Shown: positions 1 through 64,000, numbered from the stretch's first letter. The stretch is 64,000 bases of DNA from Pristiophorus japonicus (GCF_044704955.1 NW_027251843.1:620001-684000); one strand, 5' to 3'. Notes: generated by a model from the sequence alone, not told the origin. Numbers and translations are program-made.

Positions 1-324
1 GCCGAAATGGCCTCATTCCATGCTGTAATTTTCTGTGATTCTATGATCTTGCTTGTGGTGTTGACCACTTTAAAAATCGCAGCACATATTTTATTGAAGA
101 TATTTCCGTCCCCGGTTTCCCCGCTGCCAATAATTGGATCAATCGATGCTGCAGCGTCCCCTTGTGGTACATCTATATGGACTCCACCCAAACCCCTGCT
201 TTCAACCCTTGAACCCACATTGCCTACGTTAGTTGGAGCACCGCTTCTTAATCACAGCAACTCACAGCACAGAGGAAGGCCAATCAGCCCATCAAACCTG
301 TGCTGGTTCTTTGAAAGAGCTATG

Positions 325-481
325 GACTACTATGGCCTGGACTAATGATACAGAAACATGAGTTCAAATCCCACCATGGTAGCTGGGGAATTTAAATTCA
401 GTTAAATAAATAAATCTGGGAAAAAAAGCTAGTGTCAGTCATGGTGACCATGAAACTGCTGGATTGTCGTAAAAACCCATC
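325..481 (+). mobile_element. tRNA-derived SINE fragment
   Basis: B-box-like GAGTTCAAATCCC followed by a body resembling common shark SINEs. Confidence 0.55.
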
Positions 482-2036
482 TACCTGGCCTGCTACCTTC
501 AGGGATCTGTGGACATGCATACCAAGGTCCCTTTGTTCCTCTGCACCTCTCAGTATCCTAACATTTAATGTGTATTCCCATGCCTTGTTAGCTGTCCCCA
601 TATGCATTACCTCACACTTCTCTGGATTAAATTCCATTTGCCACTGTTCTGCCCACTTGACCATTTCATTGATATCTTCCTGCCATCTACAGCTTTCTTC
701 TTCATTATCAGCCACACGGCCAATTTTAATATCATCTGCAAATTTGTTAATCATACCCCCTATAAGCCAAAAAAAGCAAGGGACCTAGAACTGAGCCCTG
801 CAGAATCCCACTGGATACAGTTTTCCAGTTACAAAAACACCCATCAACCATTACCCTTTGCTTCCTGCCTCTGAGCCAATTTTGGATCTAACTTGCCACT
901 TTGGCCTGGATCCCATGGGCTTTTAGTTTTGTGACCAGTCTGTTTTGTGGCACCTTATTAAAAGTCTTGCTGAAAGCCATATAAACTACATCATATGCAG
1001 TGCCCTCATCGACCCTCCTTATTACTTCCTCGATGAATTCACTTAAGTTAGTCAGACACGATCTTCCCTTAGCAATCTCTTGATTAATCTGCGTTTTTCT
1101 CAATGAAGACTTTTCCTCTCTCTTAGGATTTTTTCCAATAATTTTCCCACCACCGAGGTTAGGCTGACATGCCTGTAATTACTCGGTCTATCCCTTTTTC
1201 CCTTTTTAAACAAAGGTACAACATTAGCAATCCTCCAGTTCTCTGGCACCACACCTATAGCCAAGGGGATTGGAAAATGTTGGTCAGAGCCTCTGCTATT
1301 TCCTCTTTTGATTCTCTTAACAGCCTGGGATACATTTTATCCAGGCCTGGGCATTTATCCACTTTCAAAGCTGCTAAGCCCCTTAATACTTCTGCTCTCA
1401 CTATGTTTATTTCATCTAATATTTCACACTTCTCCTCCCTGGTTGCAATGTCTGCATCGCCCCTCTCTTTTGTGAAAACAGACGCAAAGTATTCATTGCG
1501 AACCATACCCATGTCTTATGCCTCCACACACAGATTACCTTTATGGTCTCGAATAGACCCTACTCTTTCTTTAATTATCCTCTTGCTCTTAATATATTTA
1601 TAAAACATCTTTGGGTTTTCCTTGATTTTACTTGCCAAAATGTTTTCATGCTCTCTCTTTGCTTTCCTAATTTCCTTTTAAATTGCACCCCTGCACTTTC
1701 TATACCCTCTAAAGTTCCTGCAGTATTGAGCCCTTGGTATCTGTCATAAGCCTCCCTTTTTTACTTTATCCTACACTGTATTTCCCTTGACATCCAGGGC
1801 CTCTAGATTTGTTAGTCCCACTCTTTTTCTTTAAGGGAACAGACTTACTCTGAAACCACAGGATTTCCCCGTTGAATGCCTCCCACTGCTCTGACACTGA
1901 TTTACCTTCAAGTAGCCGTTTCCAGTCCACTTTCGCCCAATCTCATTTCAGCTCAGCAAAATTGACTTTTCCCCAATTGAGAACTTTTATTCCTGCTCTA
2001 TCTTTGTCCTTTTCCATAACTACCCTAAATCTAACT
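482..2036 (-). mobile_element. CR1 LINE ORF2 fragment (degenerate)
   Basis: ORF pieces KFADD, SCLTNL..F, DK.PG.D...PR.L, VLNWGK.NF. Confidence 0.9.
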
Positions 2037-5000
2037 CGGTTTGGCAGCAGGGAGAGATGGGTGAGCCAGAAATGAAAGGGTCGGAGCCGGGACCAATGTG
2101 TCCGGTCCGGCAGCAAAAGTTCAGCGCGCCAAGGCATTAGCGTTGATTGCCTTGCACTCGGATAGTAGGGACGTGAGGGGTTTGTGGTCGATTTCTAACA
2201 CAAATTTGGCCCCGAAAAGGTATTGGTGCATCTTTTTGACACCGTACACACAAGCGAGTGCCTCCTTCTCAACCATACCGTACCCATGCTCCGCCCGCGA
2301 AAGTGACCTGGAGGCATAAGCAACGGGCTGCAATTTACCCGCATCATTGACGTGCTGTAAAATGCACCCGACCTAGTACGCTGACGCATCACACATAAGG
2401 ATTAACTTTTTACCTGGGTCGAAAAAGGCTAAAACACTCTTGGAACATAGAAGGTTGCGTGCCTTATTAAAGGCGCGTTCTTGGGCGTCCCACCAAAACC
2501 AATCGCACCCCTTTCTGAGTAGCTCATGGAGAGGCTCCAGCAGCGTGCTCAAGTTCTGCATAAAGTTTCCAAGTAATTGAGTAGCCTGAGAAAGGCGTGC
2601 AGTTCCGAGACATTCCGGAGCCTGGGTGCCAGGCGAATCGCTTCAGTTTTGGATTCGGTTAGGCGGATTCCATCAGCGGCAATCCTTCTGCCCAAAAATT
2701 CAACTTCAGGTGCGAGAAACAGACACTTGGATTTCTTAACTCTTAGGCCTACCCGATCAAATCGACTTAGTACTTCCTCAAGATTGCGGAGATGAGTATG
2801 TTATCTTGAAACACAACCGTCCCCGGAATGTACTTGAGCAGACTCTCCATGTTGCGCTGGAATATATCAGCTGCCAACCTGATTGTACACAAAAAGGCCT
2901 CGATGTGTTTTGATGGTGGTGAGTAGCTTAGACTCTTCGGTCAGTTCTTGCGTCATATACGCAGATGTGAGGTCAAGTTTCAAGAAAAGCTTTCCTCCAG
3001 CTAACATGGCAAATAGGTCCTCCACTCTGGGCAGTGGGTATTGGTCCTGTCGGGAGACTCTGCTTATGGCAGACTTGTAATCCCCACAGATTCGCACGGA
3101 TCCATCAGGCTTCATGACGGGGACGATGGGGCTTGCCCAGTCACTGAATTCCACGGAAGAAATTATGCCTTCCCGCAGAAGCCGGTCCAGTTTGTTTTCA
3201 ATCTTTTCCCTCATCACATAAGGCACAGTTCTAGCAGTTGTGATGGACCGGTCTGGCATTCTGTGTGATGTAGTTTCTAACTTTAGCCCCTTTGAAGGTG
3301 CCCACACCTGGCTGAAAGAGATGTTCAAAACGGCTTAGAACTGTTGAGCAGGAGGTCCGTTCCTCTGACGACATGGCGTGAAAATCATCGCATTTCCAAT
3401 TAAGTTCTGCTAGCCTGCTTCTCCCCAACAGGGCTGGGAGATCCCCGGGGACAATCCACAGGGAAAGTCGGTTCACCATCTCTTTGTGTGTGGCTGAGAG
3501 CATGGCGCTTCCAAGGACTGGGATGATTTCTTTAGTATAGGTCCTTAGTTTGGTGTCGATCTTTGTGAGTTTTGGTCTGTTGCTTTTGTGTGGCCACAGC
3601 TGTTCAAATTGTTGAACGCTCATGAGGGATTGACTGGCCCCCTTGTCCAGTTCCATGTTGATGGGTATCCCATTGAGTAGAACCCTCATCATAATTGGAG
3701 GCGTCTTGGTGTAAGAACAGTGGACATTGATCGAGTTAACCCGCTGTACCTCGGCGCCCCGTGCACTGTTTCAACCGTCTTCTGGTCCGCTTTTCGACCC
3801 TTCTGATTCGTGTACCAGCCGAGCTGCTGTTTTACTGCACATGCGAGCCAGATGCCCTGTGTAGTTGCAGTTTCTGCAAATGGCATGCTGAAATCGACAC
3901 ACCCTGGTTGAGTGCCTTCCCCCACATCTCCAACACAGACCGTTTCCATTGTTTTACAAAGGATGAGCTGCATCTAGCTGATCTCCCTTGAGCTTCTCTC
4001 AATCTGTTGTTGATTGCTCGCATTGTGGGTTGATGAGGTGTGACTGGCCGTTCATGTGGCCCTTGATTTTGATGGCTTCTGGTGCCACTGTTTGCTGTTG
4101 ATGACCAGCTCTCCTGCCTTTGTCTGTGTGTCGGGGTAGTGGTTTGTTTCACAATGTGAACCCCTTGTTCCAATACCTCGTTGGTTGTCGTACCTGAAGT
4201 ATAGATCAGCCTCGTTTCCTCCTCGCCTGCTAAGACTAAGTTCTTAGTCTCTATAAGCTTTCGGAATATGCCTGCGTGGCCTATTCCTTTAATAAAAAAG
4301 TCTGTCAGTACTTCTCTCCTTAATTCATCGGGGAACTCACATGAACTAGCCAGCCTCTGAAGTTCCGCCACGAAGTCGGGTATGCTTTGGCCCACACAGC
4401 ATCTGTAGTTGTAGAACCTGTGTCTGGCTATGTGTGGGCTGCTCGCTGGCTTCAGATGGTCTCTTACCAGTGTGCTCAACTCCTCAAATGACTTGCTTGC
4501 TGGTTTCTCGGGTGCCAGCAGGTCTTTCATTAAAGCATATGTTTTCGAGCCATAGCTGGTCAAGAGACGGGCTCTTTTCTTGTCTGCCTTATCATCGCCA
4601 AGCCAGTCTTTGGTCACAAAGCTTTGCTGGAGCCTTTCTATAAAGTCATCCCAATTGTCTCCAGCATTGTATTTCTCATCTGAGCTGTTGGTAGCCATTC
4701 TGTGGATTCTGTGATCCCGTAACTCGTCGCCACTGTTAAGTCCTGACTCTAATGTACTGACTTACACAAGACACATGCTGAAGTCAAAGTCAGTCAGGAC
4801 CTGCCTCTTTAATTCCAGCTCTCCCGTGCTGCACTTGCCTGAGACCTCCCTTAAAATACCTCAGTGGGACAGGTATGGAGTGTCTCCTGCAAGTGCACCC
4901 CTGGTGGTAAGGTATGCTTATTGTTACAGGTCTTATCCAGTTACAGTCATGTATAGCATGGTAAGATACAGTTATATACAGTAATGTGAGATACATGACA
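2037..5000 (-). mobile_element. Gypsy/Ty3 (Mag-like) LTR retrotransposon, 3'-truncated, single LTR 4734-5000
   Basis: gag 3832-4698, protease-like MELDKGAS, RT (WASPIVPV, DQYPLP), RNase H (PVAYASR, DHKPL). PBS TGGCGACGAG at 4723-4732 (minus). Same family as 10833-15556. No integrase or 3' LTR. Confidence 0.93.
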
Positions 5001-8000
5001 AGAACAATCCCTCGGGCCCGCAGCAAGCGCAGTCATAAAGTGAAGCTATGCTTCACAGAGAAAGTCATTTAATTAGCAGTTCCCGGGGACACTGAAAGCA
5101 GCCTTTAGAACTGGAGCAGGTCACAGGGATATCAGCCAATGGGACCGCACAGAAGCAGGCCATTTTGTCCATTGTACCCGGGCCTGCTCCCTGAAAGATC
5201 TGGCCAATTCCTCCCAGTCGCTGCTCCTTCCCCACATCCCGGAAAGTTTTATTTGTCAAGTAGATAACCAATTCTCTTCTGCGAATGATTATTGCATCTG
5301 CTGAGCCAACCTCTTAGGCAATGCATTCAAGATCAGAACAATAAATTCAACTGGGTTTGCCTCTGAGAATTGACGGTGACCTTGGTGCTGGACACAGGGC
5401 TACAACTGACCCTGGGCCTTGATATATTCCAGAAAGCCTTATTATTACAGGCGCCTATCTTCCAGTGGGATTATTGGACTGCATTGACCCTGGGAGTGGA
5501 GACAGTCAGTGGGGCAGTCAGACTCGCTTCACTCTGAGCTTACATCTTTCAATAGACTGCAGATTTTTACAATCTAACAGCCGAAATATCCGAGTTTTAA
5601 GCTGCTCACATTTCTTTCACATTAAACCTGGGAGGTTGGGTCGCATCCTGTGGCGGGAACTCATTGACTGAATGTGAGATGTCAGTTTCCTGTTGAAGTT
5701 GCATATCCATCGGAGCGAACGGTTTAACATTGGCCGCTTTCACACACTGGGCTCTGACACACGGAACTGTAACTGTGCGGGAGGAGAATGTAAGACAGAC
5801 ACAGATTATGGGGCGGAGTGACAGGACTGCATCAAGTTGTGAAAGGTTGGGAGATGGGAGGTTGAAGCACATTGTTCCCAGTGGATGGGGGCTCAAGGAG
5901 GAGGCACCAAAGGTACAAGACATTTGGAATAAGGAACAGGACAAACTTTCCAACAAATAGTTGTGAGGCTGAGATTCAATTCCAGGGTTTGTGTATAAGC
6001 AGCAAATATGTCCATATAAAAGTGGATGGGATAGGTGTGTGAGGGAAGGGGTGATGAGGGATGTGGGGACAGAGAGGTAAATGCCATTCTCACGAGCTGC
6101 TCACTGTAAGGACCTGACGGGATCTTCAATGTGAATTTGAATCGGATGTTGAGCGGCTCTTTCTGGATGTGTGGAGCGGGAGTGAGCGGGGGAGAATCTG
6201 GGCCAATTTCAAACATATTGAGTGCACAGTAATTGTCAGACATTCCCGGCTATTACAGCAGGGGGAGTGGAAGAAGAGGCTGTCTGTTGTAATGTGAATA
6301 AACCCATTGTATCATAAACTGCGCGGATTCTCAGCTATAATTGCACCAGTCCCAAAGTCAGTAAATGAAGGAAATAAATAGTGTTTAAAAGTAACATTCT
6401 AATGTCAATAAAACACTCAGTTAAGGAACACGGGAGAGCGGGAAATATATTCACTGAATTTTTGACTATGAATGGACTTGGAAAAACGCAGCGAAAAAGG
6501 ATAGTTACCGAGATATGAGCAGTAATGCAGTTAACCCCTGGTCCGTACAATTAGTCCCGGAATATCGTCACTTCCCGGGGATTCCAAGGAATGCTATAAT
6601 CGGATAGTAAATCATTCCTGTCTGGGTCAGTGTCGGTAGCACGGTGAATGGATAGGCGGTGAACAGATCTCTCATTCTGACAAAGAAGTGATGGTGACTC
6701 TTGGCTCTGGACACAGGGCTTCAACTGACTGTCAGATGTGAGATTAAGAGAAAGCCCTTATTTATAATCGAGGAACACCTCCCGTGGGATCAGCAAATAG
6801 CAACATTGACATTACTTCCAGTCAGTGGGACAGCGGGACATCTCCCTTCACGGAAAGGTGTTATGTAAGTGTTTATAAATTGATGTTGGGTGTTATGAAA
6901 TGAAACAGCCCAAAGATTGGAATAATATGATGGTCCCATGTCCATGTCTGGATGTACTGAAAGCCGGGCTCTGAGCCAAGCACTGCCCCTGAACCACAAA
7001 CAGCTCCCTTTTCCTTCTGTGCTGGGACCCGGCTCACACCTGGCCATGCACCAATTGCATTCCCCCAATTCTCAGACACCTCTCAAGGCTTCATACCGCC
7101 CCCGACCATGGGAACTCGCTCTTGTTCATCTCATACTGAGCTTTCACAATTGGAATACTAATCTGTGTCCTGAGAACAGGAAGAGGTCGGGCTTTCGACC
7201 AACAGGAGGAATAAAGTAACATTCAAACCTCAGACAGAACAATGTGCCCAGGCCCTGAAATAACCTGGGTTTGATAAGGATTAGGAACAGGAGGAGGTCA
7301 TTGGGCCCCTCGACCCTGCTCCGCCATTTAATGAGATCATGGCTGATCTGAAATGTCAGTGGAATTAAAATGCTCTGAATGTTTCAGGGGATGATACAGA
7401 CACCAGATGCCGGACGGGCGGGAACCGAGGTATAGGGACCCGGACAATATTGCAATAAGCTCTGCCAAGTGTGAAGCAGGATGTGTCTGGAGATCTCCGT
7501 CCCCCAGGATGCTGCGGTGGGTCCAACGTTTGTGCTCAGCTCTTCATTGTCCATTATTATCCATTCTGTGCAGGCCCACTTTGATCCTTTCAGTAATATA
7601 GGATATTAGGGCTAGGGATATAGTAACATTGGGAACAGGAGCAGGCCATTCGGCCCCTTGGGCCTGCTCCCCATTCACATAGATCCTGGCCAATCTGCAG
7701 GCCAGCTCCATTTTCCCTCCTTGCTCCATATCACATGATACCCTTATCGAACAAATATCTTCCATCTCAGCCTTGGAAGCCCCACTTGGCCCTAAATCCA
7801 CTGGGGTGGGAATACCCACATTCCCACTACACTTCCTGTCAAAAAGTGCTTCCGGACCTGGCTCCTCAAAGGCCTAGATCGAATTGTACCTTTATTTCAC
7901 CAGGTCTTTAATCCCACACCAGAGGAAATAGTTTCTCTGCATCGACCCGATAGAAATGGTTAATATTTTACACAACACTATCAGATCACCCTCCAGTCCC

Positions 8001-8059
8001 CCATTCTGCAGTGAATTCATGTTTTATTTATGCAACATTTAGCCGCTAAAACCGGGTAA

Positions 8060-9130
8060 TATACTGCGCAGGAAGGTTCTCTTCCCTTCTAATGGGCGGA
8101 AGGGACCTCCACAGGAGACCAATGCAGCCTGGTTGCACAATGCACAGGACTCAAGCGGGAATGTCATCAGAGGACCTGGCTGCAGTGGTGCAAACCTTTC
8201 AATGATCTCAGTGGATCACAAGCCCTCACTGAAAAACCACACTCAACCTCATCCTGCTGTGCCAATCTTCACATCCCCATCACACTGCCTTCCCTACTCT
8301 TGCACTTCCTTACTCACACCAACTTAGCTTGCACCTCCACTCATTCCCTCTCTCTATCTCCATTATCACATCCCTTTCTCACCAGCCACCCCTCACACTC
8401 ACCCTCACCTCGTCCAATCATACCAACTAAGCACACAAGGGTAGGCACTTGGCTCTTTTAGCCAAATCTTTATTTTTAACATTTTGCCTTCTTGGAACTT
8501 CTACTGAGAAGTGGTTTAATGAGTTGCAGTGAACAGCGAGACATAAAGGTAACCCCCGCAATGGTGCTGAGTGTGAAAGGAATGATTTGTGCATTGTCGG
8601 GATACTGTATGGTGCTGTTGTGGTGTGGTGCCAACCTGGTGCATCATGTGACAGCCTGGTGCACAGTGTGAAGGGAAGTAAATGTGGCCACGGTGAGGGT
8701 ATCCCTGGCCTCCCGGGCAGCAATGTCTTCAGGTGCTGATGCCCCGTGTCCTGTGCAGCATCAGGTGATTATGGATAATGTTGGTGTTGTGGCTGGTGTG
8801 TCTGGTGATGCTGGTGTGTCTGGTGCTGCTGGTGTCTCTGGTGATGCTGGTGTGTCTGGTACTGCTGGTGTGCTGGGTGAATCTGGTGTGTCTGGTGATG
8901 CTGGTGATGCTGGTGTGTCTGGTGATGCTGGTGTGTCTGGTGATGCTGCTGTGCCTGGTGCTGCTGGTGTGCCTGGTGCTGCTGGTGTTGGGGCTGATCG
9001 TGGTGGGATTCTGAGGACCAAGGTGAGATTTTTTCAAGGGCACCGATGCGGATGGAATATCTGGCAGCTGAAGTTGAGATTCCAGAAGCGATCTGTCAAT
9101 GGTGAGAGAGGTTGCTCCAAGGAGGTGCCA
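8060..9130 (-). mobile_element. PIF/Harbinger-like remnant containing an 18-bp microsatellite-like array
   Basis: Minus strand near 8680-8725 reads AAREARDTLTVATF, resembling a Harbinger transposase C-terminus. Highly decayed. Confidence 0.4.
8785..8995. repeat. Tandem repeat, about 18-bp unit (GCTGGTGTGTCTGGTGAT)
   Basis: About 11 imperfect copies visible. Confidence 0.9.
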
Positions 9131-9235
9131 GTGAATAGAGAGTTTACTCCAAACACTTCCAACCAGATTAAAGCTCAAATGTGTATTCCAAATCCTGAAT
9201 GCTCCAGCTTCTGAGATTGGAAGAATAGGCAGATA

Positions 9236-10832
9236 TTTCAGGAGACCCCTAAGGGAATCTCACTCTCTAACCAGTTTTGCATTCTGAAATTCGGTGTGGG
9301 AGATGTTTCCGAAGGATAATGCAGCCAGCTCCAAGACCATAGCACCATGTGTGGCTCAGCTGTACGGGACAGGTGGACAAGGGGAGGTGGGGGTGGACAA
9401 GGGGGTGGGGCGGTGGACAAGGGGGTGGGGCGGTGGAAAAGGGGGTGGGGGGTGGCCAAGCGGGGATGGGGGGTGGGAAAGGGGGGGATGGGGGGTAGAC
9501 AAGGGGGTGGGAGTGGACAAGGGGGGGTGGGGCGGTGGACGAAGAGGTGGGGCAGTGGACAAAGTGGTGGGGGGGGGGTGGACAAGGGGGTGGGGCGGTG
9601 GACAAGTGGGTGGGGAGGCGAGGGAGGAGAAAGGTCAAGAGAGTCATAGTTATAGAGGATTCTATAGTCAGGGGAGCAGACAGGTGTTTCTGTGGCCATA
9701 GTCATGAGTCCAGGATGGTATGATGCCTCCCTGGTGCGAGAGACAAAGATATCACAGAGCGGCTGCAATCCATTCTGAAGGGGGAGGGTGCACTGCCAGA
9801 CATGCCAGACTGCCAATGTCATGGGTAGAAAGAGTGACAGGAATAGCAACTCAACGTTCCTGGTTACAAGGCTTTCAGAGGAGATAGAGAGGGGGTTTAA
9901 AATGAGGAGTCGTGACATTATTGGTTAAAAAACAATTATAGCTGTGAGAATGCATGCCATGTTAGACGAATCATCAACTGATGCTATATGGGTTGAACTA
10001 AGGAACAAAAAAGGGGCAATCACACTGCAGCGAGTGTACTATCGACCCGCAAACACTCTGAGGGTGATAGGAGAGCACATTTGTAGGATCATTTATCACA
10101 AGTGCAAAAACAATCGGGCAGTAATAGTGGGGGATTTCAATTAGCCCAATATTAGCTGGGATACACTCCGTGTAAAGGGTACAGGTGGCCCAGAATTTCT
10201 AAACTGTATTCAGGAGAAGGTTTTTGGCCAGTTAGCCAGCCGAACAAGAGTGTGGGGGATCAGTTCTGGATTGAGTGTTGGGGAGTGAAGCTGGGAAGGT
10301 GGAAGGGGTATCAGTGGGAGAGCATTGTTGTGGTAGTGATCATAATTCAGTTAGTATTAGCATAGTTTTGGATAAGGACAAAGATAAAACTGGAGTAAAG
10401 GTTCTAAATTGGGGGAAGGCCAATTTTATTGGGTTGAGAAGTGATTTAGTCAAAGTGGACTGGAAACAGCTAGTTGAGCTACAGTGGGAGGCATTCAAGA
10501 GGGAGATCTAAGGGGTTCAGGGTAAACATGTTCCCACAAAGAAAATGGTAGAACTGCCAAATTTAAAAGCCCCTGGATGACAAGGGGCAGAAAGGGGAAA
10601 ATAAGGCAAAAAGGGAAGATAAGATCAGATATCGAGAGCTCAATACTGCAGAAAGCCGAGAAGAGGATAGAAAGTGTAGGGGTGACATCACAAACACAAT
10701 TAGGAAAGCAAAGAGAGAGCATGAAAATATACTGGTGAGTAGAATTAAAGAAAACACAAAGATGGTTTCTAAGTAGATAAAGAGCAAGAAGATAAGTAAG
10801 GAAAGAGTAGGGCGGAGAATGGGGTCAGGTTC
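9236..10832 (+). mobile_element. CR1 LINE 5' part (ORF1 esterase plus ORF2 endonuclease), split by a Gypsy insertion and resuming at 15557-15662
   Basis: DSIVRGADR.FCG (esterase motif), AIWVELRNKKG, VIVGDFN, SDHNSV, VLNWGKANF. Confidence 0.85.
9370..9628 (+). repeat. G-rich minisatellite (GGGGGTGGGGCGGTGGACAA)n
   Basis: About 12 imperfect ~20-bp units with G4-G6 runs inside CR1 ORF1. Confidence 0.88.
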
Positions 10833-13800
10833 TGTCATGTATCTTACATTATAATATATAACTGTATTCTATTATGCTATACATGACTGTCATAAGATAT
10901 GACCTGTAACCACCAGCATACCTTACCACCAGGGGTGCACTTGCAAGAGACAGGTATATAAGGACAGGTCTCAGGCAAGTGCAGCATTCCAGAGCTGTGA
11001 AATAAAGGTGCAGGTACAGAGTGACCTTGACTTCACTACATGCCTTGTGTGAATCTGTACTGAGGGGACAGGACTTTACAGTGGCGACGAGTTACGGGAT
11101 TACAGAATCCACAGAATGGCGAACAACGGATCAGATGAAAAGTACAATGCGGGAGACAATTGGACAATTGGGAGGACTTTATAGAAAGGCTCCAGCAAAG
11201 CTTTGTAACCAAAGACTGGTTAGGCGACGAGAAGGCAGACAAGAGAAGAGCCCATCTCTTGACCAGCTGTGACTCGAAAACATACGCTTTAATGAAGGAT
11301 CTGCTGGCACCCGAGAAACCAGCAAGCAAGTCATTTGAAGAATTGAGCACACTGGTAAGAGACCACCTGAAGCCAGCGAGCAGACGACACATGGCCTGAC
11401 ACAGGTTCTACAACTACAGTCGCCAGAGCATACCCGACTTTGTGGTAGAACTTCGGAGGTTGGCTAGTTTATGTGAGTTCTCCGATGAACTGAGGAGAGA
11501 AATACTGAGAGACTTTTTCATTGAAGGAATAGGCCATGCAGGCCTATTCCGAAAGCTCATAGAGACCAAGAACCTGACCTTAGAGGCAGCAGCATTGGTT
11601 GCACAGACATTCTTGGTAGGGGAAGATGAAACGAGGTTGATTTACAATGCAGGTACGACAACTAGCGAAATATCGGAACAAGAAGCTCACAGCACTAAAC
11701 AAGCTGCTACCCCCGCACACAGACAAAACCAGGAGAACAGGCTCTCGACAGCAGGCAGTGGTGCTAGAAGCCATCAAGGGCCACGGGAACGGCCGTTCAC
11801 ACCTCATTAACCCACAATGCGAGCAATCAACTATAAACTGAGAGAAGCTCAAGAGAGATCAGCCAGACGCAGCTCATTCTTTGGGAACACTTTGAACAAT
11901 GGAACCGGTCTGTGCTGGAGGTGTGGGGGTGGGCACTCATCAAGGGGATGTCGATTTCAGCAGGCTGTTTGCAGGAACTGTGAATATACAGGGCATTTGG
12001 CCCGCATGTGCAAACAAATGGCAGCTCGGCTGGTATACGAATCGGATGGGTCGGAAAGCGGCCCAGAAGATGGTGGGAACAGTACCCGGGACACCGATGT
12101 ACAGCAGGTCAACACGATCAATGGCCGCTGCTCCTACAACAAGACGCCTCCTATAATGATGAGGGTCCTATTCAACGGGATACCTGTCAACATGGAGCTG
12201 GATACGGGAGTGAGTCAATCTCTCATGGGCGCTCAACAATTTGAACAACTGTGGCTGCATAAAAGAGACAGACCAAAACTCACAAGGGTCGACACCACAC
12301 TAAGGACCTATACCAAAGAAATCGTACCAGTCCTCGGCAGCGCCATGCTCTCTGTCACACACAAAGGGACAGTGAACCGACTTCCCCTGTGGATTGTCCC
12401 TGGAGACCCCTCAGCACTGCTGGGGAGAAGCTGGCTGGCAAAACTAAACTGGAAATGGGATGATGTCCATGCCATGTCATTAGAGGAACGGACCTCCTGC
12501 TCAACAGTTATAAAGCGATTTGAACATCTCTTACAGCCAGGTGTGGGCACTTTCAAAGGGGCCAAAGTCAAAATCTACATCACACAGGATGCTAGACTGG
12601 TCTATCACAAGGCCAGAGCTGTACCCTATGTGATGAGGGAAAAGATTGAACACGAACTAGACAGGCTTCTGCAGGAAGGCATTATATCACCTGTGGAATT
12701 TAGCGACTGGGCAAGTCCCATCGTCGCAGTCATGAAGCCTGATGGATCCGTACGAATCTGTGGGGACTACAAATCCACCATAAACAGAGTCTCCCTACAG
12801 GACCAGTACCCGCTGCCCAGAGCGGAGGACTTATTTGCCACATTGGCCGGAGGTAAACTTTTCTCAAAACTAGACCTCACATCTGCGTATATGACACAAG
12901 AATTGACCGAGGAATCCAAGCTACTCACCACCATCAACACACATCAAGGCCTTTTCATGTACAATCGATGCCCATTCGGCATCAGGTCGGCAGCTGCCAT
13001 ATTCCAGCGCAACATGGAGAGTCTGCTCAAGTCCATCCCGGGGACGGTTGTATTTCAAGACGACATACTTATCACGGGCAGGGACACCGACTCCCATCTC
13101 CGTAATTTGGAGGAAGTACTAAAGCGGTTAGATCAGGTAGGCCTATGAGTCAAGAAATCCAAGTGCCTGTTTCTCGCACCCGAGGTTGAATTTTTGGGCA
13201 GAAGGATTGCCGCTGATGGAATCCGCCCAACAGAGTCCAAAACAGAAGCAATTTGCCTGGCACCCAGGCCCCGTAATGTCCCAGAACTGCACGCCTTTCT
13301 CGGGCTACTAAATTACTTTTGGAACTTTATGCAGAACTTAAGCACGCTGCTGGAGCCTCTCCATGTGCTACTGAGGAAGGGGTGCGATAAGTTTTGGGGG
13401 GACGCCCAGGAACGCGTCTTCAATAAGGCACGCAACCTTCTGTGTTCCAACAGTGTTTTGACTTTCTTTGATCCAGGTAAAAAGCTAGTTCTCACATCAG
13501 CGTATGGGGTCGGGTGCGTTTTACAACATGTCAATAGTGCGGGCAAATTGCAACCCATAGCTTATGCCTCCAGGTCACTTTTGCGGATGGAGCGGGGGTT
13601 TGGAATGATAGAGACGGAGGTGATCGCGTGCGTGTACAGTGTCAAAAAGATGTACCAATACCTTTTCGGGGCCAAGTTCGCGTTAGAAACTGACCACAAA
13701 CCCCTCACGTCCCTCCTATCCGAGAGCAAGGCAATAAACGCCAATGCCTCACCGCGAATTCAACGGTGGGCACTCATGCTGGCGTCCTACGACTATACCA

Positions 13801-15556
13801 TAAGGTACAGACCAGGCACAGACAACTGTGCTGACGCGCTCAGCAGTCTACCCCTGGCAACCACGGAAGGGTCTGACGAACAGGACTGTGAGATAGTCAT
13901 GGCAATCAATTCCTTTGAATCCACAGGTTCGCCCATGACGGCTCACCAAATCAGAGCCTGGACGGCCAGCGACCCCACATTATCCTTAGTAAAAAGATGT
14001 GTCCTAACCGGTTACTAGGCAGAGGCTCGCGATGCCTGCCCCGAGGAATTAAAACCCTTTCACAGGCGCATGCATGAGCTGTCCCTACAAGCAGACTGCC
14101 TGATGTGGGGCAGCCGAGTAGTCATGCCTCTGCGATGCAGAGAGGCATTTGTCTGGGAGCTCCACCGCGAGCACCCGGGGATCGTTCTCATGAAGGCCAT
14201 AGCCAGATCCCACATCTGGTGGCTTGGTATTGACGCGGACTTGGAGCTCTGCGTCCGAAGGTGCAACATTTGTGCCCAACTCAGCAATGCCCCCAGGGAG
14301 GCTCCCCTGAGCCCCTGGCCTACCAAACCGTGGTCGCGGGTGCACGTAGACTATGTGGGCCCATTCATGGGCAAAATGTTCCTCGTAGTTGTAGATGCAT
14401 TTTCAAAGTTAATCGAATGCACCATTTTAAACTCGAGCACAACCTCCACCACTGTGGAGAGCCTCGCAACCATGTTTGCAACGTCCGGAATCCCTGACAT
14501 ATTGGTCAGTGACAATGGTCCGTGCTTCACCAGCGCAAAATTCCAAGATTTTATAATTGACCACGGCAAAAATCACGTCAAGACGGCACCGTTCAAGCCG
14601 GCCTCCAACAGCCAGGTGGAGAGAGCAGTGCAAATCATTAAACAAGGCATGCTTAAAATCCAAGATCCCACGCTGCAGGGTCACCTGTCGTGACTGCTGC
14701 TGGCATACAGATCTCGTCCGCACTCTGACTGGGATCCCCCCCGCGCAACTGTTGATGAAAAGGACTTTAAAAACAAGGCTCTCATTAATCCTTCCAGACA
14801 TGCACGAAATCATTGAGGCAAAGCGCCGTAAGCTGGCTGAGTACCATGACAGAAATTCGAGGGGGAGATGGAGTGAGATAGGGGACAAAGTGTTTGTACT
14901 AAACTATGGCAGAGGTCTCAAATGGCTTGCAGGGACAGTAACGTGTAAGGAAGGAAACAGGCTACTGGTAGTACAAATGGACAATGGCAAAACCTGCCGG
15001 AGGCATGTCAACCAAGTCAAAAGCAGATTTACCAACAACATTGCGGAACCAGAGGCAGACTACAATGTGGAACTCGCACCACACCTGGTGGACAGACAGA
15101 GAGAACAACTTGAGGAAAGGGCAATCCCAACAGACAGCCCAGGCGAGTCAACAACAATCACACCAATTGAAACAGACAGCCCAGGTGAGATACCAGCAAC
15201 CATACCCAAAGAAAAACAGACACCAAGGCAAACAACTGAACCACAACTCAGACGCTCCATGCGAGAGCGTAGACCACCTGAGAGACTGAACCTATAAAGA
15301 CAATAAGACCTTGGGGGAGGATGATGTCATGTATCTTACATTATTATATATAACTGTATCCTAACATGCTATACATGACTGTAATAAAATATGACCTGTA
15401 ACCACCAGGGGTGCACTTGCAAGAGACAGGTATATAAGGACAGGTCTCAGGCAAGTGCAGCATTCCAGAGCTGTGAAATAAAGGTGCAGGTCCAGAGTGA
15501 CCTTGACTTCACTACATGCCTCGTGTGAATCTGTACTGAGGGGACAGGACTTTACA
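10833..15556 (+). mobile_element. Full-length Gypsy/Ty3 (Mag-like) LTR retrotransposon, ORFs disabled
   Basis: LTRs 10833-11080 and 15325-15556 (TG..CA), TSD GGTTC/GGTAC, PBS TGGCGACGAG 11082-11091 (complementary to tRNA-Ser(GCT) 3' end), PPT near 15313. Gag with zinc knuckles, protease LDTG, RT FQDD, RNase H, integrase HHCC and D-D-E. Several stops and frameshifts. Confidence 0.97.
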
Positions 15557-15662
15557 GGTACTTAATGAATAATTTGAGTCGATCTTCAAAAAGAGGGGGA
15601 CCATGCCGACATTGAAGATAAGGAGGAAGAGAGAGAAATATTGGACGGGATAAACATAGTGA

Positions 15663-15860
15663 ACGCCAATGCCTCTAATGCTTCATTGCAGAATGTGCAG
15701 GCTCTCTCCCTGGGGCGTGGATCTGCCATGAGTACAGCTGCTTCTGTCCTCTGGCTCCTTGTCCTTGTCCTGCTCCTTGCTGAGGCAGCTGCACAGCAAG
15801 CAATGCTGAGAATGAGCTTCTGCAGCATCAGTCAGCCTCCCCTTTAAGAACTGGAACCAG
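15663..15860 (-). mobile_element. Harbinger Myb/SANT-like ORF N-terminal remnant
   Basis: Minus strand MADPRPRERACTFCNEALEAL resembles the start at 46171-46425 (REPAPRSSSAALEAL). Confidence 0.45.
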
Positions 15861-16119
15861 CCGGTGAAAATGATGACTGTCAATTAAACTGCAAGTGATA
15901 TTGGTCCACCTTTTGAGTGCAATGCCAATGAGCTTGGGCATAAAGACTTGAATTAGCACTCCAATCATTTCTTTGAGTGGTCAGCATGAATTTTGCATAC
16001 AGTCTAAAGCATAAGCACCTGGCGCTAATTCTCCAACTTTTCAAATGATACCGCCCATTCCTGGGTATAAATAATTTCTCACCCATTGTCTTTGTTCCCA
16101 CCACAAAATCCGTTCCCTA

Positions 16120-16900
16120 GCTACCAATTCCATCCCTCTCCCTTGCAACTGACTGAGCTGAACCAGAAAGTTTGCAACTTTGGTGTCATAGTTGACACGT
16201 GATGAGCTTCTGAACACATGCCATCACTAAGACCGCCTATTTGCACCTCTGTTACATCATCCGTCTCTGCCCCTGCCTCAACACATCCCCAGCTGAAACC
16301 CCCATCCATGCCTTTGTTACCTCTCGACTTGACTATTCCTGTGCTCTCCTGGCCGGCTTCCCACATTCTACTCTACGCAAACTTGATGTCATCCAAAGGG
16401 CTACTGCCCGTATTCTAATTCTCTCAAAGTGCCGTTCACCCACCGCCCCTGTACTCGCTGACCTACATTGGATACTTGTTAAGCATTGCCTGGATTTTAA
16501 AATTCTCATCCTGATCTTCAAATCCCTCCATAGCTTTGGCCCTCCCTATCTCTGTAATATCCCCTAGCCCTACCATCCTCGCAGATAGCCGTGCTCTTCC
16601 AATTCTGGCCTCTTGTGCACCTCCCATTATAAGGGCTCCACTATTGGTTGCCGTGCCTGAAGATGCTGAAGCCCTAGGCTCTGGAAATCCCGCCCTGTAC
16701 CTCTCCGCCTGGCTCCATCTCTTTCCTCCTTTAAGACTCTCGTTAAAACCTACCTCCTTGACTAAGCATTTGGCTATTGGCCCTAATATCTCCTTATGTG
16801 GCTCAGTGTCAAATGTTGTTTGATAACGCTCTTGTGAAGTGCCTTGTGTTGTTTTACTTTAAAGATGCTATATAAAGGTACGTTTTTGTTGTTGTATTTA
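16120..16900 (+). mobile_element. L2 LINE 3' fragment
   Basis: AET.IHAFVTSRLDY, PVLADLHW, FKILILIFKSLH, L2-type tail (GCTATATAAA..GTTGTTGT). Confidence 0.85.
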
Positions 16901-16904
16901 TAAT

Positions 16905-19330
16905 AAGAGTATAAGAAATAAAAATATCGAAAATAGGTGCAGGAGTAGGCCATTCGGCCCTTCGAGCCTGCACCACCATTTAATAAGATCATGGCTGATC
17001 ATTCACCTCAGTACCCCTTTCCTGCTTTCTCTTCATACCCCTTGATCACTTTAGCCATAAGGGCCATATCTAACTCCCTCTTGAATATATCCAATGAACT
17101 GGCATCAACAGCTCTCTGCAGTAGAGAATTCCACAGGTTAACAACTCTCTGAGTGAAGAAGATTCTCCTCATCTCAGTCCTAAATGGCTTACCCCTTATC
17201 CTTCGACTATGTCCCCTGGTTCTGGACTTCCCCAACATTGGGAACATTCTTCCCGCATCTAACCTGTCCAGTCCCGTCAGAATTTTATATGTTTCTATGA
17301 GATCCCCTCTCATCCTTCTAAACTCCAGTGAATACAGGCCCAGTCAATCCAGTCTCTCCTCATATGTCAGTCCTGCCATCCTGGGAATCAGTCTGGTGTA
17401 CCTTCGCTGCACTCCCTCAATAGCAAGAACATCCTTCCTCAGATTAGGAGACCAAAACTTACACAATATTCCAGGTGGGGCCTCACCAAAGCCCTGTACA
17501 ACTGCAGTAAGACCTCCCTGCTCCTGTACTCAAATCCCCTAGCTATGAAAGCCAACATACCATTTGCCTTCTACACCACCTGCTGTACCTGCATCCCAAC
17601 ATTCAATGACTGATGTAACATGACACCCAGGTCTCATTGTACCTCCCCTTTTCCTACTCTGCCGCCACACCATTCAGATAATATTCTGCCTTCGTGTTTT
17701 TGCCACCAAAGTGGATAACCTCACATTTATCCACATTATACTGCATCTGCCATGCATTTGCCCACTCACCTAACCTGTCCAAGTCCCCCTGCAGCCTTTT
17801 AGCACACTCCTCACAGCTCACACCACCACCCAGCTTAGTGTCATCTGCAAACTTGGAGATATTACACTCAATTCCCTCATCCAAATCATTAATATATATT
17901 GTGAATAGCTGGGGTCCCAGCACTGAGCCCTGCGGCACCCCACTAGTCACTACCTGCCATTATGGTGAGAAAGCAGGAATGGGGTACTGAAGTTGCATGT
18001 TCAGCCATGAACTCATTGAATGGCGGTGCAGGCTAGAAGGGCCGAATGGCCTACTCCTGCACCTATTTTCTATGTTTCTATGTTTCTATTCTGAAAAAGA
18101 CCCGTTTATCCCGACTCTCTGCTTCCTGTCTGCCAATAAGTTTTCTATCCAAGTCAGTACATTACCCCCAATACCATGTGCTTTAATTTTGCACACCAAT
18201 CTCTTGTTTGGGACCTTGTCAAAAGCCTTTTGAAAGTCCAAATACACCACATCCACTGGTTCTCCCTTGTCCACTCTACTACTTACTTCCTCAAAAAATT
18301 CTAGAAGATTTGTCAATCAGGATTTCCCTTTCATATATCCATGCTGACTTGGACTGATCCCATCACTGTTTTCCAAATATGCTGCTAATTCATCTTTAAT
18401 AATTGATTCCAACATTTCCCCACTACTGATGTCAGGCTAACCAGTCTATAATTACCCGTGTTCTATCTCCCTCCTTTCTTAAAAAATGGTATTATATTTA
18501 CTGCCCTCCAGTCCATGGAAACCGATCCAGAGTCGATAGACTGTTGGAAAATGATCACCAATGCATCCACTATTTCTAGGGCTACTTCCTTAATACTCTG
18601 GGATACAGACTGTCGGGCCCCGGGGACTTATCGGCCTTCAATCTCATCAATTTCCCGAACACAATTTCCCGTCTCATAAGGATTTCCTTCAGTTCCTCCT
18701 TCTCACTAGACCCTCAGTCCCCTAGTATTTCTGGAAGATTATTTGTGTCTTCCTTCGTGAAGACAGAACCAAAGTATTTGTTTAACTTGTCCGCCATTTC
18801 TTTGTTCCACATTATAATTCACCTGAATCTGACAGCAAGGGACCTATGTTCGTTTTCACTAATCTTCTTCTCTTCACATATCTAAAGAAGCTTTTGCAGT
18901 CAGTTTTTATGTTCCCAGCAAGCTTCCTCTCAGACTCTATTTTCCTCCTCCTAATTAAGCCCTTTGTCCTCCTCTGCTGTATTATAAAATTCTCCCAGTC
19001 CTCAGGTTTGTTGCTTTTTCTGACTAATTTATATGCCTCTTCCTTGGATTTAACACTGTCCTTAATTTCCCTTGTTAGCCACACTTGATCCACCTTCCCC
19101 CTTTTAATTTTTTACTCCAAACAGGGATGTACAATTGTTGAAGTTCATCCATGTGATCTTTAAATGTTTCCCATTGCCTATCCACCGTCAACCCTTTCAG
19201 TGTCACTCGCCAGTCTATTCTAGCCAATTCAAGTCTCATACCATCGAAGTTACCTTTCCTTAAGTTCAGGACCCGAGTCTCTGAATTAACTGTCTCACTC
19301 TCCATCGTGATAAAGAATTCTACCATAATA
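16905..19330 (-). mobile_element. CR1 LINE ORF2 (5'-truncated) with a nested ~130-bp inverted CR1 tail at about 17961-18087
   Basis: GVPQGSVLGP, FADDTKL, MRGDLIETYK..RTRGH, 3' tail. Confidence 0.93.
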
Positions 19331-19444
19331 GGAGCAGGAGCATGCTATTCAACCGATCGAGCCTGCTCTGCCACTAAAGAGGATCATGGCTGATCTTCTA
19401 CCTCAATTCCAACTTCCTGCACAATTCCTGTAAAGTCTTGTGAT

Positions 19445-19760
19445 AGAGACACTGCCTGGGGTTGCCCTGAATGCCTGAAATACTTGGTACACCTTTATAC
19501 ACTGAGCCACTCTCATAAACCCCTGTTAACACTGATACAGTCCAAGGACTCCCTGACTGTCTACTGTCCTCGGCATCCCTTTATACGCTGACTCACTCAG
19601 AGCTTAAATAGTGACCTCATTTGGGGACGTACTAAATGACTACTGTCCTTGACACCCCTTTAAACATTGTCCCAATCTCACAAAATCCTTTGATGCTGAA
19701 ACAGTCTGGGGACTACCTGAATGATACAATACTTGGTGCCCTTTTTACATATTGATCAAT
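19445..19760. repeat. Old diverged tandem array, about 4 copies of ~80-85 bp
   Basis: Recurring GA(T/A)ACAGTC..GG(G)ACT.CCTGA..TACTGTCCT.G.CACCCTTTA.AC(A)CTG frame. Confidence 0.55.
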
Positions 19761-19899
19761 GCAAATAATGAAAGTATTGGAGACCACATTTTGTACATTC
19801 CAAATACCACTGCCCTATCATGTTTGTCCGCTGACTTATTCCAGTTGCTAGTCCTCATAAAGTTAAAGGACTTCCTGGCCATTTGCTTGGAGCACTGTT

Positions 19900-21215
19900 A
19901 GAATCATAGGAACATAAGATAAGGACAACAGAAATAGCAGCAGGAGTAGGCCATACAGCCCCTCAAGCCTGCTCAACTGGTCTATAAGATCATGGCTGAA
20001 GTTGGACCTCAACTCCACCTTCCCGCGCTATCTATTTTTAGGCTGGATAGTTCTTGGTCGGCCGGCGCGGACATGATGGGCCGAAATGGCCTCCTTACAT
20101 CTATCAATCTCAACCTTGAATATACTCAATGACTGATCATCCATAGACCTCTAGGTAGAAAATTGCAACGTTTTATAACCCTCTGACTGAAGAAATTCCT
20201 GCTCCTCTCAGTCTTAAAGGGCCTACCCCTTATCCTGAGACTATGCCTCCTAATTCTAGACTCTCCAGCCAGGGAAACAACCTCTCAGCATCTATACTAT
20301 CAACCCCCCTCAGAATCTTAAGTGTTTCAATGAGATCACCACACATTGTTCTCAAGCTCAGAGAGTCTCGTCCCAATCTACTCAATCTCTCCTCACAGGA
20401 CAACCCACTCATCCCAGGAATCTATCTCCTGATTCTCATCAATCTGATGATACAAAGCTTGCTGGGAATGTAAGTTGTGAGGAGGATGCAAAGAGACTAC
20501 CAGGGGATATAGACAGACTATGTGAACAGGCAAGACATGGCGGAAGGAATATAATGTGGAGAAATGTGAAGTTATCCACTTTGGTAGGAAAAATAGAAAA
20601 GCAGAGTATGTTTTAAATGGTGAGATTGGGAATTGTTGGTGTTTTGAGGGATATGGCTGTCCTTGTACAACAATCACTGAAAGTTAATATACAGGGACAG
20701 CAAGTAATTAAGAAAGCACATGGTATGTTGGCCTTTATTACAAGAGGATTTGAGCATAAGAGTAAAGACGTCTTACTACAATTATATTAGGCCCTGGTGA
20801 ATCAGTTTTGTTCTCCTTATCTAAGGAAGGATATACTTGCCATTGAGGGAGTGCAACAAAGGTTCACTGGACTGATTCCTGGAATGTGGAGATTGTCCTA
20901 TGAGGAGAGATTGAGTAGACTGGGCTTATATTCTCTTGAGTTTGAATGAATGAGAGGTGATCTCATTGGAACATACAAAAGTCTGACAGGGCTTGACAGG
21001 GTAGATGCAGGGAGGATGTTTCCTCTGGCTGGGGAGTCGAGAACCAGGGGTCACAGTCTTAGAATAAGGGGTTGGCCATTTAGGACTGAGATGAGGAGAA
21101 ACTTCTTCACTCAGAGGGTGGTGAATCTCTGGAATTCTCTACCCAGAGGGCTGTGGAGGCTCAGTCTTTGAGTATATTCAGGACAGGATGGTGACAAATT
21201 TTTGGACAGCCAAAT
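19900..21215. mobile_element. CR1 3' fragments in opposite orientations (minus 19900-20425, plus 20435-21215)
   Basis: MRGDLI.TYK..RTRGHSLRI motifs and CR1 tails. Confidence 0.85.
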
Positions 21216-21217
21216 TT

Positions 21218-21805
21218 GAGAAGGTCACTCTATAATCCCTCATGGTTGACAGAGTCGAAGGCCTTTGTGAAGTCAAAGAAGGCCATGTACAGAGGTTGAT
21301 GCTGCTCCTTGCATCTCACTTGAAATTGATGTGTGGTGAGGACCATGTCTGTTGTGTCCCTTAGTGGGCACAATCCACATTGTGACTCTGGAAGGAGCTC
21401 TTCAGCCATTGGGAGGAGACGATTGAGGAGGATTCTTGCGATACTCTTTGCAGTGACAGACAGCAGGAAAACTCCTCTGTAATTACCGCAATCGGATTTG
21501 TCTGCTTTCTTGAAGATGATTATGATTATGGCGTCTCTGAGATCCCCAGGCATGCTCTCCTCCTTCCAGGTAAGAGAGATAAGGTCATGGATTTGCGTCA
21601 AGAGTACTTCTTCATCATGCTTTAGTACTTCGGCGAGGATTCCATCTGCTCCTGAGGCCTTGTTGTTCTTCAGTTGTCGGATGGCCTTTTCATCCTCATG
21701 CCAGGCTGGGATTGTGCTGAGGTGGAGGCGGGCAGCATGTTGTGGGATGCAGTCAAGGACACTCACGTCAAAGACACATCCTTGGTTGAGGAGATCCTCG
21801 AACCA
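21218..21805 (-). mobile_element. RTE-clade LINE RT fragment
   Basis: KNNKASGADGI.AE, DCGNYRG..LLS, LPESQCG, PLYMAFFDFTKAFDSV. Confidence 0.88.
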
Positions 21806-21883
21806 TTGTTGCAGCCCCTCTAAGGCAAGTATATCCTTCCTCAGTTACGGAGACCAAAACTGTACACAGTACTCCAGGTGTGG

Positions 21884-22867
21884 TGTAGGGCTTGAACCCA
21901 ATGTAAGGCCCAGGAAACCAAACTCTGTGATTAACCTTTTAAACATTCTGTATAAAATGCTTCAAACATGAAAGCTGTAAATACTGACTTCCTGTAATTG
22001 TAAGAAATCCTGGAGACTGCTGTTTAAAATGCTCAATGTTAATCTGTAGAGAAACCCCAACACAATAGGACTGTAAGAAACCTTTTGTGGAAATGTAAAA
22101 CCACACAAACTGTAACCAGAAGGGAAACCCCAACACAATGGAAAAAATATTAACTTTAATAAACCTTTTGTGGACATGTAAACACTGATAGCGACCAAAC
22201 CTTTGTAGAAATGTAAACACCAATACTGAGCACAGTGAGGTCCATGATAGCACTAGACTAGACTATAGGCCAGTTTCCAAAGTGCTAAATGTCTGCTCAC
22301 AGAAGATAGATCATCGATGGATCAAAGGAGGATTCGATGAGTGGCAGTAACCATGGAAACAACACCTGAGAAAAAGCAGGCACAAAACACACAGATGATG
22401 GAACAGCAGCCTACAGTAGTCAGAGAGGGGTGACGTGGTCAGTCATCAGAAGCTGTGCTCCATGAACCTGTCAGACCATCGGGTCGATCGTGAGTGCTCA
22501 GGGAAACTGAGGCAGAGGCTCAGCAAAGATGGGTGGGAACACGGCTGCTGTCAAAGAAGGGAGGCCCGGTCAGTCATCAGAAGACCCACATCACGGCACG
22601 TCAGCTGACCACAGGGACGGTCGTGAGCACGCAGGGAACTGAAGAACTGGTAACTATAACGTAGCGAATTAGCTCAAGGGACAGACTGATAGATGTAATG
22701 TTGTAACGGGTTGATCAGACTCAGTAAAGACTCCTCACTAAGTGGAAACTATATTATTGGTGTCTTGTCATTATTTTCCAGTGTCGAACTCTGAGAAGAA
22801 GCTGGTAGTGTTAACTAATTGTTCTTGGCTGCTACAAATTAATCCAGGACGAAACCATCATCCTACA
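21884..22867. mobile_element. Solo LTR (984 bp) inserted in a CR1 fragment
   Basis: TGTAGG...CCTACA termini and 4-bp TSD GTGG (21880-21883, 22868-22871). Removing it restores the CR1 sequence CCAGGTGTGGTCTCACC. Confidence 0.8.
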
Positions 22868-23199
22868 GTGGTCTCACCAAGGCCCTGTACAATTGCAGCA
22901 CATCTTCCTTACACTTGTCCTCCACCCACCTAGCAATAAATGCTAACTTATCATTGACCTTCCTAATTGTTCACTGTATCTGCATGTTGCATTGCTGCAT
23001 TTCATGTATAAGGACCCAAGTCCCCCTGACCAACAACATTTCATCGTTCCTCACCATTAAACAACAATTTGCATTTTCTATTTTTCCTACCAAAGTGAAT
23101 GACTTCACAATTCCCCCCAGCACTGCTCACTTTCACAATCGCACAAACTTGTCTATTACACCGACAGTGAAGCACAGACACTTCATTCCAAATCTAGCT

Positions 23200-23600
23200 A
23201 CGATGATATCAAAAAATCATCTTCCGGAATTCTGGGAAAGAAGGGCACGGATTTTGGAGATGACATCACGTTCAAAGACTTTGGACAGGAAAGGGAGGTT
23301 GGAGATGGGACGGTAGTTTGTAAGGATGGGGCGGGAAGGGAGGGATCAAGGGTCGGTTTTTTGAGGAGAGTGGTGAAAGCCACAGATTTCAAGTAGAGGA
23401 AAGTACCTGAGGTGAGAACCATTAACCACATCAGCTGACAAGTGAGCCAGAAAAGGAAGTTGGGTGGTCAGCTGTTTAGTGGGAATAGGGTCGAGGGAGC
23501 AGGAAGTGGTCACATGGTCAGGAAGTTGACGGAGAGGGCATGAGGGGAGATCGGAGAGAAATTGGAGAAAGATGTGAGTTCAGGGCTTGGCCAGGGGCAA
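23200..23600 (-). mobile_element. L2 LINE RT fragment
   Basis: LLKKPTLDPS....NYRPISNLPFLSK-type sequence on the minus strand. Confidence 0.7.
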
Positions 23601-23634
23601 TCCATTTAAAACATTTTGCCTCATGCACTGCTGG

Positions 23635-24021
23635 AGTGTGAGGTGGGAACAGATTGTGGATGGTCATAGATAGACAGTGAGAGCTGGGAACAGACTGTGG
23701 ATGGTCATAGATAGAGTGTGAGAGCTGGGAACAGACTGTGGATGGTCATAGATAGAGTGTGAGAGCTGGGAACAGAGCGTGGATGGTCATAGATAGACAG
23801 TGAGAGCTGGGAACAGAGCGTGGATGGACAGAGATAGACAGTGAGAGCTGGGAACAGAGTGTGGATGGTCATAGATAGAGTGTGAGAGCTGGGAACAGAG
23901 TGTGGATGGTCATAGATAGAGTGTGAGAGCTGGGAACAGAGTGTGGATGGTCATAGATAGACAGTGAGAGCTGGGAACAGACTGTGGATGGTCATAGATA
24001 GAGTGTGAGAGCTGGGAACAG
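23635..24021. repeat. Minisatellite, 41-bp unit (GAGAGCTGGGAACAGACTGTGGATGGTCATAGATAGAGTGT), about 9.5 copies
   Basis: GAGCTGGGAA recurs at 23681, 23722, 23763 and onward. Confidence 0.95.
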
Positions 24022-24124
24022 GCTTTTGACCGGACATATGTAGAGAGTGAAAGCACACAACCGTGGTTAGAACAGAACTTCGCAGGTGAAGGAGAATTTC
24101 TGGGTGACAAAAATAGTCAGCCTG

Positions 24125-24580
24125 AGATTTGGGAGGATTTCAGAATTCAGCAAAGGACGATCAGGGAATTGACCGAGACACAATAGAATGTGACAGTAAA
24201 CTAGCAAGGGACATACACGTGGATTATAAAAGCTTCTATAGTTCTAGAAAAACGAAGAGCTCAGCGAAAGTAAACGTGGGTCCCTTACAGGCAGAGACAG
24301 GAGAAATTATAATGGGGTATATGAACGTGGCAAGGATATTAAACAAATACATTGTATCTGCCTTCACAGAAAAAGATACAAAAAGCATCCTGGAAATAGT
24401 GGGGAAACAAGGGTCTAGTGAGAATGAAGAAATTAAAGCAATTAGTATTAGTAAAGGAGCAGTACTGGAGAAATTATTGAGAGTAAAATTCGATAAATCC
24501 CATATAGCTGATAGCCTAGATGCTAAGGTTTTAAAAGAGGTGGCTAAAGAGATACTGGATGCATTGGTCGTGATCTTCCA
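24125..24580 (+). mobile_element. CR1 ORF2 fragment
   Basis: KVNVGPLQAETGEIIMG, VLKEVAKEILDALVVIF. Confidence 0.85.
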
Positions 24581-27500
24581 TTATTGCTTTGCGCAAAAAT
24601 TCAGGCGCTTTACACCACACATTGCCGGCAAAAAGTGGGTCAAAGAGGGTGGCCTCTGCACTTTTGCCAGCGGGTGGTGGGTTCCACGGTGTTCTTCATT
24701 TTCCCAGGCCCTGCAGTGCTGCTGTTATGGAGTATCGCCCTTTAAAGTAAAATGGCGGAGTTGTGACGTCAGTCGGTGTGTAACACTGACCTTCACCATG
24801 GTGAACTTTGACCCGAGCACGGAGTTCAGTGCTGGATCCTAAACCACACCGGATAAACCCAGCGTGTAAGCAGACTCACAGAAGCATTGACCGTACCACT
24901 TAAAGGGATGCACACATCATTCAGGCAAGTTTGGATTTAAGCTTTTCGATTGGGTATTTTATTGAAGTATTTGCTTGCTGCAATAGATGTAAAACGTTTT
25001 TCAGTGTGTAGGGAATGATGCTGGACATTTGCAAGGCCTCAGATGGCAAAGGAAGGCCTCTGGGAAGACAGAAAATGCTGGAAATACTCAGCAGATCAGG
25101 CAGTATCTGTGGACGGTGAATTTTGCCGTTCGACGAGGCACCGACCGCCCGGCGTTAGAATCAGCGCTCAGCCCGTGTCACCACCTCAAACATGGCGGGA
25201 CACATTTTGGCTCTTCCAACCGCCACATGGAGCTCGCGGCTGGCTGCTCAGGGTCAAAGGTTATCCACTCGCCCGCCACCATGGTCGGTGACACCCCTCC
25301 GCAAACCCAACACTCGTGCTCAGCACGTGTACAATGGGAGCCATGCTGCCTCCAGCAACCTCATCGAGCAGACTATCGACAGGGGGGAGGGTGGAACACG
25401 CCTCCACTGCCGTAACTGCTCAGGAGGTGCCCTGTAGGACCCCCCTGATCGAGGATCCCGTTTCCTCATCGTGTGCTGCATGCTGCACAACATGCTCATT
25501 CAGAGGGCCCAGACATTGTCCTCGGGGATTGCAGGGCCACCTCAGGGGGACGGAGAGGGAGTGGGGGGTGAGGGGGAAAGTGAGGAGGGGGAGGAGGAGG
25601 AGGAGGCGGAGGAGTTGGAGGAGGAGTGTGAGGAGGAGAGTGAGGAGGGGGAAGGTGAGGAGGGGGAGGAGGGGGAGGGTGAGGAGGGGGAGGAGGAGGA
25701 GGGTGAGGAGGGGGAGGAAGAGGAGGGTGTGGATGAGGAGGAGGGTGCAGAGGGGGAGGTTGTGGAGGTGGGCAGCAGCCACGGAGGAGGGCCGAGCCAA
25801 TGTGGGGTGTGTGAGGGCCGTGTGTGACCCTCATTGTGCAGAGGTTCCAGTAAACCAGAGATCAGATGGCGATTGCGCTGCACCAACAAAGGGCGATGGG
25901 CACAGCACAGACCCGATCACCCTGCACATGGCCAATGGAACACAGCACAGAAACTCAACCTCAAATTACCCATTGATTAAACCCCCAACATCAACCAGAA
26001 CTCCCCACAACCAACAACAACATCTTTACAAAGAACCATTTGATACTCAACACTGAGAAAGCCCAACTAGCAGCAAGAATATATTGACAACTTACTGAGC
26101 TGACGATGCCATCAAAACTGTCCCACTGGCTTTTCTGTAAATATTCCGCTCGTGCTCCCTTCTCCCCCTCCCAATCATACTGCTCCTCCTCAATGGGGTC
26201 CCAGTGCCTGCAGCAAGGCTGCTGGGAGGCTGCTTAGTCTGCCACGCAGAGACTGCAGATGGCCTAGCAGGAGACCCTGGACCAGCTCTGGGCCTGGAAG
26301 GCCCGGCTGCAGACTGCACCACCTCATCCTGGGTGGCAGCAGTCTCGGATGGCTGGGTTGCAGACATTGCCAACTGCAATGGTGAAGTGGCAGTGGTGGG
26401 AGCCGGAATGCTGTTGTCCTGAGAGAAGGCAGCACCTTCCATTTCTACCCACCCACTGCCACTCCCCCAGGGCAGTGCCTCAGCATCCGGACCAATCTCA
26501 TCGAGCACAGATTGCTGGCCTGCTTCGGCACCGTGACCTCCCCGTTGGACTGCGGGGAACCTAGAAACGATGGCAACAGTCAGCGCTTGCATGGCATCGA
26601 TCTGAGCGTGCACGGGAGCAGACCGAGCGTGCATGGGAGTGGATCGACCGTGCACAGGAACAGAGCGAGCGTGCACGGAGCAGACCGAGTGTGCACGAGA
26701 GTGGATCGAATGTGCATGGGAGTGGATCGAGTGTGCACGGGAACAGACCGAGCGAGCACGGGAGCAGACTGAGCGTGCATGAGAGCAGACCGACGTGCAC
26801 GAGAGGGGACCAGTCTGTATGCCACCAAGCACTGAGCCCATTACAGCAGTAAGCCGTTGCGTTGCTCCGGCCTGTGCTGCAATAGCTGCTGCTCCCTCCC
26901 CCATGACACGTGGCGGGAGCTCTGGGTCCCCACTCTCTCTCTGCGAGCCCACCATGCGTTGCAAGCTGCCAAGGATGGACTGGAAGGTGTGCTGGGAGAC
27001 ACGGGCAATGCTGGAGGCCGACTCCTCCAAACCCCCATCAAGGGCACCCTAGCTCTGGGGCACCCTGGATCTGGGGCACCCTGGCTCTGGGGCACCCTGG
27101 CTCTGGTGCACCCTGGCTCTGGGGCACTGGTGCTGGGGCACTCTGGCTCTGGGGCATCCTCGCTCTGGGGTACCCTCGCCCTTGGGCACCCTGGCTCTGG
27201 GGCACCCTGGCTCAGGGGCACCCTGGTTCTGGGGCACCCTGGCTCTGGGGCACCATTGCCATTGCACCCAGAAGCTCGCTGTGCATGGCCCGCTGACCAT
27301 CTGCCCAAAGCCTCCACATCGAGGTCCACATCCGAGTGGTACTGAGCAGAACTGGGGCGTGAAGTGTCCCCCTGGGGAGCAGGTCCGCGAGCTTTCCTTG
27401 CCCCGTGACGTTGCTGCAGCTGCTGGGTCCCAGAACATCACCCTCCACCAACCCCAGGAACATTGCCTCCTCAGGTGACGTGGTCTCGCCAGAGCTGGGG

Positions 27501-28080
27501 GAAGCTTGCTGAGGGGACTGACGGGGCAGTGACGGTGGGGGGGGTCTCCTCTCCTTCCTCCTCCTCCTCTCCCTCGTCGCTGTCAGTGGGAGGCTGAGGG
27601 ACAGGCTGCTGACATGCTGGCTCATCATCTGAAAGCTCAAAGGCACAAGGGTGTGGGGAGGATCAGGGGAGGGGGGCAGGAAAGGAGCAAGGGAGGGGCA
27701 CACTGCCCTTCAATGCAAAGGGCCAAAGGCTTGTGCTTTGGGGGGGCAGTGGGGCGAGAGAGGGAGAGAAACATACCATTATTGTCCCTTTGAGGGGCGG
27801 AGATGAGGAACAAACCATTATAGTCCAGGCGGGGGGCGGGGAGGAAGAGGAGAGATAGGTGAGGAACTTACCATTGTCATCCCCGGGGGGAAGAGGGGAC
27901 GGAGAGTTGAGGAACATACCATTACTGTCCCCAGGGGGAAAGGGAGAGGTGAGGAACATATCATTATGGTCTGCAGGGGTATAGAGGAGTGAGACGTGAG
28001 GAACATACCATTATTGTCCCCGGTGGGGGGGCGGGGGGGAGTGGAAGAGGTGAGGAACATACCATTATTTTCCCCGAGGT
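24580..28080. mobile_element. Decayed PIF/Harbinger DNA transposon (transposase remnant on +, Myb-partner ORF remnant on -)
   Basis: WLLRVKGYPL, NLIEQTI...RLHCRNCSGGAL, CCMLHNM (HARBI1-like C-terminus) followed by an acidic tract. Convergent ORF 26092-27030. Internal tandem repeats at 26600-26800, 27045-27255 and 27770-28075. Confidence 0.7.
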
Positions 28081-28192
28081 GATGAACTGTAGCACCAGCT
28101 TTCTGGCCATTTCTATCAACAATACTTCAAATCCTTAAATCCAAATCCCCAAGAAAGAACTGTACTGTTGAGGGAGCTTGTGGGGGTGGCAC

Positions 28193-29191
28193 TGAGGTGC
28201 ATTCATATACAACCGGACATTTCACACTGACAGGCTGAGTGGCAAGGAACCCAGGCCCATTGATGTCATCACCTTCTAAAGTGATTACTGGGAACAATAC
28301 CCCGAGAGGTAACTCAGAGACACTGTGCCTTCGCATTATTAAAGCACAGCCACCACTCAGTCCCAACCCAAACTGGTGCAAGACAGGAAATGGCCGGTCC
28401 GTTGTCTACCAGGAGATAAGCCGGTTAAGCAAGATCGGTTTCTGATTGAAACCCATTACCTGATAATGGGGGCCATCAACTCAGGAAACGACAGACATCC
28501 AGTAATCAGCACACATTGTCTCTCCAGACGCAATGCCTGGGAGCGGGAAAACAAAATATCATTTTTCACAAAGATTTCAAAGGCTACGAATCACTCCAGG
28601 CCACGGGGGCGGGGAGTCCAGACAGATCACCGGAGTCAATCCATCGGTCAGTATTGGCGGGAGGAAAGGTGATGGGTTTTGGGGATATAAGGAGCCACTT
28701 TGCAACAAGCTCAAGCTCAGGAGGAAGAAAGCCCCGGAAAAAGCTCAGGAAAAATCCCAGGAAAAATCCCAGGAAAAAGCCCAGGAGCGAGACGTTCAGG
28801 AAGAAGCTGCAAGCAAGACAACTGGCAATCAGGGTGAGCATATTGCCTGCGCCTACACATCCACAAGACCACTTAGCTGTGTGAGGGGGTGATTGTAAGT
28901 CCCAACCAAACCCAAGGGGTTTAGTGCTGGGGGGGGGTTGGTCCTGTGTTAGTTTATTTCACGGGAGGGTTCTTTCATTAAACCGTGGTAACTTAGCACG
29001 GCAGGGATTATTGGACAAGCCAGGGTTGTACTGTTTTGTACTGTTTATGAGTGGTGTTGTTAATCTTATTAAACACAATACGGTTGAGCCTGAAAAACAT
29101 GTGTCCAAGTCTGATCTGTCCATACAATCCCTATCGTCCAGAACTTGGTGTCGGAGGTGCGTTATCGGTACGCCCGAGAAAACCGCCTACA
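28193..29191 (+). mobile_element. Probable solo LTR (about 1 kb)
   Basis: TGAGG...CCTACA termini, 5-bp direct repeat GGCAC at 28188-28192 and 29192-29196, TATAAG near 28686 and ATTAAA near 29068. Confidence 0.6.
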
Positions 29192-30065
29192 GGCACCCCC
29201 TCAGTACTGCCCCTCCGACAGTGCAGCACTCCCTCAGTACTGCCCCTCTGACAGTGCAACACTCCCTCAATATTGCTTCTCCGACAGTGCAACCACTCCC
29301 TCAGTACTGCCCCTGTGACAGTGCAGCACTCCCTCAGTACTGCCCCTCTGACAGTGCGGCACTCCCTCAGTTGCCCCTCTGACAGTGTGGCACTCCCTCA
29401 GTACTGCCCCTCTGACAGTGCAGCACTCCCTCAGTACTGTCCCTCTGACAGTGTGGCACTCCCTCAGTATTGCCCCTCTGACAGTACGGCACTCCCTCAG
29501 TGCTGCCCCTCCGACAGTGCGGCACTCCCTCAGTATGCCCCTCCGACAGTGCAGCACTCCCTCAGTACTGCCCCTCCGACAGTGCAGCACTCCCTCAGTG
29601 TTGCCCCTCTGACAGTGCAGCACTCCCTCAGTACTGCCCCTCTGACAGTGCAGCACTCCCTCAGTACTGCCCCTCTGACAGTGCAACACTCCCTCAATAT
29701 TGCTTCTCCGACAGTGCAACACTCCCTCAGTACTGCCCCTGTGACAGTGCAGCACTCCCTCAGTACTGCCCCTCTGACAGTGCGGCACTCCCTCAGTTGC
29801 CCCTCTGACAGTGTGGCACTCCCTCAGTACTGCCCCTCTGACAGTGCAGCACTCCCTCAGTACTGTCCCTCTGACAGTGTGGCACTCCCTCAGTATTGCC
29901 CCTCTGACAGTACGGCACTCCCTCAGTGCTGCCCCTCCGACAGTGCGGCACTCCCTCAGTACTGCCCCTCCGACAGTGCAGCACTCCCTCAGTGTTGCCC
30001 CTCTGACAGTGCAGCACTCCCTCAGTACTGCCCCTCTGACAGTGCAGCACTCCCTCAGGACTGCA
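29192..30065. repeat. 33-bp satellite (CACTCCCTCAGTACTGCCCCTCTGACAGTGCAG)n, about 26 copies
   Basis: Direct tandem repetition. Common shark satellite-type sequence. Confidence 0.97.
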
Positions 30066-30769
30066 CAGTAGTGTATGTCTTTATTTTGCACTCAGGTCCC
30101 TGGAGTGGGGCTTGAACCCACGATACAACATTGCATCACTGGATGCCGCACAGTCTGAGCTGTGAGTCATATCCCGCCCTCAGTTGGAACAGCTAACTCA
30201 GAACAAACAACAACAGCAACTTTTATACAGCACCTTTAACACAGTAAAACTCCGTGAGCGCTTCACAGGAGCGTTATAGAATAAAGATTGACAGCGAGCC
30301 ACGTAAGGAGACATTGAAAATTGCAGCTCAGTCAAATTGTGAGGGAAATTATCAGTGCTGTCTTCATACCAAAAGGGAGTGATGTTGGTTCTGAAAAGAC
30401 CAAATTTTTGGACAATTTCTGTGTCACTCAATTGATTGGTTTGTAAAACCCGTTTGTACCAAACCTCCAGTCAGGTTTGCCGAATAATTTCCAGTTCCCC
30501 ATGTGTCATTTGATGGTGGATCTCAGCGTGTATCTCCTCGTCCGCTCGTGAGGCGGTGTCTCAGACCGATTGGTGGGTGAGCAGCCACTCCACACTGCAG
30601 CGAGCATCGGCAGGCCATTCCACTGTGGGAGGCCTCACCGCGGAGCTCGGTGCACGGGGTATATCCACACAGAGACGCTCTGCCGCCAGGTACAGCAGCA
30701 ACAACCTGCATTGCTGTAGCAACTGGAACATTCGAACAACATCCCAAGGCAGCTGACAGAATCGTAATC

Positions 30770-31030
30770 TGGTCAAAGTGGTGCTGAGCCAAAGTGGGAG
30801 GGGCTGGGAGGGTGATCAAAACACTCAGTCACAGATTGAGTTTGAAGGGAGGTCTTCAAAGAGGAGAGGGGTGGAGTGGCAGAGAGGTTTAGGGAGCAGG
30901 GAGTTAGGGCCCAGGCAGCTGAAGGCACGGCCCCCAATGGAGGGGGAAGGGAAGGGGGGAATGGATAAGAAGCCTGAGCTAGATACAGCGGCCCCTGAAC
31001 ACAACAACAACTTGCATTTATATAGCGAGT
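30770..31030 (-). mobile_element. L2 LINE 3' fragments
   Basis: SIGGRAFSCLGP motif and CAACAACTTGCATTTATATAGCG tail. Confidence 0.6.
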
Positions 31031-31482
31031 GTTGTGACAATGACAGACAGTGAGAATATAACCCTGATAATGTAACACAGTATTTGCAGCACTTGACACT
31101 GTGGGGAAAGCTTGTAATTTTAAATCCATGAGCTGTACATAAGTGAGAGCAGGACCTGCTTGTGGCCGGTGTGGAGATCACCACTTACAGAAGGTCGTTA
31201 CTGCAGGGAATTCAGGGCCACAGTGACCTCCTGGACTAGTTTCCATCGCCCGGGGATGGGTGGGGCGTTGGAGAGGAGTTTCCCAGATTTATTTCCCCCA
31301 ATGGGTTTTTTCCCTGGTTTTTCGCCTCTCCCAGGAGATCAGGTAGTTTTGGGTGGGGTGGAGAGTCTATACTGTGATACACAAGGTATCACAATTGTGT
31401 GGGAAGGGCTGCATGGACCACAGGGTCTTTACCTGTCCGTCACTGTCCGCGGGTTTGGGTTTCAAAGATGTAGAGCTGAATT

Positions 31483-32265
31483 GGAAAGAAAGACTTGCAT
31501 TTATATAGCGCCTTTCACCACCTCAGGACGTCCCAAAGCGCTTTACAGCCAATGAAGTACTTTTAAAGTGTAGTCACTGCGGTAATGGAGGAGACACGAC
31601 AGACAGTTTGTACACAGCAAGCTCCCACATGTGACTATGACCAGATAATGGGCCCAAATTGTGTATCGCCCCGGTTTGGGGTGGCTAATTTTGCCACGCC
31701 CAATTCCTGCCCCGGAAGCAAAATTGGGGTCACGGCCCCTGACAGGAAGTGGAGCGCAATGTGGTGCGCTGCACTTCCCCTGGGGGTGGGCTCGGGGGCG
31801 AGTGTCAGGCTGCACCATGACGGCACCGACCCCACCACATCGGCACAGAAAGGCCCGACGGGTAAGTAGGCAAAAACAAATGGCGGGGCGCGGCGGTGCG
31901 CGTCTCCCGGTAAGTTTCGCCCTGCGAGCGAAGTGCGGCCCGGTTCGTGACCCACAGGCCTGGCGCGGACACGGCTCACGGGACGTGGACACGGCTCACG
32001 GGACGTGGACACGGCTCAAGGGGCGTGGACACGGCTCACGGGGCACTATCCATTTCACGTCTCTGCTAAATCCCGCGGGATCGGGTAGGACCCCCCCACC
32101 CAGGGAAAACACTGTCACATCCCTTTCACACAGCGGGGAAATTTCGTCCCCAATCTGTTTTTGTCATGTTGATTGAGGAATATATATTGGCCGGGACACC
32201 GGGGAGAACTCCCCTGCTCTTCTTCAAAATAATGGCATGGGATCATTAACGCCCACCTGAGAGAG
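31483..32265 (-). mobile_element. Deu-domain/L2-tailed SINE (SacSINE1-like) interrupted by a MITE
   Basis: CTTGCATTTATATAGCGCCTTT..CAGCCAATGAAGTAC..CAGCAAGCTCCCACA. Related copies at 52862-53065 (-) and 60180-60345 (+). Confidence 0.75.
31650..32151. mobile_element. Non-autonomous Harbinger-like MITE (502 bp)
   Basis: 3-bp TSD AAT (31647-31649, 32152-32154), imperfect termini GGGCCCAAATT / AATTTCGTCCCC, GC-rich body with a 20-bp tandem repeat at 31965-32043. Confidence 0.7.
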
Positions 32266-34440
32266 GCATTCAAGGGGGAGATAGTGCGGGTTCAGAGCAA
32301 GTGTGTTCCCACAAAGGTAAAGGGTGGCACTCTCAAATCTAGTTATGAGGCAAGATTGGGTAGGTTGCAGTACAGCGGGACCTGGAGGTACTTGTGCATG
32401 AAACACAATAGGGTAGTATGCAAGTACAGCAAGTGACCAGGAAGGCCAATGGAATCTTGGCCTTTATTGCAAAGGGAATGGAGTATAAAAGCAAGAAAGT
32501 CTTGCTACAGCTATACAGGGTATTGGTGAGGCCACACCTGGAATATTGCGTGCAGTTTTGGTTTCCATATTTACGAAAGGATATACTTGCTTTGGAGGCA
32601 ATTCAGAGGAGATTCCCTCGGTTGATTCTGGAAATGAGGGGGTTGACTTATGAGGAAAGGTTGAGTAGGTTGGGCCTCTACCCATTGGAATGCAGAAGAA
32701 TGAGAGGTGATCTTATGGAAACATATAAGATTATGAATAGGCTTGACAAGGTGGATGCAGAGAGGATGTTTCCACTAGAACTAGAAGGCATGATCATAGA
32801 ATAAGGAGCTGCCCATTTACAACAGAGATGAGGAGAAATTTCTTCTCTGAGAGGGTTGTAAATCTGTGGAATTCATTGCCTCAGAGAGCTGTGGAAGCTG
32901 GGACATTGAATAAATTTAAGACAGAATTAGACAGTTTCTTAAATGATAAGTGGATAAGGGGTTATCAGGAGCGGACGGGGAAGTGGAGCTGAGTCCATGA
33001 TCAGATCAGCCATAATTTTATTGAATGGAGGAGCAGGCTCGAGGGGCCATATGGCCGACTCCTTTTCCTAGTTCTTATGTTCTTCTGTTGAAGGTAAATC
33101 AGTGTCAGAGCAGTGGGAGGCATTCAAGGGGGAGATAGTGAGGGTTCAGAGCAAGTATGTTCCCACAAAGGAAAAGGGTGGGACTGCCAAATCTCGAGCC
33201 CCTGGATGTCGAAGGGCATACAGGGTAGGTTAAGGCAAAAAAGGGAAGCTTATGTCAGATACCCAGAGCTAAATACTGCAGAAAGTCCAGAGAAGTATAG
33301 AAAGTGCAGGGGTGAAATTAAAAAGGAAATTAGGAATGCAAAGAGAGGGTATGAAAAAATATTGTCAAGTATAATCAGGGAAAACTCAAAGATGTTTTAT
33401 AAATACATAAAGACCAAGAGGATAACTAAAAAAAGAGTGTGGCCTATTGGAGACCAAAAAGGTAACCTGTGTGTGGAAGCGGAAGATGTGGGAATAGTTC
33501 TAAATGAATACTTTGTATCTACCTTCACAGAAGAGAGGGACGATGCAGACATTGTAATTAAGGAGGACAAGTGTGAAATATTCGATGAGATAAACATAGT
33601 GAGTGAAGAAGTATTAAGGGGTTTAGCATGTAATGTATCCCAGGTTGTGAAGAGAAGCAAGGGAGGAAATAGCAGAGGCTCTGACCATCATTTTTCAATC
33701 TACCCTGTTTACAGGTGAGGTGTCAGAGGACTGGAGGGCTGCTAACATGGTGCCTTTGTTTAAAAAGGGGAAAGAGATAGACCGAGTAATAACAGACCAG
33801 TCAGCGTAACCTCGGTGGTGGGAAAATTATTGGAAACAATTCCGAGGGAGAGGATAAATTGTCATATAGAAAGGGATGGATTAATCAAGGACAGTCAGCA
33901 TGGATTTGTTAAGGGAATGTTATGCGTGACTAACTTGATTGAATTTTTTGTGGAGATAACAAGGAGGGTCGATGAGTGTTGCACCTTTGATGTAGTATAC
34001 ATAGATTTTTGCAAGGCTTTTGGCAAAGTCTCACATGGCAGAAAAGTAAAAAGCCCATGGGATCCAAGGGAAAGTGGCAAGTTGGATCCAAAATTGGCTC
34101 AGTGGCAGGAAGCAAAGGGGAATGGTCAACGGCTGTTTTTGTGACTGGAAGGCTATTTCGAGTGGGGTCCGCAGGGCTCGGTACTAAGTCCCTTGCACAT
34201 TGTAATATACACCAATGATTTAGACTTCAATGTATGGGACATGATTAAGAAGTTTGCAGATGATACAAAAATTAGCTGTGCGATTGATAGTGAGGAAGAA
34301 AGCTGTAGACAGCAGGAAGATATCAATGGACTGGTCAGGTGGGCAGAACAGTAGCAAAAGGAATTCAATCCCGAGAACTGTGAGGTAATGCATTTGGGGA
34401 AGTCTAACAATCAAAGGAATACACATTAAATGATAGGACA
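32265..34440 (+). mobile_element. Nested CR1 ORF2 fragments
   Basis: [12 protein letters not shown] (32418-32804) with a 3' tail near 33080, then KMFYKYIK.KR, SQHGFVKG, KFADDTK. Confidence 0.88.
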
Positions 34441-34444
34441 CTGA

Positions 34445-37400
34445 GAATTCCCTGGATTCTTGGGAGGTCCCAGCAGTTTGGAAAACTGCAAATGTAACGC
34501 CCCTATTTAAAAAAGGAGGCAGACAAAAAGCAGGAAACTATAGACCAATTCGCCTAACATAACTGTGCTTGGGAAAATGTTGGAGTCCATTATTAAAGAA
34601 GCAGTAGCAGGACATTTGGAAAAGCAAAATTCAGTCAGGCAGAGTCAGCATGGATTTATGAAGGGTGTGATGTATGTAGCACTCAAATCACTGACTCCAC
34701 ACGGTCTGGTGTTGTAGTAACTGCTGTGATCTTAGTCCTTTATTGTCTGACTCCAGAGTGCCTCTCAGGTGTGGTGGGCAGCCTTTTATACTATGTCTTG
34801 CAGGTACTTTCAGGTCTCCAACCACAGCGCCCTCTGTGGCTCACCATTATACTTATACATTTAATGTACCTGGACAATACATAACAACTCACTCTCCCCC
34901 CCAGTTCCAAAAGCCATTGCCGGTGACCTCGGCCTTGTTCGTCCTGGTTGATTTGTGAGTGTGAGTCCATGACCATCCACTTCCCTCTTCTCCCCATGTG
35001 GAGTACTCGGTGTACACATATGGTATTTGCAGTCCTTACATGGTGGATAAAGCACACGAGCATAACCTCCAACAGAAAGTAGGTATACATAGATGGTACA
35101 TTTGTATGGTACATATAATATGTGGTAGAGATGTTATGTCAAAAGGTTGCAGGTACACTGAACAGTTACCTGGGTGAGGTACGGTGGCTGTACACAGCCC
35201 CTTTTTGCCCGAGGTAATGGGCTGCGCTGAAGTAGTCGCCTTAGCAGCCACTGAACCATTGCATGAATCAGCTAAATCAAAAATCGCATTAGTCCGTTGG
35301 TCATGTTAGTCAAGGGTCCATATCCCTTTTACCTGAACCTCATGGTATTAACTCTTTTCGTAATTCATATCCATAATTTTAAACACAGTAACTATTCAGA
35401 ATTAAAATATTAACTCTTATCATAAATCTGTCATCCTACATTCACATTGCTCATTTAGACTCGCTCTTGCGTTACAAAAGTCTCTTTGTGGGGACCGCCA
35501 ACGGTGTAAGGCCCTTTTAAGATTCCCGGGTGGATTTCCCTTTTAAGACACCATCTTGTGGTTTCCAAGAGGCTTCCCTTGGGCGCCGCCATTTTAGTTG
35601 TACTGCTTGCCTTTGTTCTTTGCAGAGCTCTGCTGCCGCCATCTTGAGCTCGCTGGCCTGCTATTTTACTCTCTGGAAAAGAAGAAATAATGAAGAAAGA
35701 AGGAAAGAAAACAGCCAAAACATGATCTTGAATCTGGCCGTTTCCTCTGTTCTGACTCCTCATCTGCTCTGGCTCCTGTATCTGTCCAAGAAATCGCGTT
35801 CTCCCGAGTCATAGCTGCCGCCTCCGTAGCCTCCGCTGCCGCTGCAGCCTCCATTCCTGCCGCTGGTGCCGCCTCTCCTGAGCCTCCGCTCCTGCTCCAG
35901 CACCTGCCGCCACTCCTGCAGCCGGGTTGAAAAGCTGCTCTTCCAGGGTTGGGGCTGCAGGGTTGCTGTGGCCTGTGGAATTGAGGCTGCTGATGAACTG
36001 CTTACTTCTTCTCCAGCTCAGTCGGTGCTGCTCTTTGGGGACCCGGGGGACAGCGGTCTGTGGAGGAGTGAAGTCTTCCCAGCTCCCACGGACCTTCCCA
36101 TCCACCTTCTGCCGAGAAGCGCGGCCCATCGCCTGCAATGACCCACAAAGGTAAACCGTGCGTCTCGTCCCCGTGAGATACCTGCACATCTGCTCTGCCA
36201 AGAACAGGTATCAGTTCCTTGGTGTAGGTACGCAGCTTTGCCATGACCGGGACCAGCTTGGGTCGTGCAGCTGGGTTAACCCACAGTTTTTCAAAATTTT
36301 CCTGACTCATCAACGATGGACCCGAGCCAGTATCTACTTCCATACTCACTGGGACTCCGTTAATCTTGACCTCCATAATCACCGGGGCCGAACCATCGGT
36401 ACACGTGTACAATCCAAACAATGCCTTGTCTTCTTCTGCCTGCTCCTCCCTGGAAAATGGACCCTCTGCCATCTCCTTAGCCACACGGTGAGTCGTGTCT
36501 CTTTTAAACATACGCTGAAGGTGGCCTTTCGTGTGGCAGGTATTGCACGTATACTTCACAAACCTGCACCGGTGAGCCCCATGGCTTCCTCCGTAGCGCC
36601 AGCATGGTGCTACTCGATTAGCCCCCCTCAGCGGACTCTGAGTTCCAGGACCTCGAGGTCCGTGCTCTCTGCCCCAGGCAGAGCCACGTTCTGCAGTTTG
36701 TTAATGGTGGGCGCTATCCTGTGGACAGTGCCTGCCGGGTTCGAGACTGTGTGGATCATCTGTTTGGTGCTGCAAGTCGAGGCCATAAACGCCCTGCTGG
36801 TGGTGATGGCTCGCTTCAGGGTGACTGTAGGTTCCGTGGATAGCAGCTTGAGAAAGAGACCCTCATGGCCAATCCCCAAAACAAAAATGTCTCGCAACGC
36901 GTCTTCAAGGTGTGTGCCAAAATCACATCGCGCCTCGAGTCTCCTGAGGTCCGTAGCATATTTGGTGACATCCTGGCCTTCAGGTCTGCAGTGGTGATAG
37001 AATTTGTACCGGGCTGTGAAGATGCTCTCCTTTGGTCACGTAAGTTGGTCACGAATGAGTACCACCGGCTTCTCATATGACTTGTCCCTGGCACTCCCGG
37101 GTGCCAGCAAATCCCTGACAAGACAGTAAACCTCATCGCCACAGCTGGAAAGTAATATCGCCTTACGCTTCTCTCAGTGCGTCCGTGTGCCCCGTCAGGT
37201 CGTTTGCTGTGAAGTAGCACTCGAGCCTTTTCGTAAAGGCCTCCCACTGTAAAATCCTTTAACGAGCCCAGAGTAGCCATAGTTGCATGATGCATGAAGT
37301 TCGTCCGTGTCCTTGTCGCCAATGTGATGTATGTCGCACTCAAATTACTGACTCCACACAGTCTGGTGTTGTAGTAACTGCTGTGACCTTAGTCCTTTAT

Positions 37401-38575
37401 TGTCTGACTCCAGAGTGCCTCTCAGGTGTGGTGGGCAGACTTTTAGACTCTGTCTTGCAGGTACTTTCCGGTCTTCCACCACAGCATCCTCTATGGCGCA
37501 CCATTGCACTTATAAATTTAATGTACCTGGACAATACATAACAAAGGGGAAGTCATGTTTGACAAATTTGCTGGAGTTCTTTGAGGATGTAACGAACAGG
37601 GTGGATAAAGAGGAATCAGTGTATGTGGTGTATTTGGACTTCCAGCAGGCAATTGACAAGGTGACACATAAAAGGTTACTGCACAAGATAAAAGCTCATG
37701 GGGTTTGGGGTAATATATTAGAATGGCTAGAGGATTGGCAAACTAACAAAAAACAGAGCGTCACGATAAATGGTTCATTCTCCGGGCTGGCAATCCGTAA
37801 CTACTAGGGTGCCGCAGGGATCAGTGTTAGGACCCCAACTATTTGCAATCTATATTAATGATTTGGATGAAGGGACCGAGTGTAACATAGCCATGTTTGC
37901 TGATGATACAAAGATGGGAGTAAAAGCAATGTGTGAGGAAGACACAAAAAACCTGCAAAAAGACATCGACAGGCTAAGTGAGTGGGCTAAAATTTGGCAG
38001 ATAGTATATCATGTTTGAAACTGTGAGGTTATGCACATTGGCAGAAAAAAATCAATGAGCAGGTTATTATTCGAATGGAGAAAAATTACAAAGTGCTGTA
38101 GTACAGCGGGACCTGGGGGTACTTGCGCATGAAACACAAAAGGATAGTATGCAGGTACAGCAAGTGGTCAGGAATCTTAGCCATTATTGCAATGGGAATG
38201 GAATATCAAAGTAATGAAGACTTGCTGCAGTTTTACGGGGTATTGGTGAGGCCACACCTGGAATACTGCATGCAATTTTGGTTTCCATATTTAAGAAAGG
38301 ATATACTTGCTTTGGAGGCAGTTCAGAGAAGGTTCACTAGATTGATTCCAGAGATGAGGAGGATTTTCTTTTCAGGAAAGGTTGAGTAGGTTGGGCATCT
38401 ACTCATTGGAATTCAGAAGAAAGAGAGGTGATCTTATCGAAACATGTAAGATTATGAGGGGGCTTTACAAGGTGGATGCAGAGAGGATGTTTCCACTGAT
38501 AGGGGAGACTAGAACTAGGGGGCTGAGGTGAAAGCGAGATGAGGAAGAATTTCTTCTCTCAGAATCTTTAATCTC
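34445..38575 (+). mobile_element. CR1 ORF2 3' half split by an LTR element
   Basis: Reads QHGFMKG|KSCLTNLLEFFE across the insertion. [20 protein letters not shown]. Confidence 0.88.
34666..37543 (-). mobile_element. Internally deleted (non-autonomous) Gypsy/Mag-like LTR element, 2.9 kb
   Basis: 221-bp LTRs 34666-34886 and 37323-37543, exact TSD AAGGG, PBS TGGCGACAAGG, PPT GGGGGGGAGAG. Gag remnant, zinc knuckle and protease VDTG present; no RT or integrase recognised. Confidence 0.92.
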
Positions 38576-38579
38576 TAAT

Positions 38580-41500
38580 TATTCTCTAATTTCCGGATTA
38601 CTCCCGGTGCCACGAGCTGGTGAATACAGAAACAGGAGGATAGAGCAGATGAATGCGTGGCGGGAGAGATGGTGCAGGCAGGATGCTTTAGTTTCCTGAG
38701 GCATTGGGACCGTTTCTGGGGGAGGTGGGACCTGTACAAACCGGCCGGGTTGCTCCTCAACAGAGCCGGGACCAATATCCTCGAGGGGAGCATTTGCCAG
38801 TGCTGTTGGGGAGGGTTTAAACTAGCTTGGCAGGGGGATGGGAACCTGAGAATAGATTCAGTAGGGAGGGGACTAAAGCTGGAATTAGAAAGCAAAAATA
38901 AAGAAAGTGAGTTTGAAGGAGAGAGGAAACAAGCAGATAAAAAGGGTAAAAAAACAAATTTAAAGGCTCTTTGTCGAAATAACAAAATAGATGAGTTGAC
39001 GGTACAAATAGATACAAATGAATATGATCTGATAGCCATTACAGAGACATGGTTGCAAGGTGACCAGGACTGGGAACTAAATACTCAGGCGTCCTTGACA
39101 ATCCGGAAGAACAGACAGAAAGGAAAAGGAGGTGGTGTTGCTCTGTTGATAAAGGATGGAATCACTGCAATAGTGAGAAATGATATTGGCTCAAATGATC
39201 AGGATGTTGAAACAGTTTGGGTGGAGATAAGGAATAATAAAGGGAAAAAGTCACTGGTGGGCATATCTATCGGCCCCCTAACATTAGCAATTCTGTTGAT
39301 CGGAGTATAAAGCAAGAAATAGTGGAGGATTGTAAAAAGGGAACAGCAATAATTATGGGTGATTTTAACCTCCACATTGATTGGATAAATCAAATTGATC
39401 AGGGTAGTCTTGAGGAAGAGTTCATAGAGTGCATAAGGGACGGGTTCCTTGAGTAGTATGTAATGGAACCAACCAGGGGACAGGCTATCTTAGATCTGGT
39501 CCTGTATAATGAGACAGTATTAATAAACAATCTCCGAGTAAAGGATCCCCTTGGACTGAGTGAGGATAACATGGTTCAATTTCAAATTCAGATTGAGGGT
39601 GAGAAAGATGGATCTCTAACCGGCATACTAAGCTGAAATAATGGAGACTACAAAGGTATGAGGTCAGATTTGGCGAAAGTGGACTGGGAAAATAGATTAA
39701 AGTGTAGGATGGCTGATGAACAATGGCATACATATAAGGAGATATTTCACAACTCTCAAGAAAAATATATTCCAGTGAGGAGGAAATGGTGTGAAAGAAA
39801 AGATAGCCATCCGTGGCTAACTAAAGAAATAAAGGATGGTATCCAATTAAAAACAAGGGCATACAAAGTGGCCAAAACTAGTGGAAGGACAGAAATTGAG
39901 AAACTTTTAAAAGCCTGCAAAGAATGATGAAAAAAATGATTAAGAATGGGAAGATAGACTATGAAAGTAAACTAGCACAAAATATAAAAAGAGATAGCAA
40001 GAGTTTCTATCGGTATATAAAAAGGAAAAGAGTGGCTAAAATAAATGTTGGTCCCTGAGAGGACAAAACCAGGGAATTAGTGATGGGGAACATGGAGATG
40101 GCAGAAACTCTGAACAAATATTTTGTATCAGTCTTTACGGTAGAGGACACTGAGATGAGGAGGAATTTCTTCTCTCAGAGGGTTGTAAATCTGTGGAATT
40201 TGCTGCCTCAGAGAGTTGTGGAGGCTGGGTCATTGAATATATTTAAGACAGAGATAGACAGTTTCTTAACTGACAAGGGACTAAGGGGTTCTGGAGAGCA
40301 AGCAGGGAAGTTGACCTGAGTCCATGATCGGATCGGCCATGATCATATTAAATAGCAAAGCAGGCTCGAGGGGCCATGTGGCCTACTCCTGCTCCTATTT
40401 CTTATGTTCTTAAAATGAGGGGGAGTAGGACTAATTGGGTAATTTTTTCAAAGAGCCGGCACAGGCACGATGGGCCGAATGGCCTCCTTCTGTGCTGTAC
40501 TATTCTAGTCTGTGAGCCCGGTTCACAGTTTTCTCCCGTGTCATTAACAAACGTACAGCTGTGACAACCTCCCTCTTTCACTTCCTCTGTGGGTGAAGTT
40601 TCATTCTTCCGATCTGACAGTCTCTTCAGTTATTTTTTGCACGGGGGATTTCTGCTGTGGTCTGAGTCTCTAATAATAACCGTCCAATCAGGCAGAATAA
40701 CAGCAGCTCGGACCGGCTAGAACAGCGCACCCAGGCTCAGTGCTGACCCTGCAACGTCCTCCTCACCAACATCTGGGCACTTTTGCCAGAAGTGGGAGAG
40801 CTGCCCCACAGACTAGTCAAGCACCAGCCTGACATAGTCCTACTCACAGAATCAGACCTTTCAGCCAATGTCCTACTGCCCCCTCTCCCCGCCCCCGAAT
40901 CCCGTGAACCCTTAAACAGGAACCCTTTTGAAGAAGAGTCTGTTCTGAGATTCTGGCTGTGAGAGATTCAGTGCTGAGAAAACAATCACTATCACTACAG
41001 AAAAAGTACTCGGTAAAATAATGGAACTAAAGGTGGACAAGTCCCCTGGACCTGATGGCCTGCATCCTAGGCTCGTAAATGAAGTGGCTGCAGAGATAGT
41101 GGATGCATTGGTTGCAATCTACAAAAGTTCCCAGAATTCTGGAGAGGTCCCAGCAGATTGGAAAATCGCAAATATAACGCCCCTATTTAAAAAAGAGAGA
41201 CAGAAAGCAGGAAACTATAGACCAGTTAGCCTAACATCTGTGGTTGGGAAAATGCTGGAGTTCATTATTAAGGAAGCAGTAGCAGGACATTTGGAAAAGC
41301 ATAATTCAATCAAGCAGAGTCAGCATGTTTTTATGAAAGGGAAATCATGTTTGACACATTTGTTGGAGTTCTTTGAGGACGTAACGCGCAGGGTGGATAT
41401 GGGGGGACAAGTGGGTGTGGTGTATTTGGATTTCTAGAAGGGATTCAATAAGATGCCACATAAAAGATTACCGCACACGATAAGAGAACATGGGGTTGGT

Positions 41501-42560
41501 GCTAATATATTAGCATGGATAGAGGATTGGCTAGCTCACAGAAAACAGAGAGTCAGGATCAATGGGTCATTTTCTGGTTGGCAAACGGTAACTAGTTGGG
41601 TTTCACAGGGATCGGTGTTGGGGCCTCAACTATTTACAATCTATGGTAATAACTTATATGAAGGGACCGAGTGTAAAAAATCAAAGAGCAAATTATTATT
41701 TAAATGGAGAGAGATTACAAAATGCTGTAACACAGAGGGACCTGGGGGTCCTTGCGCATGAAACACAAAAAGTTAGTATGCAGAGACAGCAAGTAATCAG
41801 GAAGCAAATGGAATGTTGGCCTTAATTGCAAGGGGGATGGAATATAAAAGCAGGGAAGTCCTGCTACATCTGTACAGGGTATTGGTGAGACCGAGAGTAC
41901 TGTGCACAGTTTTGGTCTCCTTATGTAAGGAGGGATATATTTGCACTGGAGGCAATTCAGATAAGGTTCATGAGGTTGATTCCTGAGATGAAGGGGCTGA
42001 CTTATGAAGAAAGTTTGAGCAGGTTAATCAGAACATAAGAAATAGGAACAGGAGTAGGCCATACGGCCCCTCCGCCATTCAATAAGGTCATGGCTGATCT
42101 GATCATGGAGTCAGCTCCATTTCCCCGCCCGCTCCACATATATTCTTTGGAGTTTAGAAGAATGAGAGATGAACTTATTCAAACATATAAGATTCTGAGA
42201 TGGCTCGACAAGGTAATTGCAGAAAGGATGTTTCCAGTCATAGGGGAATCTAGAACTGGGGGCAGAGTTTAAGAATAAGGGGTCGCCCATTGAGAATTGA
42301 GATGAGGAGGAATTTCTTCTCTCAGAGGGTTGTAAATCTGTTCAGTTCTCTGCCCCAGAGAGCTATGGAGGCTGGTCATTGAATATATTTAAGGTGGAGA
42401 TAGACAGATTTTTGAACGATAAGGCAGTAAAGGGTTATGGGGAACGGGTAGGGAAGTGGTGCTGAGCCCAGGATCAGATCAGCCATGATCTTATTGAATG
42501 GCGGAGCAGGCTCGAGGGGCCAAATGGCCGAGTCCTGCTCCTATTTCTTATGTTCTTATG
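38580..42560 (+). mobile_element. CR1 (ORF1 end plus ORF2) interrupted at about 40151-40977 by a foreign cassette
   Basis: HWDRFWGRWDLY (ORF1), IAITETW and GGGVAL (endonuclease). Frame breaks after FVSVFTVEDT and resumes at DKSPGPDGLHPR. 3' tail near 42555. Confidence 0.88.
40510..40720. promoter_or_regulatory. Candidate B-cell enhancer module, copy A (inverted duplicate of 54180-54390)
   Basis: 2 mismatches in 211 bp against the reverse complement of copy B. CAGCTG 40556-40561, TTTCACTTCC 40576-40585, GGGGATTTCT 40644-40653, TGTGGT 40656-40661, CCAAT 40684-40688. Confidence 0.5.
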
Positions 42561-42567
42561 ATTCTTT

Positions 42568-45500
42568 GGCCTAGAATTTCCCCGGTCTAGCACCAGCCAT
42601 TTAGAGGGTTTTGTTCAAATAATCGCGGCCGCCTTGCTTGCGACCCGGGACACGTCATCCACCATTTTTGGTAAGGGCCGTACCGCTGTCGTTGGCAGCA
42701 CACACCTCACAATGTGGATTGTCAGATGGTGACACCAATGCCTGGCTCGAGCCATGACTGTTAATTGAGGCGTTTGCGCTCACCATATGGCCCTGCCCTA
42801 AGCACACGCAGAAAAGCAGGCGTGAAGCAGCCCTGCACAGACGCAGTTGGTGCTTCTTAACGGGGCACACATCTTTCAGGTATGTTTGCATTTAAGCTCT
42901 GGTCTGTTTTAAACAATATATTTTATGGAAGTAGTGGCTTAGTGCAATAAATGTTCAATGTTTTTTCAGTGTGCAGGGAATGCAAGGGGTGCTGCTGGAC
43001 ACATGCAAAGCCTCGGGTGGTAAAGAAAGATCTCTGGAAAGACCGTGAATGCTGGAAATACTCAGCAGGTCAGGCAGCATCCATGGAGAGAGACAGAGTT
43101 AACGTTTCAGCTCAAGATGCTGCCTGACCTGCTGAGTATTTCCAGCATTTACTGCCTTTATTTCCGATTTCCAACTTCTGCTCGCAAAGGGAGGAGGAGG
43201 AAGTGGAAGGAAGGAGGCAACCCAGACAGTCACTTTCTGGCCGGGATATCTGGGATCGAATCATCTGCCTGCAGTCCCAGTGACCACAACCCCAATCCCC
43301 TTTCAACATTAGTCCAACACCTTACTGTCCCTCTGTTACTGACCATCACATCGTCCTCTTGGCCACAATGCTGAAATAAAAGCACCCGCAAACTTTCCAA
43401 TCCAACTTTATCCATATCTGCATCCAATACTATATCAAAAAATCAACTGATCGCCATTAGTCACTGTCTTGTGTGTGTCTTTGCCGATCGTACTGATGTC
43501 ACGCAGTGCTACCCCAGGGGCTGCAGCAGGGCTGCTGGAAGGCTGCTGACTTTCAGTGGGGGACACTGCAGATGGCCTTGCTGGTCGACCTTGAGGAGCG
43601 GGTGGCTGGGAGTGAGAAATCGAGTGATGGTGTGCCTTCACTCTCCTCTCCCTCTGCTTGGTAACCCGTGGGCTGGGCAGGCTGGATTTGGGTGTGTGAA
43701 ATGAGGAAGGGTGGAGTTGTGGTGAGGGGAGGTGGGAAAGCAAGAGCTGCCTGCTTACACCCTGCGCACCTTGTAAATTAGAAGCGATTCTAATTCTGAG
43801 GGGGGAAGTGGGACGTGAGAAGGAGGATAACGTACGAGGATACCAGCATCTTGTATCCTTTTTGCCCCGCCGCTGGCCAGGGGCTCAGCCATGCCCCTGC
43901 CAAGAATGGCCTGCAGCGTCTTCTCCAAGGGGGTGAGGTGAGGCTGGGACTGGGAGGTGTGCCTGGTGTTTGGTACAGATTGTTGGTACGTGAGCGATTG
44001 TGGGGGGCAGGGGGTCGGACATTGAGCAGTGTGCGAGGTTAGTGGTGCAGTTGGTAGGAGACGGCTTTTGAAGATGCTCTCCCTAACCTTGACCAGTGGT
44101 GTGAGGGCATGAAACTTCTGTGGGCAGTGGTGCCAGATGTTGGGGGCGACACTGCATCCAATATTACATCAAAAAGCCCACTAATCCCCCTGTGCATTCC
44201 CTTGGTGTCTGCCTTGTGTGTGTCTTTGCCTGTCCGAGTGCTCCTATGCACTGATACCCCAGGGGATGCAGCAGGGCTGCTGGAAGGCTGCTGACTTTCA
44301 GTTGGGGAGACTGGAGATGGCCTTGGAGGGCGACCTCGAGCAGCTCTGGGCCTGGAAGGCCCGGCTGCGGACTGCATCACCTCGGCCTTGGCGGCAGCAG
44401 TCTGGGCTGGCTGGCTGATAGGCAACAGCATCGACACTGGTGGAGTGGCAGTTGTGGGTGTACGAATGTTGTCATTCTGAGAGAGGGCAGTAGGTTTGTG
44501 CTCCACGGAGCCACTGCCATTCCTCCGGGGGGAGGGGGTGCATCATTCCCGGGGGGCAGATTGCTGGACTGTTGTGACACCCTGCAAGCCCCTTTGAACA
44601 CTGGAATCTGCAGCCATGATGGCAGCAGTCTGAGCTTGCATGGCGTTGGGTGGCTGCTGCTTGTGCTGCAATGGAAGCCGAGACATCGGCCATCAGACGC
44701 TGCATCATGGCTGGGTCCACAAGGGCCCTAATGGAGTGTGCCACCATTCCGTGCTGGAAAGGATGGACTCCAAGCTCTGCGCAAAGCCCTGTGCCAAGCT
44801 GGTGCCCGACTCCTCCGTGCTTCTTGACATTGAGCGCAGGCTTTCTGGCAGGGTTCCTAATGCACCAAGCATTTCATTGTACATACCCATCAGCCTTCAT
44901 CTGTAGCCCGCCCATCGAAATCCTCATCTGAGTCCTCTACACCAGAACCCGTGTGTGACCTCACCCTCCGGCGAGCTGGAACCTGCGCCATCCTTGCCCC
45001 CTGCCCTGGCTGCATGCCCCTCGTGCCCGGTGTCTCACCACGTGCCGATCCCGCCTCTACACTACCCTCTACATTACACGCAGTGTCAGTATCTGAGCTG
45101 GTGGCTGCAAGGGTGAAATCGAGGGACGGTGTGTCTTCACCATCATGTCTTCTGTCTTTTCCACCTCTTGCTCTTCCAACACTGCCTGGCCATATGGCAG
45201 TTCCTGGGTATGTGAAAGGAGAAAGGTACAAGGGGAGGGTTGCAGTGCGGGGAGGGTGGTGATGGGGGGGTCGATGTAAGAGGGGCATGCTTTACACCAT
45301 CTGCAGCTTGTAAATCAGAAGGGATTGTGCGCTGAGAGGGACGTGGCATGTGAGAAGGAGGATTAGGTACGGCCATACCATCATCTTCTGTGGTTCCGCC
45401 CCGCCACTGGCCACGAGCTCAGCGATGGGCACGCCAATGATGGCGAGCACCGTCACCTCCACGGGGATAAGGACATCTGGGCGCGCCTGCCCCCCGCCAC

Positions 45501-46671
45501 TGAGCTCCTGCTGCCTCGGGTTCTGGGCCACCTTGCTCTGCAAGAGAGGGAAGTGTATCGGTGAGTGTGGTGCCCTGTGTTTGGGTGATGCGCCTGTCAC
45601 AGTTGAATAGCTGGCAGTGTGTGCAAGCTGTGAGATGTGGGCGTGAGGCTTGCAGCAGAATCTAAGTGTGTGAGAGTGAGGTGAAGCTGTGAGTGTGGAT
45701 GTTTCCCTTTGTGGGGGAATCTGGAACTAGGGGGCATAGTCTCAGAATAAGCGGACCCCATTTAAGATGGAGATGAGGAGAAATTTCTTCTCTCAGCGGG
45801 TCGTGAATCTTTGGAATTCTCTGCCCCAGAGAGCTGCGGGGGCTGGGTCATTGAGTATATTCAAGGCTGAGATAGACAGATTCTTGAACTACAGGAGAGT
45901 CACGGGTTATGGGGAACAGGCAGCGAAGTGGAGTTGAGGCCAAGATCAAATCAGCCATGTTCTTATTGAATGGTGGACCAGCTCGAGGGGCCGTATGGCC
46001 CACTCCTGCTCCTATTCCATATGTTCTTGTGTATGAGTCCTGATTGCTAGAGATTGTTGGTAGTGGGTGATGGGGGTGTGGTACATTGAGCAATGTGTGA
46101 GACTAGTGGAGCAGTTGGTGGGACACGGCATTTGAAGATGATTTCACCGACCTTGACCACTCTCGTGAGGTCATTGAACATTTGGCGGCACTGCATCCTG
46201 GTCCTCGGGTCCTGGTCTCACTGCCTTCGAAACGTTTGTCTGGTGGAGCCTCCTCGCCCCCTGTGGGTAGAGAACATCTCTCCCCATCTGCACCTCCTCT
46301 CCCAAGGCCTCCAGTGCAGCGCTGGAGGATCTTGGAGCCGGCTCTCTCCCCTGTTGTGTCATCAGTACGTCTTGGTCCAGGTCAGAATGTCTTCCACAGC
46401 TACTTCCAGCACCTGCTCCAGACACATTTCACCTGTCCATTAAGAGGTGCAGGCCAGATTTAACTGGTGCCAGGCTCACAGAACTTTGGGCCCCGGGCGC
46501 TGAGGCCTGTAGCCACTCAACAGCACAGTTAGTGCTGGGTGCACGCACCAATCATGTTGGTTAGCAGGCAGCACAAATTTGGCCTGCTGCCTGCATCGGG
46601 AGCTATGGGCGTGGGTTAATCCCGCATCGTGATCCTCGCGCATGTTTGCAGGGCCGATCGAATTTATCCCC
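42568..46671. mobile_element. Decayed PIF/Harbinger element with a spliced Myb/SANT-like ORF on the minus strand
   Basis: Exon-like pieces REPAPRSSSAALEAL..VLYP (46171-46425), KVAQN.RQQELSGGGQA (45355-45540) and a 3' part homologous to 26092-27030. Ends GAATTTATCCCC. CR1 tail inserted at about 45700-46030. Confidence 0.65.
43048..43149. repeat. Perfect 34-bp inverted repeat (Penelope-associated palindromic terminus)
   Basis: AATGCTGGAAATACTCAGCAGGTCAGGCAGCATC 43048-43081 and its reverse complement 43116-43149. Confidence 0.85.
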
Positions 46672-46722
46672 CATAGAGACCGTGATCATAGAGATTCTGC
46701 ACCGTGTGTGGGAAGGGGATTA

Positions 46723-49700
46723 GAAAATATAGAAAATATAGAAAATAAGTGCAGGAGTAGGCCATTCGGCCCTTCTAGCCTGCACTGCCATTCAATGTGT
46801 TCATGGCTGAACATGCAACTTCAGTACCCCATTCCTGCTTTCTCGCCATACCCCTTGATCCCCCTAGTAGTAAGGACTTCATCAAACTTCTTTTTGAATA
46901 TATTTAGTGAATTGGCCTCAACAACTTTCTGTGGTAGATAATTCCACAGGTTCACCACTCTCTGGGTGAAGAAGTTTCTCCTCATCTCGGTCCTAAATGG
47001 CTTATCCCTTATCCTTAGACTGTGACCCCTGGTTCTGGACTTCCCCAACATTGGGAACATTCTTCCTGCATCTAACCTGTCAAAACCCATCAGAAATTTA
47101 AACATTTCTATGAGGTCCCCTCTAATTCTTCTGAACTCCAGTGAATACAAGCCCGGTTGATCCAGTCTTTCTTGATAGGTCAGTCCTGCCATCCCGGTAA
47201 TCAGTCTGGTGAACCTTCGCTGCACTCCCTCAATAGCAAGAATGTCCTTCCTCAGGTTAGGAGACCAAAACTGTACACAATACTCCCTGCCCCTGTACTC
47301 AAATCCCCTCGCTTTGAAGGCCAACATGCCATTTGCTTTCTTAACCGCCTGCTGTACCTGCATGCCAACCTTCAACGACTGATGTACCATGACACCCAGG
47401 TCTCGTTGCACCTCCCCTTTTCCTAATCTGTCACCATTCAGATAATAGTCTGTCTCTCTGTTTTTACCACCAAAGTGGATAACCTCACATTTATCCACAT
47501 TATACTTCATCTGCCATGCATTTGCCCACTCACCTAACCTATCCAAGTCGCTCTGCAGCCTCACAACATCCTCCTCGCAGCTCACACTGCCACCCAACTT
47601 AGTGTCATCCGCAAATTTGGAGATACTACATTTAATCCCCTGGTCTAAATCATTAATGTACAGTGTAAACAGCTGGGGCCCCAGCACAGAACCTTGCGGT
47701 ACCCCACTAGTCACTGCCTGCCATTCTGAAAAGTACCCACTTACACCGACTCTTTGCTTCCTGTCTGACAACCAGTTCTCAATTCATGTCAGCACACTAC
47801 CCCCAATCCCATGTGCTTTAACTTTGCACATTAATCTCTTGTGTGGGACCTTGTCGAAAGCCTTCTGAAATTCCAAATATACCACATCAACTGGTTCTCC
47901 CTTGTCCACTCTACTGGAAACATCCTCAAAAAATTCCAGAAGATTTGTCAAGCATGATTTCCCTTTCACAAATCCATGCTGACTTGGACCTATCATGTCA
48001 CCTCTTTCCAAATGCGCTGCTATGACATCCTTAAGAATTGATTCCATCATTTTACCCACTACCGATGTCAGGCTGACCGGTCTATAATTCCCTGTTTTCT
48101 TTCTCCCTCCTTTTTTAAAAAGTGGGGTTACATTGACTACCCTCCACTCGATAGAAACTGATCCAGAGTCAATGGAATGTTGGAAAATGACTGTCAATGC
48201 ATCTGCTATTTCCAAGGCCACCTCCTTAAGTACTCTGGGATGCAGTCCATCAGGTCCTGGGGATTTATCGGCCTTCAATCCCATCAATTTCCCCAACACA
48301 ATTTCCCGACTAATAAGGATTTCCCTCAGTTCCTCCTCCTTCTTACTGGACCCTCTGACCCCTTTTATATCCGGAAGGTTGTTTGTGTCCTCCTTAGTGA
48401 ACAGCGAACCGAAGTACTTGTTCAATTGGTCCGCCATTTCTTTGTTCCCCGTTATGACTTCCCCTGATTCTGACTGCAGGGGTCCTACGTTTGTCTTGAC
48501 TAACCTTTTTCTCTTTACATATCGATAAAAACTTTTGCAATCCGTCTTAATGTTCCCTGCAAGCTTCTTCTCGTACTCCATTTTCCCTGCCCTAATCAAA
48601 CCCTTTGTCCTCCTCTGCTGAGTTCTAAATTTCTCCCAGTCCCCGGGTTCACTGCTATTTCTGGCCAATTTGTATGCCACTTCCTTGGCTTTAATACTAT
48701 CCCTGATTTCCCTTGATAGCCACGATTGAGCCACCTTCCCTTTTTTATTTTTATGCCAGAAGGAATGTACAATTGTTGTAGTTCATCCATGCGGTCTCTA
48801 AATGTCTGCCATTGCCCATCCACAGTCAACCCCTTCAGTATCATTCGCCAATCTATCCTGGCCAATTCATGCCTCATACCTTCAAAGTTACCCTTCTTTA
48901 AGTTCTGGACCATGGTCTCTGAATTAACTGTTTCATTCTCCATCCTAATGCAGAATTCCACCATATTATGGTCACTCTTCCCCAAGGGGCCTCGCACAAC
49001 GAGATTGCTAATTAATCCTCTCTCATTACACAACACCCAGTCTAAGATGGCCTCCCCCCTAGTTGGTTCCTTGACATATTGGTCTCAAAAACCATCCCTT
49101 ATGCACTCCAGGAAATCCTCCTCCACCGTATTGCTTCCAGTTTGGTTTGCCCAATCTATGTGCATATTAAAGTCACCCATTATAACTGCTGCACCTTTAT
49201 TGCATGCACCCCTAATTTCCTGTTTGATGCCCTCCCTAACATCACTACTACTGTTTGGAGGTCTGTACACAACTCCCACTAACGTTTTTTGCCCTTTGGT
49301 GTTCTGCAGCTCTACCCATATAGATTCCACATCATCCAAGCTAATGTCCTTCCTAACTATTGCATTAATTTCCTCTTTAACCAGCAATGCTACCCCACCT
49401 CCTTTTATTTTTATTCTATCCTTCCTGAATGTTGAATACCCCTGGATGTTGAGTTCCCAGCCCTGATCATCCTGGAGCCACGTCTCTGTAATGCCAATTA
49501 CATCATATTTGTTAACATCTATTTGCAGTTAATTCATCCACCTTATTACGGATACTCCTTGCATTAAGACACAAAGTCTTCAGGCTTGTTTTTTTAACAC
49601 CCTTTGTCCTTTTAGAATTTTGCTGTACAGTGACCCTTTTTGTTCTTTGCCTTGAGTTTCTCTGCCCTCCAATTTTCCTCATCTCCTTTCTGTCTTTTGC

Positions 49701-51317
49701 TTTTGTCTCCTTTTTGTTTCCCTCTGTCTCCCTGCATTGGTTCCCATCCCCCTGCTATATTAGTTTAACTCCTTCCCAACAGCACGAGCAAATACTCCCC
49801 CGAGGACATTGGTTCCGGTCCTGCCCAGGTGCAGACCGTCCGGTTTGTACTGGTCCCACCTCCCCCAGAACCGGTTCCAATACCCCAGGAATTTGAATCC
49901 CTCCCTGCTGCACCACTGCTCAAGCCACGTATTCATCTGCGCTATCCTGCGATTCCTACTCTGACTAGCACGTGGCACTGGTAGCAATCCCGAGATTACT
50001 ACTTTTGAGGTCCTACTTTTTAATTTAGCTCGTAGCTCCTTAAATTCGTTTCGTAGGTCCTAATCCATTTTTTTACCTATGTCGTTGGTACCAATGTGCA
50101 CCACTGGCTGTTCTTCCTCCCTTTTTAAAATGTCCTGCACCCACTCCGAGACATCCTTGACCCTTGCACCAGGGAGGCAACATACCATCCTGGAGTCTTG
50201 GTTGCGGCCGCAGAAACGCCTATCTATTCCCCTGACAATTGAATCCCCTATCACAATCGCTCTCCCACTCTTTTTCCTGCCCTCCTGTGCAACAGAGCCA
50301 GCCACGGTGCCATGATCTTGGCTGCTGCTGCCCTCCCCTGATGAGTCATCCCCCTCAACAGTACTCAAAGCAGTGTATCTGTTTTGCAGGGGGATGACCA
50401 CAGGGGACCCCTGCACTACCTTCCTTGCTCTGCTCTTCCTGCTGATCTTCCATTCTCAAGCTAGCTGTGGACCCTTTACCTGCGGTACAACCAACTCGCT
50501 ACACGTGCTACTCACGTCATTCTCAGCATCGTGGATGCTCCAGAGTGAATCCACCCTCAGCTCCAACTCCGCAACGCGGTCCGTCAGGAGCTGGAGGTGG
50601 ATACACTTCCCGCACATATAATCGTCAGGGACACTGGAGTCATCCCTGAGTTCCCACATGGACCGAGCTATCCTGCCATGACTTAACCCTTAGATAGGCA
50701 ACAACAATGCTAAAGTTACTCACTGTTATAGAAGAGAAAAAAGAAAAAGTACTCGCCAATCACCAGCCAATCACTTACCCCCTTGGCTGTGACGTCACCT
50801 TTCTGTTTCTTTCTACTTCTTTTTTGCCTTCTCCTTGTAGCTGCACAAGTACGCCTCACCAACGGACCTCCTCGACACTGCTCCCGAGGCTGGGCCCCAG
50901 ACTCCCTGCTGTGCCTTTTATAGGCCTCACCAACGGACCTCCTCGACACTGCTCCCGAGGCTGGGCCCCGGACTCCCTGCTGTGCCTTTTATAGGCCTCA
51001 CCAACGGACCTCCTCGACACTGCTCCCGAAGCTGGGTCCCGGACTCCCTGCTGTGCTTTTTATAGGCCTCACCAACGGACCTCCTCCACGCTGCTCCCGA
51101 GGCTGGGCCCCAGACTCCCTGTTGTGCCTTTTATAGGCCTCTCCACGCACCTCCTCGACGCTGCTCCCAATGCTGGGCCCCGGACTCCCTGCTGTGCCTT
51201 TTATAGGCCTCTCCACGCACCTCCGACGCTGCTCCCGACGCTGGGCCCCGGACTCCCTGCTGTGCCTTTTATAGGCCTCTCCATGCACCTCCGACGCTGC
51301 TCCCGACTGCTGCTGAT
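46723..51317 (-). mobile_element. Near-full-length CR1 LINE (about 4.6 kb): repetitive 5' UTR, ORF1 (zinc finger plus esterase), ORF2 (EN-RT) with frameshifts
   Basis: CGKC..LQLL, VIGDSIVRG, GDFN, SDHN, FADD, 3' tail, putative TSD GATTA (46718-46722, 51318-51322). 5' UTR tandem units at 50850-51310. Confidence 0.95.
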
Positions 51318-51403
51318 GATTAAATGGGTGGCACATTCCATGATAGGGTGGAGTGTACATGGTGTGTGGAAGGGGATTAAATGGGTGGTAGATCCCATGA
51401 TAG

Positions 51404-52130
51404 ACAAAGCTTCTCAACCAACCTGCCCCCGCCACACTGCACTGTCCCTCGATTATTAATATCCACGACAAGGCCTTGGACAAAGTGGACCATATTCCAT
51501 ACCACGCGAATCTACTGGCAACAAGGGCAGACATCAACGTCGAAGTCCAACATCGTCTTCAGTGTGCCAGTGCAGTCTTTGACCGCCTGAGGAAGAGAAT
51601 GTTTAAAGACCAGGACCTCAAACTGGGCACCAAGCTCATGGCCTACAGAGCAGTAGTCATACCTGCCCTTATATATGGCTCAGAGATGTGGACTATATAC
51701 AGCAGACATCTCAAAGCGCTGCAGAAGTACCACCAATGCTGTCTCCACAAGATCCTGCAAATCCATTGGCAATATAGGTGCACCAACGTCAGTGTTCTCA
51801 CTCAGGCAAACATCCCCAGCATCGAAGCATTGACCACAATCGATCAGCTCCGTTGGGTCGGCCACATTGCTTGTATGCCCGATATGAGACTCCCAAAACA
51901 AGCGCTCCAACACGACAAGCGAGCCCCAAGTTGGCAGAGGAAACATTTCAAGGAAACCCTCAAAGCCTCCTTGAAAAAGTGCAACATCCCCTCCGACACC
52001 TGGGAATCCCTGGCCCAAGACTGCTCAAAGTGGAGGAGACATTCGGGAAGGTGCCGAACACCTGAGAACTCATGTTAGTGTGAAAGCAAGTCATCCTCAA
52101 CTCCGAGGGTCTGCCTAAGAAGAGAGAGAG
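51404..52130 (+). mobile_element. RTE-clade LINE 3' fragment
   Basis: TKLMAYRAVVIPALIYGSE.W, QLRWVGH...MPD.RLPKQ, tail ..CTGCCTAAGAAGAG. Confidence 0.9.
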
Positions 52131-52745
52131 TGTACATGTGTGTGTGGGAGGAGATTAAATGGGTGGTAGGGTCCATGATAGGGTGGGGAGTACATGGTGT
52201 GTGTGGGAGGAGATTAAATGGGTGGTAGGGTCCATGATAGGGTGGGGTGTACATGGTGTGTGGGAGGAGATTAAATGGGTGGTAGAGTCCATGATAGGGT
52301 GGGGAGTACATAGTGTGTGTGGGAGGAGATTAAATGGGTGGTAGAGTCCATGATAGGGTGGGGAGTACATGGTGTGTGTGGGAGGAGATTAAATGGGTGG
52401 TAGGGTCCATGATAGGGTGGGGAGTACATAGTGTGTGTGGGAGGAGATTAAATGGGTGGTAGAGTCCATGATAGGGTGGGGAGTACATAGTGTGTGTGGG
52501 AGGAGATTAAATGGGTGGTAGAGTCCATGATAGGGTGGGGAGTACATAGTGTGTGTGGGAGGAGATTAAATGGGTGGTAGGGTCCATGATAGGGTGGGGA
52601 GTACATGGTGTGTGTGGGAGGAGATTAAATGGGTGGTAGAGTCCATGATAGGGTGGGGTGTACATGGTGTGTGGGAGGGGATTAAATGGGTGGTAGGGTT
52701 CATGATAGGGTGGGGTGTACATGGTGTGTGGGAGGGGATTAAATG
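52131..52745. repeat. G-rich minisatellite, ~58-60-bp unit (GTGTGTGGGAGGAGATTAAATGGGTGGTAGGGTCCATGATAGGGTGGGGAGTACAT)
   Basis: About 10 copies. Further units at 51318-51403 and a partial unit at 46704-46722. Confidence 0.95.
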
Positions 52746-53164
52746 AGCTAATGGGTAAAAGACCTTTTATCATTCTAGTTATTTGATATTTTGAAGAAAA
52801 ATAAAATCAGGGAGAGTTCAGCTCGCTCCCCCTTGACCTTGGAAATTACGGTTGGGTGAAAGAAAGAAAGAGACAGACTTGCATTTATATAGCGCCTTTC
52901 ACATCCTCAGGATGACAAAGCACTTTACAGCCAATGAAGTACTTTTTGAAGTGTAGTCACTGCTGTAATGTAGGAAACGTGGCAGCCCATTTGTGCACAG
53001 CAAGCTCCCACAAACAGCACTGTGATAATGAGCTGATAATCTGTTTCAGGGATGATGGTTGAGGGTGAAAGAGGAAAGTGTGTCCTATTCTCCTGAACAG
53101 TCAGTCCATGGGTTTTTTATTAATTCATGGAATGTGGGCGTTGCTGGCAAGGCCGGCATTTATT

Positions 53165-54160
53165 ATAAGAACATAAGAAATAGGAGCAGGAGTAGGTCAT
53201 TTGGCCCCTCGAGCCTGCTCCGCCATTTAATAAAAAGCAAGGGAGCCAGTACTGAGCCCTGCGGAACCACACTGGATACAGCCTTCCAGTAAGAAATACA
53301 CCCATCAACCATTACCCTTTGCTAACTGCCTCTGAACCAATTTTGAATCCAACTTGTCACTTTGACCTGGATCCCATGGGCTATTACTTTTGTGACCAGT
53401 CTGCCATGTGGGACCTTCTCAAAAGCCTTTTTAAAATCCATATACATTGCATCATACGCACTGCCCTCAGCGACTCTCCTCAAAAAATTGAATCAAGTTA
53501 TTCAGACACGACCTTCCCTGAACAAATCCATGCTGACTGTCCTTGATTAATCCGTGTTTTGTCAAATGAAGATTCCTCCAATTCCGCCCCCGAGGTTAGG
53601 CTGACTGACCTGTAGTGACTCGATCTATCCCTTGCTCCATTTTTAAACAAAGGTACCACGTTTGCAGTCCTCCAGTCCTCCGGTACCTGGGATTGCAATG
53701 TCAGCATCGCCCCTCTCGGCCAGCTCGGTCAGTAGTGGTGCTACCGAGACACTCTTGGTGATGGACAGTGAAGTCCCCCACCCAGAGTACATTCTGTGCC
53801 CTTGCTACTCTCAGTGCTTCTTCCAAGTGGTGTTCAACATGGAGGAGCACTGATTCATCAGTTGAGGGAGGGCAGGAGGTGGTAATCAGCAGGAGGTTTC
53901 ATTGCCCGTGTTTGACCTGATGCCATGAGACTTCATGGGGTCCGGACTCAATGTTGAGGACTCCCAGGGCCACTCCCTCCCGACTGTGTACCACTGAGCT
54001 GCCACCTCGGGTGATGGAGGAGTCTGGGACATTGGCTGAAAGGTATGATTCTGTGAGTAGGACTATGTCAGGCTGGTGCTTGACTAGTCTGTGGGGCAGC
54101 TCTCCCACTTTTGGCACAAGTCCCCAGATGTTGGTGAGGAGGATGTTGCAGGGTCAGCAC
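53165..54160 (-). mobile_element. Mosaic of CR1 fragments and another LINE endonuclease fragment
   Basis: VPEDWRTANVVPLFK; PKVGELPHRLVKHQPDIVLLTESYL. Confidence 0.75.
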
Positions 54161-54179
54161 TGAGCCTGGGTCCACTGTC

Positions 54180-54390
54180 CTAGCCGGTCCGAGCTGCTGT
54201 TATTCTGCCTGATTGGACAGTTATTATTAGAGACTCAGACCACAGCAGAAATCCCCCGTGCAAAAAATAACTGAAGAGACTGTCAGATCGGAAGAATGAA
54301 ACTTCACCCACAGAGGAAGTGAAAGAGGGAGGTTGTCACAGCTGTACGTTTGTTAATGACACGGGAGAAAACTGTGAACCGCGCTCACAG
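54180..54390. promoter_or_regulatory. Candidate B-cell enhancer module, copy B (about 2.7 kb upstream of V-kappa)
   Basis: Non-TE sequence with EICE GGAAGTGAAA 54315-54324, E-box CAGCTG 54339-54344, RUNX ACCACA, kB-like AGAAATCCCC and ATTGG. Function is inferred. Confidence 0.5.
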
Positions 54391-54489
54391 CCTCGAATCT
54401 TACAGCACAGAAGGAGGCCATTCGGCCCATCGTGCCTTTGCCGGCTCTTTCAAAGAATTACCCAATTAGTCCCACTCCTCACCAGTTAA

Positions 54490-56115
54490 AGAACATAAGA
54501 AATAGGAGCAGGAGTAGGCCTCATGGCCCCTCGAGCCTGCTCCGCTATTTAATACGATCATGGCCGATACGATCATGGATTCAGCTCCACATCCCTCCCC
54601 GCTCCCCATAACCCCTTATTCCCATGTCGGTTAAGAAACTGTCTATCTCTGTCTTAAATTTATTCAACGACCCAGCTTCCACAGCTCTCTGAGGCAGCCA
54701 ATTCCACAGATTTACAACCCTCAGAGAGAAGAAATTCCTCTAATCTATTTTAAATGGGAGTCCCCTTATTCTAAGATCATGCCCTCTAGTTCAATTCTCC
54801 CCCTCAGTGGAAACATCCTCTCTGCATCCATTTTGTCAAGCCCCCTCATAATCTGATACGTTTCAATAAGATCACCTCTCATTCTTCTGAATTCGAATGA
54901 GCAGATGCCCAACCTACTCAACTTTTCCTCATAAATCAACCGCCTCATCTCCTGAATCAACCTAATGAACCTTCTCTGACCTGCCTCCAAAGCAAGTATA
55001 TCCTTTCTTAAATATGGAATCCAAAATTAGTGTGTCCACACCAATACCCTGTATAGCTGTAGCAAGACTTCCCTGCTTTTACACTCCGTCCCCTTTGCAA
55101 TAAAGGCCAAGATTCCATTGGCCTTCCTGATCACTTACTGTATCTGCATACTAACATTTTGTGTTTCATGCACAAGTACCCGTTGCACCACAGCACTTTG
55201 CAATCTTTCTCCATTTAAATAATAACTTGCTCTTTGATTTTTTTTTCTGCCAAAGTGCATGACCTCACACTTTCCAACATTGTACACCATCTGCCAAATT
55301 TTTGCCCACTCACTGCCTACGTCCTTTTGCAGGTTTTTTGTGTCCTCCTCACACATTGCTTTTCCTCCCATCTTTGTATCGTCAGAAAACGTGGCTACAT
55401 TATATTCGGTTCCATCATCCAAGTCGTTAATATATATTGTAAATAGTTGGGGTCCCCGCACTGATCCCTGCGGCACCCCACTAGTTACTGATTCCCAACC
55501 TGAAAATGAACCATTTTTGCAGACTCTCTGTTTTCTGTTAGTTAGCCAATCGTCTATCCATGCTAACATATTACCCCCAACCCTGTGAATTTTTATCTTG
55601 TGCAGTAACCTCTTACGTGGCATTTTGTCAAATGCCTTCTGGAGGTCCAAATACACCACATCCACTGGTTCCCCTTTATCCACCCTGCTCATTGCATCCT
55701 CAAAGAATTCTGCACATTTATCAAACATGACTTCCCCTTCATAATTCCATGCTTACTCTGCCTGACTGAATTATGATTATCTAAATGTCCTGCTACTGCT
55801 TCTTTAATAATGGACTCCAACATTTTCCCAACCACAGATGTTAGGTTAATTGGTCTATAGTTTCCTGCTTTTTGTCTGCCTCCTTTTGTAAATAGGGGCG
55901 TTACATTTGCAGTTTTACAATCTGCTGGGACCTCCCAAGAATACAGGGAATTTTGGTAAATTACAACCAATGAATCCACTGTCCCTGCCGTGACTTTTCA
56001 TAAGACCCTGGGATGCAAGCCATCAGATCCAGGGGATTTATTCGCCTTTAGTCCCATGATCTTACTGAGTACCACCTCCTTAGTGATTGTGATTGTGTTA
56101 AGTTCCTCGCCCCCG
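54490..56115 (-). mobile_element. CR1 ORF2 3' half with tail
   Basis: NYRPINLTSVVGK, GVPQGS, FSDDTK, MRGDLIETY. Confidence 0.92.
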
Positions 56116-56151
56116 TAACCCAGCAAATTGTTCCTTTTCAAGTATATATCC

Positions 56152-56320
56152 AGTAGGAAGGAGCCATGTTTCCTGGGCCCTATTGGATGTCCAATAGAAA
56201 GGAGCCATCTTTCCTATTCCCTATTGGAGGACCAATAGGAAGGATCCATGTTTCCTGGTCCCTGTTGGGGGACCAATAGGAAGGAGCCATGTTTCCTGAG
56301 CCCTATTGGAGGACCAGTGG
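56152..56320. repeat. About 4 copies of a ~43-bp unit containing CTATTGG-N4-CCAATAG palindromes
   Basis: AGGAAGGAGCCATGTTTCCTG.GCCCTATTGG....CCAAT repeated. Confidence 0.85.
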
Positions 56321-56895
56321 GACATGGAGTCCATGGTCGACGTGGAGTGCGGACCCTTCCTGTTGTAAATGTGGGATCGTCGGACCTGATCCCAGTAAAA
56401 ACACCCTGACCTGGAGCGGGGCCATGGAAGGGGAAGGAGAGGGGAAGGGATTCGAAGATGTTCTGAGCGGACAGGATGGGGCAGTGGCTCAGACCCTGTC
56501 CTGTCGCTCCAGCTCACACTGATGCGGTGAGGATCTCCTCTCTCTGCTGGGCCTTCATGAAATGAACTTTCTGTCCAAACCGGTCCCCACTGAGAATAGG
56601 CCCTTAATTGGGCAATAAACAGCAGGTGTACTGAGAGAGGCCAAGGGATGGCCACTGTGGGGAATGGGGCCTTACTCCAGGAGAAGGCATGCTCTGGGGT
56701 CAAGGGTTAACATCCATTGGTGGGGTAGGGCACAGGGAGGTTTACTCTGCATTTCAGTGTGCTGCACCTGGGAGTCTGTGGGGGAGAGGGAGAAAGAGGT
56801 AGGATGGAGAGATAGAGAGGGAGGGATGGAGAGAGAGAGGGGGAATGGAGAGAGAGAGGAAGGGAGAGGGAGGTGAAGAGGGAGGGAGAGAAGAA

Positions 56896-56993
56896 GAGGA
56901 AGTGAAATGTGCTGACGTGGCTTTCTCTGGGTGAAGACATTTACATACTGAGGGATGGGCAGTGAGACTCTCTCAGGCTGCAGGTTTATAAAG
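56896..56993 (+). promoter_or_regulatory. V-kappa promoter: Ets-IRF composite element, CRE-like site, variant octamer, TATA box
   Basis: GGAAGTGAAA 56898-56907, TGACGT near 56913, ATTTACAT 56939-56946 (1 mismatch to ATTTGCAT), TATAAA 56987-56992, about 60 nt before the leader ATG. Confidence 0.75.
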
Positions 56994-57051
56994 CAGGGCC
57001 CAGTGAAGGGCAGTTTATCAGTAAGCAGGCACAGGGACAGGAGGAGACACC

Positions 57052-57100
57052 ATGATTTCACCCATCCAGCTGATCTGGCCTCTGGCATTCTGCGTCACAG
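57052..57100 (+). CDS. IGKV: Ig kappa-type light chain leader exon (MISPIQLIWPLAFCVT-G)
   Basis: ATG in Kozak-like context (gacaccATG), 49-nt hydrophobic signal-peptide exon ending in phase 1 at AG|GTACCA (donor 57101). Closely resembles shark type III/NS4 kappa leaders as I recall them. Confidence 0.92.
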
Positions 57101-57287
57101 GTACCAATCTCTCTCCTTCCACGTTTAATATCTCCCTGCTGTCGATTTCTGTCCAACTCTACTGACCAGTGATTGAAGGGCAAATGCTGACACCAGAGGA
57201 GAGCTCAGTGTCTCGAGCAATCTCTCATTTTACAGCGTCTTTCTGTGACAGTGCTTACATCACTTTCTTTCCCCATTTCCCCCTCAG

Positions 57288-57586
57288 GTATCAGTGGGGA
57301 CATCATCATGACCCAGTCTCCCCCGGTGCTGTCAGTGAGTGAGGAACAGACTGCAACCATCACCTGTACCGCCAGTGCATCCGTTAGCAATGATGTTCAA
57401 TGGTACCAGCAAAAAGCCGGGCAGAAACCCACTCTGCTGATTTATAAAGCAGTATCTCATTTCACTGGAACCTCCGATCGCTTCACCGGCAGTTACCAGT
57501 CCAACACGTTCACCCTGAGCATCAGCAACGTGCAGAGCGAGGATGTTGCAGACTATTACTGTGGGCAAGATAACAGCTTCCCTCTA
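57288..57586 (+). CDS. IGKV: Ig kappa-type light chain V exon, germline (unrearranged), open frame
   Basis: Polypyrimidine acceptor ...ccccatttccccctcag|GT, in phase with the leader. Encodes GISG-DIIMTQSPPVLSV..TATITC..WYQQKAGQKPTLLIY..DRFTGS..FTLSISNVQSEDVADYYC-GQDNSFPL with all V-set hallmarks (Cys23, Trp, D-x-A-x-YYC) and no stop codons. Confidence 0.96.
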
Positions 57587-57614
57587 CACTGTGATACACA
57601 GCCGTACAAAAACC
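57587..57614 (+). other. V recombination signal sequence, 12-bp spacer (12-RSS)
   Basis: Heptamer CACTGTG 57587-57593, spacer ATACACAGCCGT (12 nt), perfect nonamer ACAAAAACC 57606-57614. V-12RSS with J-23RSS is the kappa-type polarity. Confidence 0.96.
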
Positions 57615-57899
57615 TCAATATACACAGCCCCACCTCCTGTACTGACTCACCCCACAGTTATATATAATATATAATAATGGACACACAGCCCCACCTCCTG
57701 TACGGTTTTACACATGACTGACACACAGCTCGATGGGAGTGATGGCAGGAATATTCAGCTGGAAGCTGCAGTGAATTGGGAAAGGATGCAGTGGGTCAGA
57801 GAGGATTTGGGGCTGTGTCTTCATCACTGAGAATCTCACAGCTCTACTCTGTACATTCAGACAGCACGGAGACACTGGGTGGTCCCTGTGTCCTCAATA

Positions 57900-58695
57900 C
57901 AAATAATCTCACAAATCCCCCACTATTGAGAGGGCCACAACTTATAAAACCCAAAGTATAAACATGAAAGGAAAGTGAACAAGTGAAATGGTCGTGCTCG
58001 TTCCCTGCCCACCCCACACTCCAGGCCCTGCGGTGCCCATCCGTCGCAGAAGGTCTCAGGCCTACCTTGAGCTCCATCCCCAGGGTCACCGGGGTACGGT
58101 CAAAGCTCTCGAAGGGAGACAGGCTGGCAGTGCAGCCACCCCATGGGCCCCGTCCAACTGGGACCTGTGCATGGCCACCTTGGCCAGACCCAGGAGCAGG
58201 CCCACGGGGAGGCCCTCCGACCTGCCCGCTCTCCCCGCTACGGGTGGCCAGGCCCAGGAGCAGGCCCACGGGGAGGCCCTCCGACCTGCCCACTCCCCCC
58301 GCACTGGGTGACCAGGCCCAGGAATGTGGGACTGAAGTGGAGCCAGAAATCGAGGAGCAGCCCCTTCAAATAGTGGAAGAGGGGCTGCACCCTCTCACAC
58401 TCCACATACACATGATTCACGGAATGAGGAAACAGGTTTCTAAAGCCGCTGAAACTCGTTATTTTATAATGATCCACGAGGAAGGCCTGTGTCAGCAACA
58501 CAAACATCTCGCTTGCAGACGGAGCCCGTTGTTCGAGGGGCACAAAGAGGTGAGCCCTGTGTGACAGGGACTTTCATTCTCCAGCAATTCCGTGGCCCCA
58601 GGGTTACCGTCTGATGGGGCGGGAAGGGCAGCTGGGAGATTTGTCCCAAACACGTCGGATCCCCAACTCTCCCGGGCACTGCCACAGGCAACTCG
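57900..58695 (-). mobile_element. Tx1/L1-clade LINE ORF2 C-terminal fragment inside the V-J interval
   Basis: HVYVECERVQPLFHYLKGLLLDFWLHFSPT and VGLLLGLAKVAMHRS motifs. Short internal duplication at about 58185-58325. Confidence 0.75.
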
Positions 58696-58697
58696 GA

Positions 58698-59012
58698 CAC
58701 AGAGAGAGAGGGAGGGAGAGAGTGAGGGACAGGGAAAGAGAGTGAGTGAGGGACGGAGTGAGGGACAGGGAAAGAGAGAGAGTGAGTGAGTGAGGGATGG
58801 AGTGAGGGAGATGGAGGGGAAGTGAGTGAGGGAGGGAGGTGGAGGGGGAGTGGGAGAGGGGGAAAGAGTGAGAGGTAGTCAGAGAGAAACAGAATGTGTG
58901 AGAGAAAGAGAGTGAGAAAGAGAGAGAAAAAATGAGGGAGAGTGAGACGCTGAGAAAGACACAGACACACACACACACAGACAGAGAGAGGGGGAGAGAG
59001 ACTGAGTGAGCC
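58698..59012. repeat. Polypurine (GA/GAGT) and (CA)n low-complexity tract immediately 5' of the J RSS
   Basis: Visible directly in the sequence. Confidence 0.9.
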
Positions 59013-59021
59013 AGGGACGGA

Positions 59022-59060
59022 GGATAGTGTACAGCCACTGCACTGGAAGCTGTCACTGTG
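59022..59060 (-). other. J recombination signal sequence, 23-bp spacer (23-RSS)
   Basis: Top strand GGATAGTGT (59022-59030, 6/9 to GGTTTTTGT), 23-nt spacer 59031-59053, CACTGTG 59054-59060 (consensus CACAGTG on the minus strand) abutting J. Confidence 0.88.
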
Positions 59061-59095
59061 GCTCACGTTCGGTAAAGGAACCAAGCTCAGACTGA
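59061..59095 (+). CDS. IGKJ: Ig kappa-type light chain J segment (LTFGKGTKLRL)
   Basis: FGxG motif, preceded by the 23-RSS and followed by a consensus phase-1 donor GTAAGT at 59096. Confidence 0.95.
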
Positions 59096-59194
59096 GTAAG
59101 TAAACCCCAATCCTCCGTTATTAACACTTTAAATACTGAATCTTTCTAAGACACAAATGTTGAATATGCGAAGGTGTTAGTTTACATATGATTA

Positions 59195-59625
59195 CACTCG
59201 ATCCTCCCGTCTTTCCTCATCTAAATCTATCAGCATAACCCTCTATTCCCTTCTCCCTCATATCCCTGTCTAGCCTCCCCTTAAATACATCGATACTATT
59301 CACTTCAATCACTCCCTGTGGTAACCAGTTCCATATTCTCACCACTTGCTGGGTAAAGAATTTTCTCCTGAATTCCCGATTGGATTTCTTGCTGACTATC
59401 TAATATTGATGGTCTCTAGTTCTGCTCTTCCCCACAAGTGGAAACACTCTCTCTGTATCCACTCTATCAAAACCTTTCCTTATGTTAAAGACCTCTATCA
59501 GGTCACCCCCTCAGCCTCAAGAGAAAAGAGCCCCAGCCTGTTCATCCTTTCCTGATATGTACACCCTCACATTTCTAGTCCCATCCTTGTCAACCTTCTC
59601 TGCACCCTCTCCAGTGCCTGTGTAT
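59195..59625 (-). mobile_element. Old CR1 3' fragment
   Basis: Degenerate GDLIEVF..KG.DRVD..RVFPL on the minus strand. Confidence 0.65.
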
Positions 59626-60640
59626 GGGTTATATAATATGGTGGGGAGCTGCGGTGAATGAAAGGGTTAATTGAAGAGTGCTGTGTATGACAGGGAGCCC
59701 GGCTGTATTCCTTTACCCACACTCCCCCTTCACCCAGCAAAGTATAAGTAACGAACTGTTACCCACCGTGTGGAGGAGATCTGGACGTTGGCACACTGCG
59801 GTCCCATCCCTGCACCATCCCCGGAAATCATTCCCTAGCCTCCTGCCTGTCTCAGTGTGACAGACACGGTGTGTGAGACACGGGCAGAGTGTGGGTGTGA
59901 GTGAGTGAGCTCGCTGGGGGCAGTCTGTGCTCCTGTCACAGTCTCTGATATAACTGAGCTCAGCCTCAGCACACTGACACTCCCGAGGTCCCGCCTCCCC
60001 CAGCTCCAACTCTGATCTGTCCAGCCCCCGCTCACCTCCTGTCCAACTTCTGATCACAAACAGGGGCAGCAGGGCTCGCAATCCGGCGGCTGCAGTGCTC
60101 CAGGGTTGTGGGGAGACTCTCAGTTGCTGTTTCTGTGTCCCGAGTTCAGGCCTATATTCATCCCTCGACCTACATCGCTTAAAAATCTCAATTACCTCAT
60201 TGCTGTGTGTGGGAGCTTGCTGTGCACAAATTGGTTGCCGTGTTTCCCACATTACAACAGTGACTGCACTTCAAAAATGTACTTCATTGGCTGTGAAGCA
60301 CTTTGGGACATCCTCAGGTGTCAAAGGCGCTATATAAATGCAGGTGTAAAGGGAGCTTGGGGTGTGGGTTCGAATCCCCACTCCACTGAGGTTCTGTACG
60401 TGCGATTTATGAGGATGGGTGAGTAATGAGGCACCAGACACAGTGGCTAAGAGTATAAAATGGCTAATGTTGTTTATTTACAATAGTAAACACAAAGATA
60501 GAGGGCATAGGAAGAGGTCGTAAATAGCAGTAATGGCACAATCTCACTCAACAACACGAAAAATTCTCGCAACAGGGAAGGGGAAGATCAGAGGTTGAAA
60601 CATTCCACCCACACACAAACCCACCTCCCACTTCCACCCT

Positions 60641-61942
60641 TAAGAACATAAGAACATAAAAATTAGGAACAGGAGTAGGCCATCTAGCCCCTCGAGCCTG
60701 CTCCGCCATTCAATAAGATCATGGCTGATCTGGTCGTGGACTCAGCTCCACTTACCCGCCCTCTCCCCGTAACCCTTAATTCCCTTATTGGTTAAAAATC
60801 TATCTATCTTTGACTTGAAAACATTCAATGAGCTAGCCTCAACTGCTTCCTTGGGCAGAGAATTCCACAGATTCACAACCCTCTAGAGAAGAAATTCTTT
60901 CTCAACTCGGTTTTAAATTGGCTCCTCCGTATTTTGAGGCTGTGCCCCCTAGTTCTAGTCTCCCCGACCAGTGGAAACAACCTCTCTGCCTCTATCTTTT
61001 CTATCCCTTTCATGATTTTAACTGTTTCTATAAGATCCCCCCTCATCCTTCTGAACTCCAAGGAGTAAAGACCCAGTCTACTCAATCTATCATCATAAGG
61101 TAACCCCCTCATTTCTGGAATCAGCCTAGTGAATAGTCTCTGTACCCCTTCCAAAGCTAGTATATCCTTCCTTAAGTAAGGTGATCAAAACTGCACGCAG
61201 TACTCCAGGTGCAGCCTTACCAATACCTTATACAGTTGCAGCAAGAACTCCCTGCTTTTGTACTCCATCCCTCTCGCAATGAAGGCCAACATTCCAAACA
61301 CCTTCCTGATTACCTGCTGCACCTGCAAACTAACCTTTTGGGAATCATGCACAAGGACCCCCAGGTCCCTCTGCACCGCAGCATGTTGTAATTTCTCCCC
61401 ATTCAAATAATATTCCCTTTTACTGTTTTTTTTCCCAAGGTGGATGACCTCACACTTTCCGACATTGTATTCCATCTGCCAAACCTTAGCCCATTCGCTT
61501 AACCTATCCAAATCTCCTTGCAGCTTCTCTGAGTCTTCTACACAACCTGCTTTCCCACTAATCTTAGTGTCATCTGAAAATGTTGTTGCACTAACTCTGT
61601 CCCCTCTTCTAGGTCATCTATGAATATTGTAAACAGTCCCAGCACCGATCCCTGTGGCACACCACTAACCACTGATTTCTAACCGGAAAAGGACCCATTT
61701 ATCCCGACTCTCTGCTTTCTGTTAGCCAGCCAATTCTCTATCCATGCCAACACATTTCCACTGACTCCGCGTACCTTTATCTTCTGCAGTAACCTTTTGT
61801 GTGGCACCTTATCGAATGCCTTTTGGAAATCTAAATACACCACATCCATCGGTACACCTCTATCCACCATGCTCGTTATATCCTCAAAGAATTCCAGTAA
61901 GTTAGTCAAACATGATTTCCCTTTCATGAATACATGCTGCAT
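60641..61942 (-). mobile_element. CR1 ORF2 3' part with (AAGAACAT)n tail
   Basis: KSCLTNLLEFFE, LVRLHLEYCVQF, MRGDLIETV. Confidence 0.93.
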
Positions 61943-62135
61943 CCTTTTTTACCTTCTTCCCAATTCCTGTCCTAAATTGTGTCTGTGAGGGGGTTTGGGC
62001 TACACTCACAATCCTATCAACTCTGGGGTTCTGGGGGCAATTATTTCAGGTCGGGGTCCCTCTGGGGTGGATTTTACGTTGTTGGTCAGTTCGGTTTTAC
62101 TCCTCGATGTTGCGTCGGTTGCCTCTCGGTTGGCT

Positions 62136-64000
62136 CATAGAAACATAGAAAATAGGTGCAGGAGTAGGCCATTCGGCCCTTCGAGCCTGCACCGACATTC
62201 AATGAGTTCATGGCTGAACATACAACTTCAGTACCCCATTCCTGCTTTCTCGCCATACCCCATGATCCCCCTAGTAGTAAGGACTACATCTAACTCCTTT
62301 TTGAATATATTTAGTGAATTGGCCTCAACAACTTTCTGTGGTAGAGAATTCCATAGCTTCACCACTCTCTGGGTGAAGAAGTTTCTCCTCAACTTGGTCC
62401 TAAATGGCTTACCCCTTATCCTTAGACTGTGACCCCTGGTTCTGGACTTCCCCAACATTGGGAACATTCTTCCTGCATCTAACCTGTCTAAACCCGTCAG
62501 AATTTTAAACGTGTCAATGAGATTCCCTCTCATTCTTCTGAACTCCAGTGAACACAAGCCCAGTTGATCCAGTTTTTCTTGATATGTCAGTCCCGCCATC
62601 CCGGGAATCAGTCTGGTGAACCTTTGCTGCACTCCCTCAATAGCAACAATGTCCTTCCTCAGGTCAGGAGACCTAAACTGTACACAATACTCTAGGTGTG
62701 GCCTCACCAAGGCCCTGCACAACTGTAGTACACCTCCCTGCCCCTGTACTCAAATCCCCTCTCTATGAAGGCCAACATGCCATTTGCTTTCTTAACCGCC
62801 TGCTGTACCTGCATGCCAACCTTCAATGACTGACATACCATGACACCCAGGTCTCGTTGCACCTCCCCTTTTCCTAATCTGTCACCATTCAGATAATAGT
62901 CTGTCTCTCTGTTTTTACCACCAAAGTGGATAACCTCACATTTATCCACATTATACTTCATCTGCCATGCATTTGCCCATTCACCAAACCTATTCAAGTC
63001 ACTCTGCAGCCTCATAGCATCCTCCTCGCAGCTCACACTGCCACCCAACTTAGTGTCATCCGCAAATTTGGAGATACTACATTTAATCCCCTCGTCTAAA
63101 TCATTAATGTACAATGTAACCAGCTGGGGCCCCAGCACAGAACCTTGCGGTACCCCACTAGTCATTGCCTGCCATTCTGAAAAGTACCCATTTACTCCTA
63201 CTCTTTGCTTCCTGTCTGCCAATGAGTTCTCAATCCATGTCAGCACACTACCCCCAATCCCACGTGCTTTAACTTTGCACATTAATCTCTTGTGTGGGAC
63301 CTTCTGAAAGTCCAAATACACCACATCAACTGGTTCTTCCTTGTCCACTCTCCTGGAAACATCCTCAAAAAAATTCCAGAAGATTTGTCAAGCATGATTT
63401 CCCTTTGACAAATCCATGCTGACTTGGACCTATCATGTCACCTCTTTCTAAATGCGCTGCTATGACATCCTTAAGAATTGATTCCATCATTTTACCCAGT
63501 ACCGATACCAGGCTGACCGATCTATAATTCCCTGTTTTCTATTTCCCTTCTTTTTTAAAAAGTGGGGTTGCATTGGCTACCCTCCACTCCATAGGAACTG
63601 ATCCAGACTCTATGGAATGTTGGAAAATGACTGTCAATGCATCCACTATTTCCAAGGCCACCTCCTTAAGTACCCTGGGATGCAGACCAACAGGCTCTGG
63701 TGATTTATCGGCCTTCAATCCCATCAATTTCCCCAACACAATTTCCCGACTAATAAGGATTTCCCTCAGTTCCTCCTTCTTACTAGACCCTCTGACCCCT
63801 TTTATATCCGGAAGGTTGTTTGTGTCCGCCTTAGTGATTAACGAACCAAAGTACTTGTTCAATTTGTCTGCCATTTCTTTGTTCCCCATTATGATGTCCC
63901 CTGATTCTGACTGCAGGGAACTTACGTTTGTCTTGACTAACCTTTTTCTCTTTACATATCAATAGAAGCTTTTGCAATCCGTCTTAATGTTCCCTGCAAG
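62136..64000 (-). mobile_element. CR1 ORF2, same young subfamily as 46723-51317, runs off the window
   Basis: Nearly collinear with 46730-48560. GVPQGSVLGP, FADDTKL. Confidence 0.95.

What the first reader, a model, noticed from the sequence alone, without database searches (positions are those of the whole stretch)
40510..54390. 211-bp B-cell enhancer-like module duplicated in inverted orientation and more conserved than its flanks
Seen: 40510-40720 and the reverse complement of 54180-54390 differ at only 2 of 211 positions. By my manual count the co-duplicated TE-derived flanks differ more (about 8/153 on one side, about 11/95 on the other). The core holds GGAAGTGAAA, CAGCTG, TGTGGT, GGGGATTTCT and CCAAT. 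Established: the Ets-IRF (PU.1/IRF4/8) element with E2A E-boxes is the core logic of mammalian Ig light-chain 3' enhancers. Inference: an undescribed upstream enhancer of shark kappa clusters, kept by selection or gene conversion, possibly one per cluster.
Basis: partly seen in the sequence, partly recalled or inferred. Interest (0 to 1): 0.8.

Follow-up and report, generated by a model that had tools for sequence, protein, structure and literature searches.

The report
Motif-dense module paired upstream of shark V-kappa
A 242-base stretch of non-transposon DNA, rich in lymphocyte transcription-factor motifs, sits as an inverted pair upstream of a shark kappa light-chain gene; it is a reasonable but unproven candidate regulatory element, and its near-identity is explained more simply by gene conversion than by selection.

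Summary
Observation confirmed. 40160-40873 and 54027-54740 form a 714-nt ungapped inverted repeat with 46 mismatches. The 211-nt core has 2, the left flank 36/350, the right flank 8/153 (scan-permutation p about 5e-4). The contrast with the left flank is strong; with the right flank it is marginal (p 0.01-0.02).

The core is the centre of a ~242-nt transposon-free island between a CR1-like LINE tail and a 5'-truncated repeat that looks like a LINE endonuclease start. It is not a high-copy repeat: summed contig depth is ~1.4e3, against 1e5-3e6 in the flanks and 2.5e2-1e3 over the V region. It is not that repeat's own 5' end. It was not seen at 85% identity or more in three other species, two of which hold the V promoter region.

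One germline L-V-J kappa unit lies 2.7 kb from arm 2. The island carries 5 of 9 lymphoid motif classes, unique in the 64 kb. Its EICE 10-mer matches the mouse lambdaB site and recurs in the V promoter.

The scan found the same kind of inverted pair before: ten first-reader notes elsewhere in this genome, most naming light-chain or kappa genes (all unchecked).

Verdict: a cluster-linked candidate regulatory module, probably homogenised by gene conversion. Enhancer function is untested, and "one per cluster" is wrong here (two per V).

The parts
40160..40873 (+). Arm 1 of the inverted segmental duplication (714 nt)
   Evidence: ungapped, 46 mismatches against arm 2
54027..54740 (-). Arm 2 of the inverted segmental duplication
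40510..40720 (+). Core, copy 1 (2 of 211 differ from copy 2); the mismatch-free stretch is 40519-40680
54180..54390 (-). Core, copy 2, 2.66 kb upstream of the V leader ATG
40506..40747 (+). TE-free island of arm 1 (about 242 nt), mapped from arm 2 by the register p to 94900-p
   Evidence: boundaries transferred through
54153..54394 (-). TE-free island of arm 2. The bin 54161-54347 has summed depth 1436 (X1) and 1.4-3.9 (X5, X6, X14), against 1e5-3e6 in neighbouring bins
   Evidence: loose ends of more than 1000 contigs at 54395; X5 and X6 contigs stop at 54151/54152; X6 loose end behind 54155
40160..40412 (+). Left flank part 1: 3' end of a CR1/L2-like LINE (end of ORF2, 3'UTR, ATGTTCTT-type tail). 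Co-duplicated: the arms share 12 derived states
40413..40509 (+). Left flank part 2: the tail of a second LINE or SINE, ending in one ATTCTAGT octamer
   Evidence: loose-end consensus ...ATAGAATCATA at 54395
40748..40873 (+). Right flank: 5'-truncated high-copy repeat whose ORF (..HQPDIVLLTES..) resembles the N-terminus of a LINE AP endonuclease. In arm 1 homology stops at 40873 and a different LINE follows from about 40979
   Evidence: Exo_endo_phos E=0.083, profile positions 4-47 only; weak
53902..54152 (-). The same repeat continuing in arm 2 (84-aa open frame)
40576..40585 (-). Ets-IRF composite element GGAAGTGAAA, arm 1
54315..54324 (+). Ets-IRF composite element GGAAGTGAAA, arm 2, on the same strand as V
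40556..40561 (.). E-box CAGCTG (arm 2: 54339-54344)
40644..40661 (+). kappaB-like GGGGATTTCT (one mismatch to GGGRNWYYCC) followed by RUNX TGTGGT (arm 2: 54239-54256)
40670..40688 (+). MEF2 consensus CTAATAATAA followed by CCAAT, which on the other strand reads the NF-Y Y-box CTGATTGG (arm 2: 54209-54230)
   Evidence: and sequence
54395..56140 (-). LINE (RVT_1) separating arm 2 from the low-copy V-upstream DNA
56898..56907 (+). The identical GGAAGTGAAA in the V promoter, about 150 nt before the ATG. An octamer-like ATTTACAT lies at 56939-56946 and TTTATAAA at 56985-56992
57052..57100 (+). Leader exon of V-kappa
   Evidence: read by eye (ATG ... ACAG|gt)
57288..57614 (+). V exon (V-set, E=5e-17) followed by a 12-RSS: heptamer CACTGTG at 57587, nonamer ACAAAAACC at 57606
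59054..59095 (+). J-kappa: heptamer CACTGTG, then ..TFGKGTKLRL.., then a gtaagt splice donor

Best explanation
The core is the centre of a ~242-nt island of low-copy, non-transposon DNA that belongs to the repeat unit of this species' kappa light-chain clusters. Before a LINE inserted next to it, the island lay about 0.9 kb upstream of the V leader. Island and TE neighbours were then copied in inverted orientation. The island most likely acts as a cluster-linked cis-regulatory module (an enhancer or upstream activating element). It would be read in B cells by an Ets/IRF pair (PU.1 or SpiB with IRF4 or IRF8) on GGAAGTGAAA, an E-protein on CAGCTG, MEF2 on CTAATAATAA, RUNX on TGTGGT and NF-Y on CTGATTGG, and it would act on the V promoter, which carries the same Ets-IRF 10-mer. 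Its near-identity between the arms is best explained by gene conversion between the inverted copies. The tract would begin at the LINE-tail/core junction and run at least 200 nt, perhaps to the end of homology. Any selection on the binding sites would be a secondary contributor. Shown: the anatomy, the low copy number, the co-duplication, the step in divergence, the motif content and the linkage to one V-J unit. Inferred: factor binding, enhancer activity, conversion as the homogenising process, and restriction of all copies to Ig clusters.
For: Low-copy island between TEs: depth 1436 in X1, against 1e5-3e6 for the flanks and 250-1080 over the V region. The island is therefore about as abundant as V-kappa, within a factor of 1.3 to 5. 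The arms share 12 derived states in the flanking LINE, so they were duplicated together. There is a sharp step in divergence at 40510-40519 (10.3% to 2.5%) and a 162-nt clean run. Both differences in the core are at hypermutable CpG sites, as expected if they arose after a recent homogenisation. The core holds 5 of 9 lymphoid motif classes. Only the two arms reach 5 among 2552 windows, and none of 20000 Markov simulations does. MEF2 was a class I added before looking for it. GGAANNGAAA occurs three times in 64 kb: the two arms and the V promoter, always as GGAAGTGAAA. That 10-mer is the core of the mouse lambdaB PU.1 site (PMC4872103 Table 1). A genuine germline L-V-RSS and J lie 2.7 kb away. 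Ten other notes of the scan describe such a module or its inverted pair in the same genome, most beside light-chain or kappa genes (unchecked).
Against: There is no functional datum of any kind. The motif set was partly chosen after seeing the sequence, and only the EICE and MEF2 hits are individually improbable. The 13-mer shared with the V promoter lies next to a GA-rich microsatellite, and the local alignment score is within the shuffle range. The core was not seen at 85% or more in contigs of three other species, although two of them carry the V promoter and leader region. A deeply conserved enhancer would be expected there. Core versus right flank is only p=0.01-0.02, and BIC prefers a two-block model. 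A TE fragment on the right is thus almost as well kept as the core, which argues against selection as the cause. Arm 1 has no V, J or C near it. Linkage of the other genomic copies to Ig clusters rests on unchecked notes and on a rough depth ratio.
Confidence: 0.45

Rival explanations
1. Inert leftover. The island is ordinary once-unique DNA caught in an old inverted segmental duplication. A neutral gene-conversion tract, or regional rate variation, left its centre almost identical. The motifs are coincidental and nothing is regulated.
For: BIC prefers two blocks. The right-hand TE fragment is only 4-5% diverged and is nearly as well kept as the core. A 162-nt stretch with no change at all is typical of a conversion tract, not of selection on 6-10-nt sites. 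The core is absent at 85% or more in three other species. An earlier follow-up in this genome judged an inverted mirror copy beside a kappa cluster to be a decaying leftover (s1-874485). If the clusters were amplified recently, all clusters inherit one ancestral pattern, so recurrence is not independent evidence. Recent amplification is suggested by the V-upstream contig, which is collapsed at depth 270 against 5-10 for single LINE variants.
Against: The motif density is unique in 64 kb and was never reached in 20000 simulations. The exact lambdaB-type EICE is shared with the V promoter. CpG observed/expected is 0.67 in the core, against 0.40 in the window and 0-0.11 in the right flank. That suggests a hypomethylated or protected state, though 8 CpGs are too few for significance.
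Confidence: 0.35
2. Low-copy mobile or captured sequence. The island is a fragment of an unclassified, lineage-specific repeat (or a captured promoter) that spread in this species independently of Ig genes and lies near this cluster by chance.
For: Summed depth of the core in X1 is about 5 times that of the V-upstream DNA, so there are more copies than two per cluster of this V-upstream type. It was seen only in the source species.
Against: No terminal inverted repeats or target-site duplications. No Rfam match. No meaningful ORF. Both arms share the same junctions with both TE flanks, so here it moved as part of a segmental duplication and not on its own. Its depth is comparable to that of the V exon bins (517-1080). 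The scan's other notes place it beside light-chain or kappa genes.
Confidence: 0.12
3. Purifying selection alone, without gene conversion, keeps the whole 211 nt unchanged because every base matters, as in an ultraconserved-type enhancer.
For: The left edge of high identity coincides within about 4 nt with the TE/non-TE junction.
Against: With 5-10% neutral divergence, about 7-15 changes are expected in the roughly 150 nt outside the motif cores, and 2 are seen. All 8 CpGs are retained. The sequence is missing at 85% or more in related species, which is the opposite of ultraconservation. The right edge of high identity (40720) falls about 25 nt inside the island, not at its border.
Confidence: 0.05
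4. Assembly artefact: one locus was assembled twice.
For: The region is repeat-rich and the core is nearly identical.
Against: The copies are inverted and 13 kb apart. Their flanks differ at 44 positions. The TE neighbours beyond the homology are different. The same layout is reported in other windows.
Confidence: 0.03

Closest known systems
Mouse Ig lambda enhancers E-lambda2-4 and E-lambda3-1 (lambdaB PU.1/IRF4 site plus lambdaA MEF2 site)
   Same: The identical 10-mer GGAAGTGAAA, as in the lambdaB oligonucleotide (PMC4872103). A MEF2 consensus lies 85 nt away and an E-box 15 nt away. It is associated with a light-chain gene.
   Different: The mouse enhancers lie downstream of C; this module lies upstream of V and occurs as an inverted pair. 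There is no sequence homology beyond the motifs. No binding or activity data exist. That lambdaA binds MEF2 is from my own knowledge and was not checked in a paper here.
Mammalian Ig kappa 3' enhancer (PU.1/IRF4 composite element with an adjacent E2A E-box)
   Same: An Ets-IRF composite element with a nearby CAGCTG E-box, beside a kappa-type V-J unit.
   Different: Position (5' of V rather than 3' of C), duplication, and the restriction to one lineage seen here. The functional definition is untested. The mammalian architecture is cited from established knowledge, not from a tool.
Arm-to-arm gene conversion in inverted segmental duplications (for example the palindromes of primate sex chromosomes)
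   Same: Inverted arms 13 kb apart, with a tract of near-identity inside older, more diverged homology. The remaining differences are at CpG sites.
   Different: The arms here are tiny (0.7 kb) and the homogenised tract is only 0.2-0.36 kb. No population or multi-copy data were available to show conversion directly.
Inverted mirror copies beside kappa clusters of this same genome (scan note s1-874485 and the inverted-pair notes)
   Same: The same genome and the same theme of inverted duplication next to V-J-C kappa clusters. The modules in those notes are described with the same motif list and a length of 241 nt.
   Different: In this window no mirrored V, J or C was found, and the arm spacing is larger (13.9 kb against 7.9-11.7 kb). 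The other notes are unchecked and their sequences could not be read.

Membership tests
Lymphoid Ets-IRF (EICE)-type immunoglobulin enhancer | Composite element GGAANNGAAA | tested here: met
   an exact match in each arm. There are only 3 matches in 64 kb; the third is in the V promoter.
Lymphoid Ets-IRF (EICE)-type immunoglobulin enhancer | Co-occurring sites for partner factors (E2A E-box, MEF2, RUNX, NF-kB) | tested here: met
   the CAGCTG, CTAATAATAA and TGTGGT consensus sites are present. The kappaB site fails the strict consensus by one base. The motif set was partly post hoc.
Lymphoid Ets-IRF (EICE)-type immunoglobulin enhancer | Physical linkage to an Ig gene | tested here: met
   arm 2 lies 2.66 kb 5' of a germline L-V-RSS, with J 2 kb further on. 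Linkage of the other genomic copies rests only on unchecked notes.
Lymphoid Ets-IRF (EICE)-type immunoglobulin enhancer | Conservation in related species | tested here: not met
   the core bin has depth 1.4-3.9 in X5, X6 and X14 at 85% or more, while X5 and X14 cover the V promoter and leader at 115-650. Contigs show presence rather than absence, so this is a weak negative.
Lymphoid Ets-IRF (EICE)-type immunoglobulin enhancer | B-cell-specific open chromatin and enhancer marks, factor occupancy, reporter activity | not testable with these tools
   No chromatin or expression data could be reached.
Dispersed transposable-element family | High copy number with unrelated flanks | tested here: not met
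   depth is two to three orders of magnitude below the TE flanks; no third copy in the window.
Dispersed transposable-element family | Terminal repeats, target-site duplication, coding capacity or an RNA-gene head | tested here: not met
   no consistent TIR, no Rfam hit, only short ORFs without a family.
5' UTR or internal promoter of the adjacent LINE | The sequence continues into the core in other copies of that LINE family | tested here: not met
   contigs of the family stop at 54151/54152, and in X6 they continue with a different consensus behind 54155.
Inverted segmental duplication with gene conversion | Shared junctions and shared derived substitutions in both arms | tested here: met
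   the TE/core junctions are identical and the arms share 12 derived states against 7 other family copies.
Inverted segmental duplication with gene conversion | A block of much higher identity inside older homology | tested here: met
   10.3% against 2.5%, with the break at 40519, and a 162-nt clean run (p=2e-4).
Inverted segmental duplication with gene conversion | Arms of one locus closer to each other than to the homologous arms of other loci | not testable with these tools

The most novel reading that the evidence does not exclude
The island is a true B-cell enhancer built on the same Ets-IRF, E-protein and MEF2 logic as mammalian light-chain enhancers, carried as an inverted pair in every kappa minicluster of this shark. 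This would be the first cis-regulatory element defined for a cartilaginous-fish Ig cluster. It would show that this enhancer grammar is either about 450 million years old or has been reinvented. It would also give a handle on how dozens of independent clusters are activated one at a time.
Probability: 0.3. Interest if true: 0.75.

Novelty: new variant of a known kind. Interest (0 to 1): 0.52.

Why it matters
Sharks carry their antibody genes as dozens of small V-J-C clusters. How a B cell switches on one cluster and not the others is an open question. To my knowledge, and in the paper searches run here, no enhancer has been defined for any shark light-chain cluster. A short, low-copy, cluster-linked module carrying the mammalian light-chain enhancer motifs is a concrete object to test by ATAC-seq, reporter assays and EMSA with shark PU.1, IRF4 and E2A. 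If it is inert, it is still a clean small example of a gene-conversion tract inside an inverted duplication, and a warning that identity higher than the flanks need not mean selection.

Tried and rejected
1. The core as the 5'UTR or promoter of the adjacent LINE. This was my first guess. It was rejected because contigs of that family end at 54151/54152 and continue differently in X6, and because the core depth is 100 to 1000 times lower.

2. The core as a copy of the V promoter. The best local alignments (scores 21-28) lie within the shuffle range (mean 20.9, maximum 30).

3. A MITE or LTR-like element. The short inverted repeats near the ends are crossed rather than nested, and there is no target-site duplication.

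4. A structured RNA gene. No Rfam match at E of 1 or less.

5. An RSS-flanked, D-like palindrome at 40510-40528 (CTGTGAGCCCGGTTCACAG). By eye the nonamers do not fit, so I dropped it.

6. A mirrored V, J or C near arm 1. Motif scans and stop-to-stop ORFs show none in the window.

7. A mirrored copy of the 41-nt repeat at 56150-56316. None found.

8. CpG decay as the cause of the flank divergence. Only 8 of the 44 flank differences are at CpG sites, and 25 are transversions.

An exact 38-mer scan of metagenome contigs found nothing. The findings search by sequence was blank.

10. The big protein searches were not used, because no claim here rests on them. The V gene was searched as the single V exon only; leader and V exon were not joined.


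Full report
**Observation**

The + strand of 40510-40720 and the reverse complement of 54180-54390 differ at two positions, 40518 and 40681. Homology extends without any gap over 714 nt, from 40160-40873 to 54027-54740, with 46 mismatches.
- The right flank, 40721-40873, has 8/153.
- The last ~97 nt on the left have 12, and the whole left flank has 36/350.
- Permuting mismatch positions gives p=4.6e-4 for a 211-nt window with 2 or fewer mismatches, and p=2.2e-4 for the 162-nt clean run.

A change-point analysis qualifies this. The dominant step is at 40519, with 10.3% divergence to the left and 2.5% to the right. BIC slightly prefers this two-block model (341.8) over a three-block model (343.8). 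The additional contrast between the core and the right flank is only p about 0.014-0.02.

**Anatomy**

The left flank is made of two TE tails. 40160-40412 is the 3' end of a CR1/L2-like LINE that has many other copies in the window. 40413-40509 is a second LINE or SINE tail ending in one ATTCTAGT octamer. In an alignment with seven other family copies, the two arms share 12 derived states. The TE was therefore already in place when the segment was duplicated, and the flanks are truly co-duplicated.

The right flank carries an open frame (..HQPDIVLLTESYL..GGSSVVHSREGVALGV..). It resembles the N-terminus of a LINE AP endonuclease only weakly (Exo_endo_phos E=0.083, profile positions 4-47). It is nevertheless clearly a high-copy repeat in four species.

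Contigs laid on 53600-59200 fix the TE borders.
- More than 1000 contigs per run break at 54395, with a loose-end consensus ending ...ATAGAATCATA, which is the octamer tail.
- Contigs of the right-hand repeat stop at 54151/54152 (X5, X6).
- In X6 they continue behind 54155 with a different consensus.

The TE-free island is therefore 54153-54394, equal to 40506-40747 in arm 1, about 242 nt. My first idea, that the core is the 5'UTR of that repeat, is refuted.

Beyond the homology the arms have different neighbours. Another LINE follows arm 1 from about 40979, and 1.6 kb of other TE sequence lies before 40160. The duplication is thus old enough to have been eroded by later insertions, and it is not an assembly duplicate.

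**Copy number and species range (contigs only, so rough)**

Summed word depth per bin:

| Region | X1 (source species) | X5 | X6 | X14 |
|---|---|---|---|---|
| Core bin 54161-54347 | 1436 | 1.4 | 1.9 | 3.9 |
| Flanking TE bins | 1e5-3e6 | high | high | high |
| V-upstream bins | 244-324 | see below | about 0-23 | see below |
| V exon bins | 517 and 1080 | see below | about 0.5-290 | see below |

- Single LINE-variant contigs in X1 have depth 5-10.
- One collapsed 389-nt V-upstream contig in X1 has depth 270 and 7 differences. This suggests dozens of near-identical clusters.
- X5 covers V-upstream and V at depths of 115-440, with contigs at about 91-95% identity over the V-upstream, promoter and leader region.
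- X14 covers the promoter and leader at 358-652, at about 85% identity.

Three conclusions follow. The core is not a high-copy dispersed repeat. Its abundance is of the order of V-kappa, 1.3 to 5 times. It was not detected at 85% or more in three other species. The last point is a weak negative, because contigs show presence better than absence.

**Ig context**

A single germline kappa-type unit is present.
- Promoter with TATA at 56985.
- Leader exon at 57052-57100.
- V exon at 57288-57586 (V-set E=5e-17; searched as the V exon alone, not joined to the leader).
- A 12-RSS with heptamer at 57587 and nonamer at 57606.
- J at 59061-59095 behind a heptamer at 59054.

No C exon and no second V or J were found in the window.

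Arm 2 ends 2.66 kb before the ATG. About 1.75 kb of that distance is a LINE with an RVT_1 domain. Before that insertion the island lay about 0.9 kb from the leader. Arm 1 lies 16.3 kb upstream with only TEs around it. "One per cluster" does not hold here: there are two copies for one V.

The scan's own notes describe the same kind of module, or its inverted pair, elsewhere in this genome. The pairs have spans of 7.9-11.7 kb and the modules are 241 nt long. Most notes place them beside light-chain or kappa genes, and one places the pair between a pseudo-C-kappa and a V-kappa. I could not read those sequences, so I use the notes as leads only. They suggest that the pair is part of the cluster repeat unit. 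If the clusters were amplified recently, as the collapsed V-upstream contig suggests, then every cluster inherits one ancestral pattern. The recurrence is then not independent evidence for selection.

**Motifs**

GGAANNGAAA occurs three times in 64 kb, against 2.8 expected by chance. All three are GGAAGTGAAA, and they lie in the two arms and in the V promoter at 56898. This 10-mer is the core of the mouse lambdaB PU.1 site (PMC4872103, Table 1).

The core scores 5: EICE, E2A, RUNX, NF-Y and MEF2 (CTAATAATAA at 40670). Only the two arms reach 5 among 2552 sliding windows, and none of 20000 Markov simulations does.

There are caveats. The set is partly post hoc. The kappaB-like site misses the strict consensus by one base. 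The 13-mer shared with the promoter abuts a GA-rich microsatellite, and the local alignment scores lie within the shuffle range.

CpG observed/expected is 0.67 in the core, 0.40 in the window and 0-0.11 in the right flank. That is suggestive of hypomethylation, but it rests on only 8 CpGs.

**Why the core is so alike**

Selection on 6-10-nt sites cannot explain a 162-nt stretch without a single change when the co-duplicated DNA is 5-10% diverged. About 7-15 changes would be expected outside the motif cores. The two changes present are both at CpG sites, the fastest-mutating class. The TE fragment on the right is also well kept, at 4-5%.

All of this fits a gene-conversion tract that begins at the LINE-tail/core junction and runs at least 200 nt, possibly to the end of homology at 40873. 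An open, hypomethylated regulatory element could itself be the initiation site for conversion, so conversion and function are not exclusive.

The flank differences include many transversions (25 of 44) and come in short clusters, at 40291-40320, 40412-40427 and 40500-40509. Some patches resemble other subfamilies of the same LINE. Ectopic micro-conversion from other TE copies may therefore inflate the flank divergence. I could not test this.

**Literature**

Three full-text searches and a look into Malecek et al. 2008 (PMC2435157) found no described enhancer of a shark Ig light-chain cluster. That paper invokes a promoter-enhancer holocomplex for shark IgH clusters only as a hypothesis.

**Verdict**

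- The island is real, low-copy and linked to a V-kappa, and it is the most motif-dense lymphoid-type segment in the window.
- That it is an enhancer remains an inference, which I put at about 0.45 including any upstream regulatory role.
- The main rival is an inert island with a neutral conversion tract, at about 0.35.
- "Kept by selection" is not needed, and "one per cluster" is wrong here.
- It was not found in the other species sampled at 85% identity or more.
- The scan has met the same element in several other windows of this genome.

**Limits**

No shark genome collection was available for a copy census.

Noticed in passing
window 56898-56992: The V-kappa promoter carries the same GGAAGTGAAA as the module, about 150 nt before the ATG. 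An octamer-like ATTTACAT follows at 56939 and TTTATAAA at 56985. A GA-rich microsatellite (56790-56899) runs right up to the Ets-IRF site.
   Followed up: partly
window 56150-56316: A 41-nt tandem repeat (4.1 copies, 84% matches) lies at the border between the LINE and the V-upstream DNA. Its unit CCAATAGGAAGGAGCCATGTTTCCTGGGCCCTATTGGAGGA is partly palindromic and holds CCAAT/ATTGG and GGAA/TTCC motifs. There is no other copy in the window.
   Followed up: partly
window 59100-64000: No C-kappa exon follows J within the remaining 4.9 kb. The stretch is filled with LINE fragments (RT-like ORFs at 60.9-63.9 kb), so the J-C intron is either unusually long or C lies beyond the window.
   Followed up: no
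window 2100-4800 (-) and 11100-14700 (+): A second, larger inverted pair: two copies of a retroelement with long pol-type open frames (up to 445 aa), 84-92% alike in several collinear blocks (I2, I4, I12, I15, I17; ORFs). I read the gag, protease, RT and integrase-like content by eye; no family scan was run.
   Followed up: no
window 46700-50700 (-): A long LINE copy lies between the two arms, with large open frames: Exo_endo_phos E=8e-13 at 49088-49528, an RT-like frame at 46824-47783 (by eye, not scanned), and upstream frames at 50063-50455. It probably accounts for part of the larger arm spacing here (13.9 kb against 7.9-11.7 kb in other windows).
   Followed up: partly
window 50853-51306 and 52132-52745: Two minisatellites lie between the arms: 71-nt units x 6.5 (93% matches) and 59-nt units x 10.5 (96% matches).
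   Followed up: no
window 8743-9640, 23553-24103, 25523-25774, 27010-27300, 29160-30114: A series of further tandem arrays with periods of 9, 20, 41, 9-15 (GGA-rich), 16 and 33 nt, in a GC-rich stretch that reaches GC 0.60 at 26-28 kb.
   Followed up: no
window 40510-40528: The core begins with a 19-nt near-palindrome, CTGTGAGCCCGGTTCACAG. One of the two arm differences (40518) is at its centre. Its meaning is unknown.
   Followed up: no
window 58181-58323 and 58275-58461: The V-J intervening DNA holds a 64-nt repeat (2.2 copies) and a bin of high contig depth (1.8e5 in X1, 1.3e5 in X5). A repeat has therefore been inserted between V and J.
   Followed up: no
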